Origin: Candidatus Thorarchaeota archaeon
GTDB lineage: Archaea; Asgardarchaeota; Thorarchaeia; Thorarchaeales; Thorarchaeaceae
Direction: 5' to 3'
Assembly: GCA_048882045.1 (NCBI GenBank)
Contig: JBHLRZ010000018.1
Coordinates: 1,886 to 65,885 of the forward strand
Length of the DNA: 64,000 nucleotides
Under the pieces are notes generated by a model. That model saw nothing but the letters and a program-made list of their open reading frames with translations, ran no database searches and was not told where the DNA came from. Made by a program: the position numbers and the translations under genes. Of this stretch, positions 1 through 64,000 are shown piece after piece; the first letter of the stretch is position 1, and each line of letters starts with the position of its first letter.

Positions 1-526
1 CACTAGCAAGTCCATCATCAACTAGTATGATGTCCTTATGCGATGGGTCAACAATACCCACAAGATCCCTATAATCAGCTCTCCTCCGTTCTATCTGTTC
101 CTCGGTCTGTTTGACCACCATATCTATCTGTCTCTGATTCAGTCCAATTCTCCGAACTAATCGTTCATTGAGCAGCAGAGACCCATGTGAGGTGAGTGCT
201 CCAAATCCAGCCTCAGTATTTCCGGGCACTTGCAGTTTCCGAACTATGATAGAATCCAACTCAGCTCTGAGAGTTTTTGCAATCTCAACTCCAACAGGAA
301 TGCCACCATTGGGAATCGCTAGCACGACCGGACGAGTTTTGAATTCAACTTTTTTCAATTCTCGAGCAAGGACCTGTCCAGCCTCTGTTCGATTCTCATA
401 CGACTGCAATTTATCTTCATCCATCGATACGATTGGATGAAGTTCCTCATAAGGAGTACTACATATCTTGTTGTATTGAGAATAGAATGAAGGATAAGGA
501 GTGAGATACACTCCTATCCTTTTCAT
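1..526 (-). CDS. Type I phosphoribosyltransferase-domain protein (N-terminal part; 3' end runs off window)
   Basis: Minus-strand translation from the ATG at 526-524: MKRIGVYLTPYPSF...RPVVLAIPNGGIPVGVEIAKTL...ILVDDGLAS. This matches the PRTase PRPP-binding motifs (hydrophobic stretch followed by D-D-G-x-A-S-G). The start ATG overlaps the TAA stop of the upstream giant gene (TAATG). Confidence 0.6.
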   Translation of the reverse strand, partial: MKRIGVYLTPYPSFYSQYNKICSTPYEELHPIVSMDEDKLQSYENRTEAGQVLARELKKVEFKTRPVVLAIPNGGIPVGVEIAKTLRAELDSIIVRKLQVPGNTEAGFGALTSHGSLLLNERLVRRIGLNQRQIDMVVKQTEEQIERRRADYRDLVGIVDPSHKDIILVDDGLAS

Positions 527-3500
527 TATGTGGATTTAGATGCCGTTCTTCGCTTCATTAGATAGGAAATTCCAAACCAGAGTGCAGCTGCTACTCCGAC
601 ACCAACAAAGAACCCATAGTTCGCCAAGAAGTCGCCTAGTGCAAAACTAACCACTTCGAAACCAACAGGGTTTTGGATGTTGTAAGTCAGTTCAATCTCA
701 GCAATGTTGCCGGCTCCATCCACTGCTTGGATGCGAACCGAGTGCTCACCATTCTCTAGTTCTCTTGTGTCCCAGTTGAACCCGTACTCGTCAGTCAGAC
801 TTTCTTCTTCAACTACTCCATCAACAACAAGTATGAGATTATTGCATCCACTCCCTGGATCAATGCCAGTGGCATCAATCAGGACTACTCCAGTTATGAT
901 GGACCCATCATCCGGACCATTGACAACCAGTGTAGGAGCGATGTAGTCACCGACTGTGTAGCTGAGTGGTTCCGAAGCAGTACCCTCACTTGATGTCTGG
1001 GCTAAAAGGTTCGTTGCCTCGATGTAGAAGTCGACAACTGTCCCGTAGTCATGTCCAGGAATATCACCATGATACAGTGATCCTGTCAGGCTCATAGACT
1101 CCGATATCCAAGTTCCACCATCTAGTCGGTAGTATAGAGTCACACTGTCGATGCCAGACTCATCAGTGACCGCTACTGAAACCGTGACCACATCTCCATA
1201 ACCAGGAGCCATTGGTGTGATTATTGCTGCAGAGATATCAGGAGGATAACTCAGACCTGACGAATCTATGGTGTCGTAACTCAGGGGGGCAATATCAGTT
1301 CCTGCGAACGAGGGTTGCCCGAACACATCCCATGCAAGGATGAAATACTCCACGGTGGCAACTACTCCTGTTGCAGGTATGTCTGCGTAGTAGAGACCTG
1401 CTGATGGAGTCATTACAAGCAAATTCCACATACCGCCATCTATCCTGTAGGAGAGAGTCACATTGTCTATTCCTGTGGCATCATCGACTGCTACAGCAAC
1501 ACGAACGATATCATCTATCTCAGGTACTGATGGACTCAATAGAACCATTGAGAGGGTCGGACTGGCAACGTCATTCTGCACATCAATGCCTGCACTATCA
1601 GTAAGGGAGTTACCTGCTATATCGAATGCCTCAGCAATGACGGTGTGCGTTCCATTCGAAACCGTCCTGGAGTCCCAGACGAACTCAAACGGAGCAGTGT
1701 CATCTGTAGAGACCAGAGCGGCATCGACGTAGAAGTCTACATAATCAATGCCGCTTCCAACATCATCTGCTGTAGCTTGGAAAAGAATATCGCCTGAGAT
1801 GACCTCACTCTCATCTGGTTCTGTCAGTGTGACCGTTGGATTGATGTCATCGCCAATAGTGTAGGAGTACAAAGAACCTCCATTGTCATCTATTGCACTT
1901 GTTCCTCCATAGTCTGTCACGTTCACATAGAAATCAACAGTTGTGTCATATACTTGGATTGGAATCTCAGCTTCATAGTAGTCATCCGTCATCCAGACAG
2001 CATCCACTCGTTGCCATCCCAGTCCCGCATCATAATAGACTCCAACAGAATATACTCCCGAGAGTGTATCTATTGCATTCACACCAATATCAACTGGTTC
2101 ATAGTATACAGGTATCGCAGTCTGTCTCTGAACGTTGAGAACGACTGGAAGTCCGCCATCTCTGAAATGTATTTCATCGAAAATGATGGATATCTTCGAA
2201 CTGCTACCTGCATAGGCATCGATGACATATTGGGTCACATTCCATTGATGATCTCCGAACGCGGTATTTAGGTCATCAACGAGATTCCTTCGTAGATTGA
2301 ACCAAGACCCGACTGTATTCATATCATCTAATGCATAGTAAACTGAATAGCTAGAATTACTGGGTAGAGAAGTGGCATGAGCGAAATAATATCTGAGACT
2401 ATACCCTCCTTCTATGTAGAACTGAATGTATGCATAACCATTAATCGCGGTGAAATTGTCCAACCTCCACCAGAAATCTGTAAAGAGATCGGGATCAATC
2501 TTCAAATGGACATTGGTCATGGCCACCCCTGCGCCATCATTGTTCTGGATAGTAAGGTTCAGAGCATACACACCAGAATGAGAATCTGTGGTTCGGCTCA
2601 CAACACCGAGCTCGCCAGACCACATTTGCCAACTGGTCAGCTGATAGCTTGAATCTCTCCAGTCCTCTTCAAAGCCGGGATCCAAGGTTGGGTAGGTAAT
2701 GATGTTGAAATCATCCACAAGTAATTCGACTTGAGTGGCGTCTAAGTATCCTATTCTCACCTCGAACCTAACATCATAGATGACGATATCGCTATCAAAT
2801 CCAGCTATCTGAGTAATCGATCGGACATCAATAGCCTCATGTTGCCAAGTGTCTCGTGCTCCTAACTGAGACGACTGGATGTAAAAATAGTTGGTCGAAT
2901 TGCTAAACATTGAGATATCATCGTTGTATATTCCAAGATAATAATAAACATAATAGGAACCAGTGTCATTTCTACATCTGAGCCGCAGTCTGGCGAACAA
3001 GTCAGAATCTCCCACGATTGAATCAGAGTATTTCCAATCAAAAGAAACGACAATCGGATTTGTAGGATAGACACCAGAAGGATAGCTCCATGAACGGTAC
3101 AAATACATGTATCCAGGCGCAGAGGCATCTATAGCTGCAATGGACATGTTCGCTGAATAACTACCTTCTGTAGCGTCAGTACTTAAACTCAAGAAGCCAA
3201 GAGACTCTTGGTAGGTGTTCCATGAACCACCTGCTCCATCCTCAAACCCTGTATTATACATATATTCGTAGCTCGTTCCATTTGTTACTGAAATGTCATC
3301 AATATTCATTGCCGAAACTTCTGTGGACCACGAGGGAGAGATAACATAGAAGTAAACTTCACCCACGTATCTAAAGCCTGATGGCACGCCAAAGTAGTCA
3401 ACAAAGTCCTGAGTCACGTTTCGTACAAAATTATGCCAAGTGCCAATTGTGTGATTCATGAAATACCAGACCTGATTTGAACTGTTGGTGTTAGAATATG

Positions 3501-4032
3501 TTCCATATGAGAACACATAGAATATGTCGTAGTAGACTCCGCCATCAAAGGTAGATATCCAAAGATACGAATAACCTCCACGACCTAGATCAGGAGCGTT
3601 CTCAAGATAGAAATACGCATCTAGAGAAATGTCTTCATCTAGGTACGCGTATGGTGGGTTTCCAATATATTGACCAACATACGCATAGGCTTGACCGGTT
3701 TCACCCCGATCCTCAATTCGACCTGCATAGCTGCCACTATGAGTCAAGTCTTGATATGCAAGATCACTAGACATGTAGGCAGATCCATAGTACCCATATG
3801 TATCAGGTGCACCACGGAAGTCAGCTTTTTCCATCCCAGGATTTCTATTAACATTCTGTACTATAGGCCCAAGTTCTCCACTATTCGACGCTGGCATAAC
3901 CTGTTCTTCTAGCACAAATGGTTTCGACATCTGTTCAGCCATCAAGCTCATGGGGAGAGTACCAATAATGCCACTTACACCTAAGACAAGTGTCAATGCA
4001 ATTATTATAAGAATTGGACTTCGACGATTCAT
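526..4032 (-). CDS. Large secreted cell-surface protein (1168 aa): N-terminal signal peptide, Ig-like/FN3-like repeat domains, C-terminal TM anchor with basic tail
   Basis: Long ORF with N-terminal hydrophobic signal (ILIIIALTLVLGVSG) and internal ~90-aa tandem repeats (…VTDESGIDSVTLYYRLDGGTW… / …VDDATGIDNVTLSYRIDGGMW…). An Ig-like block reads (VDFYVDAALVSTDDTAPFEFVWDSRTVSNGTHTVIAEAFDIAGN). The C-terminus is a TM helix followed by KRRTASKST. Many N-x-S/T sequons. Paralog of the next gene. Confidence 0.8.
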   Translation of the reverse strand: MNRRSPILIIIALTLVLGVSGIIGTLPMSLMAEQMSKPFVLEEQVMPASNSGELGPIVQNVNRNPGMEKADFRGAPDTYGYYGSAYMSSDLAYQDLTHSGSYAGRIEDRGETGQAYAYVGQYIGNPPYAYLDEDISLDAYFYLENAPDLGRGGYSYLWISTFDGGVYYDIFYVFSYGTYSNTNSSNQVWYFMNHTIGTWHNFVRNVTQDFVDYFGVPSGFRYVGEVYFYVISPSWSTEVSAMNIDDISVTNGTSYEYMYNTGFEDGAGGSWNTYQESLGFLSLSTDATEGSYSANMSIAAIDASAPGYMYLYRSWSYPSGVYPTNPIVVSFDWKYSDSIVGDSDLFARLRLRCRNDTGSYYVYYYLGIYNDDISMFSNSTNYFYIQSSQLGARDTWQHEAIDVRSITQIAGFDSDIVIYDVRFEVRIGYLDATQVELLVDDFNIITYPTLDPGFEEDWRDSSYQLTSWQMWSGELGVVSRTTDSHSGVYALNLTIQNNDGAGVAMTNVHLKIDPDLFTDFWWRLDNFTAINGYAYIQFYIEGGYSLRYYFAHATSLPSNSSYSVYYALDDMNTVGSWFNLRRNLVDDLNTAFGDHQWNVTQYVIDAYAGSSSKISIIFDEIHFRDGGLPVVLNVQRQTAIPVYYEPVDIGVNAIDTLSGVYSVGVYYDAGLGWQRVDAVWMTDDYYEAEIPIQVYDTTVDFYVNVTDYGGTSAIDDNGGSLYSYTIGDDINPTVTLTEPDESEVISGDILFQATADDVGSGIDYVDFYVDAALVSTDDTAPFEFVWDSRTVSNGTHTVIAEAFDIAGNSLTDSAGIDVQNDVASPTLSMVLLSPSVPEIDDIVRVAVAVDDATGIDNVTLSYRIDGGMWNLLVMTPSAGLYYADIPATGVVATVEYFILAWDVFGQPSFAGTDIAPLSYDTIDSSGLSYPPDISAAIITPMAPGYGDVVTVSVAVTDESGIDSVTLYYRLDGGTWISESMSLTGSLYHGDIPGHDYGTVVDFYIEATNLLAQTSSEGTASEPLSYTVGDYIAPTLVVNGPDDGSIITGVVLIDATGIDPGSGCNNLILVVDGVVEEESLTDEYGFNWDTRELENGEHSVRIQAVDGAGNIAEIELTYNIQNPVGFEVVSFALGDFLANYGFFVGVGVAAALWFGISYLMKRRTASKST

Positions 4033-7000
4033 TCTGCACCACTCCTCCTTTTCTGAAAGATTCTTACTGCCACTATCAGAATCACAAACGTAGAGAATCC
4101 ACCAATAAAGCCGAAGGACTGCATAAAGCTGGACAATCCCTCCCCAATGGATCCAAAGACATCTGGGTTCGCTACCTGATAAACATAACTTAGAGTCATT
4201 TGATTGCCGGCTCCATCCTCAAGGACAAAGTCTACGGTGTAGTTGCCATTTGGTAATGTTGTTGTAATCCACTCTAGAGTTGCAGGAACAGTTATGCCTT
4301 CCCAGACCAATGATCCTCCAACATACAGTTCAACTGCAGCAATGCCACTTCCAGAATCACTTCCAGTGACATAGAAACTGACATTCCCTCGAACGGGATT
4401 ATTTGAAGATGGTCCAGTAACAGATAGAATGGGCAATATGGTGTCTGCTACGATGTAGCCTTCTGATGAAACCTCATTGCCAAGATTGGCTTCGAGACCT
4501 CCAGCATCAACGGCAACAATGTAGTAATCAACCTCAACACCCCAATCAGCTGCAGGAATTTCAGCTATATAGATTCCACCATCCAGACTCATTGGGACGG
4601 AAATCCAGCTTCCACTGTCCATTCTATAGAACAGAGTAACAGATTCGACATTTCTATTGTCTGTCACACTGACAGTGATAGTTACAGATTCATAGTATTC
4701 TGGGGCAACGGAATTTCTCAAGAGTCCCGAGATATATGGTGGAACGTCATCAATCATAATGCTGAATGAAAGGGGAGTGGTCGGTGAACCAGCAGTCGCG
4801 TTCTGACCAAAGACGTCATAGCCAATGATGTAGTATTCCACCTCATCAACGCCAGTCTGAGCAGGTATTGTTGTATAGAACAATGAACCAGAGTTCTGCA
4901 TGACCAACTCCTGCCAACCTATCACAGTGGTTCTGTAGTATAGAGTCACATTGTCAACACCAGTCTGATCTGTGACAGCCAGTGACACATCGACATCTTC
5001 GCCAGACCACGGAACGACAGGATCCAGAGTGATGAAGGATAATTCTGGACTCTGATGGTCATTCTGAATATCAATCCATACGGTATCAGAAGCGTAGTTA
5101 CCAGCCACGTCATATGCCCGAACTTCAATATTCATGGTTCCGTTTGGATTCGTTCTTGTGTTTCCACTGAACTCGTAGGGTGCAATGTCGTCATAGTCGA
5201 TATAGAACCCATCAATCCACATCTCAACTCGGTCTATTCCACTAGACCCAACACCGGGATCACTTGCATCGACAGCTAGAGTGGCATATCCTGCGACTAT
5301 GTCACCATCGTCATGTGAAGTTATTGCAACAACAGGGTCTACATCATCGCCAACGGTGTAACTGTAGTAGAGGGTTGAATTGAGGTACTGTGCCCAATTA
5401 CCAATTGAATCAGTTAGGGTGAAATAGTATTGCACAAGTGTACCATATGGCAGTGCAGGAATCGTTGCCTCGAAATACTCAAAGGATCCGTAGTCTTGAA
5501 TAGGAATCAGAGGTGTTTCGGTCCATGACAGACCATCATGGTATAGTAACGACCCTCCACTTCCGGTCATGTCTGTTGTGTTAATGCCAACAACTTCACT
5601 CTCGTAGTACATTGGCGTAGCAGGCCAATGATCTTCGCCAAGGAGTATAGGAGCTTTTGTATCCTGAATGAAGTGCATGTCATCAAGGAGTACAGATAAT
5701 GAATCAGTTGGTTGCGTCTGAGAATATATCACAACTCGAGTGATATTGTATAGTCCTGGACCAAAAGCAGCCTGGACATCTTGGTAAACATCCCTCACAA
5801 GATTCAACCATTGTCCTGTAACGCTGTAGTTTGCTACGGTGAAATACACATCCGTACTTGTATTGGAAAAACCATATGATGGTGGACCAGCAAGCATGTA
5901 GTATATGAATCTTGAATCATCGAGTTCAAGGTATGTCATCACAAAGCCAGATGAAACGGACAGTGAGTCAAGTTTCCACCAGAAGTCAGTGTGAAGACCA
6001 ACATCTACTGGCAAATTCATTGCTTGTGATTGAACGCCAGAAGTCACTGAACCACCAAAAAGTGTCATATTGTATGCATATTGTCCCGAATGCGAGTCTG
6101 TCGTTAGATTCGTGTAGGGATTGATACTACCGAATTCATACCATCCGGTAATAGGATTGGATGAACTATAGTAGTGATCTTGCTCGAATCCAGGATCAAA
6201 TGTTGGATAGCTCATCAGTTTGAAGTCATCAACAAGTAGAGAGATTGACGAATTGGCTCTATATCCAAGATTCACCTCAAACGAAACTTCACTTATCGTC
6301 ATTCCAGTAAAGTTGAGAGCCTCCATAATTTCATACATATCTACAGAGAAATGTTCCCAGGTTCCTCTACTCCCAAAATTATCAACTGCGATGTAGGTTG
6401 CCCATGTGTAATTACTGAACATCAAGCCAAACATGTCCATGTCTGAACCGATTATGAACACGATTGAATGTGAATCAGTCGCATTCTGAACATACACATA
6501 CATATCAGTAAACTGCGAGCCGCCGTTCCAGGAATCATAATATTTCCAGTCAAACTCAATGACCATTGAACCGGGTGACTCAGCATAGAGACCCTCTGGG
6601 TAGCCCCACCAATTTCCGAAACCGGAGTACGAACTGGAATCTTGAGAGATTGCCTTTGTGGTGACATTGATGGACCGTAGTCCGTCTGTGCTGTCAATAG
6701 ATGGTAAGATGTACGAAGGTGAGTCCGAATATGAGCCCCAATAACTACTATCACCCATTTCAAAATCGCCATTTAATAGCTCCTCGGTAGAAGTGTCATC
6801 AATTATCGAGACCTCATCAATGAAAACCTCAGAGTAAGTAGGAGGATCTTGAGGGCTATAGAGTTGGAATTGCATATAGCTAAGATACTGCCCGGGAGGA
6901 GGAGTACCAAACACACTCTCATAGTCTGCTGTGATATTCCTGCTGAAAGAATGCCAGTTGTACATTGAGCTGTTGAGAAGGAAATAGGCAGTATTGCTAC

Positions 7001-7568
7001 CGTTTCCCGGATTGTAAGCTGGACTGTGTGAAAGAAAGTAATTCATGTATCTCCATTGACTTGAGTATGTTGCTATTTGCAGGTTGAAGTATCCATTTAG
7101 TGAGGGGTCAGGCAGAGAGTTCAGGTAGTAGTACTTTGTAAAAGAAACATCTCCAGATATTGGTATTTGTCCGCTTGAGAAGCTCCTATACCACTGTGCT
7201 GTCTGAGACCATTGCGCTGTACCTTCTGAAAGTAGATATCCACCATAAGATCCACTATAGATTTTATCGGTAAACGCGGCATTCCTAATCGCGCGCCCAT
7301 AACCCCAGGTGTTCCAGTCACTCGGTACTTGATTTGATTCCAGTTTCTCGAAGCTTGGATTCAAAGCATGATTGATGAGAATCGGATCCTCACCATATGC
7401 ACTGAGAACCTGATTCACTTCAATCGGTGTACTATGCGACGTACTGACAGTATCCGTTTCCCGAACAACTACTGGATTGTTCAAAAGACACAGAATGAAA
7501 AATAGGGATATGACTCCAAAGATAGCTCTCCTCATCAGATACGACTCCTCATCATACGTGCGACCCAA
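4029..7568 (-). CDS. Large secreted cell-surface protein (1179 aa), paralog of 526..4032
   Basis: Shares blocks with 526..4032: FDWKYxDS, LLVDDF, TDFWWKLD, SYPTFDPGFE. Signal peptide, the same Ig-like repeats (VTDQTGVDNVTLYYRTTVIGW / VTDNRNVESVTLFYRMDSGSW), and a C-terminal TM plus KRRSGAE. Its TGA stop overlaps the downstream ATG (ATGA). Confidence 0.8.
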   Translation of the reverse strand: MGRTYDEESYLMRRAIFGVISLFFILCLLNNPVVVRETDTVSTSHSTPIEVNQVLSAYGEDPILINHALNPSFEKLESNQVPSDWNTWGYGRAIRNAAFTDKIYSGSYGGYLLSEGTAQWSQTAQWYRSFSSGQIPISGDVSFTKYYYLNSLPDPSLNGYFNLQIATYSSQWRYMNYFLSHSPAYNPGNGSNTAYFLLNSSMYNWHSFSRNITADYESVFGTPPPGQYLSYMQFQLYSPQDPPTYSEVFIDEVSIIDDTSTEELLNGDFEMGDSSYWGSYSDSPSYILPSIDSTDGLRSINVTTKAISQDSSSYSGFGNWWGYPEGLYAESPGSMVIEFDWKYYDSWNGGSQFTDMYVYVQNATDSHSIVFIIGSDMDMFGLMFSNYTWATYIAVDNFGSRGTWEHFSVDMYEIMEALNFTGMTISEVSFEVNLGYRANSSISLLVDDFKLMSYPTFDPGFEQDHYYSSSNPITGWYEFGSINPYTNLTTDSHSGQYAYNMTLFGGSVTSGVQSQAMNLPVDVGLHTDFWWKLDSLSVSSGFVMTYLELDDSRFIYYMLAGPPSYGFSNTSTDVYFTVANYSVTGQWLNLVRDVYQDVQAAFGPGLYNITRVVIYSQTQPTDSLSVLLDDMHFIQDTKAPILLGEDHWPATPMYYESEVVGINTTDMTGSGGSLLYHDGLSWTETPLIPIQDYGSFEYFEATIPALPYGTLVQYYFTLTDSIGNWAQYLNSTLYYSYTVGDDVDPVVAITSHDDGDIVAGYATLAVDASDPGVGSSGIDRVEMWIDGFYIDYDDIAPYEFSGNTRTNPNGTMNIEVRAYDVAGNYASDTVWIDIQNDHQSPELSFITLDPVVPWSGEDVDVSLAVTDQTGVDNVTLYYRTTVIGWQELVMQNSGSLFYTTIPAQTGVDEVEYYIIGYDVFGQNATAGSPTTPLSFSIMIDDVPPYISGLLRNSVAPEYYESVTITVSVTDNRNVESVTLFYRMDSGSWISVPMSLDGGIYIAEIPAADWGVEVDYYIVAVDAGGLEANLGNEVSSEGYIVADTILPILSVTGPSSNNPVRGNVSFYVTGSDSGSGIAAVELYVGGSLVWEGITVPATLEWITTTLPNGNYTVDFVLEDGAGNQMTLSYVYQVANPDVFGSIGEGLSSFMQSFGFIGGFSTFVILIVAVRIFQKRRSGAE

Positions 7569-7712
7569 ACGCGATTCCTGATGATTCGTGTATTTTCAAA
7601 TAACTGTTTCTTCATACAAAATTGCAACAATCAATGTATAAGGAAATAGGTAGTTCTTTGAGTGAACTATGCAATAATAAAGAAAGGGAAGGAGTGCATC
7701 AAACACTCCTTG

Positions 7713-8651
7713 CTATGTCATACTGATTAAAGGAACAGGTTCTTCTTCATCAAGCGATTTGTAATCAGAAACTGTACTTTCACGTACTAGAGTTCTATGA
7801 CCGAAGGTAATGATGATTGCAATGCAGATCGGAATCCAGAAGAGGAGAAGGAAGAAGTAGCCCATTCCATCAGGCAGTAGATGGATTACATTGATGGGAA
7901 CTATGTCACTAGCAGTGTTGCCCATTGCATGGAACAATACTGCTGCAAATACTGAACCATTAGTGTTGTTGAACACCCATGTCCTGGTAATCGATACGGG
8001 AATCCACCAGATAAAGAAGAGGACCAGTGCACGTCCCTCCCATCCAGCAAGACCTGGAATGAATGCTAAGGGAAGGTGCCAGGCTCCCTCAATCACACCT
8101 AGAATACAGGAGGAGGTCGTTGCATCAAATCGAGCCTGCAGGATTGGGAGCGCGTAGCCACGCCAACCGAACTCCTCACTCAGTCCACCATGGAGACAAC
8201 TTGCAAGGAACGGTGCCAAGAGGATCCACGGTTCACCTAACCAAATGAGATCTGGCTGTGTTCGTCCCAGAGCAAAAGCTCATATAGTCCTCATCAGCAA
8301 GAAATACATGGGATAGAAAGCCAGAATTACAATCAACCAACTAATCGTGAAACGACGACTCCAGAACTTCTTCCAAAGCGTACGCACTCCTTCTCTTCCA
8401 TTCTCGAGTCCTGCAACAACGAAACCACCAATTGTAGGTCCAAAGGGCATCAAGAGGAGGACACCGATGATTGATAGCATTGCAGAAATGTCTGCACCTG
8501 CTGTACCAACATTTTCAGGCATCTGAAGAACTCCTGAGATGAACAATGCATTGAATAGCCAAGTCCATCCGAATGCTATACCCAAGAATAGCATCAAGTT
8601 CTTCAAGTCAAAGCGACTAGCCTTATAATCCGAGTCAATAAGTGAAATCAT
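7713..8651 (-). pseudogene. CPBP-family (CAAX/Abi-type) intramembrane metalloprotease interrupted by one in-frame TGA (8280-8282)
   Basis: Two minus-strand ORFs (8280..8651 and 7713..8219) lie in the same frame, separated only by TGA. Read through, the product is about 313 aa with CPBP motifs EEFGWRGY (EExxxR) and FHAMGN. Confidence 0.6.
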
Positions 8652-8838
8652 TTTGATCGAGGATAGTGAATCTTGATTGCATTTTATTCGTCATATATTC
8701 GTAAGGGAGGTTTTTCCCAAAATAGAAGGTTAAATGTCCTCAAACTGAACTTCTAGGTTCAGGTTCATGCATTTTCGAAAACAGATTCACTATCTCCTCT
8801 TTGATGCACCCCGCAATGTATAACAGAAACAATCTAGA

Positions 8839-9843
8839 ATGCTAAGGTTGGTGTTGTGCGTGTTGGAATCTACTAAGCATCTGCTATATCTCTCACAGGC
8901 TGACGTTGAGAGTATCAACCTATCAATGAAAGAAATCATTCGTCAGCTTGAGATTGCGTTTACTGAAAAAGCTCAATCACGCGTTGAGATGCCGCCAAAA
9001 CCAGGAATACATCCAGGGAACGGAGACAACTTCATCCATGCCATGCCTGCATATATTCCGGCAATGGGATCAGCTGGTGTCAAATGGGTCAGTGGATTCC
9101 CACTGAACACAAAGAAGGGACTACCATACATATCTGGTCTGCTGATTCTGAATGATCCGGAAACTGGATTTCCAATCTCTGTGATGGATTGTGTCTGGAT
9201 CACAGCTAAGCGAACTGGTGCAGCAACTGCGATTGCAGCGAAACATCTTGCGAAACATGATGCGTCCATTGTCGGAATCCTGGGATGTGGAGTTCAGGGA
9301 CGCAGCAACATCGAAGCTCTGAGTGTTGAATTCCATCTCAGGAGAATTATGGCATATGACATTGACCCTGATATTTCCTCGAGATATGCAGAAGAGATCC
9401 ACCATCAATATGGGATAGAGGTCGAAGTGGTTGATAGACCAAAGGATGCTGTTTCTGGTTGTGACATTGTTGTGACTGCAGGTCCAATACTGAAGAAACC
9501 TCACGCGACAATCAGACAGGGATGGCTGGATGAGGGATCCTTTGCGTCATTAGTGGATTTCGATTCATACTGGCATCCTGATGCGATGAAAGAGTCAGAC
9601 AAGTTCTGTACAGATGATGTTCCACAGCTTCGACATTATCAGGAGGTTGGATATTTCCAAGACATTCCATCAATCTATGCAGAGCTTGGAGAACTTGTTG
9701 CAGGACAGAAAGTGGGTCGAGAGAATCCTAAGGAACGCACAATTACGTGCAACCTAGGTCTAGCGATGGATGACATGGCTGTTGCTCCATTAATCTATGA
9801 GAGAGCTATAGAGAAAGGCATTGGCACTTTCCTCGCTCTGTAA
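8839..9843 (+). CDS. Ornithine cyclodeaminase / mu-crystallin family NAD(P)-dependent enzyme (possibly archaeal alanine dehydrogenase type)
   Basis: Rossmann motif ILGCGVQGRSNIEA and an OCD-like N-terminus (LYLSQADVESI..MKEIIRQLEIAF). Length 334 aa. True start may be an internal Met. Confidence 0.75.
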   Translation: MLRLVLCVLESTKHLLYLSQADVESINLSMKEIIRQLEIAFTEKAQSRVEMPPKPGIHPGNGDNFIHAMPAYIPAMGSAGVKWVSGFPLNTKKGLPYISGLLILNDPETGFPISVMDCVWITAKRTGAATAIAAKHLAKHDASIVGILGCGVQGRSNIEALSVEFHLRRIMAYDIDPDISSRYAEEIHHQYGIEVEVVDRPKDAVSGCDIVVTAGPILKKPHATIRQGWLDEGSFASLVDFDSYWHPDAMKESDKFCTDDVPQLRHYQEVGYFQDIPSIYAELGELVAGQKVGRENPKERTITCNLGLAMDDMAVAPLIYERAIEKGIGTFLAL

Positions 9844-9860
9844 GTTCTTGGTGAAAGAAA

Positions 9861-11162
9861 CTATTCAGAATTTTCTCGCTTCCTGATTAGTATAATGAGT
9901 ACAATCAAACTGATGATGATAGGGATTGACACCCCAACATAAAGGGGGGGAGGTGAGATAATAGTAGTAACACTGCTCGGAGGCACATCAGTTGTTGTAG
10001 AGATATAATCGATAGATGACCAATTGAGTCTGTTGGAATTCGCTGCAGGAACAAATTCTGCTAGATAAGCTCGTGATCGTTCAACATTCAAGACTCCATA
10101 TCCTGATTTCTCATCCCACCCGGTATCGAGAATGTCCCTAGCACCCCAAACAAGAGCATCTTCAATCTGAGCATTTGATGCCCAAGGGAACTGATTCCAA
10201 AGCAGAACTGCTGAAGCCGCAACTATTGGTGTTGAACAGGACGACCCTCCGAAGGTGCCATAGGCACCAGTGGTCTGCATATATGCAGGTATGCCGCCTG
10301 CGGGACCAACTAGAAATAACTTGTCCCCGTAACCACCTTCATTATAGGTTCCACTACTGTCAAATCGTCCAATAACTCGTACAAATGGTAATGACTGAGG
10401 AACATCTTTGGGATGTAATGGATAGAGAACATTATCACAACCAGCGAAGAAAAGTGCTTGTCCACTTTCATAAAGCTCTGTAACCTTATTCCGAAGTTGA
10501 ACCAAGAGAGGATCATCTGATTCAAGCAAGTAGACTGTTGCGAGAAAACTCATTGTAAAGACCATTCTCCCAAAGCTCGTGCCCCAATCGAATATGTCTA
10601 TCAATTTCTGGAGATATGTTTGATATGAAGTCACATCCTCAACAGGATAACTACCCCAAGGCCAAGCACTGTACAAAGGAGCGTTTACTATTCCAGCCAC
10701 ACCTAGATTATTATTGATTGTAGATGCTGCCACAGATGCTACTGCTGCTTCGTGAGAGCTTGAGCTCGAGGTGGGGTATGGCAAATACGAAGTGAGATTG
10801 CTAATCCAGGAAAAGCTGACCTTCTCAGTTATGTTCAGGTCTCCATTTTGATCATCAATGATTGCTTCTCCGATTATACATAGTCCCACTGCATCAGGAG
10901 AGTAGAAGGAATAACCGTAGTCCCACACACTATGGATTCCAATTGCATCCAGATGCCAAGGGTTACCTACAGGGTCGTTTGGTCTGAACCCCTGGACAAG
11001 AGGTAGATTTCCAAATGAGTGGATTGCAATCAAGAATATCGTTGCACAAGCAAGAACGATTGTTCGTGAGAAACATGACTTTGAGTTTGTATTCCTAATG
11101 TCCATCCTAACAACCCAGTTAGAAAAAATGAAACATGTATAGAAATTAAGAACACTCATCAC
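9861..11162 (-). CDS. Subtilisin-like (S8) serine peptidase homolog, membrane anchored (N-terminal signal, C-terminal TM)
   Basis: His-region SHEAAVASVAAS..NNLGVAGIVNAPLYS and Ser-region FGGSSCSTPIVAASAVLL resemble the subtilase motifs HGTHVAG and GTSMAAPHVAG. The Asp region is atypical. C-terminal TM followed by IRKRENSE. Confidence 0.6.
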   Translation of the reverse strand: MMSVLNFYTCFIFSNWVVRMDIRNTNSKSCFSRTIVLACATIFLIAIHSFGNLPLVQGFRPNDPVGNPWHLDAIGIHSVWDYGYSFYSPDAVGLCIIGEAIIDDQNGDLNITEKVSFSWISNLTSYLPYPTSSSSSHEAAVASVAASTINNNLGVAGIVNAPLYSAWPWGSYPVEDVTSYQTYLQKLIDIFDWGTSFGRMVFTMSFLATVYLLESDDPLLVQLRNKVTELYESGQALFFAGCDNVLYPLHPKDVPQSLPFVRVIGRFDSSGTYNEGGYGDKLFLVGPAGGIPAYMQTTGAYGTFGGSSCSTPIVAASAVLLWNQFPWASNAQIEDALVWGARDILDTGWDEKSGYGVLNVERSRAYLAEFVPAANSNRLNWSSIDYISTTTDVPPSSVTTIISPPPLYVGVSIPIIISLIVLIILIRKRENSE

Positions 11163-11192
11163 AGCAAGAGAAAGGATGAAAGGACATGGAGA

Positions 11193-11801
11193 TTAGCGAA
11201 CAATACCAATTCTTACTGTTGACACGAGTGCCTCTTTGACTTTATCCCATTGGAACTTCATGCCCGCTGTTACCAAGAGGTTTGAAAGACCCCCGATTGC
11301 GCTCACCAAAATGGTTGCAACACTGTTTGCATCAACATCCTTTCGAAATTCACCAGTTTGAATTCCCTCTATAATTGCGTCCTCCAACAGTTTGATTACA
11401 GCCAGTTGCTGTTGTTTATGCTGTTTCCTCATCTTTGGTAACCTTGAGGAAGCTAACTGAAACTCCAAATCCATACGACACATTTCCTCTGAAACATCAC
11501 AAATCGAGTCAAAGACCAAATCTGCAGCTTTCTCCAATTTTGCCAAGGCTGTAGGTTCTTGATCAATTACCGATTTTAGTTGGTTGTAGTTAATAGTGGC
11601 AAATTTCTTCTGCAGTTCAAGGAATAGAGTTTCCTTGCTGTCAAAATAACCATAGATAGCCCCTTTGCTAAACCCACTCTCTTCGACAATGTCATCCATA
11701 GATGTTTCATGGTATCCCTTCTTTGAGAACATGGAAAGGGCTGCTAACATAATCTTCTCTTTCATCATAGTCTTATATTCGTCAGAGACTTTTGGAGACA
11801 A
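11193..11801 (-). CDS. TetR/AcrR family transcriptional regulator
   Basis: N-terminal HTH: KEKIMLAALSMFSKKGYHETSMDDIVEESGFSKGAIYGYFDSKETLF. Length 202 aa. TTG start preceded by GAGGTG. Sits downstream of the MFS gene on the same strand. Confidence 0.85.
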   Translation of the reverse strand: MSPKVSDEYKTMMKEKIMLAALSMFSKKGYHETSMDDIVEESGFSKGAIYGYFDSKETLFLELQKKFATINYNQLKSVIDQEPTALAKLEKAADLVFDSICDVSEEMCRMDLEFQLASSRLPKMRKQHKQQQLAVIKLLEDAIIEGIQTGEFRKDVDANSVATILVSAIGGLSNLLVTAGMKFQWDKVKEALVSTVRIGIVR

Positions 11802-11825
11802 ATCAACACCTCACTTCATATGTAT

Positions 11826-11845
11826 AAAACTGACTAGTCGGTTTA
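11826..11845. promoter_or_regulatory. Palindromic operator-like site AAAACTGACTAGTCGGTTTA immediately upstream of tetR, overlapping a TATA-like box
   Basis: Near-perfect inverted repeat (8/10 per half-site). The identical 19-mer recurs at 13335..13353. Confidence 0.55.
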
Positions 11846-11911
11846 ATATAAATCTTCTGTCCAAGGAGGGAGTAATGCCCCTGACATCTCAGGGGCAACA
11901 AAATAAACACC

Positions 11912-13276
11912 TCAATCCCTCTTATGGTCAGATTTGATCTCACCCAGGGTCATGATAGACCTGTTCATGCCACCAAAGATTCCAACGATTGCAAGGAGAA
12001 TACCTCCAATGAGATACCATGCCTGTAAACCAAAGGCTTCTCCGATGGCGCCAGCGATTGCGAGTCCAATCGGAGTCATTGCAGGTCCAAGACTGATTAA
12101 GACTGTGAATACACGTCCTTGAATAGCAGGGGGCACAATTGATTGTACAACTGCCATTATCGAACCACTTGCTAGTGGAATCATCATGCCAGCAACGAAC
12201 ATACCGACTATTGCGATCTGAATCATGTTTGAAGGAGCAAGTCCAACCAACACGATACTCGCTGAACCAAAGAGAAGAGCGACTACTGCTGTAAGCATTC
12301 TTCGTTTGAAGCCACCCCAGACACCTAGTGTGACACCTCCAAGAACCATTCCAATGCCCATCATCGACTCTATCCAAGCAAGTTCGAAAGCTCCACCTGA
12401 AAAGTGAAGGAGAACCAAGAGAGGAGTCAATGCGAATGAGGGGACTAAAACGAAGTTCGCAAACATCAATGATATAGTGATGAACTTACCACCCTTCCAG
12501 TTCTTCATATATGAGAAACCTTCGACTATGTCCTTGATGACACCTGACGCACCATTCTTGAGCTTCGACTCAACTAATGATGGTTGGGGAACATGAATCA
12601 TTAACAGGGGCAATACAGCCATTGCAGCTGTTGCAACATCCACAAGGAGGATTAATTGCATGGGGAGGAATACCAGTAGCAGAGCTCCCAAAGCTGGTGC
12701 AGCTATTCTTGCCAGTCCTTGTAGGGTCTGATACAACCCATTCATTCTTGAAAGATGCTCCTCTGGAACCATCAATGATGCAGATGCCTGGAGAGCTGGC
12801 CATTGGAAGCTGCCAAGGGTTGATCGAATTGCCATGACAGCGAATACATGAATCAGATCAACCACTCCTAAGGACCAAAGCAGAGACAAGGCAACAATTG
12901 ACAGAGCTGATAGAGTGTCTGAAGCGATCATGACTCTTTTTCGATTCCACCTATCTACGAAGGCTCCTGCAAATGGACTGACCAATACTTGAGGCAGAAT
13001 GACCATCATTGTTGCCAATGAAAGCATGACTGCACTCCCAGTCGAATAAGTAAGCCACCAGACAAGTGAAAATTGAACGAGAGCACTTCCTACTAGCGAG
13101 AAAGCCTGTCCGCCAAAGATCTTCATGTAGTCGCGGGTTTGGTTCCGCTCCATATCTGGTTTCTCAAGAGTTTCCTGAACTGTCACCGATTCAGATGGAG
13201 GAACCAGGATTGTAGCCTGATGAGTGCTTAGTGAGGCACTATCAGTTTTTGTTTCAGTTTTTGAAAGTAGAGCCAA
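11912..13276 (-). CDS. MFS transporter (efflux-type, 12 TM)
   Basis: Polytopic hydrophobic profile typical of MFS. Same strand as, and upstream of, the TetR gene. The N-terminal ~50 aa are non-hydrophobic, so the start may be internal. Confidence 0.75.
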   Translation of the reverse strand: MALLSKTETKTDSASLSTHQATILVPPSESVTVQETLEKPDMERNQTRDYMKIFGGQAFSLVGSALVQFSLVWWLTYSTGSAVMLSLATMMVILPQVLVSPFAGAFVDRWNRKRVMIASDTLSALSIVALSLLWSLGVVDLIHVFAVMAIRSTLGSFQWPALQASASLMVPEEHLSRMNGLYQTLQGLARIAAPALGALLLVFLPMQLILLVDVATAAMAVLPLLMIHVPQPSLVESKLKNGASGVIKDIVEGFSYMKNWKGGKFITISLMFANFVLVPSFALTPLLVLLHFSGGAFELAWIESMMGIGMVLGGVTLGVWGGFKRRMLTAVVALLFGSASIVLVGLAPSNMIQIAIVGMFVAGMMIPLASGSIMAVVQSIVPPAIQGRVFTVLISLGPAMTPIGLAIAGAIGEAFGLQAWYLIGGILLAIVGIFGGMNRSIMTLGEIKSDHKRD

Positions 13277-13301
13277 TTTTGTTTTCTTCCTTCGAATTAT
13301 T

Positions 13302-13353
13302 AAAACCGACTGGGCGGTTTTTATTATTAAAATAAACTGACTAGTCGGTTTAT
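13302..13353. promoter_or_regulatory. Two operator-like palindromes (AAAACCGACTGGGCGGTTT and AAACTGACTAGTCGGTTTA) in the divergent MFS/Lrp promoter region
   Basis: The second is identical to the site at 11826..11845. The first matches at 16/20 positions. A TTTATAAA box follows directly. Confidence 0.55.
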
Positions 13354-13448
13354 AAATGTTGCGTTTACCGTTAGAATCAGAATTTTGGTGTTCAGAGTTG
13401 GAACGTAATGGTTATTTCATGGAACATCTTCGTTGCGAAGGTTATACT

Positions 13449-14366
13449 ATGGATCTAGTAGACAAGAATCTCCTAACTGAGCTAACAAGAAACTGTAGAA
13501 CTTCATACCAGAATCTTAGCGTTAAGTTTGGTTTTACAGCCAATGCTGTAAGAAAACGAATTGAGAAGCTCATAGAGAATGGTACGCTTTATTCGTTCAC
13601 AATTCGACCAGCATTGAATTCAATGGATGCGAATATAGCCTTGACACTCATTGAAACAGATGGCAATGAATCAGCTGCAGAGTTCTTGAATTCGCTTGGC
13701 GAAAATGAGATGGTCGGAGAAGTCAATCCCATCGCTACCAGAGAGAGAGGTTATTACTTGGTCCTATCAGATTACATTGGGGCAGAAGGAATCATCAACC
13801 TTGGTGCTTTCTTCAGAAGGCTGAATCATGTTGAAAGAGTGACTATGCATCAAGTAGTAACGGATCAGTTTTACCATGGCAAGTTCGTTGAATTCAAACC
13901 ACTAGAGCTAAGAGTGATGAAGCATCTAATCGAAGATGCTAGGATGCCAATTAGCGAGTTAGCAGAGAGAGCGAATCTGACAGCACGTAGAGTTCGAAAC
14001 GTAATATCAAAGCTAGAAGAAGATCAAGGACTGATATTCACAATACGATGGAATACGGCAGCTGCTGGTGCTGTCAGGTTCTTTCTTGCGATCGATTACG
14101 ATTCGAAGAAGTCAGACTACGAAGTTGTGGTTAACTGGCTCCAGAAGGACTATCAAAAGGAGTTCTGGCTTTACTGGATTTCGACAAGTGAACCAATAAT
14201 CTTTGCGAGTTTTACAGTAGATTCAATTGAAGAAGCCAGAGGAATATCAATCGAGGTACAAGAGAATTCGATGGTAAAATCAGTTGGAACCTGGCTATGT
14301 TATCCACCTAGTAAATTCAAAACTTTCCCAGAGGTGTGGTTGGAAAGGCTGCTTGTTAAAGCATGA
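13449..14366 (+). CDS. Fused tandem Lrp/AsnC-family transcriptional regulator (two HTH + RAM units)
   Basis: First unit: MDLVDKNLLTELTRNCRTSYQNLSVKFGFTANAVRKRIEKLIENG. Second unit: LELRVMKHLIEDARMPISELAERANLTARRVRNVISKLEED. The ORF is open from 13356, but a TATA-like element overlaps that ATG, so 13449 (or 13419) is the more likely start. Confidence 0.7.
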   Translation: MDLVDKNLLTELTRNCRTSYQNLSVKFGFTANAVRKRIEKLIENGTLYSFTIRPALNSMDANIALTLIETDGNESAAEFLNSLGENEMVGEVNPIATRERGYYLVLSDYIGAEGIINLGAFFRRLNHVERVTMHQVVTDQFYHGKFVEFKPLELRVMKHLIEDARMPISELAERANLTARRVRNVISKLEEDQGLIFTIRWNTAAAGAVRFFLAIDYDSKKSDYEVVVNWLQKDYQKEFWLYWISTSEPIIFASFTVDSIEEARGISIEVQENSMVKSVGTWLCYPPSKFKTFPEVWLERLLVKA

Positions 14367-14492
14367 TGGAGATAATGAGTCCTAAACCATCCTTTGAATC
14401 TTCGAAGATGGTGAAACTGAGCAAAACTGCACAATCTGAAAGTTCTTTAGTTGGACATAATCAGCCCGTTGATTCAAGGACAGTAAACCAAA

Positions 14493-15770
14493 TTGATTGA
14501 AGAGGATCAAGAATTTACAGACGAGATCACTTCCAATTCAAAATACGAGGGGAGTGTTACCACTGTACTCAATCTCTCACTAGTGACATTTCTTATTCTT
14601 CTTGGTCTAAGTATGGTTGCCCCTATTCTTCCCACCTATGCGGAGAGCTTCCAAGTTTCGTACACGCTTGTGGGATTTGTTGTATCATCCTTTGCTGTCA
14701 CGCGTATGATCCTCGATATGCCAGCAGGTCTTCTCTCAAGAAGATTCGAAAAAAGGAGAATCATGATTACCGGCCTAGTGCTCCTTTCAACTTCTTCGGT
14801 TATTGCTGGTCTAGCCCCCGATTATATCACATTAGTAATTGCTAGATTGATTGAGGGGGCTGGTTCAGCTCTGTACGTAACAACAGCAACAGTGTATCTG
14901 GCTCAAATATCAGGAGAGAAAAAAAGAGGGCAATGGATGAGTCTCTATATGGGTATGCTTCTTCTTGGAGCTATCTTTGGACCCACCTTTGGAGGGATTC
15001 TTGCTGATGCTTATGACATTCGTGCACCATTTCTTGCCTATGCTGCAATCACAGGTCTTGCAGTGATTCCTACATTGATTTTACCAAATCTATCGAATTC
15101 GGGAAACACATCTGCACCTTTGCAGCTTGGAGAGATTCTTCGAGATATGCGGCAGGTCCTATCCAATTCCTCATTTCTCCTAGTTACATTTGCTGTCTTT
15201 ACGATGTTCTTTCTCCGTACAGGTGTGAGGAGCACACTAGTACCTCTATTCGCTGCAAACAACCTTGGACTAGACGCGGCGGCAATTGGACTTATTCTCA
15301 CAATTGGAGGTATAACAACTGCTCTTACAATCACACCTATGGGAAGTATTTCCGACAGAATAGGTAGAAAGACACCCCTTGCTTTTTGTCTCGTTTTATC
15401 TGCTGGAATAACCCTTCTCATTCCTTTCTCTACTGATATATTCATTCTATCAATAACAATTGGAATATACGGAGCTGTCATTGGTCTACAAGGTCCAAGT
15501 GCAGCCTATGTGACTGATCTTTCTCCCCAAGACAAATTGGAGATATCAATGGGACTCTATCGGATGATAAGCGATTTGGGATTTGTAATAGGCCCGCTTC
15601 TGCTCGGATATATAGCAGACTTGACTGCTATCCCAGTGGAAGGAGCATCACATTCAGGATTGATCACTGTAGTCCCCTTCATTGTGGTTTCAATCATTCT
15701 CATTCTTGCATTCTTTGCACTCATGAAAGCAGACGATCCAGTAAGACATAGAAACAAGACTGAAGGGTGA
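14493..15770 (+). CDS. MFS transporter
   Basis: 425 aa, about 12 TM. MFS-like loop motifs (GLLSRRFEKRRIM; DRIGRKTP). TTG start. Confidence 0.75.
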   Translation: MIEEDQEFTDEITSNSKYEGSVTTVLNLSLVTFLILLGLSMVAPILPTYAESFQVSYTLVGFVVSSFAVTRMILDMPAGLLSRRFEKRRIMITGLVLLSTSSVIAGLAPDYITLVIARLIEGAGSALYVTTATVYLAQISGEKKRGQWMSLYMGMLLLGAIFGPTFGGILADAYDIRAPFLAYAAITGLAVIPTLILPNLSNSGNTSAPLQLGEILRDMRQVLSNSSFLLVTFAVFTMFFLRTGVRSTLVPLFAANNLGLDAAAIGLILTIGGITTALTITPMGSISDRIGRKTPLAFCLVLSAGITLLIPFSTDIFILSITIGIYGAVIGLQGPSAAYVTDLSPQDKLEISMGLYRMISDLGFVIGPLLLGYIADLTAIPVEGASHSGLITVVPFIVVSIILILAFFALMKADDPVRHRNKTEG

Positions 15771-15845
15771 GTTGATGCAACCCCGTTAAGGAAGATGATA
15801 TAGCCGCTTGACTTCAATTTATATCATCAAGATATTTAGAACGCA

Positions 15846-17729
15846 GTGTCTGTGGGGTCAATGAATAATAAAGTCACTCTGTCCATAACAGTACTTGTTT
15901 TGACAGCATTCTTCTCCAGCATAACTGCACTTCTTTTCACAGTAGGACCCCAATACCCAGAGAGGATGTTTCAACCAGATCCCACTTCAGGCGAGTATGA
16001 TACGAGCTTTTGGAATCTCACGGAAGCAAGATCAGGTCCCCTCAACCTCAATAATATTTCAACAGTCATAGAGGATTACTATTGGCAAAATCAAACAATA
16101 CCATTGGAAGAGTGGCATTTTAGCTATGAGAGCGAGAAATACAGAGGGAACATCGTTAGAATCAACTCAGTGATTTTGAGAAGAGAGAACATTACTACAC
16201 CCTCACCGACCATTTTGTATCTCCATGGATATGGAGGTGAATATCAGGACTATATGGAATTATTTCGAGAGCTTGCTTCGCAAGGGTATATTGTGATGGG
16301 CATTGATCATCCGGGAAGAGGAGGGTCAACCGGTATCCCAGAGCTGACGCCCTACACATTTCTGAATGTAACAGACGGCCCCCAAGATTCGAATCTCTAT
16401 CATTCTGTTTGGGCAGGAGCTCGGGCGATAACATTACTCGAGTTAATTTCCTTTGTCAATAATAGTGCAATAGTCGTTTCAGGAGATTCGATGGGTGCTT
16501 GGACCACTCTTATAGTTTCAGCGATAGATTCACGGATAGATGGAGTGATTCCAATTATTGGAGCTGGAAATCTCATGAATTCCATAATATCAGGATCACT
16601 GATCAACAGTGTCATTGAACCTTCATACGCTTTTGACTCAACAGAGATGCAGAATATCATCAGGTGGTTTGATCCTATTGCTTATGCGAGAAACCTTACT
16701 CAACCGACACTAATGCTCTTCGGCTCCAATGACGACTTCTTCCCAATCATCTCAATGCAAGACACAATAGAAGTAATCAGTGCACCGCTCACACTGAGAG
16801 TAATCCCAAATTGGGGACACGCAATCTATGGGTCATTCTATGTTAATATCGAAAGCTGGATGGAGAGTCTTTTCCATAACGGAACTAAACTTTCAACCTT
16901 TGATGTTCGCTTCAATGAAACCTTATCGCTTCAAGGAGGGCTCGTTTCTATAAGTGCAAATACAACCTCTTCGAATAGAGCCTGGGTGTGTTGGCGTTCA
17001 GGCGAACCAGGAGCTGTGTGGCTAGTTGCAGAGATGACGCAAACGATTCAAGGAGATGTTCAGACCTACTCAGTTGATATTGCGCCACTCACCATTGGAA
17101 AAGTCACGTTCTTTGTGGTTGTGGAATTGGAGAACTCAATCATTCTTTCATCTTCAATCATGACCACCAGTGCAGGATTGATACTATTTCCAGCCCTCTT
17201 AGTTCTTTCAGGACTTTCACTTTTTGTTTTGATTAAAATAGGTGAGTGGAAACCCACGACACAAAATCTTGTACGAGAAGTACCGTATATGATTGGTATA
17301 TTCATGCTTGGCTTGGGATTTGTCCTACCGTTCATAGTCATTGAAGATAGAACTACTTTGTCTGTCCTGCAAATATTGGAGATGTATGGAAATTCATTCT
17401 TCTTGGCAGGATGGTTCCTGCCAAGTTTCATGGCTAGTGTCTGTTTTGTACTCGCGTTATCTGCATACAGACATCAGTTCCAATTTAGAGTTGCAGGAAT
17501 GCTCTGGACACCAGTCCTTGTGATATTGATCATCCTGTTCCTAATCTTATTTGGGATATTCGGATTTTTTGGAAGCATAATCCTCGTCAATTTGGGACTA
17601 GGAGGACCTATATTTTTGGCAGGAATTATTCTGATGCAACTTCTAGATAAGACTGTCAGAAGCAGATTGGAAAAGAGACTAGAGAATCTAATCGAGTTCG
17701 TAGAAGAGCTTTCAGAATCAATACCTTGA
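15846..17729 (+). CDS. Alpha/beta-hydrolase fold protein with N-terminal signal anchor and C-terminal polytopic membrane domain
   Basis: Nucleophile elbow VSGDSMGAW (G-x-S-x-G), HPGRGGSTG, and a His in NWGHAIYG. The C-terminal ~200 aa carry several TM helices. Confidence 0.65.
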   Translation: MSVGSMNNKVTLSITVLVLTAFFSSITALLFTVGPQYPERMFQPDPTSGEYDTSFWNLTEARSGPLNLNNISTVIEDYYWQNQTIPLEEWHFSYESEKYRGNIVRINSVILRRENITTPSPTILYLHGYGGEYQDYMELFRELASQGYIVMGIDHPGRGGSTGIPELTPYTFLNVTDGPQDSNLYHSVWAGARAITLLELISFVNNSAIVVSGDSMGAWTTLIVSAIDSRIDGVIPIIGAGNLMNSIISGSLINSVIEPSYAFDSTEMQNIIRWFDPIAYARNLTQPTLMLFGSNDDFFPIISMQDTIEVISAPLTLRVIPNWGHAIYGSFYVNIESWMESLFHNGTKLSTFDVRFNETLSLQGGLVSISANTTSSNRAWVCWRSGEPGAVWLVAEMTQTIQGDVQTYSVDIAPLTIGKVTFFVVVELENSIILSSSIMTTSAGLILFPALLVLSGLSLFVLIKIGEWKPTTQNLVREVPYMIGIFMLGLGFVLPFIVIEDRTTLSVLQILEMYGNSFFLAGWFLPSFMASVCFVLALSAYRHQFQFRVAGMLWTPVLVILIILFLILFGIFGFFGSIILVNLGLGGPIFLAGIILMQLLDKTVRSRLEKRLENLIEFVEELSESIP

Positions 17730-18986
17730 AACACGATGATACAGTACATAGAGAACGACTAACCAAATAGGATTGACAGGATCGAATCCAAGCAATAGGT
17801 AATGGAGAAGTATTCCAATTGTGAAGAACGCTAGTAGATTATTGGATCCGGACCAGAGATAATCCATTGTTCGATTATCATACTTAGACGTGTATAAGTC
17901 AAGCATTGATGGAGCCAGAAACGCATACCAGACTGCTAGAAATAGGAACCATGAGTCTGGATACACTAGAAGAATCAGGAAGGTCATATCTGCGAAGTGA
18001 TGAAGATAATCCTTCTCTCCTGATGGAGCTCTTACAAACTTAGCATAACTTCTCAAGAAAATGAAGCCACCTAGGATTAGGATGATGCTAATTTGGAGAA
18101 TGAACACGTCTGTTAATGGTATAAATGCCAAGATGAGTTTGGTTAGACTGGTACTATGTTGTCCTGTTAGATCCTCGAATAGATTCACTTGGATTAGTTC
18201 ACCTAATGCTTCTGGATAGACAATGAAAAACAGGATGTTGGGGACCATAGTGAGTAGAAAACCGACCAGTATTCCCGTGCATTGCTTGATTGGGATGGAG
18301 AAATGAAAGCGATCTTTCAGCGTTAGTGGAAATAGGAATGGGAAGAACAAAAGGAAGAAGGGTTTCAGAGTTATAGATAATCCAATTAGCGCACCTATGA
18401 GAAGAAAGTCTTTCCATTCTTTTCTTGTAGAAGTTTGAAGGAGAAAAAGTGCGAGCAGACTGAAGAGAATTGCGAGTTGAGTGATCTGCCCAAAAATGAT
18501 ATTGATGATATGTTGAGGTGCAATAAACACAAACAGAAGTGTCTTCTCAAAGTTCTTTGTCGTTGTTGTTACCCCTCTTTGGAAACTTATTTGGTAAACG
18601 AGATAGACAATTCCAAAATTGCAGAGCATCATGAAAGTGATATTGACCAAATAGAGACTGACCATTGGAACAACGACAAACAGCGCTGTGAACATTGCAA
18701 AGGATGGGAAATATCTGAAGGGCAGTCCATTGGGATTGACCAAATAGATGTCTGCTGGTGAATTCACAAACTTCTGACCTGCCTCATAGAAAACCCGAAA
18801 ATCAACAGTGAAGACTGTATCGAGGTATGTTCCTTGGAGAAGGAAGAAAGCAAATCCGGATAGAACACTAATATAATAGATCAGATTGAAAGCCAGACCT
18901 ACTTTCATCAGACGAGAATTTCTGAAGTATTCTATGAAGGAGGGATTGCCATCTAACTCCTGAGTCACCAGATTGGAACACCCCAC
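17718..18986 (-). CDS. Polytopic integral membrane protein (unknown function)
   Basis: 422 aa with more than 10 predicted TM segments. Overlaps the upstream gene by 22 nt, suggesting an operon. Confidence 0.5.
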   Translation of the reverse strand: MGCSNLVTQELDGNPSFIEYFRNSRLMKVGLAFNLIYYISVLSGFAFFLLQGTYLDTVFTVDFRVFYEAGQKFVNSPADIYLVNPNGLPFRYFPSFAMFTALFVVVPMVSLYLVNITFMMLCNFGIVYLVYQISFQRGVTTTTKNFEKTLLFVFIAPQHIINIIFGQITQLAILFSLLALFLLQTSTRKEWKDFLLIGALIGLSITLKPFFLLFFPFLFPLTLKDRFHFSIPIKQCTGILVGFLLTMVPNILFFIVYPEALGELIQVNLFEDLTGQHSTSLTKLILAFIPLTDVFILQISIILILGGFIFLRSYAKFVRAPSGEKDYLHHFADMTFLILLVYPDSWFLFLAVWYAFLAPSMLDLYTSKYDNRTMDYLWSGSNNLLAFFTIGILLHYLLLGFDPVNPIWLVVLYVLYHRVSRY

Positions 18987-19510
18987 AAAATAGCTTCAGC
19001 AACCAGAAGCGATAAGCCTGAGCCAATTAGGAGGCCAATCACGATAATAGCCTGTGGCCACTTATAGCGCTCGGTCCACCTAGCATCAACAAGAAAGAAT
19101 GGTAAAAACAATCCAATCACAACCATTGTCATCAGGATGAGATTGGGAGCTTGGATATAGTTACGTGCATCCATTAGGATCATATAGATAGCAACAACAA
19201 CAACGGGGGGGTGCAGGGTGCTTCTTTCAATAATACCCCATATTCGGTTAGTTTTCCAATGATCCTGATGGTTGATTCGTCGAAAGAAATTGATGTCCCA
19301 TACTGAGGTTACTACGAGAATTGGAAATGCTACCATGACCATAACATTGAATGGCCAGAATCCTAGATTAAAGACAAGAGCGAAACAAGTGTAGTAGGAG
19401 AAGAAGCGACTGAAATATCTGCGTCTGAACTGAAGATCCTCTGCTAGTTTGAACTCAACAATCCATATCCGAAAAATGAGAAAGACGATCCCCAAAAAGA
19501 GAGTGAACAC
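18965..19510 (-). CDS. Small integral membrane protein (5-6 TM)
   Basis: 181-aa hydrophobic ORF on the same strand as, and overlapping, 17718..18986. Confidence 0.45.
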   Translation of the reverse strand: MFTLFLGIVFLIFRIWIVEFKLAEDLQFRRRYFSRFFSYYTCFALVFNLGFWPFNVMVMVAFPILVVTSVWDINFFRRINHQDHWKTNRIWGIIERSTLHPPVVVVAIYMILMDARNYIQAPNLILMTMVVIGLFLPFFLVDARWTERYKWPQAIIVIGLLIGSGLSLLVAEAILWGVPIW

Positions 19511-19739
19511 TTCTGTATACCTCGATATTCTTAGCTGATAAATTCATTCAATAATTAAAGGCTTCTGGAACCAAGTGGGACATAGGTTTCCTCTCCAGGG
19601 CTTTTAATAACGTACTCTTCATGATGCAAGCTACTTCAGAGAGGATGCTTAGCAGACCTGTTTATATAAATTATCACCTATCAATATCGTTATATTTCGA
19701 TAGTATTCCAATTCGCAGACTCGTGAAAATGCGTTCCTG

Positions 19740-20693
19740 GTGATTGGAGTGAATAAGAGGAAGTATGTAAGACAGTACAAATGGTCCAACATCTATGCAA
19801 TGATGAGAGGAGGAGGAGGGAAACTAAAAGAGTGCACTGATGATTTTGAAGGACGCTTGGTCGTCATTACAGGTGCAACATCAGGAATCGGGTACGTGAC
19901 CGCGAGAGAGTACGCCTCACACGGTGCGAATCTTCTAGTAATTAATCGAGATGAAGAAAAGTCCAAAGCCCTTTGTGAGGAGATTCGACAAGAATTCCAA
20001 GTAGAATGCGATTACAAGATTGCAGATTTTTCACGGTTAACAGAAGTACGAAAAGTCGCAAAGGAACTTCTGGAATCAGACATAGACATCGATGTCCTTA
20101 TCCACAATGCTGGTATCTACTCAACAGCCAAGATAATCACAGAAGATGATAATGAGCTGGTCTTTCAGGTAGACTATCTTGCGTCTTTTGTCCTGAATTA
20201 CATCCTAAAGGAAAAATTGAAAGCTCAAGGAAAAGTACGCATCATCTTTGTCAATTCAGAAGGTCATCGCTTTGCTGTTTGGGGTATAGGACTGCATGAC
20301 CCCAAATATGAAAAACGTCGACACACCGGTTTGGGAAGCTACGGTGTAGCAAAGACAGCCCAACTTCTATCTATGCTCAGGTTTGCTGAGTATTTCGAAG
20401 ACAGCGGCGTTACCATAAACGCAATGCATCCAGGAAATGTCAAAACCAATAGTGGTTCACAAAATGGTCGGATCTATCTCTGGTATAAGAGGAACATAAT
20501 CAATCGATCTGCGAAAGATCCGCAAATATCTGCAACAGCTTTGTACTATCTCGGGGTTTCAAATGAAGTCGAGGAGATAACTGGGAAGTTCTTCAATCTG
20601 ACCACCGAAGTAGAACCCGCGCCTCCGGCATTGGACCGGGAAGTAGCAGAGGAGCTTTGGCACAAATCAATAGTGATGGCTGGTTTGGAATGA
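19740..20693 (+). CDS. Short-chain dehydrogenase/reductase (SDR) family oxidoreductase
   Basis: VVITGATSGIGYVTAREY (TGxxxGxG), NAG, and YGVAKTAQ (YxxxK). Start probably at the internal MMRGGGG. Confidence 0.8.
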   Translation: MIGVNKRKYVRQYKWSNIYAMMRGGGGKLKECTDDFEGRLVVITGATSGIGYVTAREYASHGANLLVINRDEEKSKALCEEIRQEFQVECDYKIADFSRLTEVRKVAKELLESDIDIDVLIHNAGIYSTAKIITEDDNELVFQVDYLASFVLNYILKEKLKAQGKVRIIFVNSEGHRFAVWGIGLHDPKYEKRRHTGLGSYGVAKTAQLLSMLRFAEYFEDSGVTINAMHPGNVKTNSGSQNGRIYLWYKRNIINRSAKDPQISATALYYLGVSNEVEEITGKFFNLTTEVEPAPPALDREVAEELWHKSIVMAGLE

Positions 20694-22285
20694 GTGAGAA
20701 CAAGCAGAGAACCGTCATTGTCGGCGGTGGCATGGCAGGACTGACAGCAGCTGTGTATCTAGCAAAGGAAGGACATGATATCCTTTTGTTAGAGAAGAAC
20801 AAAGAATGTGGAGGACTCCTCAATTCATTCAGTCGAAACGGATTCACATTCGATGCAGGAGCAAGATCAATCCTGAATGCAGGAGTAATTCATCCTATGT
20901 TAAGAGAACTAGGGATTGAGCTTGAATTCCTTGATAGTCCTGTATCAATAGGGATAGAGAAGGACATTATCAATCTGGATCCAAAAACAGGCTTGGATGA
21001 CTATAGACGATTGCTAGAGAAGTTGTATCCCGAAAGCGTCAACGATGTTGACAAGATCATCTCCAAAATTAAGGTGACAATGAAAGACATGGAAACTTTG
21101 TATGGAATTGATAATCCCAACTTTCGTGAAGAGAAAGACAGAGCCTATCTCAGAGAACTCCTTGCTTGGTTACCGAAATTCCTGATGGCATTACGTCGAA
21201 TAAGCAGACAGGATGAACCTGTTGAATCGTATCTTGGAAGTTTCACTTCAAATCAATCTCTCATTGATATCATAGCCCAGCATTTCTTCAAGAAGACACC
21301 TACGTCATTCGCGTTGGGTTACTTCTATTCCTATACTGATTACATGTATCCAAGGGGAGGAACGGGGGAGTTACCAAAAGCAATGGTACGAAAAATCATT
21401 GAATTGGGAGGAAAGATCCAGACTGATACTGATGTAATTGAAGTCAATCCTTCCGAAAGAATAGTGAAGGACGAGGAGGGCAACATGTATTCATTCAATA
21501 CTCTCATCTGGAGTGCTGATTTGAAAACGTTATACAGAATTTTGGATACAAGTGGGTTGGACAACGAAGTTGCTCATGAGATAAACAAACAGAAGGAGCT
21601 TCTTCTTACAAAACGAGGTTGCGATTCTGTTTATTCATTATTCATTGGTGTGGATGTGCCCTTGGAAACTTTCCGTGCTATTTCAAACGGTCACTTCTTC
21701 TATACGCCATCGAAACAGGGCTTGGGGGAGGTTCATTGGTCTGACCTCGATTCTTTGATAGCGAATTTTGAAACTAAATCAAAAGAGGACGTCTTGCAAT
21801 GGCTGGACAAGTACTGTAAATTAACGACTTATGAAATCTCGATTCCAGCATTTAGAGACTCTACATTGACTCCTGAGGGAAAAACTGGTTTGGAAATAAG
21901 TATGCTCTTCGAATATGATCTAGTAAAGAAAGTCATTGATGCGAATTGGTATGAAGAATTCCGAACTGAGATCGAGAACCGTATGTTGGAAACCATTTCA
22001 AATTCCATTTACCCAGGTTTGAAGGACAATGTAATCTTTCGAACATCTACGACACCACTCACTATTGAAAAAGTGGTTGGAACCTCAGAAGGAGCAATCG
22101 TGGGTTGGTCGTATCTATCGCCCGTTCCTGTTGTTCACGAACTCCGAAAGATTCCTAGCTCTGTTAAGACACCGATTCCAAACGTATACCAAGCAGGACA
22201 ATGGGCATATAGTCCAGCAGGTATACCTACTGCAATCATTACAGGCTGGAATGCCGCCAAAAAAGCAATGAAAACCAAAAAATGA
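20657..22285 (+). CDS. FAD/NAD(P)-binding oxidoreductase of the phytoene desaturase (CrtI-like) family
   Basis: Dinucleotide-binding N-terminus VIVGGGMAGLTAAVYLAKEGHDILLLEKNKECGGL and a C-terminal GQWAYSPAGIPTAIITG. Overlaps the SDR gene. Confidence 0.7.
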   Translation: MAQINSDGWFGMSENKQRTVIVGGGMAGLTAAVYLAKEGHDILLLEKNKECGGLLNSFSRNGFTFDAGARSILNAGVIHPMLRELGIELEFLDSPVSIGIEKDIINLDPKTGLDDYRRLLEKLYPESVNDVDKIISKIKVTMKDMETLYGIDNPNFREEKDRAYLRELLAWLPKFLMALRRISRQDEPVESYLGSFTSNQSLIDIIAQHFFKKTPTSFALGYFYSYTDYMYPRGGTGELPKAMVRKIIELGGKIQTDTDVIEVNPSERIVKDEEGNMYSFNTLIWSADLKTLYRILDTSGLDNEVAHEINKQKELLLTKRGCDSVYSLFIGVDVPLETFRAISNGHFFYTPSKQGLGEVHWSDLDSLIANFETKSKEDVLQWLDKYCKLTTYEISIPAFRDSTLTPEGKTGLEISMLFEYDLVKKVIDANWYEEFRTEIENRMLETISNSIYPGLKDNVIFRTSTTPLTIEKVVGTSEGAIVGWSYLSPVPVVHELRKIPSSVKTPIPNVYQAGQWAYSPAGIPTAIITGWNAAKKAMKTKK

Positions 22286-22306
22286 CTTTACAATGGAGAG
22301 GTCGAT

Positions 22307-22711
22307 ATGTCTGAAGTTACTGAGCTTTCACAGGGGATTGGCAAACGATTATTGATTTGGAGTATCTCCAGTATCACATTTGGGATCGTTATGTACTTTG
22401 GTTCACCAGGTACAATTCTAGGAGGAATTGGTCTTCAGGCTATCATCTGGGGAGCAATCGATGCAGCCATTGCAGCATTCATTCTTTTTAAACAGAAAGA
22501 ACAATCGGTTGAAAAAATCACAAAGACAGTTTCCATCAACATCTATTTGGACGTTATCTACCAAATTGTTGGTATTATCGTAATTGTGTTATACCTTCAA
22601 AATCCATTCTTTGTAGGTAATGGGGTAGGAGTCATCATACAAGGATTCTTTCTCTTAATATTGGACCGCTCTTACCATAGTGCACTCAGGAACATAGAAA
22701 TCTCTAATTAG
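22307..22711 (+). CDS. Small membrane protein (4 TM)
   Basis: 134-aa hydrophobic ORF 22 nt after the oxidoreductase gene. Confidence 0.45.
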   Translation: MSEVTELSQGIGKRLLIWSISSITFGIVMYFGSPGTILGGIGLQAIIWGAIDAAIAAFILFKQKEQSVEKITKTVSINIYLDVIYQIVGIIVIVLYLQNPFFVGNGVGVIIQGFFLLILDRSYHSALRNIEISN

Positions 22712-22818
22712 ATACAGTAAAGACCCAAGAAATGATCCAATTTGGGTGCATCAGGTCTTTTTAGATTGCAAGGAAACTTAATACGTATTGCAGCGAAAGA
22801 ATCAATCCGGGAGATTCG

Positions 22819-24498
22819 TTGCGATCTGAGAGAAATAGGAAATTCGTTACAGCATCTCTATTACTGATATTGATGTTGATTTTGATTGTTACTGTTCAAG
22901 AGAATCGGACACCTACTGCTACCTACGAACTCATACCAGGCAATCCGATGAATGAAGATGAGAGCATAGAGATAACCAGTTCCCAACAACCTCCAGTCAC
23001 ATCAGCCCTTCTCTTGAATGATTCGGTGCTGAGTTCTGATTCCATCTGGATCAAACAACAAAGTACAGATGGGATAGAGCAAACCTATTTTTCAAGACAG
23101 TTTCCTGCTCCTAGGATAAATGTTTCAACAATAACTCTTAGATTGTCTGCAGATGTTGTAGAGGGACCCATCAACATAAACTTGAGATATTATGATTGGT
23201 CCAGTGCCGCTAATGTAAATGGCACTACCGGAGAAACCATAGAGATTATCAAACAAATAGTCCCTGACGATTTGGGGAGGAGTGACCTGGCATGGATTAC
23301 TATTATTCTCAACTCAACAGACACGAGCGTGTTAGATCGTCTATATTTCAGTGCTAGTTTGGCATTCACAACAGACATGTTCCCCATAACTATGGACCTT
23401 CAGAGAACGAATGGCGACAGCCTCTTCGATTTACCTGAGTTCTATTCGATATTTCAAACGAATAAGCGACCCTACGTACAACTTAACGACTACACATTCT
23501 ATTTCAGTCAAATCAATGATACCATTTTCCTTCCAGCTGGAACATATTCTCTATCAGTCAGATGGTCGGGCTACCAACATTCCTTCGGCGATATCCCATT
23601 TAGCAATGAATCTCTTTATCTCGAAATGAGAATCAAGACAATTCGTCTTGATGTTGTATCTTTGCAGAAAGTGCCAGGTATAGCAATCTATGTGGGAAGT
23701 TCATTCTTAGATGAGTTCTACCATTATGAGATTTTGATTGCCGATGAACCATCGTTTTATCTCCCATCAATGAGTCACGAACCAGTCTCAGTAAGGGGAG
23801 ACGTTGATGGGTATTATTGGCCTCACCATTTCACATTCTATATGGATAACTATGAGAACCAAAACATCACTCTCGTTGTAAGTGAAAATTGGATATTGAT
23901 TGGAAATATTGCATTCACTCCTGGCAGGTTTGTGATGTTGATTGCACTCGTTTTGATATTCTTACTCACGATAGCAATAACAAGAAAGCATTTGTTGACC
24001 AGTTCGATCTATCTCCCATTTCTCTTCCTATTCCTCGGGAACATCCTGCCGATGTATCACCTTTCTCAGGTCAGGGATGGGTATCCACAGAGAATTCCAT
24101 TCTTCTCACAATATCTTGAAACGCAGACTGTGTATCCAGGGATGTCTACAGCGGTGACGAACATTAATGGTACAGCCATAACAATATCAGACGCTGGCTA
24201 TGAAGTTGCCATGCAGATTGGATTCATCTCATTGTTCTTGGTGTTCTGTGTCTTTATCACAGTGCTCTATGAGTATGTGAGGAAAGAGTCTGACTTGGCA
24301 GCTCCTGATTTTGTTGTTGTTTCATCCGTTGTTTGCACGCTGGTTATTCAATTAGTGTTCATCATCAATGTGTACCGTTTCTCAATTAATTTCTTCACCT
24401 TTTCATTGGGCCCCAGTTTGGTATTCGTTGCGTTAGCACTATGTACTTGGACCTATCTATACAAACAGCAAGGCAAGTCGATCTTCGAAACCAACTGA
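22819..24498 (+). CDS. Membrane protein: N-terminal signal anchor, extracellular beta-rich domain, C-terminal multi-TM region (paralog A)
   Basis: Shares motifs with the next gene (TMDLQRTNGDSLF vs TIDIQRTNGISLF; LPAGTYSLS vs LPFGNYTLNF). C-terminal ~170 aa hydrophobic. Confidence 0.6.
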   Translation: MRSERNRKFVTASLLLILMLILIVTVQENRTPTATYELIPGNPMNEDESIEITSSQQPPVTSALLLNDSVLSSDSIWIKQQSTDGIEQTYFSRQFPAPRINVSTITLRLSADVVEGPININLRYYDWSSAANVNGTTGETIEIIKQIVPDDLGRSDLAWITIILNSTDTSVLDRLYFSASLAFTTDMFPITMDLQRTNGDSLFDLPEFYSIFQTNKRPYVQLNDYTFYFSQINDTIFLPAGTYSLSVRWSGYQHSFGDIPFSNESLYLEMRIKTIRLDVVSLQKVPGIAIYVGSSFLDEFYHYEILIADEPSFYLPSMSHEPVSVRGDVDGYYWPHHFTFYMDNYENQNITLVVSENWILIGNIAFTPGRFVMLIALVLIFLLTIAITRKHLLTSSIYLPFLFLFLGNILPMYHLSQVRDGYPQRIPFFSQYLETQTVYPGMSTAVTNINGTAITISDAGYEVAMQIGFISLFLVFCVFITVLYEYVRKESDLAAPDFVVVSSVVCTLVIQLVFIINVYRFSINFFTFSLGPSLVFVALALCTWTYLYKQQGKSIFETN

Positions 24499-24504
24499 AT
24501 CATT

Positions 24505-24566
24505 GAAAAGAGAAAGGATGGAAGGAGGCGCGACCAACGCACCTTTGTGGGGTGTGTCACACCCAG
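24505..24566. repeat. Conserved intergenic motif, copy 1 (GAAAAGAGAAAGGATGGAAGGAGGCGCGACCAACGCACC…GGGTGTGTCACACCC)
   Basis: About 85% identical to 26306..26364. The core is shared with 27935..27968. Includes a hairpin (GGGTG-TGTCA-CACCC). Confidence 0.6.
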
Positions 24567-24610
24567 CCCGTTCGAAAGGCTTATACAGATGGCGGAGGAA
24601 ATTTCTTGCG

Positions 24611-26299
24611 GAGGAGAGGTTCATGAGCAGTAAAGCGCCATGGAGTGATGTGTTTGTATCACCTTTAACTCTGTTAATGATTATTCTGCCGATTATTGTA
24701 TTGATAACTCCACCTTTGCCTGCACCTACAGTCACTGTTGAACTAGGTGAAGACTCTGATGACCTCGAATCTCTGTCACTTACTTCAGAACCGTACTCAC
24801 CAAAGTCAATCGTGACCCTGATAAATGAAACAGCTATTGAGAATGGCAATGTCTGGAGAATGTACTTTGATAAGCAGAATGATGTAACATCATATACGCG
24901 CTATGTGAACATCCCATTGCGAAATGCAACTGAAATTATACTTGGAGCATCTTTCAATGTGGAGATTGTTCCGAGAACCATTGGTATCTTCAATGATAGA
25001 GGATCAAACACGACCACAGTCCTTGATCCTCAAAACACATCCCTGATTCTGAAACTTCAACCAGAATTGCTCTGGGAGGGTAGCTTTACAAACCTCGTTT
25101 TAAGAATACTAACAAGCATAGAGATTGGTGGTGAGAAGCTACAAGGAATTGAAATAACAGGATTCTGGCTTCAAGCAGTTTTCGATTCACCTGTTTATCC
25201 ATTAACTATAGACATTCAGAGAACCAATGGGATCAGTCTATTTTCAAATCCCATGATGCGCAATTTACGAGTGCTAAATTTGCCAGACGACATCGGTATC
25301 CCAATATTGGAGTTCATATCCAATGATTCGGTGTATTTTGGAATCTTTGCTCCAACGCAGACTAATGATACTGTGATGTTACCTTTTGGGAACTACACTT
25401 TGAATTTCACATGGATGGGCTATGAACTCAATTCGAGTATTTATTTGTTCGAAGAGCTAAACCATCTAGTCTGGCGAGTGAGATCAATAAGAATGGATGT
25501 AAGAGCTACTAGTAATGTATCCGGATATGGAGTAGACTTCCGAATTGATGGATTGTCCGCCTATCTATTATCAGAAGAACCCTCAATCCTCGTTTCACCT
25601 AAAGGAAACCGCACAATAGATATCAGGTTTCAAGGTCGTACCTGGGGTGCGACGACTAGTGTCGGAAGAAATCAGAACATCACGTTCATAGTAAATCCAA
25701 ATCTCATAATCATTGGACCAATTGCTATTCCACTCATAGAACTTATCCCATTTCTGTGTTTCCTGCTGGTGATATGTGCAATGCTTGTTGGTCTAATGTT
25801 GGGGATAGTCACTCTCAGGAAAGCACTTCCTATCTCTTTGCTTGTTTTGAGCTATATTGTTCCTTGGGTGAATTACATAGATCGAGCAAAACCCCCATAT
25901 ACAATCCTCCATGAGGGGTATTATAATCAGGTTACGCTCTACCCAAGCTCGTTGCTTTATTCAACAACAACCCCAGGCAATTTGTTGTTAATAATGCACG
26001 ATCGTCTGTATTTCTTTCCAGTAATGCTTGCGAGCATATTTCTTCTCATCATCGCTTACGCAGGAATTTCTTCAGATGAAATCGAGTCAAATCATCAATC
26101 AACAAACGGAGTATTCGCAATTTCCACTTTCCTGCTTCTCTGCCTGCAATTGTCCTTTTTCACCCACTTTTCTAGTCTAACCGCCTCCTATGGTTATACT
26201 GCAGTTGTTCCAGGGATTGCACCGTTTATTGTGTTGGCTTCCTTGTTGGTGTGGTGTCTTATCGTTCTTAAGAAACGACAGGAAGCTCATGCTGATTGA
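24611..26299 (+). CDS. Membrane protein paralog B of 22819..24498
   Basis: Probable start MSSKAPWSDVFVSPLTLLMIILPIIVLI, preceded by GGAGGAGAGG. The frame stays open back to 24503/24518, through the repeat motif. Confidence 0.6.
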   Translation, partial: EERFMSSKAPWSDVFVSPLTLLMIILPIIVLITPPLPAPTVTVELGEDSDDLESLSLTSEPYSPKSIVTLINETAIENGNVWRMYFDKQNDVTSYTRYVNIPLRNATEIILGASFNVEIVPRTIGIFNDRGSNTTTVLDPQNTSLILKLQPELLWEGSFTNLVLRILTSIEIGGEKLQGIEITGFWLQAVFDSPVYPLTIDIQRTNGISLFSNPMMRNLRVLNLPDDIGIPILEFISNDSVYFGIFAPTQTNDTVMLPFGNYTLNFTWMGYELNSSIYLFEELNHLVWRVRSIRMDVRATSNVSGYGVDFRIDGLSAYLLSEEPSILVSPKGNRTIDIRFQGRTWGATTSVGRNQNITFIVNPNLIIIGPIAIPLIELIPFLCFLLVICAMLVGLMLGIVTLRKALPISLLVLSYIVPWVNYIDRAKPPYTILHEGYYNQVTLYPSSLLYSTTTPGNLLLIMHDRLYFFPVMLASIFLLIIAYAGISSDEIESNHQSTNGVFAISTFLLLCLQLSFFTHFSSLTASYGYTAVVPGIAPFIVLASLLVWCLIVLKKRQEAHAD

Positions 26300-26305
26300 C
26301 TTCCA

Positions 26306-26364
26306 GAAAAGAGCAAGGATGGAAGGAGGTGCGACCAACGCACCCTTGCGGAGTGTGTCAGACC
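26306..26364. repeat. Conserved intergenic motif, copy 2
   Basis: GAAAAGAGCAAGGATGGAAGGAGGTGCGACCAACGCACCCTTGCGGAGTGTGTCAGACC, located just after the stop of 24611..26299. Confidence 0.6.
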
Positions 26365-26395
26365 ATAAAGATGTGATTGAGGCTCTATATGCAGG

Positions 26396-27100
26396 TCAGG
26401 AGTATCCCAGTGAAGTTCGTAAGATCTTTCTTGCAACCAATGATTGAAGAAGGAAACATAGGAGGATGGAAACGACTACAAATTTCTGCCCTATCGTCAC
26501 AACTAATGATAACTGTACAGAACCAGCTTGATACATTGAATATAGGAAGAAACTAAGAACTAGTCCAAGAGCAACATAGACAGCAGCATATCGATTTGGA
26601 TAACTTTGAGACCATAGTATAGCAGACGTGTGAAAGACAACAATAGGAAGTCCTGAAACAAAAGCTAGAGCACCAAACATCAGATGAGTTTCCATGAACA
26701 GGTCCGATGGTGTTAGAGCTCCGCCAATAAAAGTCAGTGCAAAGAACACACCGATAATGGACCCAAGGACACTGAGTACAAATTGCAGTTTCTCGCCTTC
26801 GAATAATCTGGGAAATGCTATGAAATATGGGACCAACAAAACACCTGTGAAAAGCAATGATACGTTGAATGTGAAGGAAGATACCAGGTTAGGAACATTA
26901 GAATATGCAGTCGTGCGACCTAGGTCACTGAAGAAATTGTAGAGTAATGAGAAACCTGGTGAATTTGGGTCAACTGAAGTGCCTCCAGCATATGTTAGGA
27001 CTGCAACTGGTAGCAAAAGTAAAGCCTGTATCATGCCAATCACGCAAAGGGTAAAGGAATTCTCTTTCCAATTGAGTCTAAAGCTCATCATCATTATCAT
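26396..27100 (-). CDS. Integral membrane protein (6 TM), unknown function
   Basis: 234-aa hydrophobic ORF. Overlaps the upstream RDD gene by 23 nt. Confidence 0.5.
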   Translation of the reverse strand: MIMMMSFRLNWKENSFTLCVIGMIQALLLLPVAVLTYAGGTSVDPNSPGFSLLYNFFSDLGRTTAYSNVPNLVSSFTFNVSLLFTGVLLVPYFIAFPRLFEGEKLQFVLSVLGSIIGVFFALTFIGGALTPSDLFMETHLMFGALAFVSGLPIVVFHTSAILWSQSYPNRYAAVYVALGLVLSFFLYSMYQAGSVQLSLVVTIGQKFVVVSILLCFLLQSLVARKILRTSLGYS

Positions 27101-27911
27101 CCCACCATTTTACACCTGAACTACCATCATCTATCAAGAATGAATCCGATTTCTCTCGTGTGAGAGGTTTCTTATAGTATGAGTCCTTTGTCACTGCTCC
27201 TGCGAGTTGTTGCGTCAACCGAATCTGTCCTAGCTCTTCACTTCTGGAATTAAAGACATATACAAAATAGCCTAGAATCAAATCCAAGAGCAGAAAACAC
27301 TTGCCAATAGCATTGATACTCGCTTCTTTCAATGAGAGTGATCTGCTCATACTCTCATGCATTGTTTCCAAACCCAGAACCAGACGACCTGGTGTCTTCC
27401 CTCCAAAATACGCCTCAAACGTAAAGAAGTATGAAAAACCAACAACTACTACAAGAAGCATTGGTCGCCAAAAATCAAAAACACCAAAAAGCAGAATCTC
27501 TAGGGTCAGGAATGAGATGGCACTTATTGCAAAACCCATAATCAATGTCAGGATAGCTGTAACAGGAGTATAGGGAGCATACGTGAGGGCAAGGAGAATA
27601 GGAGAAATATAAGCTGGATCAATTCCACTCCAAACTATATCAAAGATGAAACATACAAATGACACATCAATATATGCTGCAACACACCTTACAAGTACCT
27701 TTGCGAGATATGTTTCAGACTTCTTACTGAAAATCCTCTCACCAATAACAAGGACAAAGACAGCCAATAATGCTAGACCTCCAAAGAGGAGGGCGAAAGC
27801 GAATACAATTGCATTTGGATCAATCAACAAGAAAGACCTCGCGGTTACCTCTAAGCGCGTTTTGAATAATTCGAGAATTTGTATAAATAACCTAGGATTC
27901 TTGACCTTCAA
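27078..27911 (-). CDS. RDD-family membrane protein
   Basis: Motifs RCVAAYIDVSF and FEAYFGGKTPGRLVLGL fit the RDD signature (R..A..iD … gqTpGkr..Gl). Acidic C-terminal tail. Confidence 0.55.
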   Translation of the reverse strand: MKVKNPRLFIQILELFKTRLEVTARSFLLIDPNAIVFAFALLFGGLALLAVFVLVIGERIFSKKSETYLAKVLVRCVAAYIDVSFVCFIFDIVWSGIDPAYISPILLALTYAPYTPVTAILTLIMGFAISAISFLTLEILLFGVFDFWRPMLLVVVVGFSYFFTFEAYFGGKTPGRLVLGLETMHESMSRSLSLKEASINAIGKCFLLLDLILGYFVYVFNSRSEELGQIRLTQQLAGAVTKDSYYKKPLTREKSDSFLIDDGSSGVKWWDDNDDEL

Positions 27912-27934
27912 ACTATTATGTCCTATATTGAGTT

Positions 27935-27968
27935 GAAAGGAGCAAGGATGGAAGGAGGTTGCGACCAG
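27935..27968. repeat. Conserved intergenic motif, copy 3 (truncated)
   Basis: GAAAGGAGCAAGGATGGAAGGAGGTTGCGACCAG. Sits between the RDD gene start and the pckG stop. Confidence 0.5.
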
Positions 27969-28020
27969 CTCAAAGAGTTATAGGTTGCAACTCTGTAGCA
28001 ACCTCAGTCTCTATACCTTA

Positions 28021-29928
28021 TCAAAGAAAGGTAGATGGTTTTATACAGTCACCATACTTACTTTGCGCATTTAAGAGCCTCTTCCTCTGTTCTTCAAGAA
28101 TATCAAACAGTAACTGAGGGGTATCATCAACAGTTTCCTTGTAGATCTTCGTGATTCTGTCAATCTTCCGGAGGAGTTCTGGAACTCGAGTTGTGAACTG
28201 GGTTTCATACTCATCAAGGGAGTATTCTTTGTCAAGATGAGAATGGAATAGCACATGTAGATCGTCATAGAGTGGAATGAATCCAGTAGGAGTTTCAATA
28301 GCGTCTACTTCATCATGGGCACGTAGTTCCATCCATTTCAACCAAACTGTCTTGTCGAGTTTGTCAGTGATAAAATCACCATTCTCATCTTTGAGGAAGT
28401 AGTTTACGGCAAAGATTGGAGGAACCTCATTTGCAGTTTCTGCAAAATCGAGATGATTCTGAATGTATTTTCCCAGTGGTATTGATATGAAATCGAGGTT
28501 CGAAAAAGGCTGGAACTTACGTACTCCACTAGGGCCGAGTATTGCTGCTGTGGTCTCAGACTCTAGACTGGCACCCATTGTTATTACTCCGTGGTTCCAA
28601 TCGAGTGACTGTTGGACTGGCACCCAAGTGTCCTTATCACGACCTCCATAGATAATGCCTTGAATTTGAACTCCACGAGGATCATCCAATGAACCGTCAA
28701 GGTTCGCCAATCCGTCCAGACCAATTGTGTATCGTGCGTTCTTGTTGGCATAGGGAATCTCTTCGCCATCGCGATCGACTTTTCCAGTAAACCATTCACC
28801 TGAGTGATTAATCCCGCTTTCGGGTGGTTCAAATCCATCATCCAACCATCGAGGTTCAGCATCCTCCGTAATCAGGACGTTCGAGAAGATTGCAGGTTTT
28901 TTTGTATGGAGAACATCCCAGATGACAGGGTCGTCTTTCTGTGTGACCGATCGGATAATCCCAAAGATTCCGCGCTCCACATTGACACCGCGAATTTTAC
29001 CGTCCATCACTTTCAGGTAGGTTAAGTCATCACCCACAATTGAATTTCCACGGACCATTGATGTGCTTGTCTTGCCGCAGCCTGAGGGAAATGCTCCTGT
29101 GAAGTATGTCTTTCTACCTGATGGTCCATGCACAGCCATCAGAAACATATGTTCTGCTAGCCATCCTTCACGATTTGCTTTTCGTATCGCTAGGCGAAGT
29201 GCTAGCTTCTTCAATCCGATTGTATTTCCTGCATACTGTGTGTTCATGCTATATACGGTGTTGTCTTTGTAGTCAATCATGACTCCTCGTTTCTTCCAGT
29301 CGATACTGACTGAGTGCATCAACTTTCCAGAAGAGTGGAGCATCCAGAAGATTTCCTTGTCATCAGGAAGTCTTCTAAAGTAATCATAGCCGCGTCTATA
29401 CAAGAGATCCTCACTATGAGCGACATAGAAGGAATCTGTGATTTGTACAACTGGCACAGAGAAAGGTGAGTCGAGGGGACCCAGACAGAAAAATCTGACA
29501 ACCATCTTCTTGTGGTCCATACTTCCTGACAAACGTTTTCGGACTATCTCGAGACCCTTGTCACGGTCCATCTGCGTGAGCTGCTTTCCCAAGTTATCAC
29601 CCTTGGGTGTGAGGTAGATTGTGGTTTCTTTGTCGCGAGCCTGATCATGAAAACCATCGAAGTGGACTGTGTGGTATGGATTCGCTAAAGGGGTCTCCTC
29701 ACCACGAGCAATTGCAGTCCTGCGAATGTACTCCGTGTCCATCTTTGAATCGTTGCAGATGAACACCTTCATTGGTTTGCACAACTGAATAGCTTCAGCC
29801 ACAAATTTGTGGACTTTTCTATTTGGAATAGCGAGTAGTTTTCTGAAGTTTGCATCAGTCAGTGCATTTTCCAATATTTCCATGGTTTGATTCATGGTTT
29901 GTACCTCGTTAGCGCAATGCCTTAGCAT
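28021..29928 (-). CDS. pckG: Phosphoenolpyruvate carboxykinase (GTP)
   Basis: P-loop GAFPSGCGKTSTSM (cf. FPSACGKTN), IIYGGRD, and overall GTP-PEPCK architecture. 635 aa. Alternative starts at MNQTMEIL. Confidence 0.85.
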   Translation of the reverse strand: MLRHCANEVQTMNQTMEILENALTDANFRKLLAIPNRKVHKFVAEAIQLCKPMKVFICNDSKMDTEYIRRTAIARGEETPLANPYHTVHFDGFHDQARDKETTIYLTPKGDNLGKQLTQMDRDKGLEIVRKRLSGSMDHKKMVVRFFCLGPLDSPFSVPVVQITDSFYVAHSEDLLYRRGYDYFRRLPDDKEIFWMLHSSGKLMHSVSIDWKKRGVMIDYKDNTVYSMNTQYAGNTIGLKKLALRLAIRKANREGWLAEHMFLMAVHGPSGRKTYFTGAFPSGCGKTSTSMVRGNSIVGDDLTYLKVMDGKIRGVNVERGIFGIIRSVTQKDDPVIWDVLHTKKPAIFSNVLITEDAEPRWLDDGFEPPESGINHSGEWFTGKVDRDGEEIPYANKNARYTIGLDGLANLDGSLDDPRGVQIQGIIYGGRDKDTWVPVQQSLDWNHGVITMGASLESETTAAILGPSGVRKFQPFSNLDFISIPLGKYIQNHLDFAETANEVPPIFAVNYFLKDENGDFITDKLDKTVWLKWMELRAHDEVDAIETPTGFIPLYDDLHVLFHSHLDKEYSLDEYETQFTTRVPELLRKIDRITKIYKETVDDTPQLLFDILEEQRKRLLNAQSKYGDCIKPSTFL

Positions 29929-29972
29929 GCCGAGTCAAAGACTTGAATATAATATCGTCGCCAGCTGCAATC

Positions 29973-32117
29973 CTATTTTCGCTTGATTACAAAGACAACA
30001 AACAGTACCGCAACCACAGCTCCAATCCCAATCAATCCAAGTGTAAGTACGTCAGGGCTCGTAAGCCCTCCGTCTGTTGATGTCGGAGACTCGGTTCCAG
30101 TCGGGATTGTGGTAGTACTTGTAGTTATTGTTTCTGTAGTTGTTTCAGTTGTGGTGAATCCTTCCACAGTGACTTCAACATGATCTGAAACAGTGTTTCC
30201 AGCACTATCAAGCAGAACGATTGTAAAGGTATATGTTCCAGAACTCAAGTCATCAAGTGAGTATTCAATCTGAGTCATTTCTAAACTCCAAATACCGACT
30301 TCTACAGAAATACCATCCTTCAAGATTTCATAGCTGAGTGGATTTAGGTCATAGACATTCCAGACAATGGAAAAACCAATTTCTCCCTCTTGGAAGACTA
30401 TATCCTCTGGGGAATCAACAGATGGAATAGTCGTGTCCACTACTGAGATAGTAAGGACATGTGAAACATAGTTATCAGAGGGATCATATGCTCTAACTTC
30501 GATGTGGTATACATCTAAACTCAATGGGATAGTATTCTCCATTAATCCGTCATTGATTATGAAATCGCTGCTGTTTACCCACCACCTATTGATGCCATAG
30601 TAATCCGTAGCAAACAGCTGATAGGATAATGAGGACCCACTCTCAATGATTTGGTCCTCTGGAGTTTCTACCCATTCTGGACTCGTGGTATCGTGGATAT
30701 TCACAATCACCTCATCAGTTGTTGAGATTCCACTGAGAGTTGAAACAGAAACAGAATATGTGTAGGTCCCAGGATCTAGATCAAAGAAGGGAGTTGAAAC
30801 ATTTCTTCCATCCCAAGTATCCTCTTGGAGGATGTCACTGTTCAAAGAAATAGAGAAGCAACATGGTCGGAATGCAGATGCTGACCAATCGATGACACCA
30901 CTTGCTGGTGCTTCGAGAATCAAGTCAACTGGTGAGCTTAGGTAGAGTATGTACCGAGGATCATTATCCGAACTACCTCGATCTCCAGAGATCTTGTATG
31001 TCGAGGTTCCAGTATAATCTGACCAAGCATTTGTATCCCAATTATTCACCAGACCTTTGATAGGTCCTCCAACGAAATCTATTGCATTTGATCCAGAACT
31101 GAATCCAATCTCGTTGTAATGTACTGATGCACCAGTAACTCCGATTAGGTATAAACCAACTCCCGAGTTCTTAAAGACAGTATTATTAAGAATCGAAATG
31201 TCCTGACTGTCCTTCAGATGGATTCCGTAATCAGAATTTAATCTGACATTGTTTGACTGGAGAGTCCCCGTATTAACCTCATAGAGTGATATTCCAGACT
31301 TGTTTTTGATTAGTTCAGAAGATGTGACATTGCAGTCTTGAGAATAGGCGATATAAACACCATATTGGGAGTATTGAACTAGGTTGCTTTCAGACGTGCA
31401 TCGCAGACCATTGTGGAAGTAGATACCGAATATTGCACTCATTACATCATTTGAATAGGTGATGGCTTCAACACTATTGATGATAAGAATGCCATAATCA
31501 CTGTCATCAATTACATTGTTTGCTATATCTGTATAATCTGTCTTTGAAAGATGGATTCCGTAGTCAGATTTCTTGATGTCATTACCTTTTACTGATATCC
31601 AAGTGGATTGTGTAATGTATATACCAGTTCCAAGCCTCGAGAACCTGTTGTTTTCGAATTTGCCTGTTTCCGATTTCTGAACAGAAATTCCAGCAGCGAG
31701 GAAATGGATGTAGGAATTATTTACTACCCCGTTAGTCACCTTTTCGAGGTAGATACCTGTACCAGTCTTATCATCCCAGGATGTCAGTTCACAGTTCTCA
31801 ATAACAAAGAAAACCGATGTGGAAACTATGCTGATGCAAGGATTATCAAACCAGCCATTATTGATTAGAAGATCCTTGATCAAGTAGGGAGATACCTTGG
31901 ACCCATTTCCCTCAAAACCAAGATCCTTGAAGTCATTATCACTGGATATTGAGATTGGAGCATGAGGTGTCAATGACGGGGAATACAACTTGTCGGATGG
32001 AGGACTGGATTCAAGAACCGTTGAGAAGGGGGCTAATGTTAGGGAGAGAGAAAAGAGAATAACAATACTGATACAAATAGCAAGAATTCTTCCTCTACAG
32101 GTCACTCTTTTCTGCAA
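29973..32117 (-). CDS. Secreted surface protein with right-handed parallel beta-helix (PbH1) repeats, Ig-like domains, Thr-rich linker and C-terminal TM anchor
   Basis: Repeats of the type NNVIDDSDYGILIINS and NNTVFKNSGVGLYLIG. A TTTETTTETITTSTTTIPTGTESPTSTDGG linker, then TM and KRK. Confidence 0.7.
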   Translation of the reverse strand: MQKRVTCRGRILAICISIVILFSLSLTLAPFSTVLESSPPSDKLYSPSLTPHAPISISSDNDFKDLGFEGNGSKVSPYLIKDLLINNGWFDNPCISIVSTSVFFVIENCELTSWDDKTGTGIYLEKVTNGVVNNSYIHFLAAGISVQKSETGKFENNRFSRLGTGIYITQSTWISVKGNDIKKSDYGIHLSKTDYTDIANNVIDDSDYGILIINSVEAITYSNDVMSAIFGIYFHNGLRCTSESNLVQYSQYGVYIAYSQDCNVTSSELIKNKSGISLYEVNTGTLQSNNVRLNSDYGIHLKDSQDISILNNTVFKNSGVGLYLIGVTGASVHYNEIGFSSGSNAIDFVGGPIKGLVNNWDTNAWSDYTGTSTYKISGDRGSSDNDPRYILYLSSPVDLILEAPASGVIDWSASAFRPCCFSISLNSDILQEDTWDGRNVSTPFFDLDPGTYTYSVSVSTLSGISTTDEVIVNIHDTTSPEWVETPEDQIIESGSSLSYQLFATDYYGINRWWVNSSDFIINDGLMENTIPLSLDVYHIEVRAYDPSDNYVSHVLTISVVDTTIPSVDSPEDIVFQEGEIGFSIVWNVYDLNPLSYEILKDGISVEVGIWSLEMTQIEYSLDDLSSGTYTFTIVLLDSAGNTVSDHVEVTVEGFTTTETTTETITTSTTTIPTGTESPTSTDGGLTSPDVLTLGLIGIGAVVAVLFVVFVIKRK

Positions 32118-32457
32118 TTATTCGCCTCCAAGGCACGAGGAGGCGCGGCCACTCATGTTTGCGTGTCTGCACTCGTTTTACTTGTAGATATTTCATGTCT
32201 TAAGCTTCATAGTAAAAGCCATCTCCGATTTCCTTATCCAAAAATCGAAAATATCATATCAAGAATCGCAAAATGTTGTCAAATATCGCACTAAACCTAT
32301 CTCATTGCGCATGCTTTGCTGGAGAGGAAAGTAGTGAATGTTTTTTGCCTCATTATGTTCATTGAAAAATGTCACTGACGACAAGACTAAAATGTGAGAG
32401 AGAAGCGACAACGGCTCAGAAGCTTGAGGTCAGGTAGAAACCATTGTTGGTGATTCT

Positions 32458-34641
32458 ATGTTGAAGGAGTTCAACTATGATATACCGAAGATTGAGCGTG
32501 GATATGCAAATCAGACGCTCTATGTGAATCTAGGCAGCAAAGAAATCAAAATCAAACCTGTTGATGACAAGATGAAGGAAACCTTCACAGGAGGGAAGGG
32601 TTTCGATCTGTGGCTCATGTGGAACGCCCTGCCCAAAGACCGGATTGTCAAATGGGATGACGAAGAGAACGTGATATGCATAGCGACTGGACCTCTCGGG
32701 GGAGTGACCCAGTACCCTGGTGCAGGTAAATCGATAGTCACTTCAATTTCCCCAACAACTGGGATTGCAATAGACAGCAATGTGGGAGGATATGCTGGTC
32801 CAAACCTGAAGTTTGCAGGTTTTGACGCAATGGAGATTCAGGGCAAGGCAGAGAAAGACATCTACATCTTTATTGATGGAGACCATGGTAAGATTGAGAT
32901 TCACGATGCAGAAGACCTCCCGGATACCGCATATGAAATTACCCGAGTCCTTTCTGAGCGGCACACCGAGAAGGAGGGAAAAGATATGGCTGTCGTGACA
33001 TCTGGTCCTGCAGCAGAACACGCTTGGATGGGTTGCCTGAACTTCAGCTGGTGGGATATGAGGCGGAATATTCCGCGGTACAAACAGGCGGGAAGGGGAG
33101 GAATTGGGACTGTCTTTAGGAATAAGAAGATCAAGGCAATCGTGATGAAGAAGGAAAAGATCACTCTCGATATGAATGGACCAGCAGACATAGATGCCAT
33201 CAAGGAAGTTGGTCGCGACCACTCTGGCGAGATTCTTGAGCTAGACAAAGTACAGAACAGAATGAGAGTGATTGGTACTGTACACCTTCCATCCATTATG
33301 GATGAGTTCGACCTTCTTCCAACTCGTAACTTTAGGACAGGCAGTGACCCTGAGGCAAAGAACATCTTTGGTGAGGTCTGGGAGGAGATATTCACCAATT
33401 CTGGCAAGGGCTGGGACGGATGCTGGAGACCCTGTGCGATCAACTGCTCACACTGCATCGAAGGATTCGTTCCTAAGACTGGGCCATTCAAAGGCAAGAA
33501 CGTTCTCGTAGATGGGCCAGAGTATGAAACAATTGCTGGCTGTGGGTCCAACCTTGGGATTTTCGACCCACACTATGTTGCTGAGTTGAATTTTTACTGC
33601 GATGCGTACGGGATTGACACCATTAGCTTCGGTACGACCATGGGTTTCGTCATGGAGCTCTTTGAAGAGGGTCACATTGACGAGAAGGCAACAGGAGGCC
33701 ACAAACTCCAGTGGGGAGCTTCTGAAGAAACTCTCGCGATATTGCATGAGATGGCTGAAGGCAAAGGCTTTGGTGCTGAGCACTTCGGGAAGGGAAGCCA
33801 CTATCTCAAGGGATACTTCGGTGACAAGTTCGGTGTCGACAAACAAGTAATGCAGGACATAGCTATGGAACATAAGGGCCTTGAGTACTCAGAGTATGTA
33901 ACGAAAGAGAGTCTTGCGCAGCAGGGTGGGTACGGTCTCACGCTGAAAGGACCACAGCATGATGAGGCTTGGTTGATCTTCATGGATCAGGTTCATAATT
34001 ACATTCCAACCTTTGAGGACAAGGCAGAGGCGCTTCATTACTTCCCAATGTGGCGTACATGGTTTGGGCTCAATGGACTCTGCAAGCTGCCTTGGAACGA
34101 TGTTGTACCAGCGGACAACGCAGACACTGATGAACCAGCCAAGGTCCCTGGGCATGTGGCATTCTACGCAAGGTTCTTCGAAGCCATGACAGGAAAGCCC
34201 ACAAAGGGAGATGACCTGATTACAATGTCCGAGAAGGTCTACAATTTCCAGAGGATATTCAATATCCGACAAGGGAAGGGTCTCAGAATACACGATTCGT
34301 TCATACCCTATAGGAGTGCGGGACCAGTGACTGACTGGGAGTACGAGTCAAGGGCTGACCGTTATGATGAGCAGCTCAAGGAGATGGGTGTGGACATCTC
34401 AGGAATGAACACCTCTGAGAAGAACAAGAAGCTTCGTGAGTATAGAGAGGAGCAGTATCGACTCCTTACTGATGCAGCCTACAAACGAAGAGGTTGGACT
34501 CGAAATGGTGTTCCCACTATGGACAATGTGAAGAAGCTGGGAATCGATTGGATTCCAGAAGTCATAGACATTGTGAAGAAGTATGAAGGAACAGAACCGC
34601 CTAAGGAAACACTACCAGCCTCTGATGAAGCTTGGAAATAG
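32458..34641 (+). CDS. Aldehyde:ferredoxin oxidoreductase (AOR) family tungsten/molybdopterin enzyme (long, 727 aa; GAPOR/FOR-like size)
   Basis: AOR N-terminal domain (NLGSKEIKIKPVDDKMKETFTGGKGFDLWLMWNAL), a Cys cluster (DGCWRPCAINCSHC), and the C-terminal motif DAYGIDTISFGTTMGFVMELFEEG. Confidence 0.8.
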   Translation: MLKEFNYDIPKIERGYANQTLYVNLGSKEIKIKPVDDKMKETFTGGKGFDLWLMWNALPKDRIVKWDDEENVICIATGPLGGVTQYPGAGKSIVTSISPTTGIAIDSNVGGYAGPNLKFAGFDAMEIQGKAEKDIYIFIDGDHGKIEIHDAEDLPDTAYEITRVLSERHTEKEGKDMAVVTSGPAAEHAWMGCLNFSWWDMRRNIPRYKQAGRGGIGTVFRNKKIKAIVMKKEKITLDMNGPADIDAIKEVGRDHSGEILELDKVQNRMRVIGTVHLPSIMDEFDLLPTRNFRTGSDPEAKNIFGEVWEEIFTNSGKGWDGCWRPCAINCSHCIEGFVPKTGPFKGKNVLVDGPEYETIAGCGSNLGIFDPHYVAELNFYCDAYGIDTISFGTTMGFVMELFEEGHIDEKATGGHKLQWGASEETLAILHEMAEGKGFGAEHFGKGSHYLKGYFGDKFGVDKQVMQDIAMEHKGLEYSEYVTKESLAQQGGYGLTLKGPQHDEAWLIFMDQVHNYIPTFEDKAEALHYFPMWRTWFGLNGLCKLPWNDVVPADNADTDEPAKVPGHVAFYARFFEAMTGKPTKGDDLITMSEKVYNFQRIFNIRQGKGLRIHDSFIPYRSAGPVTDWEYESRADRYDEQLKEMGVDISGMNTSEKNKKLREYREEQYRLLTDAAYKRRGWTRNGVPTMDNVKKLGIDWIPEVIDIVKKYEGTEPPKETLPASDEAWK

Positions 34642-34680
34642 ACAGAAGTGTATCCTGTTTCTCAGAAGGTTCAGAGGAAA

Positions 34681-35421
34681 TTAAATTCCTCTTACCTGTA
34701 ATCTCTTCCAATATAGGACTCCTATGATGGCTATTTCAATTGCAATCCCAAATATAATTAAAATTTCCAATGGAGCGATTGGTAAAACTCCATAGATTGG
34801 GTCATAGGAATCAAGATTGCATTCAACAAGTTCCCGTGTAGATGCTGAGGAAGACCCATCACCCCATTGAGAACATACACGTTTTATTAGAACACCATAG
34901 TGGATATCGTAGTAATAGAAATGATAGTGGGCGGAATCTGAGCTGTAGTCTTTTCGAGCAACCCAGCAGGTGAAATCACCTGCTTCTGTTTCAATGTTTC
35001 GGGATGCGGATATAATTTCACAGATGCCTTCACCTGGAATGGTTACATTTCCATTCCTAGACCAATGAGAAACATTCATCCAAAGTGGGTGTAGAGGTCC
35101 AAAATCAGCTCCCACAGAATCCACAGCATACCACTCAGGTAAAGTAACCTCAGCTTCTTCCGTACCGTCATCATCAGTTATCTGTAATGAAATGATTGAA
35201 TCTTTTGTAATCCAACCATTGACGAAATAATCGTATGCTCTGAGGTTTCCTGTACTAGCTCCAAATTGTTGATAGGCTTCATATTTCAAATTAAGTCCGA
35301 TTGGAAATTCAGGAGATTCGATAGCATGAGCCGTATGAAGTGGTACAAAACAAGTAAGAATCAAGACACCGAACAATAGTATACATGAGTGTCCCATCCT
35401 TCGAACCCCACTCATCCTCAT
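34681..35421 (-). CDS. Small secreted anchored protein, member of the EFPIG/DFPIG paralog family (C-terminal Glu-containing TM)
   Basis: Signal peptide, then AIESPEFPIGLNLKY. The LPEWYAVD block resembles 38318..39031. C-terminus: APLEILIIFGIAIEIAIIGVLYWKRLQVRGI. The ORF is open up to 35454 (GTG). Confidence 0.6.
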   Translation of the reverse strand: MRMSGVRRMGHSCILLFGVLILTCFVPLHTAHAIESPEFPIGLNLKYEAYQQFGASTGNLRAYDYFVNGWITKDSIISLQITDDDGTEEAEVTLPEWYAVDSVGADFGPLHPLWMNVSHWSRNGNVTIPGEGICEIISASRNIETEAGDFTCWVARKDYSSDSAHYHFYYYDIHYGVLIKRVCSQWGDGSSSASTRELVECNLDSYDPIYGVLPIAPLEILIIFGIAIEIAIIGVLYWKRLQVRGI

Positions 35422-35467
35422 GTGACATACTCTTGAGTGGAAATAAATCCTCACTTTTCTTCAAAGA

Positions 35468-35641
35468 GATGTTGCAGCATACACGCAACGAGGTTGGACA
35501 CGGAATGGTGTGCCCACTATGGGCAAGGTGAAGAAACTGGGTTTTGACGGGATCTCTGAGGTGATAGACATTATGAAGAAGCATGAAGGAACAGAACCTC
35601 CGAAGGAAACACTACCAGCCTTTGATGAAGCATGGAAATAG
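35468..35641 (+). pseudogene. Remnant of an AOR gene 3' end (last ~55 codons), about 82% nt identity to 34477..34641
   Basis: Translates in frame to …RGWTRNGVPTMGKVKKLGFDGISEVIDIMKKHEGTEPPKETLPAFDEAWK*, against …RGWTRNGVPTMDNVKKLGIDWIPEVIDIVKKYEGTEPPKETLPASDEAWK* for the intact gene. Confidence 0.8.
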
Positions 35642-35775
35642 AAGCAGATGTAAGAGGAGTATAATACCAACCCTCACCTTTCTAATCTTTATTAGATAGG
35701 AATGTCAGTGGATAGTGTAATTTTGTACTGAAAAATATCCTGGACTCCGATAAACAATCATAAGGATAGTCATGG

Positions 35776-36747
35776 ATGGCGGAATCCTTTTTGCTAACCA
35801 CGCACTCTTTTATGCGGGCATTCGCAATGCGGAGCATTATCAAAGGATTATCATTCTTTATACTCATTCTTCTACTACTAACTTCACCTACAGATATGCT
35901 GACTGAAAAAGCCAGAACTGTGAGATATATCACAGCAGGAGGGTCAGTATCAACTTCAGATCCTTACGGATTTATCAAAATAAGGGGTGGAGAATATATT
36001 GTTAAAAACGGTGTCTGGGGAGCAGAAACCTCACAGACAGTAACTGTACCAGACACCGATGTTTGCAAATTCAGTGTGACACATTCAGAACACTCTCAAG
36101 ACCATGTTGCTTCTTACGCATCTATCGGCAAAGGTTCTTGTTGGAGTCTGACAACTTCAGGTTGGAAATCAATACTCATCAATGATCTTGAATATGTGTC
36201 TTTCAATTGGAGTGTAAATAATTATCGTCCATCTGGAGTATATTGTATTATGGCTGAATCTTGGTTCAGCTCAAGGCTTGACACAAGCTCGGGTTACTCT
36301 GGCGGAGGGGAACTGCTGATTTGGCTTGATACACAAGGGATGGTTCCAGGGGGAAGTAAGGTCGGTGATTTCGGTTCTTATGAAGTCTGGTACGACTTAG
36401 TTGATCATAACTACATATGTTATCACATGACCGGACAAAACTCAGCTGAGATTAACCTCCTTGACTTCATCAATGATGCTGTAAGTAGGGGATATCTCAA
36501 CTCAACATGGTATTTACATGATATTGAAGCTGGATTTGAAATCTGTAGTGGGGGTGAGGGGCTCCTGCTTGAGTCATTCAATGTTTCAGTCAAAGAAAAT
36601 ACATCAGCTACATCTTCATCAGCTACATCAACTACATCTTCATCAACCACATCAGCGGAGTTTCCTGACATTTTACTAAATCTAGGAATCAGTGGACTGC
36701 TGGTTATAGTTATTATACTGATTGTACTAAAACTCAAGAAAAAGTGA
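35776..36747 (+). CDS. Glycoside hydrolase family 12-like endo-beta-1,4-glucanase with signal peptide, Ser/Thr-rich linker and C-terminal TM anchor
   Basis: GGGELLIWLDTQGMVPGGSKVGDFGSYEVWYD and IEAGFEICSG align to the GH12 catalytic blocks (YELMIWL…PIGS…TWELWYG … QFGTEPFTG). Linker TSATSSSATSTTSSSTTSAE, then TM and KLKKK. Confidence 0.7.
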   Translation: MAESFLLTTHSFMRAFAMRSIIKGLSFFILILLLLTSPTDMLTEKARTVRYITAGGSVSTSDPYGFIKIRGGEYIVKNGVWGAETSQTVTVPDTDVCKFSVTHSEHSQDHVASYASIGKGSCWSLTTSGWKSILINDLEYVSFNWSVNNYRPSGVYCIMAESWFSSRLDTSSGYSGGGELLIWLDTQGMVPGGSKVGDFGSYEVWYDLVDHNYICYHMTGQNSAEINLLDFINDAVSRGYLNSTWYLHDIEAGFEICSGGEGLLLESFNVSVKENTSATSSSATSTTSSSTTSAEFPDILLNLGISGLLVIVIILIVLKLKKK

Positions 36748-36774
36748 GATCAGGCAGCAATTGATGACATCAGA

Positions 36775-36816
36775 TGGGAAACACTACCCGCATCGGGTAG
36801 AGCATGGAATTAATGA
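36775..36816 (+). pseudogene. Second, shorter remnant of the AOR 3' end (…ETLPASGRAWN*)
   Basis: GGAAACACTACC is shared exactly with the AOR gene end. The in-frame translation ETLPASGRAWN* compares with ETLPASDEAWK*. Confidence 0.5.
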
Positions 36817-36860
36817 ATAACGATGAGGGTTATGGGATCATCAATCACCCTTTTCATTTC

Positions 36861-37670
36861 CTATCCTTTGTCTGTTGATTGTTTCCATACACAAAACAGC
36901 ACTATGATCATACACTCAATAACTATTCCAGCACTGAGAATGACATTAATGTCCATCGAAGGCGGCTCAGTTCTTGAAGTGGGACTAGTTGTATAGGTTG
37001 TTGAGGTAGTGGTGGTGGTTGGAATGGTAGTGGTTGTAGTTGTTTGAAGCAGCGGAGCATAGTTGTGAAGATTGGTATCCATGAGGAAAAGATCCGATTT
37101 TTCAAACGGAGAACTTCCGTCAGTGCTGTTCGTTTCTCTGTCGTAGTCTACTAATATTCCAAGAAATGAATGATACCCGAGCATTGTTTTGATAACAAGA
37201 TTGCCACTCTGCGTTTCGTTCCAAAGGAGGAACCACTCATAGGATCCCTCTGCTGTTGATGTGAGACCCGTATGATGAACTACGTAGTTAATTCCAGAGA
37301 ATTCGTACATATCGTCGATTTCCCAATATGCAACATTTCTCCATATTGGGGGATTCCCTGGAATATCGATATGAACATCGTGGAGAGGTTGAACTAAAGT
37401 CGTTGTATCGCCATCATGATTTCTCGAATATTCAACAACTCTGTTTAGTTCGTCAATCCAACTCGTGAAATCGTAAGTGATGTCATATTCATAATCTGGA
37501 TAGTCATAGGGATCATCGATGTACACAGCGATATTGTAATGCATATGCAAACCAATTGGAAAGTCATCACCTTGGGCATCTACAATTGGACAAGTAATAG
37601 AGCCTATTAGAAGTAGTGCGATGATTATTGACAGGAGTGTATCCCCCAGGCTTTTTGACATCCTGACCAC
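36861..37670 (-). CDS. Small secreted anchored protein, DFPIG paralog family
   Basis: Signal peptide, then AQGDDFPIGLHMHYNI…YEYDITYDF. Thr-rich linker. C-terminus: PSMDINVILSAGIVIECMIIVLFCVWKQSTDKG. Confidence 0.65.
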   Translation of the reverse strand: MVRMSKSLGDTLLSIIIALLLIGSITCPIVDAQGDDFPIGLHMHYNIAVYIDDPYDYPDYEYDITYDFTSWIDELNRVVEYSRNHDGDTTTLVQPLHDVHIDIPGNPPIWRNVAYWEIDDMYEFSGINYVVHHTGLTSTAEGSYEWFLLWNETQSGNLVIKTMLGYHSFLGILVDYDRETNSTDGSSPFEKSDLFLMDTNLHNYAPLLQTTTTTTIPTTTTTSTTYTTSPTSRTEPPSMDINVILSAGIVIECMIIVLFCVWKQSTDKG

Positions 37671-37837
37671 CCATTTTCTAATTGAATATCATCCTTAAGC
37701 GTGATATACCTTGTCAATTCGATTTCTCTTTCTATGGGAATAGGGATTTGTCTGGTATCACCCATTTCTACCTTTCAACTAGTTCGAATAAAGCAACTAT
37801 CAAAGGATTCTTTACGCTAAAACGCTAAAGATTTCAG

Positions 37838-38227
37838 TTGATTAAAATGAAAACAGTAGGTTATTTCGACGGTACAGATTCGATTCTTCTCACAAAATTA
37901 GCAGCACAGGGTTTCTGTACAGTCCCGCTTGGAAACGAAATGGATGGTTATGGGAAAATTGCATCTTTCATAGAACCTGGTGCAGTGGACATTATAATTG
38001 CCTACCTTCACAAATTACTACCGCCCCATAAGGACGACAAGAGGGTCATTCCAACCCCAGTGAATCTTCTTCATGCAGCCAATTCATATAACATACCAAT
38101 ATTCGTTATAGTCCCAAAGGAGCTACACAAGGAAGCTAAGAAGCAACTAGGAGAGGCTGCGGATTTTGTTAGAATGGTGACTCCTGAAGATCTTGAAGAA
38201 GAAGTCCGCAAGGAACTGAAAATCTAG
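37838..38227 (+). CDS. Small cytoplasmic protein of unknown function (129 aa)
   Basis: Non-hydrophobic ORF with alternating alpha/beta character, sitting between family members. No motif I recognise. Confidence 0.4.
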   Translation: MIKMKTVGYFDGTDSILLTKLAAQGFCTVPLGNEMDGYGKIASFIEPGAVDIIIAYLHKLLPPHKDDKRVIPTPVNLLHAANSYNIPIFVIVPKELHKEAKKQLGEAADFVRMVTPEDLEEEVRKELKI

Positions 38228-38317
38228 TATCCCTGCGTGAACAAGCTTTGGTTAAAAAGAAGCAGACCAAAAAAAGACCAACTTTGACCAATCTAATCGT
38301 AGGTCATGTCAACTCCT

Positions 38318-39031
38318 CTACTCTCTAAAACGGTATGCTATCAGGTAAACTATAACAACAATTTCGACGAGGAAACCAAATAGGTAAGACACTGGAATAT
38401 TAGAGTCATTAAGTCCTTGATCAGTAATAGTAAATTCAACTTCGCCAGGATAGTACATCAATTGGATTGTATACACTGTGCTGTTAGGGTATCTAGTATG
38501 ATAGTCATATTGTCTGATGCGGTTTGTTTGAGAATCATAGAAAAGATTCTCGGAGATGATAAATCCTACATCAGGAGTCGTCCTGTTTATCGCCACCATG
38601 TCAAATGAAACATAATTAACTGAGAAGTTGAACAACCAAGAATCAGGATCCGTGAAGACCATACCTGATTCGAATGCTGATACATCTAGCCATATAGGAC
38701 AGTATGGCCACCTTTCTACGATGTTCCCCTCAGTGTCAACTACAGCCCACTCTGGAATCCTAAGACGATACTCTTGAATTGCAGAGTTGTTGGTCACTTT
38801 GATTACTGCAATCCCGTCAGTGGGGGACCAGACATCAACTTCAAACTTCACGTAAGTAGCCCAATCTCCACTACTGTGGTAGTATTCATAGTAGGCAGTC
38901 TTCCCGGGATAAAGAGTACCCGATACTGGTTGAATCAGTGTTATTGTAAGAGTCAGACATAGTAGCGTTATTGGAATGATCAGATTTCTGGGAAATTGCC
39001 TGGGTCTTCTAAATGTCGTACAATACCTCAA
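38318..39031 (-). CDS. Small secreted anchored protein, distant member of the family (no Thr linker)
   Basis: A TTG start at 39031 gives the signal peptide MRYCTTFRRPRQFPRNLIIPITLLCLTLTITLIQPVSG. The IPEWAVVD block matches 34681's LPEWYAVD. C-terminus: FGFLVEIVVIVYLIAYRFRE. The ORF is open to 39193 but would then overlap the upstream gene by 136 nt. Confidence 0.5.
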   Translation of the reverse strand: MRYCTTFRRPRQFPRNLIIPITLLCLTLTITLIQPVSGTLYPGKTAYYEYYHSSGDWATYVKFEVDVWSPTDGIAVIKVTNNSAIQEYRLRIPEWAVVDTEGNIVERWPYCPIWLDVSAFESGMVFTDPDSWLFNFSVNYVSFDMVAINRTTPDVGFIISENLFYDSQTNRIRQYDYHTRYPNSTVYTIQLMYYPGEVEFTITDQGLNDSNIPVSYLFGFLVEIVVIVYLIAYRFRE

Positions 39032-39057
39032 GACTGACTCCTCAAATTCATCTTCTA

Positions 39058-39900
39058 TCACACTTCCTTCTTCTTTCGAGTATATAGTATCCATACAATG
39101 ACTAGCTCCACGACTATTGATGCGAGAATGACTACATCGAGAGTAGGTAATGTGAATTGCTGAGAAGTGGTGGTGGTGGTTCTCGGAGGCCAAATGGAAG
39201 ATGTTTGAGTAGTCGTAGTAGTTGAAGTAGGAGTGGGAGTCGGAGGTATGAATTCTTCGATATTTCCAGACACAAGTTCAAAGATGCCTTGGCCATAGAG
39301 TTGGTTTTCCAAAGGGAGACTTGCATTAATGTATTCGATTATGCCTATTATCGCCATTCCCGAAAACGAGTCATAGTAGACATAAGTCAAGTTACGCAGA
39401 TCACCGAATCCCCAAAAATACTCCAGTTCGTAACAATCATACCCTGAATCATAATCAAGGTGTATATAGTCGATGACCCAATGGTTTCTACTTCCTATGA
39501 CATAGGGTTCTCCCAGAGTGACCTGAGACACATCAATCCAAAGTGGCCACAGGAACAACCCTGGTAGCTCTAGAAAACTATTAGGAAATTCTGCAACATA
39601 TGTGTGGTTATACTCACTGAGTATGGATGTGCTAGGTTGATAGGTCACATTACTGAAACAATTGAATTTGATTTCTACCAAATCTGCATCGTAATCTATC
39701 CACCTTGTGAAGTTGTATCTATATGTGAGAGTTTCAGAAAAATTGCCTATGTAACTCTCGTATTCCCAATAGTAGTCAAGAAATAGACCCACTGGTAACT
39801 GATTGGTTTGAGCAAAGGTGTTAGTAGTGAAATTGGCTGAAAGAAGTCCAAGAATAATTGTCAGCACAACAATACTGTGTTTCCTATACTTTCGCCACAT
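39058..39900 (-). CDS. Small secreted anchored protein, paralog family
   Basis: Signal peptide, then AQTNQLPVGLFLDYYWEY…YRYNFTRWIDYD. Linker PTPTPTSTTTTTQTSS…TTTTTSQQ. C-terminus: PTLDVVILASIVVELVIVWILYTRKKKEV. Confidence 0.65.
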   Translation of the reverse strand: MWRKYRKHSIVVLTIILGLLSANFTTNTFAQTNQLPVGLFLDYYWEYESYIGNFSETLTYRYNFTRWIDYDADLVEIKFNCFSNVTYQPSTSILSEYNHTYVAEFPNSFLELPGLFLWPLWIDVSQVTLGEPYVIGSRNHWVIDYIHLDYDSGYDCYELEYFWGFGDLRNLTYVYYDSFSGMAIIGIIEYINASLPLENQLYGQGIFELVSGNIEEFIPPTPTPTSTTTTTQTSSIWPPRTTTTTSQQFTLPTLDVVILASIVVELVIVWILYTRKKKEV

Positions 39901-39938
39901 CTTACCTCACTATTTTCACTTCAAATCTTGATAGCAAG

Positions 39939-40748
39939 CTACTCCTTTCGTTTCAAAAACGTCAATATGATGACAAGTTCTACAAATATTGCCGCTACAA
40001 AAACTATGTCTAAAGTAGGAATTTGATATGATTCCGTTGTTGGTGTCGTAGTAGGAGGTGTGGTAGGAGGTGTGGTCTGTCCTGGGGATGTAGTAGACGT
40101 TGGTGATGTGGGATCAGTGGTTGGGATTGTAGTTGTTTGAGTTGTTGGAATGACGAAATCAGGAGGATTGAAAACATTGAAGTTTCCTGAAAGAACGAAT
40201 GAGCTGTATATTCTCGACCAGTTTCCAGATACGCTTGTTTCCCAATGTGTATAATCAAGTAACAATCCTAATTGTGTGTGATAATACAGGTCTGTTGCAT
40301 TCTCCCATCCATCTTGTTCAAGGATGTACTCAAGTCGGAAACATTCAACGTCGCCAAATGTACCCATGAAATGGTCCACAATTTGGATGATTTGATATTG
40401 AATTCCTGAAATCTGAATAACATGATATAGGTCCCACGTTGAAACATCCATCCAAAGATATGGTTGCTCAGCTAAAGGAAGACGAACCTCGAGGAAAGAC
40501 TGGTTATAATTCACGGAGTCTCTTTCATATTCTAGCTGCAGAGTGCTCAGGTTGGTCCATCGAATGAAATCGTATGTAATCTCGTATTCTGGAATCTCAG
40601 GAGTGTATTGAAAGAATACATTTGTGATGTAAAGAAGATTCATCCCGATAGGAAAGTCATCACGTTGAGCATCGGTGGGCATAACCCACACACTAAGAAG
40701 AAGGATTCCAAATACAAAAGCCACAACAGCAGTCTCTCCCTTCCTCAA
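39939..40748 (-). CDS. Small secreted anchored protein, DFPIG paralog family
   Basis: AQRDDFPIGMNLLYI…YEITYDFIRW. Pro/Thr-rich linker. C-terminus: PTLDIVFVAAIFVELVIILTFLKRKE. Confidence 0.65.
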   Translation of the reverse strand: MRKGETAVVAFVFGILLLSVWVMPTDAQRDDFPIGMNLLYITNVFFQYTPEIPEYEITYDFIRWTNLSTLQLEYERDSVNYNQSFLEVRLPLAEQPYLWMDVSTWDLYHVIQISGIQYQIIQIVDHFMGTFGDVECFRLEYILEQDGWENATDLYYHTQLGLLLDYTHWETSVSGNWSRIYSSFVLSGNFNVFNPPDFVIPTTQTTTIPTTDPTSPTSTTSPGQTTPPTTPPTTTPTTESYQIPTLDIVFVAAIFVELVIILTFLKRKE

Positions 40749-40865
40749 TATCCCAAACCTTCTTCCAGTACTAGCATCACGTGAGATGTGATATACTTTT
40801 ACTCCAACAACTGGAAAACTCTTTATCCTCCCAGTACACAGGAGAAAATGAGCTGAGGCTGATTC

Positions 40866-42128
40866 ATGACAATGGAAGGGGAAGTAAAAACAAAGAAGAA
40901 TTCGAAAAAAGAAGTGGGCCTTTGGGTCTATCTCGTCTTTTTCGTGGGTTTATTTTTGATATGTATAGCTTTTTCTCTGGCAGGTGTTTCGACCATTCAA
41001 GAAATCTCACTTACGCATATTTCGTCATCTATATTCTTCTCCCTGTTGGGTGTAATCTTCCTGATGTGCTGGATGTTAGTCCCGCCAGAATCTGAAGAGT
41101 CAAAACAGAGAAGGAAAGAGGAACGAGAGCAGCGTAGACAAGCTGAAATCGCGAGATTCAGGAAAGCGGAAGAGGCACGACGTGAGGCTTTGGATCGCAG
41201 GAGAAGGAGACTCGTCGATGAGACAGTTGTCAGAAGAGGTTATCCATCGACGGCAAAGAAACCGATACCGGGTATAACTCATGCCCTATCAGATGTCAGG
41301 AGAGTTCCACCTACCAAGACTACTGAGGGAGTCGAGGTTAGAAGAGGTGGTGAATTCATTGGGAACCGAATGAGGTTCAAGGTCAAGGTTCTCAACGACT
41401 CCTCTTACATTATAACTGATGTCACAGTGTATCTCTTGTCGTATCCAAAGGATGCCCTGAGGTTCGCAGGAGAAGATCATGACATTTTCTTCGCCAAGAT
41501 AGAACCTGGGGGTTTCAGAAGCCCTACATTTGACTTTCTCCCGACCCAAGATTGCGTAAAGGGAGAGATTGTTGCAGGTGTTTCATACATGGATATGCGT
41601 GGTCAACCTCATACTCTCACAGCAAAGCCGTTTGTTATCCGCTCTGTATGCGATCTATTGTTGCCTCAACAAGTGACACCAGAAGACTTCAAGTTGAAAC
41701 TCAAAGATCTTGAATGCGGAGAGATTGCCATCAAAATAGAAGAGTGGACACCAAAGGAGATGTTCGAGAAATCATTGAGAATTGTTGATGAGTCAAACTT
41801 CTTCGAAGTAAGTAGTCACTCAGAAGAAACAGATGGTGTATTCTTTGGGAAGATTGTTGGCTTTGCGAAAGGGAAATACACAGGAAAGGATGTGGGAGTG
41901 GAGATCACGGTAACCGGACCAGTCGGAGTCAAAGGATCTTCTTGCACAATCCAAGTGTCTGGAGAAGACCAAGCGATGATTTTGCCTGCAATCGATGACC
42001 TACGTGAACGTCTGAGTGCATGGCTATGTCCGATGTGCTCAAGTCCCTTGCCCATAGCGAATGTTGAAGACTTGCGTAAAGGCAACGTCGTGAAATGCCA
42101 ATTCTGTGGAGTTTCGATTGGTCGATAG
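40866..42128 (+). CDS. Membrane-anchored protein (2 N-terminal TM, basic coiled-coil-like segment, conserved ~280-aa domain, C-terminal CPxC…CxFCG zinc ribbon); paralog 1 of 3
   Basis: Conserved blocks: RRGGEFIGNRMRFKVKVLNDSSY, IEPGGFRSPTFDFLPTQDCVKGEIVAGVSY, FVIRSVCDLLLP, GKYTGK, IQVSGEDQAMILPAIDDLRERLSAWLCPMCSS…KCQFCGVSIGR. Confidence 0.7.
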   Translation: MTMEGEVKTKKNSKKEVGLWVYLVFFVGLFLICIAFSLAGVSTIQEISLTHISSSIFFSLLGVIFLMCWMLVPPESEESKQRRKEEREQRRQAEIARFRKAEEARREALDRRRRRLVDETVVRRGYPSTAKKPIPGITHALSDVRRVPPTKTTEGVEVRRGGEFIGNRMRFKVKVLNDSSYIITDVTVYLLSYPKDALRFAGEDHDIFFAKIEPGGFRSPTFDFLPTQDCVKGEIVAGVSYMDMRGQPHTLTAKPFVIRSVCDLLLPQQVTPEDFKLKLKDLECGEIAIKIEEWTPKEMFEKSLRIVDESNFFEVSSHSEETDGVFFGKIVGFAKGKYTGKDVGVEITVTGPVGVKGSSCTIQVSGEDQAMILPAIDDLRERLSAWLCPMCSSPLPIANVEDLRKGNVVKCQFCGVSIGR

Positions 42129-42144
42129 GATTCTGTTGAAACGG

Positions 42145-43341
42145 ATGATTATCATGTCACAACAAACTCGGAAACAAGAATCGCAAGCGGAATTTGAATC
42201 CGAGTTTGAAAAAGATAAACCTGTAAATGTTGTAGTACTCGGAGTATGTTTCATTATAATTGTAGTAACAACTATGGTTGTGTTGGTTACGGTCTACTCT
42301 GTACCTTTTACGTTTGAGCAATATATGGTGGTTGTGGCAATTGTTGTTTGCTTTACTTTGGTTTGCTATTGTGCGAAATATTATCCCTTAGATGATAAAA
42401 TATCAGATGGGGAAAGCATGGAGCAACACTACCTGAAAGCAAGAGATACCGCACGGACATATGTTAGACCAAAGAAACCAATCCCGGGAGTAATCAAAAG
42501 TATTGCACCAGTCAAACCTCCACCTACAAAGAGAGAGAACTTGGTCAAAGTTCTCAGAGGTGGTGAGTTCATAGGAAACCGTATGAGGTTCAAAGTGAAG
42601 GTCATCAACGATTCTTCATTCATCCTCTCTGATGTCACAGTATATTTGTTGTCCTACCCAAATGATGCACTCCGTTTCGCAGGGGAAGAAAATCATGTCT
42701 TCTTCTCAAAGATTGAACCAGGAGGTTTTAGAAGCCCAACATTCGACTTCCTACCTACTCAAGATTGTGTCAGAGGAGATATTGTTGCAGGCGTTTCGTA
42801 CATTGACGAGAGGGGAAATCCAAAAGCTCTAACAACCCGTCCGTTTGTGATTCGTTCTGTTTGCGACCTTCTTTTGCCTGAGCAAGTGACACCAGTGGAT
42901 TTCGAGCTCAGATTGAAGGATTTGGAATGTGGTGAAATCACTGTAAAGATTGAAGAATGGACTCCCCAAGAGATGTTTGACAAAGTACTTCGTATCTTGG
43001 ATGAGTCAAATTTCTATGAAGTGAAGAGTGAACTGAAAACAATCGATGAAGTTGTATTTGCTGAGATATCTGGATATGCAAAGGGAAAATACACGGGCAA
43101 GAATATTGCAGTCGAGATTAGTGTGACAGGGCCTGAACGAGTCAACGGTGCTACTTGCAAGATTCAGGTTTCTGGGGAGGACCAAGCAATGATTCTCCCA
43201 GCTATTGATGACCTACGTGAGAGACTGAATGCATGGCTTTGTCCTCAATGCAACAGCTCATTGACACTGGAAAATGTCGTGAATCTTAGGAGAGGAGAAG
43301 TGGTACAATGTCCCTTCTGTGGCATCTCTATAGGACGCTGA
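42145..43341 (+). CDS. Paralog 2 of the membrane-anchored Zn-ribbon protein family
   Basis: About 75% identical to paralog 1 across the conserved domain. Ends CPQCNSS…QCPFCGISIGR. N-terminal anchor is divergent. The frame is open from a GTG at 42106 that overlaps paralog 1. Confidence 0.7.
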   Translation: MIIMSQQTRKQESQAEFESEFEKDKPVNVVVLGVCFIIIVVTTMVVLVTVYSVPFTFEQYMVVVAIVVCFTLVCYCAKYYPLDDKISDGESMEQHYLKARDTARTYVRPKKPIPGVIKSIAPVKPPPTKRENLVKVLRGGEFIGNRMRFKVKVINDSSFILSDVTVYLLSYPNDALRFAGEENHVFFSKIEPGGFRSPTFDFLPTQDCVRGDIVAGVSYIDERGNPKALTTRPFVIRSVCDLLLPEQVTPVDFELRLKDLECGEITVKIEEWTPQEMFDKVLRILDESNFYEVKSELKTIDEVVFAEISGYAKGKYTGKNIAVEISVTGPERVNGATCKIQVSGEDQAMILPAIDDLRERLNAWLCPQCNSSLTLENVVNLRRGEVVQCPFCGISIGR

Positions 43342-43383
43342 TAGTCAAACCATTATTAGGTAGGTTGTTATTCAGATAATATA

Positions 43384-44295
43384 ATGCAAGTACTTGACCC
43401 ATACGTCTTTGGATTGCTCAGCGCGGTAGCAGCAACGATTTTCTTTGGAGTGACGAATATCATCTACCTGAAATTGAGTGAAGACATCAATGTGATGGAC
43501 ATCATGTTCACGCGTATTTGGGTTAGTCTTCCTCTTGCATTTACATTTGCAGTCGGGTCGATTGGTAGTCTCAATATAGTGATCCCTGCAAGCGCAATGC
43601 TGCCTCTTTCAGTGTCGATGATTATAGGAATTGTGATTGGAGATGCGATGTACTTCTTGAGTCAGGAGAGAATCGGAGTTTCTAGAGCATTTCCAATCGC
43701 AATGAGCTATCCTCTTCTTGTCTATTTACTCACCGCACTATTTCTTGGAGAACCTGTTATTGTTCAGAGAATAGTTGGAGCAGTGGCTACCGTCATCGGG
43801 GTTTCTGTAATAGCCAGAGCTGAACATATAGATAGTTCGAACACAGATGGTCGTTGGTCCGATCGAGAAAGAAGGATTGGTTTCATTCTGGCAATATTCA
43901 CAGCCCTTGCATGGGCACTAAGTGATGCCATATTCCAGTTTGGACTTATTTCCGTTGGTGCGGCTGAAAGTAATTATTTCCGTTTGTTAGTTGTTTCAAT
44001 CATATTAATTCCAGTCTTCATCATCTCTTTAAGAGGAGGAAGAAAACTCCCAACAAGAAGTATCACAGGAAAGGCTCTACTTACAGGTCTCTTTGGTGTG
44101 GGTTTTAGCTTGATTGCTTATAGCTACGCTGTAAAATTCATAGGAGCCACTGTGACTTCTGTCATCGTAGCTGCGGCACCTGTGTTCACTGCACCCCTAT
44201 CAGTGCTCTACCTTGGAGAGGACGTCAATTGGAAGGTGGCAATCGGGACTCTTCTTACAATAATAGGAGTAGTTCTTGTAGTATTCATATTTTGA
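43384..44295 (+). CDS. DMT-superfamily (EamA-like) transporter
   Basis: 303 aa, 10 TM, two EamA-like halves. Inserted between paralogs 2 and 3. Confidence 0.65.
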   Translation: MQVLDPYVFGLLSAVAATIFFGVTNIIYLKLSEDINVMDIMFTRIWVSLPLAFTFAVGSIGSLNIVIPASAMLPLSVSMIIGIVIGDAMYFLSQERIGVSRAFPIAMSYPLLVYLLTALFLGEPVIVQRIVGAVATVIGVSVIARAEHIDSSNTDGRWSDRERRIGFILAIFTALAWALSDAIFQFGLISVGAAESNYFRLLVVSIILIPVFIISLRGGRKLPTRSITGKALLTGLFGVGFSLIAYSYAVKFIGATVTSVIVAAAPVFTAPLSVLYLGEDVNWKVAIGTLLTIIGVVLVVFIF

Positions 44296-44355
44296 CTCGA
44301 TGATTTTATAGGCGCTCCCGAGGTTCTTTTATCAGGTATGGTGAGCTAAGTAACA

Positions 44356-45468
44356 ATGCAAGTAGAAGGAGCTTTGTTATCCATTGCGGCGTTCATTATC
44401 ATCTTCGCCGTCATTGTATTTGCGCTATACATCTGTGGGTCATCAGATGATGATATAATGCTCACCAGTCAAGAGAGAGGATATATACCACAGAGTGTTC
44501 GACATGAGTTTCCAATTCTAGGTCAACGATCTGAAGATTATGGAGGACGAGCAAGAGAACAGATCTTGAGGGATTACTTACCAACGAAACGCCCAATCGC
44601 AGGTGTATCAAGAGCTGTCACTGTTTTGAAGAGACCTCCTGCAATGGATGACATAAAAGCTAAGAAGACCGTTGAAGTCAGAAGAGGTGGGGAGTTCATA
44701 GGGAACCGGATGCGTTTCAAAGTAAAAGTGTTGAATAACACAGAGTACACTATTACTGATGTCACAGTGTTCCTTATCTCATATCCAACTGAAACATTAA
44801 GGATTGATGCAAGTGAGCATTCCACTCGTTTTCCCAAGATCGAGCCTGAGGGATTCAGAAGTCCGACATTCGATTTCCTACCGACCCAGGACTGTGTGAA
44901 GGGAGAGATTGTCGCTGGTGTATCATACATCGACTACAGGGGGACTCCTCATTCACTCAATACCAAACCTTTCACTATACGTTCAGTCTGTGATTTATTG
45001 ATGCCCGATAAAATCACAGCTGAAGACTTTGAGCTCAAATTGAAGGATCTAGAATGTGGGGAATTGATCGTAAAGGTAATTGATTGGACTCCTTCCGAGA
45101 TGTTTGACAAGTCACTGAGAATTCTAACAGATGCCAATTTCTATGAAGTCAGCAGTGAGATGACTGAGAATGATGGCATCACATACGCTACAATAACTGG
45201 ATTCGCAAAGGGGAAGTATACAGGAAAACAGGTAGCAGCCAAGATTGCTATCACTGGTCCAGCTGGAAAACCTGGGGCATCTTGTACCATACAAGTATCA
45301 GGCGAAGATCAAGCAATGATACTGCCTGCCATTGATGATCTGAGAGAACGACTCAGTGCGTGGATGTGTCCCAATTGCTCTAGTCCGATTTCTATAGAGA
45401 ATGTAGAGAAACTCAGAGAGGGTAAAATTGTGACATGTCTCTTCTGTGACGCTTCAATTGGAAGATAG
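44356..45468 (+). CDS. Paralog 3 of the membrane-anchored Zn-ribbon protein family (single N-terminal TM)
   Basis: Same conserved domain (RRGGEFIGNRMRFKVKVLNNTEY … CPNCSSPISIENVEKLREGKIVTCLFCDASIGR). Confidence 0.7.
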   Translation: MQVEGALLSIAAFIIIFAVIVFALYICGSSDDDIMLTSQERGYIPQSVRHEFPILGQRSEDYGGRAREQILRDYLPTKRPIAGVSRAVTVLKRPPAMDDIKAKKTVEVRRGGEFIGNRMRFKVKVLNNTEYTITDVTVFLISYPTETLRIDASEHSTRFPKIEPEGFRSPTFDFLPTQDCVKGEIVAGVSYIDYRGTPHSLNTKPFTIRSVCDLLMPDKITAEDFELKLKDLECGELIVKVIDWTPSEMFDKSLRILTDANFYEVSSEMTENDGITYATITGFAKGKYTGKQVAAKIAITGPAGKPGASCTIQVSGEDQAMILPAIDDLRERLSAWMCPNCSSPISIENVEKLREGKIVTCLFCDASIGR

Positions 45469-45501
45469 TTCAATGTAGTTGGGACTCATGTCCAAATCCG
45501 C

Positions 45502-46173
45502 TTATACAAATCCTCGACCGGGTCCAGTCCCGAGCCTGAGCTGGGCATAGCGAGCATCATCGTGAGGTTTGGCACCTTGGAGCTGCCGCTGATACTTTTT
45601 GAATTCATCCTCACAAGTAGATTCAAGCTGGAATTTGGAAACATTAAGTCTGATTTCCTTTTTTCCGATTGATTCGATGAAGTGCGGAGGAACAAGGAGG
45701 TCAATGTCAGGTTGTGCCCCTAGTCTCTCAAGAATTTCTTCAAGGAATCCGCCACCCAGCACGAGCCACATCATATTGTCTTCGTCGAACCATATGTCAA
45801 TGACAAATCCAATCTTGAAATTGTCATCGTCAACAACCTTAATTTCTGACAGTCTTGTGAAGGGTATATCATCGGAACACAAGACACCTGGATCCATCTT
45901 GTTCTTCAGGGTATCACCATCTACCTTTAGATACACCTTGTCTGAAATCGAATCAACATCCTCTAAACTTACAACTGGGTCAATATCTGGCTTTAATCCG
46001 ATTGACTCCAAGAGTTCCTCAACTCGTCCACCTCCTAAGACTAAGTACTTCGGATTCAGTGTGTTTGCGGTGCAGTCAAAGATCCAGTCTATAACTTCCC
46101 CGACAGTATCTCCATCAGAGTCGATAACATCTTTTCCTCTGATATCACTGTACTTTAGCTCGACACATTTCAT
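45502..46173 (-). CDS. Tandem PRC-barrel domain protein
   Basis: Two repeats with the PRC-barrel signature: DVIDSDGDTVGEVIDWIFD…YLVLGGG and VVDDDNFKIGFVIDIWFDEDNMMWLVLGGG. The opposite-strand ORF is a low-complexity shadow. Confidence 0.65.
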   Translation of the reverse strand: MKCVELKYSDIRGKDVIDSDGDTVGEVIDWIFDCTANTLNPKYLVLGGGRVEELLESIGLKPDIDPVVSLEDVDSISDKVYLKVDGDTLKNKMDPGVLCSDDIPFTRLSEIKVVDDDNFKIGFVIDIWFDEDNMMWLVLGGGFLEEILERLGAQPDIDLLVPPHFIESIGKKEIRLNVSKFQLESTCEDEFKKYQRQLQGAKPHDDARYAQLRLGTGPGRGFV

Positions 46174-46305
46174 CTGTCCTAACCTCTTTATTCATTCACA
46201 ATAGTTAACATTTAAGGTTTCGCTTTAAGTCAACTGAAAGATACTAAATTGGTGGGTACATACCTACTGAAAAAGGATTGGGAGCCCTTGGCATGGGCTC
46301 GATTA

Positions 46306-46608
46306 CTAATAGACCTCGCGTGGACTCTCTCTTAGGCGATCGGGTAGCTGGCCACCCTCACCTAAGACTTCAAGTTCATGGTCTCTTCCGTAGCGACCAC
46401 CGTCATTACATAAGAAACCTGTCTTAGTTATACCTCGAGCCTGACGCTCCGCGGCACGTCTGGTAATCATAGTCTTCCCGGATGGCACTGTCATAATCAA
46501 CTTCTTCTGCGCTTCGTCTATGACAAGCAATATTGTGTCATCACTTGCATTACGAGAGGTCTCGAAGAATTGGGAGGTTGACTCGTTAAACTCTAGATAT
46601 ACTGGCAT
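46306..46608 (-). CDS. Hypothetical small protein (100 aa); possibly a degraded P-loop ATPase remnant
   Basis: ILLVIDEAQ followed by SGKTMIT. GC-rich, hairpin-forming sequence at its 3' end. Whether it is a real gene is uncertain. Confidence 0.25.
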   Translation of the reverse strand: MPVYLEFNESTSQFFETSRNASDDTILLVIDEAQKKLIMTVPSGKTMITRRAAERQARGITKTGFLCNDGGRYGRDHELEVLGEGGQLPDRLRESPREVY

Positions 46609-46700
46609 TCGGAATCTTAGCCTCCAACTGGCTAGTTCACCATGAATGGTTTCTGGGCGTATATTAATGAATCTCGCGCGAGTCTATCAAACGAATTCTG

Positions 46701-47432
46701 TTACAAAAGATGTGCAGTTCCACAGTGAGCACACACAACAGCATCATCAAACTCTCCCGGTAGCGGAAGAGGTGCACCGCAATTCTGACATTTGAGGTCT
46801 CGAATCTCTGATCGTTTCTCCTTTGGAATATTGAGTTTGAATACTCGGTCTGCTACATCTTGAATCGACTTACCAATCTTCTGTGCAGCTCTTGCTATCG
46901 AACTTCGTTCAGGATCAGTAAGAGAACCCAACCCAACAGCTTGGAAGAAACTGTCGATTACTTTACCAATCTTTCCAAAAATGGAGCCAGCTTTCCATGC
47001 CATGACATCAGATACGTGGAGTTCAAGAAGTTCTGAATCTGGATGACCAGGTATCTCGTATCCTCTCTTCCAGTCAACACGGCCCTCTCGTTTCGATGAA
47101 AGTGTATGACCACACTTAGGACAGAACATCTGCCATTCCTTGCCGAAGAATCCCTTCCGCTTCTTACGTTCTCCAACATTATACCAGCATCTCTTGTGAG
47201 CTATGCTCTCGCAGTTAGGGCATGAAAAGAGATGATATTGGTCCGGTTTAGCCTTCTCACCACGACCTGAGAATACCTTAAGATATGTCAAGTCATCATT
47301 TGTATAGTTGAGAAGATACCTGCCACAGATAAAGCATGTTCTACCATCAAGTTTGTTCAATTTCTCTGGAGTCAGTCGCAATCCTCTATACCTCATACTC
47401 ACAGTGAACATTAAGCAATAAGAATCTTGCAT
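46701..47432 (-). CDS. Multi-zinc-finger protein: N-terminal C4HC3 (PHD/RING-variant-like) spacing plus C-terminal CxxC…CxxC zinc ribbon
   Basis: CFIC…(34)…CPNC-x4-H-x2-C…(21)…CPKC, and at the C-terminus CQNCGAPL…CAHCGT. Confidence 0.55.
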   Translation of the reverse strand: MQDSYCLMFTVSMRYRGLRLTPEKLNKLDGRTCFICGRYLLNYTNDDLTYLKVFSGRGEKAKPDQYHLFSCPNCESIAHKRCWYNVGERKKRKGFFGKEWQMFCPKCGHTLSSKREGRVDWKRGYEIPGHPDSELLELHVSDVMAWKAGSIFGKIGKVIDSFFQAVGLGSLTDPERSSIARAAQKIGKSIQDVADRVFKLNIPKEKRSEIRDLKCQNCGAPLPLPGEFDDAVVCAHCGTAHLL

Positions 47433-47499
47433 CCTGTGAATCTAGAACAACACCTTTCGCAAAGATCAGATATTATGATACTGGGTTTAATTAGGTAGA

Positions 47500-48174
47500 A
47501 TGGAATGTAATCGATGGCGGTTGTACATCATGTTTGAGTACGTCCAAGAGCGGGAAGCAAGCACTAGACTCACACCTAGGACTATGGTTTATGTCGTAAT
47601 AACTGGAGAATCTGACAGCGAAGATTCAGAAGAGCTGTCAGAGAAGGGAAAGAACCAGGTTATGGAGATTGCTCTGTCTCGTGTTGTCGCTGGAGTGAGG
47701 AGAATCTACTCTTCAACATCCAAACTTGCTGCAGCCACGTCAAAGATATTAGCTGAGGAATTCAACGCAAAGGTCCAGAAGAAAGAATGCCTTGATGACG
47801 TAGTTCTTGGAAAGAAGGATAATGTTCAAGAGAACCTAACAAAGATGTGGAAAGACCTTGACTATGTACCCCCTGATGGAGAAGCATTCTCGTTTGCTCG
47901 TGACAGAATTGGTTATTGTCTTAATGAATTGGCAATTAAGCATCAGGATGATGTCTTCGCTGTAGTTACTCATCCTCTGATTGGATTCCTGTTTTATACA
48001 CTCGTGACCGCAGCACCTCTTGATGTCGATGCGTGGCTTGCCTCTGGACATGCATCATGTGCATCGTATGAGTATTCTCGGAAAGGGTGGATCGAAGTGA
48101 TGCCTCCTGATAATAGCTTCCTGAGTGATCCGACGACAGTTGCAGATTCATTTCCAGAAGGTTACTTCGATTGA
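47500..48174 (+). CDS. Histidine phosphatase (phosphoglycerate-mutase-like) superfamily homolog lacking the catalytic RHG motif
   Basis: Fold-level blocks: VVITGES (in place of RHGE), IYSSTSKLAAATSKIL, VVTHPLIGFLFY. Confidence 0.4.
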   Translation: MECNRWRLYIMFEYVQEREASTRLTPRTMVYVVITGESDSEDSEELSEKGKNQVMEIALSRVVAGVRRIYSSTSKLAAATSKILAEEFNAKVQKKECLDDVVLGKKDNVQENLTKMWKDLDYVPPDGEAFSFARDRIGYCLNELAIKHQDDVFAVVTHPLIGFLFYTLVTAAPLDVDAWLASGHASCASYEYSRKGWIEVMPPDNSFLSDPTTVADSFPEGYFD

Positions 48175-48242
48175 AGGAAAAATAAGAGCGGTGTAGGTCA
48201 GACCGAGGTCCGACCTTGTTCACCGCATTGTGTTAGGTATTT

Positions 48243-51200
48243 CTACCTTCTTCTATAGAGGACACAAACAATGACCACTAGAGCAACAACACCACCAACA
48301 ATCAAGTAGAGAGTCATTGGATTGCCATCACCAGAGTAGGGAGTAGTTGGTGTAGTTCCAGGAGGTCCTTGTGCACTTGTGTATGCTACAAAGATTGGGT
48401 CACAGATGATATCATGACCTCCCCAGTTTTTGTAACCAGCTGTCATGAATAGCATGGATGCTTCAACATTCCAATTGGTCACAGAACTTCCTGAAGCAGA
48501 TTCATACATCAGACTGAAGGCTCCTATCGGAGCTGTGGAAGATCCTGAAGTATGGGAACTGCCATCATAGCCCCAAATATATGGGAGTCCGCCCATTTCT
48601 ACACTTGCATAGGGATTGTTTTCAGCTCCGAACTCATAGTAGTCTGCATTTTGGCTTGCACCATTGTTATCAGTAACAGGTTGATCACCAGCAGTATATC
48701 GTGTGACCGTTCCTGTGGCAAGAACTCCAAAGAAGTTCACAGCCAGACTTCGTCCGTCTAACACAGAATTATCAAAGTCATAGAGAGTCCAGTCACCAAT
48801 TGTCTGGTCAATCTTGAACGACACAGCATGATTCCAAGTCAATGGATCCGCAGCATCATAGTTGACCATATCAACATTGAAGCTGATATCAAATGCCATC
48901 TCGTCGACTATAGCGCTTGTGACCCAGTAGTCGAAGTTGGTTGCATTTAGACCAACGGCGCCCTCATAGGACTGTCTGAAATCCCAAGCACCTCTCAATG
49001 CTGATGAGTGTTCTACTTTCAATGGATAAATGGTCACATTCACATCAGTGATGGTAACCCCAAAGGTAACCTCAGTATCAGGACTGACTTGCACGTTGCC
49101 CGAGTTATTTGTAGCGCCAAATGGTCTACGGAGCGAGACTGCTCCGACCTCATCAACCAAGACGAGGTGTGTGACTTCGTCAGTCACCACCTGCCCTCCT
49201 TCAATTGAGAAATCTGGAGCACTCTCGGACGGGCCGAGACCATCATTGAAGATGAGTAATCCAGCGTATTGCGATCTGAAGTGTGCCAGTGTTGCTTGAT
49301 CTTCAGCGATACCTACCCAGAAGTTCTGAGTAGTTCCCCAAGCAAACCATGTAGTAGTCCACTTACCTTGTTCTAGACCGGGAATAGCTGTTATATCAAG
49401 TGTCCAGTTCCTGGAAAGCCAAGAAACGTACTCATAACCCGGTGTTGGTAGATTGTTATCAAAGTCAGCCCACATCAGATTTTGAATGTCAGCCATCTCA
49501 CTTGCACTAATTGATGATCCATCAGAGGCGTGATACCAGTAGAAGGTTTCGTTGGCGTTAAACCAGATATTCTGTTCTACAACACCCATCCAGTTCTGAG
49601 ACCAGAATTCATCTCCAGGTGCACCAGGTGAAGGATCAAAGCCAACACCTACCAACATTCCTTCAACTGTCACATTGCCCCAGTCTTCCCAATAACCAGT
49701 CCTTTTGATATAGTATTGGTCATCTACTGTGAAGATATTTCCATCGAGGTCGATAGCACCGTTCTCCGTCACAATCCAAATAGGAGGTGTGTAGGAGGGC
49801 ACTTCACCAAGACGGAGGTGTCGTGGACTCCAGAGAATGTCATCTGAAACATCGATAACATTGTAGTAATCTGTCCAAGTGGCAATTAGAGCATTATACT
49901 GTTCAACTGTAAGTTCAGTACCATTCAGATGGTCTGGGAAGGCCCAATCTGTTCCATTCCACCATCGAACATTCTGAATCAGACCTACTTTAATTGAGGC
50001 TTTATCAATGACCATATCAGGTGCTTCAGCATCAAAGCTGAACTCGACAATGACAGTCGAAAGGTCATCACCAAGTTTGATTACGAAGCCAGATACTGTC
50101 AAATGATTTGCAGGAATTGAGATAGGTCCCCATAGTTTACCAAGTTCTCTTGAATACATTGTTATTTTGTACTGACTAGATGTTGAATGAGTGCCTAATT
50201 CATAATCGAGAATCGCCGTATGTGTGATATCAACTCTCCAATAATGAGTGGCATTACCATCCATTATTGAACCATGAACTTCGATGGTCACATCCTTTAG
50301 TTCTGAAGTGATGTTAAAGAAAGCGCTTGGCTCAGGTTCAATTACCAAAGAACCATCTATCAAATTGACATCTCTGTGAACCAATATTGTTAGATTCAAT
50401 GGATCGCCCTGTAGAGCATTATTAGCAATCTGACCTATATCATCGAAAACAAACGCTTCTATGAAAGTTGTACGAAATGAAAACTTCAATGTCTGACGGT
50501 CAGAGATCTCAGGTCGAGCAATAATGGGATTACCGCTGGTATCAAGAACAGTGACGAGATCCATTATGGGTTGCACAGTCCCACCATATTCCAATCCTGG
50601 ATCGAGATCCGTTTCATTTGTGAAATATCCAGCCCACTGAACTCTATGACCTGCATCAAAGACTCCTGTGAGAACAGGATCCTCAACATAGTATGTGCTT
50701 AGGTCAATTGTTGAGTTTTCGATAATTGAGAATACGGGGAACCACATCATGATTCCGCCACCAAGATCGATTGGGTCCCAAGTTAGGTTGAGGTATCCAG
50801 CTACTGGAAATGCACCAGTAGAATTTAGAATGAATACCATTGTTGGTAGTAGTTCGAAAGTCCTATTGGAGAACTTGAGATCTCTATCAAATAAAGCAGA
50901 AGGTCCCTCAGAATCCAATCTGTCGGGATAGGACCAAGTCACATTGATTTTGTATTGCGCATCAAAGGTAAGTTGTTCAACTAATGGAATTAGACAACTT
51001 CCAATCTCAGCTGACGACCGCATTCTAAGTATGAAGGTGTCATTGACATCTGCATAGTGCAGAATTCTTCCAGTTTCATCAACGATGTCTGCATAGTAGT
51101 AATCAGGTAGGGAAAAATCTAGTGGATTAACTGCCATTCCAAGTCCAATTGGAGGAGTTCCATATCTTCCAGCTACTGAAGCTGTCAACCATGAGGACGA

Positions 51201-51806
51201 AACGGGTCTTCCATTTGTATCAATCACCTGCATACCGGTTGTAAGTATCATTGGTGCAAGTGCAATCTCATATGTGATAGCAAAAACTACATTATAGAAA
51301 TCAGCTTCTTCTGTGAAATCGGAGTTCGATGAATCTAGAGACATGAACCTCGCCGGTTGTGGTTCTTCAGAGCCTGGTACATATCTGAAACCTAGACTGT
51401 TCCATTCATTTGAAGTGGCATTGTATTCCAATCCAAATACTGGAGCTCTTGGACCTGCTCTTGTACCCCAGAACTGAATTACATCTAGAATATTACCTTC
51501 ACCAAGGAATGACTTTGGAATGATCATATTTACGGTAAGGTCCATTCCAACTTCAATCCTATAGCTGTTTTCTGCAATATCTGTCCCATTGTCATATTCT
51601 ATCCAGATGTCTGGTTGTGGGCCAAATATCCAGTCGGAGTGTTGTTCAGAATGTTCGAATTGTCGTGTATCATTAGCAACCTCCCAAGCAACATGTAAAA
51701 CTGGATCACGTTGACTCTGAGCGATAGCAGGACTAATCGAGCCAACAACACTCACGAGCAGTATAACGATTAGTGTTATTGTGTAAACTTTCCTCATTTT
51801 ATCCAC
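48243..51806 (-). CDS. Large secreted surface protein (1187 aa) with C-terminal TM anchor (…LYLIVGGVVALVVIVCVLYRRR)
   Basis: Signal peptide MRKVYTITLIVILLVSVVGSISPAIA. Sequon-rich. Not a paralog of the 526/4029 pair. Confidence 0.75.
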   Translation of the reverse strand: MDKMRKVYTITLIVILLVSVVGSISPAIAQSQRDPVLHVAWEVANDTRQFEHSEQHSDWIFGPQPDIWIEYDNGTDIAENSYRIEVGMDLTVNMIIPKSFLGEGNILDVIQFWGTRAGPRAPVFGLEYNATSNEWNSLGFRYVPGSEEPQPARFMSLDSSNSDFTEEADFYNVVFAITYEIALAPMILTTGMQVIDTNGRPVSSSWLTASVAGRYGTPPIGLGMAVNPLDFSLPDYYYADIVDETGRILHYADVNDTFILRMRSSAEIGSCLIPLVEQLTFDAQYKINVTWSYPDRLDSEGPSALFDRDLKFSNRTFELLPTMVFILNSTGAFPVAGYLNLTWDPIDLGGGIMMWFPVFSIIENSTIDLSTYYVEDPVLTGVFDAGHRVQWAGYFTNETDLDPGLEYGGTVQPIMDLVTVLDTSGNPIIARPEISDRQTLKFSFRTTFIEAFVFDDIGQIANNALQGDPLNLTILVHRDVNLIDGSLVIEPEPSAFFNITSELKDVTIEVHGSIMDGNATHYWRVDITHTAILDYELGTHSTSSQYKITMYSRELGKLWGPISIPANHLTVSGFVIKLGDDLSTVIVEFSFDAEAPDMVIDKASIKVGLIQNVRWWNGTDWAFPDHLNGTELTVEQYNALIATWTDYYNVIDVSDDILWSPRHLRLGEVPSYTPPIWIVTENGAIDLDGNIFTVDDQYYIKRTGYWEDWGNVTVEGMLVGVGFDPSPGAPGDEFWSQNWMGVVEQNIWFNANETFYWYHASDGSSISASEMADIQNLMWADFDNNLPTPGYEYVSWLSRNWTLDITAIPGLEQGKWTTTWFAWGTTQNFWVGIAEDQATLAHFRSQYAGLLIFNDGLGPSESAPDFSIEGGQVVTDEVTHLVLVDEVGAVSLRRPFGATNNSGNVQVSPDTEVTFGVTITDVNVTIYPLKVEHSSALRGAWDFRQSYEGAVGLNATNFDYWVTSAIVDEMAFDISFNVDMVNYDAADPLTWNHAVSFKIDQTIGDWTLYDFDNSVLDGRSLAVNFFGVLATGTVTRYTAGDQPVTDNNGASQNADYYEFGAENNPYASVEMGGLPYIWGYDGSSHTSGSSTAPIGAFSLMYESASGSSVTNWNVEASMLFMTAGYKNWGGHDIICDPIFVAYTSAQGPPGTTPTTPYSGDGNPMTLYLIVGGVVALVVIVCVLYRRR

Positions 51807-51880
51807 CTCACCAAAAGCCCAGCGTGCCGCAACCTCTATGTGGTGGCAATGGGATGCTGGCTCTTGATTTCGTGTTCATC

Positions 51881-51897
51881 AAAGGTTCAAATCCTTT
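51881..51897 (+). other. tRNA T-arm-like hairpin (AAAGG-TTCAAAT-CCTTT) without a recognisable full cloverleaf
   Basis: GGTTCAAATCC matches the T-loop consensus. I could not find a 5' acceptor partner for the flanking TGATCTC. Confidence 0.2.
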
Positions 51898-52031
51898 TGA
51901 TCTCTGATGGAAAAAACCGAATAACTGCACATAATCATTTGAAAAATTGCATATAATGTATTATGGATGAATCATCTATAGCTCAATAATGAATGCTGTG
52001 TAATACATTATGTCCATGTAGTATGTAACTA

Positions 52032-52307
52032 ATGCATAAAGACTACAAACGAATTATCAATACTCGTTATCTCAATGCTAAGGAATCTACTCGTTTTGCA
52101 ATGTCTTCATTCATCAGTAGATTACCTGATAATCCAGAACCTGTTGACCCTCTCTATCCTGATGAAGAACAAAAGAGACTAAAACAGATAGGTGGTATTC
52201 TATTAGTATTGTTAGATCAATACTATGGTACTTGGAATCTTGGAGTGTTCCTAATCATAGTAGGTGTTATTGTATATCTGCTTGTAGAAAGAGAAATTAA
52301 AATATAA
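52032..52307 (+). CDS. Hypothetical small protein with C-terminal TM (91 aa)
   Basis: Isolated ORF in the 650-bp AT-rich intergenic region. C-terminal hydrophobic helix. Confidence 0.3.
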   Translation: MHKDYKRIINTRYLNAKESTRFAMSSFISRLPDNPEPVDPLYPDEEQKRLKQIGGILLVLLDQYYGTWNLGVFLIIVGVIVYLLVEREIKI

Positions 52308-52454
52308 AACTCCTATCTCCCTTTCTTGTCAATTATCAAGTATATCAGAACTGTGACCATTTTCATCTATAATTGATAGTTTCTAGCTGTCACCCTCATG
52401 CATCTTAGTACGGATATTTAGTGACTTCTATATTATCACTTACTATAGTCACAA

Positions 52455-53729
52455 TTGTACGATACCTATTACATCATAGTTCCTTATCTATTAGTTATTA
52501 CAAATATTCGGATGGTGGAAGTCTTAATGAAACGCGAAACGAAACTAGTCATACTAGGAATTTCATTTACTGCCATCATCTTCCTCGGTCTTCTGCCATT
52601 TCAAGCACTAGCAGTTACAAGGCCTCAAAATTGGCCTAGTTGGGATATTTGGAGGGATACCACTCCCGAAGCTCAGGGTTTGGATTCGAGCAAGATAGAG
52701 GAGATGTATGGTTTCATTGAAGCAAACGAAATCAATATTCAAAGTGTGTTGATTATTCGAAATGGATACATAGTGAATGAGGAATATCTCTACAACTCAA
52801 TAAGGCTGGAGGAAAAAAGTTACTACTGGCCCGAAGCCGATCCATATTGGGAGCTGAGAGACGGCAGACTACATCATGTTTGGAGTGTAACAAAATCTGT
52901 TGTATCTCTGCTAGTGGGAATAGCCATAGAAGAGGGATATTTCGATTTAGACACTAAGTTCTTCGATGTGTTCCCGGAGAAGTGGGATTCCTCGAAATAT
53001 GGTGATCCTGTGTATTTTGATGCCAAGAGAGACATAACCGTGGAGAACCTGCTTCTACAAAACGCTGGTATTCAATGGAATGAGTTCGATCCAACGACCA
53101 CTTACGAATGGACAGTCGATGGCTTTAGTCTCGATTACTATCTAACGAAACCAATGGATTATCTGCCAGGTACAGAAGATCCTCTTGCTTGGACATATTC
53201 AAGTGGTAATGTAGAAATGCTGTCTGTTATTCTCGCAAATAAGACCGGGATGACAATGGCTCAATTTGCTCGAGAGTACTTGTTCAGACCCCTTAAAATC
53301 CGAGATAACGAATGGGATTGGATGTACGGCCCTTCGGCATGGGGAACAGGAAATCTTGCGGTCAAGTATCACGGTGGATTCGGGCTTTTCATGACACATA
53401 GAGCGATGGCACGATTCGGATTAATGCTTTTGAATCAGGGAAAGTGGCATGGAAGGCAAGTTGTTTCAGAAGATTGGGCTGTAACATCAACGAGTGCTCT
53501 AATAGACAGATTGCTGTTTGGTGTATTTCCAATTCACTATGGATATCTTTGGTGGGTTACTCCTGGGAAATATTATCAAGCATTCGGGGCAAATACACAG
53601 CGGATAATTGTAATTCCGGATTATGACATTGTGGTGGTCTTCACTGCTAATGATCCAAATGATTTGATGTGGTCTGGTCCCGTCGATAGTATGCTCGTTG
53701 ATTCATTCATCATACCTGCAGTTCTCTAG
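52455..53729 (+). CDS. Beta-lactamase / PBP-related serine hydrolase with N-terminal membrane anchor
   Basis: S-x-x-K (VWSVTKSVV), Y-x-N (YSSGN), and HGG in place of KTG. Start probably at MKRETKL (~52527). Confidence 0.75.
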   Translation: MYDTYYIIVPYLLVITNIRMVEVLMKRETKLVILGISFTAIIFLGLLPFQALAVTRPQNWPSWDIWRDTTPEAQGLDSSKIEEMYGFIEANEINIQSVLIIRNGYIVNEEYLYNSIRLEEKSYYWPEADPYWELRDGRLHHVWSVTKSVVSLLVGIAIEEGYFDLDTKFFDVFPEKWDSSKYGDPVYFDAKRDITVENLLLQNAGIQWNEFDPTTTYEWTVDGFSLDYYLTKPMDYLPGTEDPLAWTYSSGNVEMLSVILANKTGMTMAQFAREYLFRPLKIRDNEWDWMYGPSAWGTGNLAVKYHGGFGLFMTHRAMARFGLMLLNQGKWHGRQVVSEDWAVTSTSALIDRLLFGVFPIHYGYLWWVTPGKYYQAFGANTQRIIVIPDYDIVVVFTANDPNDLMWSGPVDSMLVDSFIIPAVL

Positions 53730-53914
53730 TACAGCCACTGATGGGGATAAAGAATGTATTCGGGTAAAAAGCACTGGGAATCATACAGATGAATATCGTA
53801 TTGAAGCTCTCACTGACAAGACAAATGATATGGCGGTTGCTATCGCATAGATGACAGTGTCGATATGATCGCACGACTATTCTTCAGTTTCTTGTCAGTG
53901 GAGCACTTTTGTAA

Positions 53915-55945
53915 CTATAGCTCATCAAAATAGACTCTGAGGAGTTCAGCAACACTTCGTGCACTAGATGCAACGCCGCGGTCTCTGTGAGGCTTTGAGC
54001 CATCAAACATTCCAGAAACAGTCCCCAAACAGCCTCGCCGGACGGCGTTCAGGACAGGGCGGAAGATTCTCTCCTCAGCTTTCTTCTTGTTTTCATCTGT
54101 CCGACCATTCACATTGAGCCAAGCTGAGATATATGGTCCAATCAACCATGGATGGACAGTTCCTTGGTGTGTTGAGGCTGCCCTGCTCTTGGGACCACCA
54201 GTATAGGCTCGAGCATATCTTGGGTCAGAAGGTGCGAGTGTCCGCAAGCCAAACGGAGTTAGTAGTTCCTTTGTCACAACTTTAAGGACTGAGTTCGCCT
54301 TGATGTCATCCAGGAGAGGATATTGTAGACTAATGGCAAAAATCTGGTTTGGACGGATTGACTTGTCAGACTCTTCATCAGTAACAACATCGTAGAGGTA
54401 ACCAAGTTCATCATCCCAAAACGTCTGCTCAAATGCTTCTCTGATCCATTGTGCGACTGCTTGGAACTCGTAGGGGTCTCGGCCAACAAGTGTTGACATC
54501 TCACCCATAGCCATTAGGACGTTATACCAGAGAGCATTAACTTCAACACACTTACCGATTCTCGGTGTTGCCCTCCAATCTCCTAGCTGTTCATTCATCC
54601 ATGAAACTTCAACTCCCTCGATTCCAGAGATTATGAGCCCATCGTGATCTTCATGGATGTTATACTTTGTACCAATTCGATATGCCGCAACAATCGACTC
54701 CATTGTGTCCCATATGATTCCACGGAGAAACTCAACGTCACTTGTGCACTCGATGTATTTTCGAACAGCCATGATGAACCACAAAGATGCATCGACGGAA
54801 TCATACTCGGGCTGAATTCCTTTGTCAGGGAAGTCGTTGGGAACAAGCCCATAACGAGCATAACGAGCGTATGTAGTGAGTACTGCTCTTGCATCTTGAA
54901 ATCGTGCAATAGACATAGTTAGTCCTGGGAGGGAAATTAGGGCGTCGAGGCCAATATCCGCCAGTTCATGGTACCCAGCGATGATCGACCGCATCTTGGT
55001 CGAAGCGCGATCCACAATGAAAGTATCAGCATCAAGGATGAGCCACTCAATGTCCTCATCCCGCTCTCTAGAAGTCATTGCATAGGCCCTGTCGTTCAAA
55101 ATCTTTCTCCTTCGAAGCTCCTCAAACCTCAGTTTAGCGAAATCTTTCCGTTCTGCCTTAGTGAGATTTCCCAGACTCTTCATCAGCCCCTTTCTTGTTG
55201 ATGCAACAGCAAAGAGGAAGGAGAGGAAGTGAGATCCGGGTTCCAAAACAGTGTGAAAGACCCCGGGAATTATCATCTCTTCTTCATGAGGAAGACCCAT
55301 AGCCTTGTCTTTCCGATATATCTGTGGCTCGGTAGTTCTGATTTCACTAGGCATGAATTCTGCATCAGGAGTGTAAGCATACATCCAAGGCGTGTTAGGT
55401 CGATCATCAAATGAGTAGTATGAATGATCGTCGACGACTTCTATCTCAGGTGTGAAGTCAAGATGTGGTGGACGAGCATGAAGATCTCTACAAGTCTGAA
55501 ACGGTGTGACAGTCAGAACAGTTTCTTCAGTGTTAGATATCTCATAATTAATCACTGTCAAGTTTTTTCGATAAGCCATGAAGACCGTCTTCTCAAGCTC
55601 GACAGACCCCGTCTTGTATACCATCTGTGGAAGAGGATTAAGCTCGAAACGATTGAGATATCTATAACCTCGGTGGGTTACACCAGATGTCGTCTGTTCA
55701 GTGCTAAGGTTGCATTCACCTTCTCTGTTAATGAGCGCTTCATCAAGGCGTGAGAGTGTCAACCACCTATCAACCGGGGGGCTCAGTGAAGAAACTAGGA
55801 GGCCATGATATCCTCTAGTATTGAGACCAACAATTGAGGAAGATGTATAGCCACCTAGACCGTTTGCATACAGCCACTCGAAAGTGACTGCTCTATTCAG
55901 TCTAAGGTCAGCATCTTCCAGGGTAATCACTAGTTGGAGCTCCAT
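53915..55945 (-). CDS. Archaeal-type glycogen debranching enzyme (amylo-alpha-1,6-glucosidase, GDE_N+GDE_C)
   Basis: N-terminus FEWLYANGLGGYTSSSIVGLNTRGYHGLLVSS, typical of the GDE N-terminal domain. 676 aa. Confidence 0.8.
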   Translation of the reverse strand: MELQLVITLEDADLRLNRAVTFEWLYANGLGGYTSSSIVGLNTRGYHGLLVSSLSPPVDRWLTLSRLDEALINREGECNLSTEQTTSGVTHRGYRYLNRFELNPLPQMVYKTGSVELEKTVFMAYRKNLTVINYEISNTEETVLTVTPFQTCRDLHARPPHLDFTPEIEVVDDHSYYSFDDRPNTPWMYAYTPDAEFMPSEIRTTEPQIYRKDKAMGLPHEEEMIIPGVFHTVLEPGSHFLSFLFAVASTRKGLMKSLGNLTKAERKDFAKLRFEELRRRKILNDRAYAMTSRERDEDIEWLILDADTFIVDRASTKMRSIIAGYHELADIGLDALISLPGLTMSIARFQDARAVLTTYARYARYGLVPNDFPDKGIQPEYDSVDASLWFIMAVRKYIECTSDVEFLRGIIWDTMESIVAAYRIGTKYNIHEDHDGLIISGIEGVEVSWMNEQLGDWRATPRIGKCVEVNALWYNVLMAMGEMSTLVGRDPYEFQAVAQWIREAFEQTFWDDELGYLYDVVTDEESDKSIRPNQIFAISLQYPLLDDIKANSVLKVVTKELLTPFGLRTLAPSDPRYARAYTGGPKSRAASTHQGTVHPWLIGPYISAWLNVNGRTDENKKKAEERIFRPVLNAVRRGCLGTVSGMFDGSKPHRDRGVASSARSVAELLRVYFDEL

Positions 55946-56075
55946 CCAAATTTTCGTGTGTTTGTGCTATCGAAAATTGAACACTTTAAGGGTTGTGTCA
56001 CGTTGCCACATGCAGACAGTCATTGACTTAAGGGAGTCAGTGTTTGAAGTTCAAAGTCTGGAGCCTTGTTAAGAA

Positions 56076-57359
56076 GTGACGATTGACCATGACTCAAACA
56101 TTCTGAATATGCAATTAGTTGAGGGTATGTCAATCGAGAGAATTCGATTTGGTCTCAGTGCTAACCTAAGACGTCTAGCTGTGGTGACAGGCATTGCACA
56201 ATTCTGTATGAGTGTGTGGGCTTGGCAATTTGGTATATTCCTGCAGGCGACAGTGGATGAAGTGTGGCAGATTGGACTGACTTTCTCAACTGGGACATTT
56301 GCATCAATCATTGGCTTCGCAATATCTGGCACGATTGCTGATTACATAGGAAGGAAAAACGTGATGGTCTTCGCCTTCTTACCGATGTTCGTAGGACTTG
56401 TTACACTCCGTTTCTTTCCTGTATGGCCATGGATTCCTCTCGAGTATGCAACAATCCAGATAGGATGGTCATTCATTTTGATAATGACAAGTGCGATTCC
56501 TGCGGACGAGCTTGCACAAACGGGAGGAGAGAACGCAGTCCGGACCTTCAACATGGTCCTCCTACCAGCATTCCTGGTAGATGGAACTAGTCCTGTAATT
56601 GCTGGTTTCCTTCTCAACTTGGGATATGTGGCTGGGGACCTTCACCTCATGGCTGCAATAGGTACAATGGTTGCAGTAGTATCAACTCAGAGGGGAATAA
56701 GAGAGTCGCTATCTGGAGAAATCATTCAAAAGGCCAAGTCAGGTTCGGTCATTGCGCTCAGGGGACTTGGTCGTAACTTTTGGATATTCGTATCAGGAAT
56801 GTTTGGTTTTGTTTTTCTGATGAATCTAGCATTCCCCTACTTAGGCAATCTTGTTGTAAGTGAGTGGGGTCTCAGCGAGTCAATCTATGCGTTTGCATGG
56901 AGTGGCTGGTCACTCACATGTGTCATTTTGATGTATGGAATTGGAACAGCTACTGACAGAAATATTAGAGCAGCCTTGATTGTGGGAACGTTCTCAACAG
57001 CATTAATTGTTGGACTCTATTCATATGGCACATCAGTATTGGATCTAGTCATCTTGAACATCCTACTTGCTGCTCCAATTGTGATTTGGAGTGGAGCAGA
57101 AAAGACCTTGGCAGTAAATGGTGTTTCCAACGAGATGAAAGGACGTGCTCTCGGTGCATATCAGCTCGTTATGAGTACAACTCGACTATTTGCTCAGTCT
57201 ATTGGAGCAATACTTTGGGATACTCTTGGGAGTTTGAGAGCTGTGTATGGGGTTGCGAGTATTCTTGGAATGGTCATTGTTATAGGGATTACCTATGCGC
57301 TTATGACCTTGAAGCTGGAATACAGAGGAGAAACCGATACACTCACAGATTCCGAGTAA
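56076..57359 (+). CDS. MFS transporter
   Basis: 12-TM profile with loop DYIGRKNVM. GTG start. Probable ATG at 56109. Confidence 0.7.
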   Translation: MTIDHDSNILNMQLVEGMSIERIRFGLSANLRRLAVVTGIAQFCMSVWAWQFGIFLQATVDEVWQIGLTFSTGTFASIIGFAISGTIADYIGRKNVMVFAFLPMFVGLVTLRFFPVWPWIPLEYATIQIGWSFILIMTSAIPADELAQTGGENAVRTFNMVLLPAFLVDGTSPVIAGFLLNLGYVAGDLHLMAAIGTMVAVVSTQRGIRESLSGEIIQKAKSGSVIALRGLGRNFWIFVSGMFGFVFLMNLAFPYLGNLVVSEWGLSESIYAFAWSGWSLTCVILMYGIGTATDRNIRAALIVGTFSTALIVGLYSYGTSVLDLVILNILLAAPIVIWSGAEKTLAVNGVSNEMKGRALGAYQLVMSTTRLFAQSIGAILWDTLGSLRAVYGVASILGMVIVIGITYALMTLKLEYRGETDTLTDSE

Positions 57360-57378
57360 TGTTCTTATCTTCGTTTAC

Positions 57379-59340
57379 GTGATTGAGGGACATGATTGGA
57401 GTTCTCGAGGGATGAGTATGGAAGAAGATGACTCTTCGTTTATTGGACGCCGACTGAAGCAGACGGGAGACCTATTGCTTGGTGGTGCTCAGAAACAGGT
57501 CGTCGATTACAGGAGCAAGTTCGAGGGGCTTGTGGGAGCCTATGATGATTTCCTCTCGAACCTGCTTGTATCTTACAGTGATGCATTATTCAATCTCGAC
57601 TTTGTTGACAAGTTCTTTGGCAAAAGAAAACTGGCTTTCGCTGGAATCGATGGTACGGTACTAAAGTATGATGTCTTTGACCTCGTGGTCTTCTTTGCAG
57701 GAGCCTATAGTTCACACGGGGGCATAGTAATAGAGGAATCTGGAGAGGGGAAAATCACCTATGATGAGAAATATTTGGAAAAAGGGATGGGAGTATCAAG
57801 TGTCCTTCCGGTATACATCAACGAAATACCTCTCATTGATCAAACACTACTCGTACGTAGCGAGGATGGTCTTATCGACAATTCGATAACATTCACTGAT
57901 GCATGGGTTGTTGATAATTCTGCTTTTGCAGACTATCTGATGGGACTTGCAGAGTTCTACCTTGGATACAAGTTGGTCAGTATTGAAAATCCAGTGGATA
58001 TCTTACTGATTGATCGTGTGTTCTCCTCAGAAATAGCTTCATTCTATGCTGAAACCTCAGACTTCCGGCTGAGCCTTGATCACGAGTGTGGGATTATCGG
58101 ACATAAGATAGATGGTCAACCTTTCAACAAGACAGAGTGGGTCAATGCAAGGAAGTTGTTTGGAAATCTAGACCTCGGTACACCACCTGCTAGAGGAGAG
58201 TTTCTGTTGTCGAGAGTTGTGACAGAACTCCTTAATGAAACGAGTCACTCAATGACCAGGGATGAGATAGCTGCAAGACTCTGGTTGAAAGACGAGTTTC
58301 ATCTAGCAAGACTCGACAAAGAACTCGAGAAAGGAATCAGAGGTTCTGGAGAGGCGGAAGGCATCATCATTCGCAAGGGAAAACAATTCATCGTGAAGCC
58401 GCAGTATAAGGACATCAAATCACGAGTGAGGAAACTTGTTGAAGAGGTCTGTGAGAGGATGTTCTCAGCAGACCCCAATGTGTCCTACGAAGAGAGGTTC
58501 AAGATTGATGGACGTTGGATCACGACAAATGACCTTGCGTTCCTGTCACTCATGTCGTTGTATCTCATGGTTGAGAAATGTTGGGAGAACCCGACACTGC
58601 TGGTTGGAGTGGCAAAGGACACTTCTGCACGAGACCTCAAGAGACAGGTTCTACCTGTATTGAATTACGTTGGTCGATTCAATGGTGGTTTTGGAGATAA
58701 GGGACAGGATACACCTGACACAGATCGCATGATACTCCAATGGATTTCTCTTCAGGAACAAGAAAAGATCAAGGTCCCATGGTCAACGGTAGAGTATGAT
58801 ACAGCGTTCAAGACAATCATACCTCATTACAAAAGAACACCCGGGCTTGTTTCAGGAGCCCGTCGAAACCAGATATCTCTAGAGAAGACATTCGCCAAGT
58901 CCTACTTCCAGCTGTGTCAGGCTGCTTCCGATCCCAAACTTCGAAGCAATGTACTACTCTATGACAGGTTGATATATCCGGAGTTTGATTGTGGAACAGA
59001 CAGACTAACGACTCTCCCACACGAGTATGAGAACAGGCCAGATAGTCCTGAACCTGTTGAGGTAGTCTTCTATGAGGGTGTAGACAACCAAGTTCAATCA
59101 TTCATAATTACTCTGTTCAAGGGAATGACCAGCACGAGTATTCCCGAACTCTTTGGGCACATCCGTCCGCTGTATATAGCTGACAAAGTAGCCAAATATT
59201 ACTGGAGCCAGTTCAAGGGAATGGTCGAGAGTACTGGCGTTTGGCTGGTCAATCGCCAAGATCTGAGAGAATTCCTATTCTATCTTAGTAGCTTTAGAGA
59301 AAGGAGGTCAAGTGTTGAGCAATCAAGAAAGACAAACTAG
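57379..59340 (+). CDS. NurA-like nuclease domain protein (653 aa) with long uncharacterised C-terminal extension
   Basis: KLAFAGIDGTVLKYD resembles NurA motif I (aaVDGS). Overlaps the downstream HerA-like gene by 29 nt. Confidence 0.45.
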   Translation: MIEGHDWSSRGMSMEEDDSSFIGRRLKQTGDLLLGGAQKQVVDYRSKFEGLVGAYDDFLSNLLVSYSDALFNLDFVDKFFGKRKLAFAGIDGTVLKYDVFDLVVFFAGAYSSHGGIVIEESGEGKITYDEKYLEKGMGVSSVLPVYINEIPLIDQTLLVRSEDGLIDNSITFTDAWVVDNSAFADYLMGLAEFYLGYKLVSIENPVDILLIDRVFSSEIASFYAETSDFRLSLDHECGIIGHKIDGQPFNKTEWVNARKLFGNLDLGTPPARGEFLLSRVVTELLNETSHSMTRDEIAARLWLKDEFHLARLDKELEKGIRGSGEAEGIIIRKGKQFIVKPQYKDIKSRVRKLVEEVCERMFSADPNVSYEERFKIDGRWITTNDLAFLSLMSLYLMVEKCWENPTLLVGVAKDTSARDLKRQVLPVLNYVGRFNGGFGDKGQDTPDTDRMILQWISLQEQEKIKVPWSTVEYDTAFKTIIPHYKRTPGLVSGARRNQISLEKTFAKSYFQLCQAASDPKLRSNVLLYDRLIYPEFDCGTDRLTTLPHEYENRPDSPEPVEVVFYEGVDNQVQSFIITLFKGMTSTSIPELFGHIRPLYIADKVAKYYWSQFKGMVESTGVWLVNRQDLREFLFYLSSFRERRSSVEQSRKTN

Positions 59341-61234
59341 CCGAAGTCTTTTCACAGACTTTGATGGAGCCTTCGAAGGAAGGTTGGCAAGGGTCATCTC
59401 TGTGGCTGCAAATTACACTTCTGAATGGGCGGGTTCAGCAGCTCGATATGACTGTCGGATCAAGATTCGATACAACAAGGAGCTGATGGCTCAGCTAGAG
59501 GAAGGCATGTTGTTAGCTGTGAAAAACTTCAGAGGACAGTCAAAGAGAGCCATTAGTGAGGGCATCGTACGTTATACTGTCATGGTAATTAGTAAGGTGT
59601 GGCCACTTCACTATGGCCTTGGCGGAGTAAGTGACAGCCATTACTACCCTCTACAAATGGAAATAATCGAACAGTCTGTTCCTGATTGGTCGACTGACGA
59701 CCAGGCAACTATGATGGTCCAAATGAATGCTGTTCCGATCAACTACGACCTCATTATCGACAAAAAAGGAGAGATAGAGTTCAGAAAGGGATTCTCATAT
59801 CCATTGGTTGGCGAGAAAGCTCATGTCATTGACTTGGAAACTGTCGATCTCATCTACAATGACAAGGTGAAGAAAGCTATGGGATTTGCCAAGAAGACAA
59901 CATCAGAAGACCCCAAGAAAGATCCTAGAGTTGGAGTACTCAGGATGTTCATGGAATCGGATCACCAGGTCCCAATCTATGTCGATTTGGCGAAGCTTGT
60001 CAGATACCACTTTGGTGTATTCAGCTTCACAGGCGGCGGAAAAAGCAATCTGATGTCTAATCTATTCAGACGAATCCTCTATCACGATAAGGACACTAAA
60101 CTTGTGTTATTCGATATCTCGTGTGAGTATCCCTTCTTGCTTAGTGATGTCTTCATGGATCCCAAAATCCAAAGTACCATAGTTTTGGAGGAGGACCCCA
60201 AGACCCCAGAAAACTTCGCTCGCTCAGTTGTCAAACCACGAGACTTCGAAGAAGATCCTCGAGCCAATGACATCTTGAGGGCTATATATGACACTGGAAA
60301 AGTCACATTCTACAACCGACCACTCACACAAGTTCCAACATATGGTAGCCTCTTACAGGAGATGCGAGGGTTGCGGACAGAGAACTCTGGTAGACCTACA
60401 TATGTTCAAGCAATGGATGAGCTCATAGACTTCCTTGCTTCATATGTGAATTCTACAGGTAAGACTGAGCATGAAGAGATTGACGATGCTTTTGTGGATC
60501 TACTTGACCAAGAGGCACGAAAAGCTATCGCGACATTTCAAGTCCATGACAAATCTACACTTTATGCATGGGCCACAACAAGGAATACCCTCAAGAAGGT
60601 TCTTTCAAGAGCTAAAAGTGCAAAGCAAACTGGTGTAACCATCAAGGAACTGATGAAGAAGTTCAGTGGTCCTGAACGAGTTATCTGCATCTCCATAGCA
60701 GATCCAGACACTCTTCGAGACCTAGTCATCAAACTGACAAGTGCAGCACTTCGATATCGAAAACGCAGCTTTGAAATTAAACCCCATATTCTGTTCGTCT
60801 TTGATGAGGCTCAAGAGTTCATCCCATCAGGTGCAAGTGGCCATCTAGCACAGACGAGTGCAGCAGTAGAAAGACTCCTTCGGCAGGGGAGAAAGTATGG
60901 TCTCGGAGGAGCTATTGCAACCCAGAGGATAGCGTATCTCAATACGAACATACTTCAGCAGCTACACACCTTCTTTGTTGGGACATTACCTCGTCCCTAT
61001 GACCGGACTGTGGTGAGTAGTTCATTTCAGATCGACCTGAGTATCCTTGACAAGACCCTAGATTTCCCACCTGGGTCGTGGTTGTTATCAAGTTACATCG
61101 CCACCGGACTTGACAGCGTTCCAGTCTTTGTCAAAGCGGACAACTCAGAGGATGTTTTGAGGAAACATATTGCATCAATCGCATCCAGCGCTAAGAAAGG
61201 AGCGTCTGATTCGGAACAGACCAAACTAGAATGA
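59312..61234 (+). CDS. herA: HerA-like (DUF87 / FtsK-HerA superfamily) ATPase
   Basis: HAS-barrel-like N-terminus, Walker A FSFTGGGKSN, Walker B ILFVFDEAQEF, and the HerA-type GLGGAIATQRIAYLNTNILQQ. GTG start 5 nt after AAGGAGGT. Confidence 0.8.
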   Translation: MLSNQERQTSRSLFTDFDGAFEGRLARVISVAANYTSEWAGSAARYDCRIKIRYNKELMAQLEEGMLLAVKNFRGQSKRAISEGIVRYTVMVISKVWPLHYGLGGVSDSHYYPLQMEIIEQSVPDWSTDDQATMMVQMNAVPINYDLIIDKKGEIEFRKGFSYPLVGEKAHVIDLETVDLIYNDKVKKAMGFAKKTTSEDPKKDPRVGVLRMFMESDHQVPIYVDLAKLVRYHFGVFSFTGGGKSNLMSNLFRRILYHDKDTKLVLFDISCEYPFLLSDVFMDPKIQSTIVLEEDPKTPENFARSVVKPRDFEEDPRANDILRAIYDTGKVTFYNRPLTQVPTYGSLLQEMRGLRTENSGRPTYVQAMDELIDFLASYVNSTGKTEHEEIDDAFVDLLDQEARKAIATFQVHDKSTLYAWATTRNTLKKVLSRAKSAKQTGVTIKELMKKFSGPERVICISIADPDTLRDLVIKLTSAALRYRKRSFEIKPHILFVFDEAQEFIPSGASGHLAQTSAAVERLLRQGRKYGLGGAIATQRIAYLNTNILQQLHTFFVGTLPRPYDRTVVSSSFQIDLSILDKTLDFPPGSWLLSSYIATGLDSVPVFVKADNSEDVLRKHIASIASSAKKGASDSEQTKLE

Positions 61235-61295
61235 AACTCACGTGGTATTTTTATCACCTGAAGAAGACTCGATGGTGCAGAAATGAGGCAGGCTG

Positions 61296-61859
61296 ATGAT
61301 TATCGACTATGGATGCAGGACGGTAGGTGTCAAAGTTGTTTTCTTCGGACCAGCCATGAGTGGAAAGACTACTGCAATCCATTGGCTGTTCAAAAGCCTC
61401 GGTGTTGAGGAGGTCACATCTATTGAGAATACGATCGGTCGTACTCTATTCATGGACTTTGGAGTGATTCCGTTCTCCCTCGGTGACTCTTGGACAATCA
61501 ATGCTCATGTTTGGTCAGCAACAGGACAGGACTTCTACAGGTCAACAAGGGAGGTGGTTCTGGTTGGTGCGGATGGAATCATCTTCGTAGCAGATGCACA
61601 AGAACATCTCCAAGAGGAGAATGTGAAGAGTTGGCAAGAGCTGGTTTCGACTATGGCAGAGAATAAGGAGCTACTCCCTCTTGTCGTCTTCCTCAACAAA
61701 ACAGACCTCATGGACATAGTAACTGAGGAAGACCTTCGAAGTCATCTTCGCATTCCTACTTCTATCCCAATATTCAAGGGAATTGCTCGTGACGGGCACA
61801 ATGCCATTGAAACATTTCAGTGGTTATTTCAGACTGCGATGAAAGCCAATTTTACTTAG
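61296..61859 (+). CDS. MglA-like small Ras-superfamily GTPase
   Basis: G1 KVVFFGPAMSGKTT, RTLFMDF, G3 WSATGQDFY, GADGIIFVADAQ, G4 LNKTDL. Closely parallels MglA blocks (KIVYYGPGLCGKTT / TLFFDF / TVPGQVFY / NKRDL). Confidence 0.75.
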   Translation: MIIDYGCRTVGVKVVFFGPAMSGKTTAIHWLFKSLGVEEVTSIENTIGRTLFMDFGVIPFSLGDSWTINAHVWSATGQDFYRSTREVVLVGADGIIFVADAQEHLQEENVKSWQELVSTMAENKELLPLVVFLNKTDLMDIVTEEDLRSHLRIPTSIPIFKGIARDGHNAIETFQWLFQTAMKANFT

Positions 61860-62584
61860 TTCTCATCTAGTTCAGGCATAGACATTATCGCTGATACATC
61901 CCTAGTATTCGCGAGTTCTCCGAGAAGATGTCCGGCTCGCCTAGCTTTGGTCGCGAGGTATTCCTGACTGAATTCTGTAGGGATTGTGATGAGAGGGAGT
62001 CGTTCGACAATCTTGATCCCAGCCTGTGTTAGTTGACGAATCTTCTCAGGATTGTTTGTGAGAAGTTTGATTGATTTTATCTGAAGGTTGTTCAGAATGT
62101 TTACAGCTATTCCGTAATCACGCTCATCTGGTTTGTATCCGAGGTGAATGTTTGCATCTACAGTATCAAGACCTTGATCCTGTAGAGCGTATGCTCGTAT
62201 CTTCTCAGCGAGACCTATGTTACGACCTTCCTGACGAAGATAAAGGACTACGCCGGTTCCCTCATTCTCAATAATCTTCAGAGCCTCGAGAAGTTGGTCA
62301 CGACAATCACATCTGTTGCTGCCCATCACATCTCCTGTCAAGCATTCAGAATGTACACGAGTCACAACACCCTCCTTCCCTACAACATCACCCTTGGCAA
62401 TTGCAGTGTGTTCTTTGCCATCACAAGGACTGACAAACCCAGCAACTTGGAAATTTCCAAATCTGCTAGGAAGATCAGCGATGGCAACAAGCTGGACACA
62501 ACATTCGTCAGTCGCACACACTTGTTTTTCACTAGCTTCAATCAATTGGTCAATCTGTTCAGGAGATAGTTTCATGGATTTCAC
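61856..62584 (-). CDS. ribA: GTP cyclohydrolase II
   Basis: RVHSECLTGDVMGSNRCDCRDQL…YLRQEGRNIGL…KIRAYALQDQGLDTV…ERDYGIA…IKLLTNNPEKI matches RibA end to end. Confidence 0.9.
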   Translation of the reverse strand: MKSMKLSPEQIDQLIEASEKQVCATDECCVQLVAIADLPSRFGNFQVAGFVSPCDGKEHTAIAKGDVVGKEGVVTRVHSECLTGDVMGSNRCDCRDQLLEALKIIENEGTGVVLYLRQEGRNIGLAEKIRAYALQDQGLDTVDANIHLGYKPDERDYGIAVNILNNLQIKSIKLLTNNPEKIRQLTQAGIKIVERLPLITIPTEFSQEYLATKARRAGHLLGELANTRDVSAIMSMPELDEN

Positions 62585-62706
62585 CTGTGTCGGTGTATCG
62601 GCTCCTATACATTGCTATCATATATCTTTGGATTCTGCAGTAAATCCGGCATTGCTATATACCACATTAGCAAGCCCGAATTCAGCAAATTCAGAGAGGA
62701 CATCTG

Positions 62707-63771
62707 ATGACACGTAATCATACCAGTGCTGTTGAGAAGAGTGAAGCTTGGTTGAAGGAGAATGTCAAACGCTATGCCTTCAAGAAGCTCGAAAGGGAAA
62801 TAATCCTGACAGGAGCCTGTGTTGAATGCGGATCCTGCGTAGAGGGCTGTCCAGTTGACGCTCTTACTGGAGAATATGTTGAGAGTAAGTACACACCAAC
62901 CCTAACTGGAAAATGTACAGCATGTGGCATATGTTACGCCATGTGTCCACGTACTTCCTTTGTTGAGGAGGAAAATGTCGGAGAGTACCTAAGTGTTTGG
63001 AAAGTTAGGTCTCTTGGAGACCATTCACGTCAAGATGGCGGAGGAGCCACTGCAATCCTTGGATATATGCTTGAGAGTGGAGCTATCGAAGGTGCTGTTG
63101 TAGTGGGGCAGTCAGATGAGCCATGGAAGCCTATAGCGAAACTAGTCAGGAACAGAGATGAACTATTAGAGAGTGGAGGGACAATTTATACTCATGCTCC
63201 TATCTTACAAGCGATGTTGGGCGGATTCAAGGAAGGACTATCATCTATCGCAGTAGTTGGCACATCTTGCAACATCGAAGCGGTCACTAAGATGCAAAAC
63301 CATCCTGCAGGTCTCTTCAACGTTGACAAGGAAGCGAGCGTGTTCAAAGTCAACCTCTTCTGTATGGAATCATTCAATTATGACAAGTTGAAAGCATTCT
63401 TGAAGAGTGAAGGAGTGGATATAGCAAAGGTAGATCGATTCGCAATCTCCAAGGGACAGTTCATGGTAACTGTTGGTGATGAAGAGAAGAGTTGGCCCGT
63501 TGCAGATCTAAATGCTATCGCCGCAACCTCCTGCTCATATTGTCTTGATTTGACAGGAATGAACTCAGACATCTCCTGTGGTAACATCGGTTCAGATGAG
63601 GGATGGACAACTGTCATAGTCAGGAGCAAGCAAGGCGAGAAAATCTTCAAAGAAGTCATCAAAGCAGGACTTGTTGAAGCTGAGGAAATTGATGAAAAGG
63701 AATTTGCAGCTGTTGTCAATACAGCCCGGTCAAAAAGACACAAGCTGTACAAGCTAGAACCTCATCACTAG
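62707..63771 (+). CDS. FrhB/FdhB-family protein (coenzyme F420 hydrogenase/dehydrogenase beta-subunit-like) with N-terminal 2x[4Fe-4S] ferredoxin domain
   Basis: CVECGSCVEGCP and CTACGICYAMCP clusters, then ATAILGYMLESGAIEGAVVVGQSDEPW…GGTIYTHAP, typical of the FrhB N-terminal domain. Confidence 0.7.
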   Translation: MTRNHTSAVEKSEAWLKENVKRYAFKKLEREIILTGACVECGSCVEGCPVDALTGEYVESKYTPTLTGKCTACGICYAMCPRTSFVEEENVGEYLSVWKVRSLGDHSRQDGGGATAILGYMLESGAIEGAVVVGQSDEPWKPIAKLVRNRDELLESGGTIYTHAPILQAMLGGFKEGLSSIAVVGTSCNIEAVTKMQNHPAGLFNVDKEASVFKVNLFCMESFNYDKLKAFLKSEGVDIAKVDRFAISKGQFMVTVGDEEKSWPVADLNAIAATSCSYCLDLTGMNSDISCGNIGSDEGWTTVIVRSKQGEKIFKEVIKAGLVEAEEIDEKEFAAVVNTARSKRHKLYKLEPHH

Positions 63772-63817
63772 TAAAGAAATGAAGTGAGAGGTTACTCTCC
63801 CACTCGTTCATGTTCAG

Positions 63818-64000
63818 TTACCTTCTGCGCATGAAGACTACAGCAGCAATGATTGCTATCACAGCAACTCCAGCTCCAATGATGAGGAGAGTGGTATCGC
63901 CTCCACCATCAGTTGTTGTGGGAGTAGGATCGGATGTTGTAGGTGTAGTAGATTCAGGAGGTACGATATCTATTGTGTCCTTCACAACTATGTTGTCAAC
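63818..64000 (-). CDS. C-terminal end of another secreted surface protein (Thr/Pro linker + TM anchor + RRR); 5' part lies outside the window
   Basis: Minus-strand translation: …VDNIVVKDTIDIVPPESTTPTTSDPTPTTTDGGGDTTLLIIGAGVAVIAIIAAVVFMRRR*. Confidence 0.6.
   Translation of the reverse strand, partial: VDNIVVKDTIDIVPPESTTPTTSDPTPTTTDGGGDTTLLIIGAGVAVIAIIAAVVFMRRR

Follow-up and report, generated by a model that had tools for sequence, protein, structure and literature searches.

Described systems and the Thorarchaeota locus

The reference systems for archaeal NurA–HerA end resection come from S. solfataricus (2ygk/4d2i), P. furiosus (3tal) and T. kodakarensis (9x1l–9x1p). A further HerA/NurA pair, termed 'type III coevolved', corresponds to clusters 57/58 of Shah et al. 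(2018) and to the PADLOC model PDLC01055. HerA-fold ATPases are also partnered with a nuclease or other effector in SIR2–HerA/Nezha, DUF4297–HerA, TdpAB and DndFGH-type restriction.

The window analysed here is a 64,000-nucleotide stretch of a Candidatus Thorarchaeota genome in which an earlier note had described a three-gene cassette encoding NurA-like, HerA-like and MglA-like GTPase proteins. We propose, with a probability of about 0.75, that positions 57418–61234 are a coupled two-gene translocase–nuclease operon, a diverged paralog of NurA–HerA with a likely chromosomal role that does not require the GTPase.

A predicted, divergent NurA-family nuclease

The first gene of the pair is as follows:

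57418–59340, + strand: predicted gene for a divergent, long NurA-family nuclease, 640 aa (the mechanical ORF reaches an upstream GTG at 57379)

The earlier coordinates of this ORF (57379–59340, + strand, 653 aa counted from the GTG) check out. However, the true start is probably the ATG at 57418, giving a 640-aa product, because homologs are 639–640 aa long and a GAGG (57407–57410) lies 7 nt ahead of this ATG. The MFS gene ending at 57359 does stop 19 nt before the GTG, but the revised start widens the gap to 58 nt. Furthermore, the MFS gene, once considered a possible co-transcription partner, is a lineage-specific syntenic neighbour, inverted in loci L001/L043 and absent in Bathyarchaeia.

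Profile searches with the window protein returned no match in Pfam, NCBIfam or PADLOC and no significant match to any NurA profile, and neither PF09376 nor PDB sequence searches detected it. The AF2 model (pLDDT 84.4, pTM 0.86) had NurA structures as all of its top 10 Foldseek matches in the PDB (E 8e-9 to 1e-6, probability 1.0), with modest TM-scores (query 0.25–0.33, target 0.35–0.62) and large rmsd. Two distant family members (P0205 and P0164) scored 27.4 and 25.0 bits on PF09376, above the 21-bit cutoff of this Pfam NurA profile, whose two halves flank an insertion on both sides in the distant members. Profile–profile alignments linking the window protein itself to NurA were weak (E 1e-4 to 7e-3, probability 5–55%). 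Together, the predicted fold, the transitive Pfam matches, these alignments and the catalytic positions described below argue for a NurA-like nuclease, as the earlier note had supposed.

The protein has three predicted parts (residue numbers follow the 653-aa mechanical ORF):

57628–58053, + strand: RNase H-like NurA core, N-terminal half (ORF residues ~84–225), with D91, E192 and D212
58186–58404, + strand: winged-helix (wHTH) core (ORF residues ~270–342), from weak profile and local Foldseek matches
58525–59253, + strand: NurA core, C-terminal half (ORF residues ~383–625), with K413, D414, H594 and D602

The 'FAGIDGT' sequence proposed as NurA motif I is present, and its D91 is invariant across the family. 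The NurA core, which had been placed at the N-terminus, instead spans the whole protein: in relatives, Pfam NurA positions 2–107 fall on the N-terminal half and positions 113–254 on the C-terminal half (P0142), so that the C-terminal ~300 aa, which the earlier note had set aside for characterisation, supply the second half of the core. In the AF2 model, D91 lies in IDGT on strand 1, E192 in a helix and D212 at the end of the strand 'ILLID'. All three are invariant across the broad alignment A2, map with weak E-values to D72, E141 and D160 of a canonical Thorarchaeota NurA, and correspond to D58, E116 and D133 of S. solfataricus NurA (PMC3326311). The C-terminal half carries 'GVAKDTS' (K413 and D414), H594 and, on the last long helix, 'IADKVAK' (D602); its GIxKDS and GYPxPLxxADxxAK motifs co-align with canonical Thorarchaeota NurA in hhalign. 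K413, D414 and D602 complete the invariant set of the family, and K413 is the counterpart of K202, which is essential in S. solfataricus NurA (PMC3326311). H594 occupies the position of S. solfataricus Y298, where a distant clade has Tyr and the window clade His.

The two halves are separated by an insertion of about 150 aa (~226–380) that holds the wHTH core, modelled as a helix-strand-helix-helix-hairpin. In relatives this region gave weak Pfam matches to HTH_20, MarR and RQC; weak profile matches to Lrp-type HTH, Z-alpha and SelB winged helices and local Foldseek matches to the MarR-type regulators 4b8x and 3r0a were also recovered. The insertion probably binds DNA.

A HerA-type ATPase coupled to the nuclease gene

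The second gene encodes the ATPase:

59303–59314, + strand: GGAGG (59303–59307), 4-nt spacer and GTG start of the HerA gene
59312–61234, + strand: divergent HerA-family ATPase/translocase gene, 640 aa (DUF87 at 4e-16)
60032–60046, + strand: Walker A, G241-G-G-K-S245, invariant in alignment A6
60803–60808, + strand: Walker B acidic pair D498-E499 in 'LFVFDEAQ' (VFDE 496–499), invariant in A6
60917–60928, + strand: 'ATQR', A536–R539, at least 90% conserved in A6

The DUF87 match, these motifs in the translation and the fold bear out the assignment to the HerA-type ATPases. The AF2 model (pLDDT 73) matched S. solfataricus HerA over its whole length (Foldseek E 3.7e-18), and this protein and T. 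kodakarensis HerA were its top matches (~4e-18). The Walker B motif aligns with the corresponding region of T. kodakarensis HerA and 'ATQR' with its 'VSQR'. The sequence is nonetheless divergent, scoring 50 bits against a cutoff of 970 on the canonical NCBIfam helicase_HerA. Among PADLOC models it scores highest on PDLC01055 ('HerA type III coevolved'; 145 bits), a match that is only partial and falls in two stretches.

The nuclease and ATPase genes overlap by 29 nt (59312–59340), as previously described. The GGAGG and GTG of the HerA gene lie within the 3' end of the NurA-like gene, and an overlap of 26–29 nt is kept among the called genes of Thorarchaeota relatives. This arrangement, read from the sequence, indicates translational coupling of the two genes.

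A second, paralogous NurA–HerA pair

A canonical pair, with NurA at 82.8 bits and HerA at 108 bits, is encoded at a separate Thorarchaeota locus, and the window HerA is only ~27% identical to the canonical HerA. Thus, the window pair is a second, paralogous pair, the archaeal NurA–HerA machine in a highly diverged copy that standard profile libraries miss. Mre11–Rad50 was not found within 10 kb downstream or ~10 kb upstream of the canonical pair, and 88 loci and the examined parts of the window likewise yielded no Mre11/Rad50-like ORF. The window pair does stand without Mre11–Rad50, as claimed, but this does not set it apart from the canonical pair. A reading of the locus as what remains of a canonical mre11-rad50-herA-nurA operon, either a fragment or a degenerate copy, is extremely improbable. 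Only the general expectation from thermophilic archaea that HerA–NurA accompanies Mre11–Rad50 speaks for it, and it is contradicted by two full-length, intact genes highly conserved in more than 80 loci, by the separate canonical pair and by the failure to find Mre11/Rad50 genes in the stretches searched around either pair.

Distribution, context and role of the pair

The pair is conserved in both Thorarchaeota and Bathyarchaeia, where species-representative genomes gave 272 confirmed loci. The NurA-like (86 loci) and HerA (79 loci) families are the only ones common to the contexts of both groups, and in 79 of the 86 loci the HerA ortholog immediately follows the NurA-like gene; the pairing also survives in the distant relatives that were looked up. 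Thorarchaeota and Bathyarchaeia copies show stable, lineage-wide synteny amid housekeeping and metabolic genes, and they are about as conserved in sequence as these neighbours.

By analogy with solved HerA–NurA complexes, a HerA hexamer fuelled by ATP would pull or unwind DNA and pass it to a NurA dimer for cutting. The nuclease would act through its RNase H-like core (D91, E192, D212 and the Lys K413), with the winged-helix insertion probably contacting the DNA, and the second gene would supply the P-loop ATPase. The pair appears to have been inherited vertically in Thorarchaeota and Bathyarchaeia. This inheritance, the housekeeping setting and the presence of a canonical pair make chromosomal DNA-end or DNA processing (repair, recombination or linear-DNA surveillance) the most likely role.

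The main alternative, because bacterial relatives adjoin DNA-modification genes, is that the pair serves mainly in defence against mobile elements, as an effector nuclease driven by HerA that has become fixed in Thorarchaeota and Bathyarchaeia genomes and is comparable to SIR2–HerA, DUF4297–HerA, the HerA/NurA pairs associated with type III or the restriction arms of PT and deazaguanine systems. HerA–nuclease pairs outside Mre11–Rad50 operons are established as defence modules (PDB matches; PMC6546367), and the model on which the window HerA scores highest represents a clade associated with CRISPR type III. In distant family members, the HerA partners match this model, PDLC01055, over its full length (324 and 276 bits). 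One distant pair sits inside a dnd cluster, and others are followed by DpdA-like, DUF6884 (PDC-M57A) and QueT genes. Yet no modification, cas or other defence genes were found near the Thorarchaeota and Bathyarchaeia pairs, and neither a cas gene nor a CRISPR array in the parts of the window examined. The nuclease matches no PADLOC model, and conservation on a par with housekeeping neighbours also speaks against a defence role, which we consider unlikely, though deserving of serious attention.

An optional MglA-like GTPase

A third gene lies downstream:

61248–61255, + strand: AT-rich TTTTTATC, ahead of the GTPase gene
61285–61288, + strand: GAGG, 7 nt before the GTPase ATG
61296–61859, + strand: small GTPase of the MglA-like type (187 aa), an optional, lineage-specific neighbour of the module

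The 61-nt gap to HerA (61235–61295) and the MglA-like identity had both been called correctly: in phmmer against the PDB, MglA was best (E=1.1e-26, 96 bits), with Rab/Ypt7 at ~1e-9. The protein has G1 GPAMSGKT (18–25), R49, G3 SATGQ (74–78) and G4 NKTD (134–137). Judged from its sequence, TTTTTATC is a possible archaeal TATA-like box with a putative promoter role.

The earlier proposal of a functional cassette, in which this GTPase would regulate or localise the NurA–HerA machine, fared less well. Where it is retained, the GTPase is intact and seems to be constrained, its G1, switch Arg, G3 and G4 are of MglA type, and copies sharing 61–90% identity occupy the same slot in several lineages. 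Its paralogs (56–70% identity) sit in a Roadblock-linked locus; the closest lies near a Roadblock/MglB-like gene, ~1.8 kb upstream of canonical NurA–HerA, in a conserved block (Roadblock, u306, MglA, PyrG, canonical NurA, canonical HerA). Paralogous GTPases are therefore found near both paralogous NurA–HerA pairs, and by a rough estimate a chance insertion there in a ~3500-gene genome would have a probability of ~1e-3. However, pyrG separates the paralog from canonical NurA, and the most divergent lineage (L112/L113) keeps the Roadblock–MglA block without NurA–HerA. Among 29 assessable species-representative Thorarchaeota loci, the slot lacks the GTPase in 26, while 2 have it at full length and 1 has a truncated remnant, with two independent truncation alleles; ribA usually begins 14–80 nt past HerA where the gene is missing. 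None of the 42 Bathyarchaeia loci carries the GTPase, and neither do the distant relatives looked up. No Roadblock/MglB gene adjoins it in the parts of the window examined, and an MglA–HerA link was not found in the literature. The three-gene reading is therefore mostly unsupported, and we regard it as improbable.

The nearness of the GTPase paralog to canonical NurA–HerA is an oddity that weighs against the two-gene reading.

The two-gene operon reading accommodates the GTPase as a dispersed paralog of the Roadblock-linked Thorarchaeota GTPase, which would have lodged between HerA and ribA in one sub-lineage and afterwards been lost or truncated in most descendants. Because of its absences, its truncated alleles, its divergence (faster than that of its paralog) and its own upstream signals, it appears to be an optional, often decaying add-on, not an integral component of the module.

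Comparison with known systems

The window GTPase is closest to the MglA proteins of M. xanthus and T. thermophilus (96 bits) and resembles them in a G3 SATGQ that lacks the canonical Asp and in keeping the switch Arg and Gln. The Thorarchaeota paralog, as in MglA/MglB, is linked to a Roadblock/LC7-domain gene, two genes upstream across a 306-aa gene. Unlike MglA/MglB, the window GTPase has no adjacent Roadblock/MglB gene, is frequently lost and neighbours HerA and a convergent ribA.

The window pair combines a HerA-fold ATPase with a nuclease, as do SIR2–HerA/Nezha, DUF4297–HerA, TdpAB and DndFGH-type restriction, and its distant relatives sit with dnd, DpdA-like or DUF6884 genes. Its effector, however, is NurA-like and not SIR2, DUF4297 or TdpB, and the Thorarchaeota and Bathyarchaeia copies occupy a stable housekeeping setting in which no modification partner was found. 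With 'type III coevolved' HerA/NurA it shares the best HerA profile, matched end-to-end by its distant partners, and the condition of a non-canonical pair independent of Mre11–Rad50. It differs in the lack of type III cas genes and a CRISPR array near the pair, in a long NurA-like partner without a PADLOC match and in a HerA that matches only partially (145 bits).

Compared with archaeal NurA–HerA, the window nuclease is 640 aa long versus about 330–450 aa, its core is split by the ~150-aa wHTH insertion and it has His in place of the active-site-adjacent Tyr. The window HerA falls far below the helicase_HerA cutoff (50 versus 970 bits), and its pair coexists with a canonical pair in the same phylum. 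Nevertheless, the nuclease and ATPase genes are adjacent in both systems, the nucleases share the RNase H-like fold, the Asp-Glu-Asp positions and the conserved Lys, and the ATPases share the HerA fold, Walker A and B and the Q-R motif. By this analogy the two systems likely share a mechanism, in which a hexameric translocase feeds a dimeric nuclease.

Gene arrangement and start sites

The earlier note had described three genes on the forward strand, the first two overlapping by 29 nt and the third starting after a 61-nt gap, and the ORF calls reproduced these coordinates and spacings:

57379-59340, + strand: nuclease gene (mechanical ORF from GTG 57379)
59312-61234, + strand: HerA gene (ORF call)
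61296-61859, + strand: GTPase gene (ORF call)

The nearest relatives of all three products are labelled Thorarchaeota. Because the nuclease homologs are 639–640 aa long and a GAGG motif lies 7 nt 5' of an ATG at 57418, translation of the nuclease probably starts at this codon rather than at GTG 57379. The GTG start of the HerA gene is preceded, at 4 nt, by a GGAGG located inside the nuclease 3' end, and the called genes of relatives retain an overlap of 26–29 nt. These sequence features indicate that the nuclease and HerA are translationally coupled. The GTPase gene has its own upstream AT-rich element and GAGG, and its stop (61856–61859) overlaps the 3' end of the convergent ribA gene (GTP cyclohydrolase II) by 4 nt, which leaves no space for a terminator between them. 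An MFS gene ends upstream of the nuclease at position 57359, as noted earlier; in relatives it is either inverted or missing, so we rejected it as a member of the unit. A sigma-70 promoter and terminator scan, which is not applicable to archaea, gave chance-level results. Elsewhere in the window, two tandem minus-strand ORFs of ~1170 aa each (526–7568) carry Big_7/Big_13 Ig-like domains and probably encode surface proteins, and a 1187-aa minus-strand ORF without a Pfam match (48243–51806) has a related large protein near the GDE gene in 24 thorarchaeotal loci.

A NurA-family protein split by a winged-helix insertion

The upstream protein, which NCBI and JGI label "hypothetical protein", has no match in Pfam (E ≤ 0.1), NCBIfam or PADLOC, and the NurA profile proposed for checking it (PF09376) is among those that do not detect it. 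PDB sequences searched with a 23-sequence profile of the family yielded no NurA; in all, searches with family profiles A1, A2 and A4 gave only weak winged helix-turn-helix (wHTH) matches. The structure of the protein was predicted, as proposed. The AlphaFold2 model built from the family alignment (pLDDT 84.4, pTM 0.86) has an RNase H-like NurA fold. Searched against the PDB with Foldseek, it retrieves NurA structures in each of the first 10 places (E 8e-9 to 1e-6, probability 1.0); these come from P. furiosus, S. solfataricus and the HerA-NurA complex of T. kodakarensis, and other RNase H-like nucleases (TM1739 and EndoV) rank next. The TM-scores are modest because of an insertion.

An exhaustive HMM search with the nuclease family recovered 399 clusters (50% identity), and many of these are full-length. 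Two distant members, P0205 and P0164, exceed the PF09376 cutoff of 21 bits (27.4 and 25.0 bits, respectively), with profile positions ~2–107 aligned to residues ~70–215 and positions ~113–254 to residues ~376–598. The NurA domain thus spans the whole protein, split by a ~150-residue insertion, and is not just its N-terminal part. The insertion has weak Pfam winged-helix signals (HTH_20, MarR, RQC); searches of PDB sequences also give weak matches for it, to Lrp-type HTH, Z-alpha and SelB, and Foldseek matches it locally to MarR-type regulators. As the window nuclease falls below Pfam thresholds and distant members above them, its NurA membership is transitive, at superfamily or divergent-subfamily level. 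Together with the invariant catalytic positions, the Foldseek matches and the distant members that pass PF09376 uphold the original NurA-like assignment and identify the protein as a very unusual NurA-family nuclease with predicted activity.

The catalytic residues of S. solfataricus NurA are D58, E116 and D133, with an essential K202 and Y298 (PMC3326311). Because neither profile searches nor phmmer with the NurA of the separate canonical NurA-HerA pair of Thorarchaeota reached PDB NurA, we mapped these residues via the canonical thorarchaeotal protein. In the window nuclease (numbered along the ORF from GTG 57379), D91, E192 and D212 do not vary among 18 sequences (22–60% identity) and sit on the expected secondary-structure elements of the AlphaFold2 model: D91-G92 in IDGT on strand 1, E192 on the following helix, and D212 at the close of 'ILLID'. 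Other invariant residues in the 18 sequences include G410, K413 and D414 ('GVAKD'), D449, D474, R530, G593 and D602 ('IADK', last helix). Separate hhalign comparisons of the N-terminal halves co-aligned D91/E192/D212 with D72/E141/D160 of the canonical protein (weak, E 0.003–0.007), pairing IDG, the helix Glu and 'LLLD', a consistent mapping with weak statistics. Furthermore, hhalign aligned K413 in 'GVAKDTS' to the canonical 'GIVKDSRS' (E = 2.7e-4) and co-aligned 'GIxKDS' and 'GYPxPLxxADxxAK'; full-length local hhalign aligned only C-terminal motifs because of the insertion. The alignments to the canonical protein are weak overall (E 1e-4 to 7e-3) yet mutually consistent, and by this mapping the predicted catalytic Asp-Glu-Asp residues correspond to D58/E116/D133 and K413 to the essential K202. 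At the Y298 position, Thorarchaeota and most of the intermediate alignment A3 (one Tyr) have a His (H594, 'FGHIRPL'), and a distant clade ('IGYPDPL') and the canonical protein ('EYGIPTP') have a Tyr.

A divergent HerA partner

The earlier pairing of the upstream protein with a HerA-type ATPase is borne out by a DUF87 match (PF01935, E = 4e-16, 60.2 bits) and by a P-loop core with conserved Walker A (GGGKS), Walker B (VFDE) and ATQR motifs. The AlphaFold2 model of this protein (pLDDT 73; low-pLDDT parts at residues 33–44, 101–132 and 544–605) is beta-rich near the N-terminus (residues 23–100), the HAS-barrel having no Pfam match, and Foldseek aligned it to S. solfataricus and T. kodakarensis HerA (~600–680 columns, ~4e-18) and then to defence HerAs. 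In databases the partner is named "ATP-binding protein" or "HerA-like ATPase". The protein scores 50 bits on the NCBIfam equivalog helicase_HerA (NF040819; cutoff 970) and is ~27% identical to canonical thorarchaeotal HerA over ~190 aa, so by sequence it is not a canonical HerA. If the pair works like the HerA-NurA complexes of known structure, DNA would be translocated or unwound by a hexamer of HerA and passed on to a dimer of NurA, and the placement of the wHTH insertion would suit an added role in recognizing DNA or a partner.

Conservation and likely role of the pair

We scanned one genome per species with the intermediate alignment (A3), the broad one (A2) being too divergent, and confirmed 272 nuclease loci. 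The best 80 of these comprise 38 from Thorarchaeota and close relatives (53–84% identity) and 42 from Bathyarchaeia (38–41%). HerA lies directly downstream in 79 of 86 loci; its ortholog does so in all thorarchaeotal loci with room for it and in 37 of the 42 from Bathyarchaeia. When 1019 flanking ORFs were clustered, the nuclease and HerA were the sole families common to both lineages. Thorarchaeotal synteny runs GDE, MFS, nuclease, HerA, a variable slot, ribA and an FrhB-like gene. The neighbors in Bathyarchaeia, judged by eye, include apparent 2-oxoacid:ferredoxin oxidoreductase subunits and radical-SAM, GNAT and PadR-type genes. Some loci depart from the pattern: ~2 kb separates nuclease and HerA in L052 and L057, and no HerA adjoins the family members in L055, L056 and L068 (truncated in L068, 487 aa). 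A lone copy in L008 (8001–9908, 30% identity) also lacks an adjacent HerA; genes for a Hef-type helicase/ERCC4 nuclease and for an HhH-GPD glycosylase lie no more than 6 kb away.

We favor chromosomal DNA processing as the role of the pair, because it is stably and vertically inherited among housekeeping genes, alongside the canonical pair. The window pair neighbors GDE, MFS, ribA, FrhB-like and beta-lactamase-fold genes, and we found no CRISPR-like array in the 64-kb window and no cas or defence genes among its scanned ORFs. The main alternative is a role in defence, to which the clade of the HerA and the contexts of bacterial relatives point. The best PADLOC match of the window HerA is PDLC01055 ('HerA, type III coevolved'), at 145 bits in two stretches, and the HerA partners of distant family members match this profile end-to-end (324 and 276 bits). 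These distant nucleases (22–26% identity) also lie directly upstream of a DUF87 gene, in other settings. One pair (L092) lies within a dnd phosphorothioation cluster; in three other cases (L089–L091), the pair is followed by DpdA-like, DUF6884 (PADLOC PDC-M57A) and QueT genes.

The L092 cluster (5890–17938; pair at 8001–12028, HerA of 694 aa) reads DndB, the pair, Aminotran_5, DndE, a DndD-like SMC_N/AAA_23 gene, a DndC-like PAPS_reduct gene and DndB, with a weak Cap4_nuclease match nearby; the pair looks like a candidate restriction arm for phosphorothioation, analogous to DndFGH or TdpAB. Two of the other contigs (L089:8001–13051 and L090:410–5154) look bacterial, and the pair leads to a DpdA-like gene (PADLOC 1.4e-10 in L089), with a DUF6884 gene after both pairs (the L089 copy being the PDC-M57A match) and QueT also in L090, which suggests a link to 7-deazaguanine-type DNA modification.

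Paralogous GTPases near both NurA-HerA pairs

The gene after HerA encodes an MglA-like GTPase, as first described: in the PDB it matches MglA of M. xanthus and T. thermophilus at 1.1e-26 (96.6 bits) versus ~1e-9 to 3e-9 for Ypt7/Rab. RTLF(M/F)DF and (SAT/TVP)GQ are conserved with MglA, and the G3 motif is of the MglA type, with no Asp; we take the conserved Arg and Gln to be the MglA switch Arg and catalytic Gln. The three-gene cassette proposed for this locus is mostly unsupported by the survey of relatives. The slot between HerA and ribA holds a full-length GTPase in 2 of 29 assessable species-representative thorarchaeotal loci, a truncated remnant in one and none in 26, where ribA typically starts 14–80 nt past HerA; no Bathyarchaeia locus has the GTPase, and none of the distant relatives that were looked up has it. 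The GTPase is not a conserved part of the nuclease-HerA module. The remnants are genuine truncations before G3, in two alleles (L020/L117/L118 and L116). L116 (4299–5011), whose nuclease is 91% identical, is the closest relative found; through a deletion it has lost the 3' two-thirds of the GTPase along with ribA, and the FrhB-like gene follows directly. No Robl_LC7 gene was present among the ORFs scanned around the GTPase up to the window end at 64000, 2.1 kb downstream, in agreement with the reported lack of an MglB/roadblock partner nearby.

Scanning metagenomes with the GTPase, we recovered two types of locus, the HerA-ribA slot (type 1) and a second (type 2) with a GTPase 65–69% identical to that of the window. 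Type 2 is a conserved block on one strand: HTH_3, HD, Roadblock/LC7, a 306-aa protein, MglA-like GTPase, CTP synthase, NurA, HerA and a 188-aa protein. The Robl_LC7 gene is thus two genes upstream of the GTPase. This NurA matches PF09376 (82.8 bits; relatives named 'DNA double-strand break repair nuclease NurA [Candidatus Thorarchaeota archaeon]') and its HerA matches DUF87 (108 bits) plus, sub-threshold and weakly, the HAS-barrel. Thorarchaeota therefore have the canonical pair, and the window pair is a second, divergent paralogous pair.

The upstream part of the block is seen in L094 (1013–6582), with a GPN-loop GTPase gene (ATP_bind_1, opposite strand), HTH_3, HD+HD_assoc_2, a 315-aa Roadblock/LC7 protein, the 306-aa protein without a Pfam match and the MglA-like GTPase; conserved in Thorarchaeota (also L095–L103, L106, L108, L110, L112–L115 and L121), it resembles an MglA/MglB-type module that has additional partners. 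In L121 (13817–15838), a 673-aa DUF460 protein is encoded two genes after the canonical HerA, followed by LSM, Kae1/TsaD, a RIO/Bud32-like kinase, S15 and a weak Pcc1 match (KEOPS components), a possible functional neighborhood of the canonical pair.

Paralogous MglA-like GTPases near both the canonical and the divergent pair raise the idea of a functional coupling, in Thorarchaeota, between NurA-HerA machines and these GTPases with a Roadblock/MglB-like partner. We put the chance of a random landing beside the only other HerA at ~1e-3, a rough inferred estimate. Yet pyrG separates the GTPase from NurA at type 2 loci, the most divergent lineage (L112/L113) keeps the Roadblock-MglA block without NurA-HerA, and slot copies were lost repeatedly. 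In a neighbor-joining tree the type 2 GTPases are monophyletic and well conserved (73–100% identity) and the slot GTPases basal and more divergent (61–90%, median 68%), a pattern that fits an old dispersed duplication, then relaxed constraint and patchy loss. We consider the coupling improbable and the residual chance of a genuine link small; if true, a small GTPase would control, by localization or switching, a DNA translocase-nuclease in an Asgard archaeon. A literature search for any MglA-HerA link found nothing relevant. The cassette idea is corrected, and one real coincidence, GTPases near both pairs, deserves a flag.

We rejected the reading that this locus is a canonical operon reduced to a fragment. 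As reported earlier, no Mre11/Rad50-like ORF was found beside the pair, either among the large window ORFs or in a crude regex screen for motifs that covered the window and 88 loci. None lies within ~10 kb on either side of the canonical thorarchaeotal pair, so a stand-alone arrangement is the norm in this lineage. A literature search on Mre11/Rad50/NurA in Thorarchaeota or Asgard archaea found nothing relevant.

Comparison with known systems

The NurA-HerA pairing is real, and the variant is new. Thorarchaeota and Bathyarchaeia carry two NurA-HerA machines, the second with a wHTH-split nuclease missed by Pfam, NCBIfam and PADLOC, and the locus offers an entry point to a family that is widespread and unannotated. 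With bacterial relatives beside DNA-modification genes, the family bears on both Asgard/TACK DNA-end processing and the catalogue of HerA-based defence effectors. HerA-nuclease pairing itself is already known, also outside the Mre11-Rad50 operon, since HerA/NurA clusters 57 and 58 are listed as type III-coevolved (Shah et al., PMC6546367). Unlike mre11-rad50-herA-nurA operons, the window pair has no adjacent Mre11/Rad50-like ORF among those screened, and its HerA differs from the canonical DSB-repair enzyme (50 bits against the 970 cutoff of NF040819). A type III-coevolved HerA/NurA would be expected in or beside type III cas cassettes, whereas the window pair has metabolic neighbors and no CRISPR-like array; the corresponding profile, PDLC01055, covers the window HerA in two stretches (145 bits) but the distant partners over their full length (276–324 bits).
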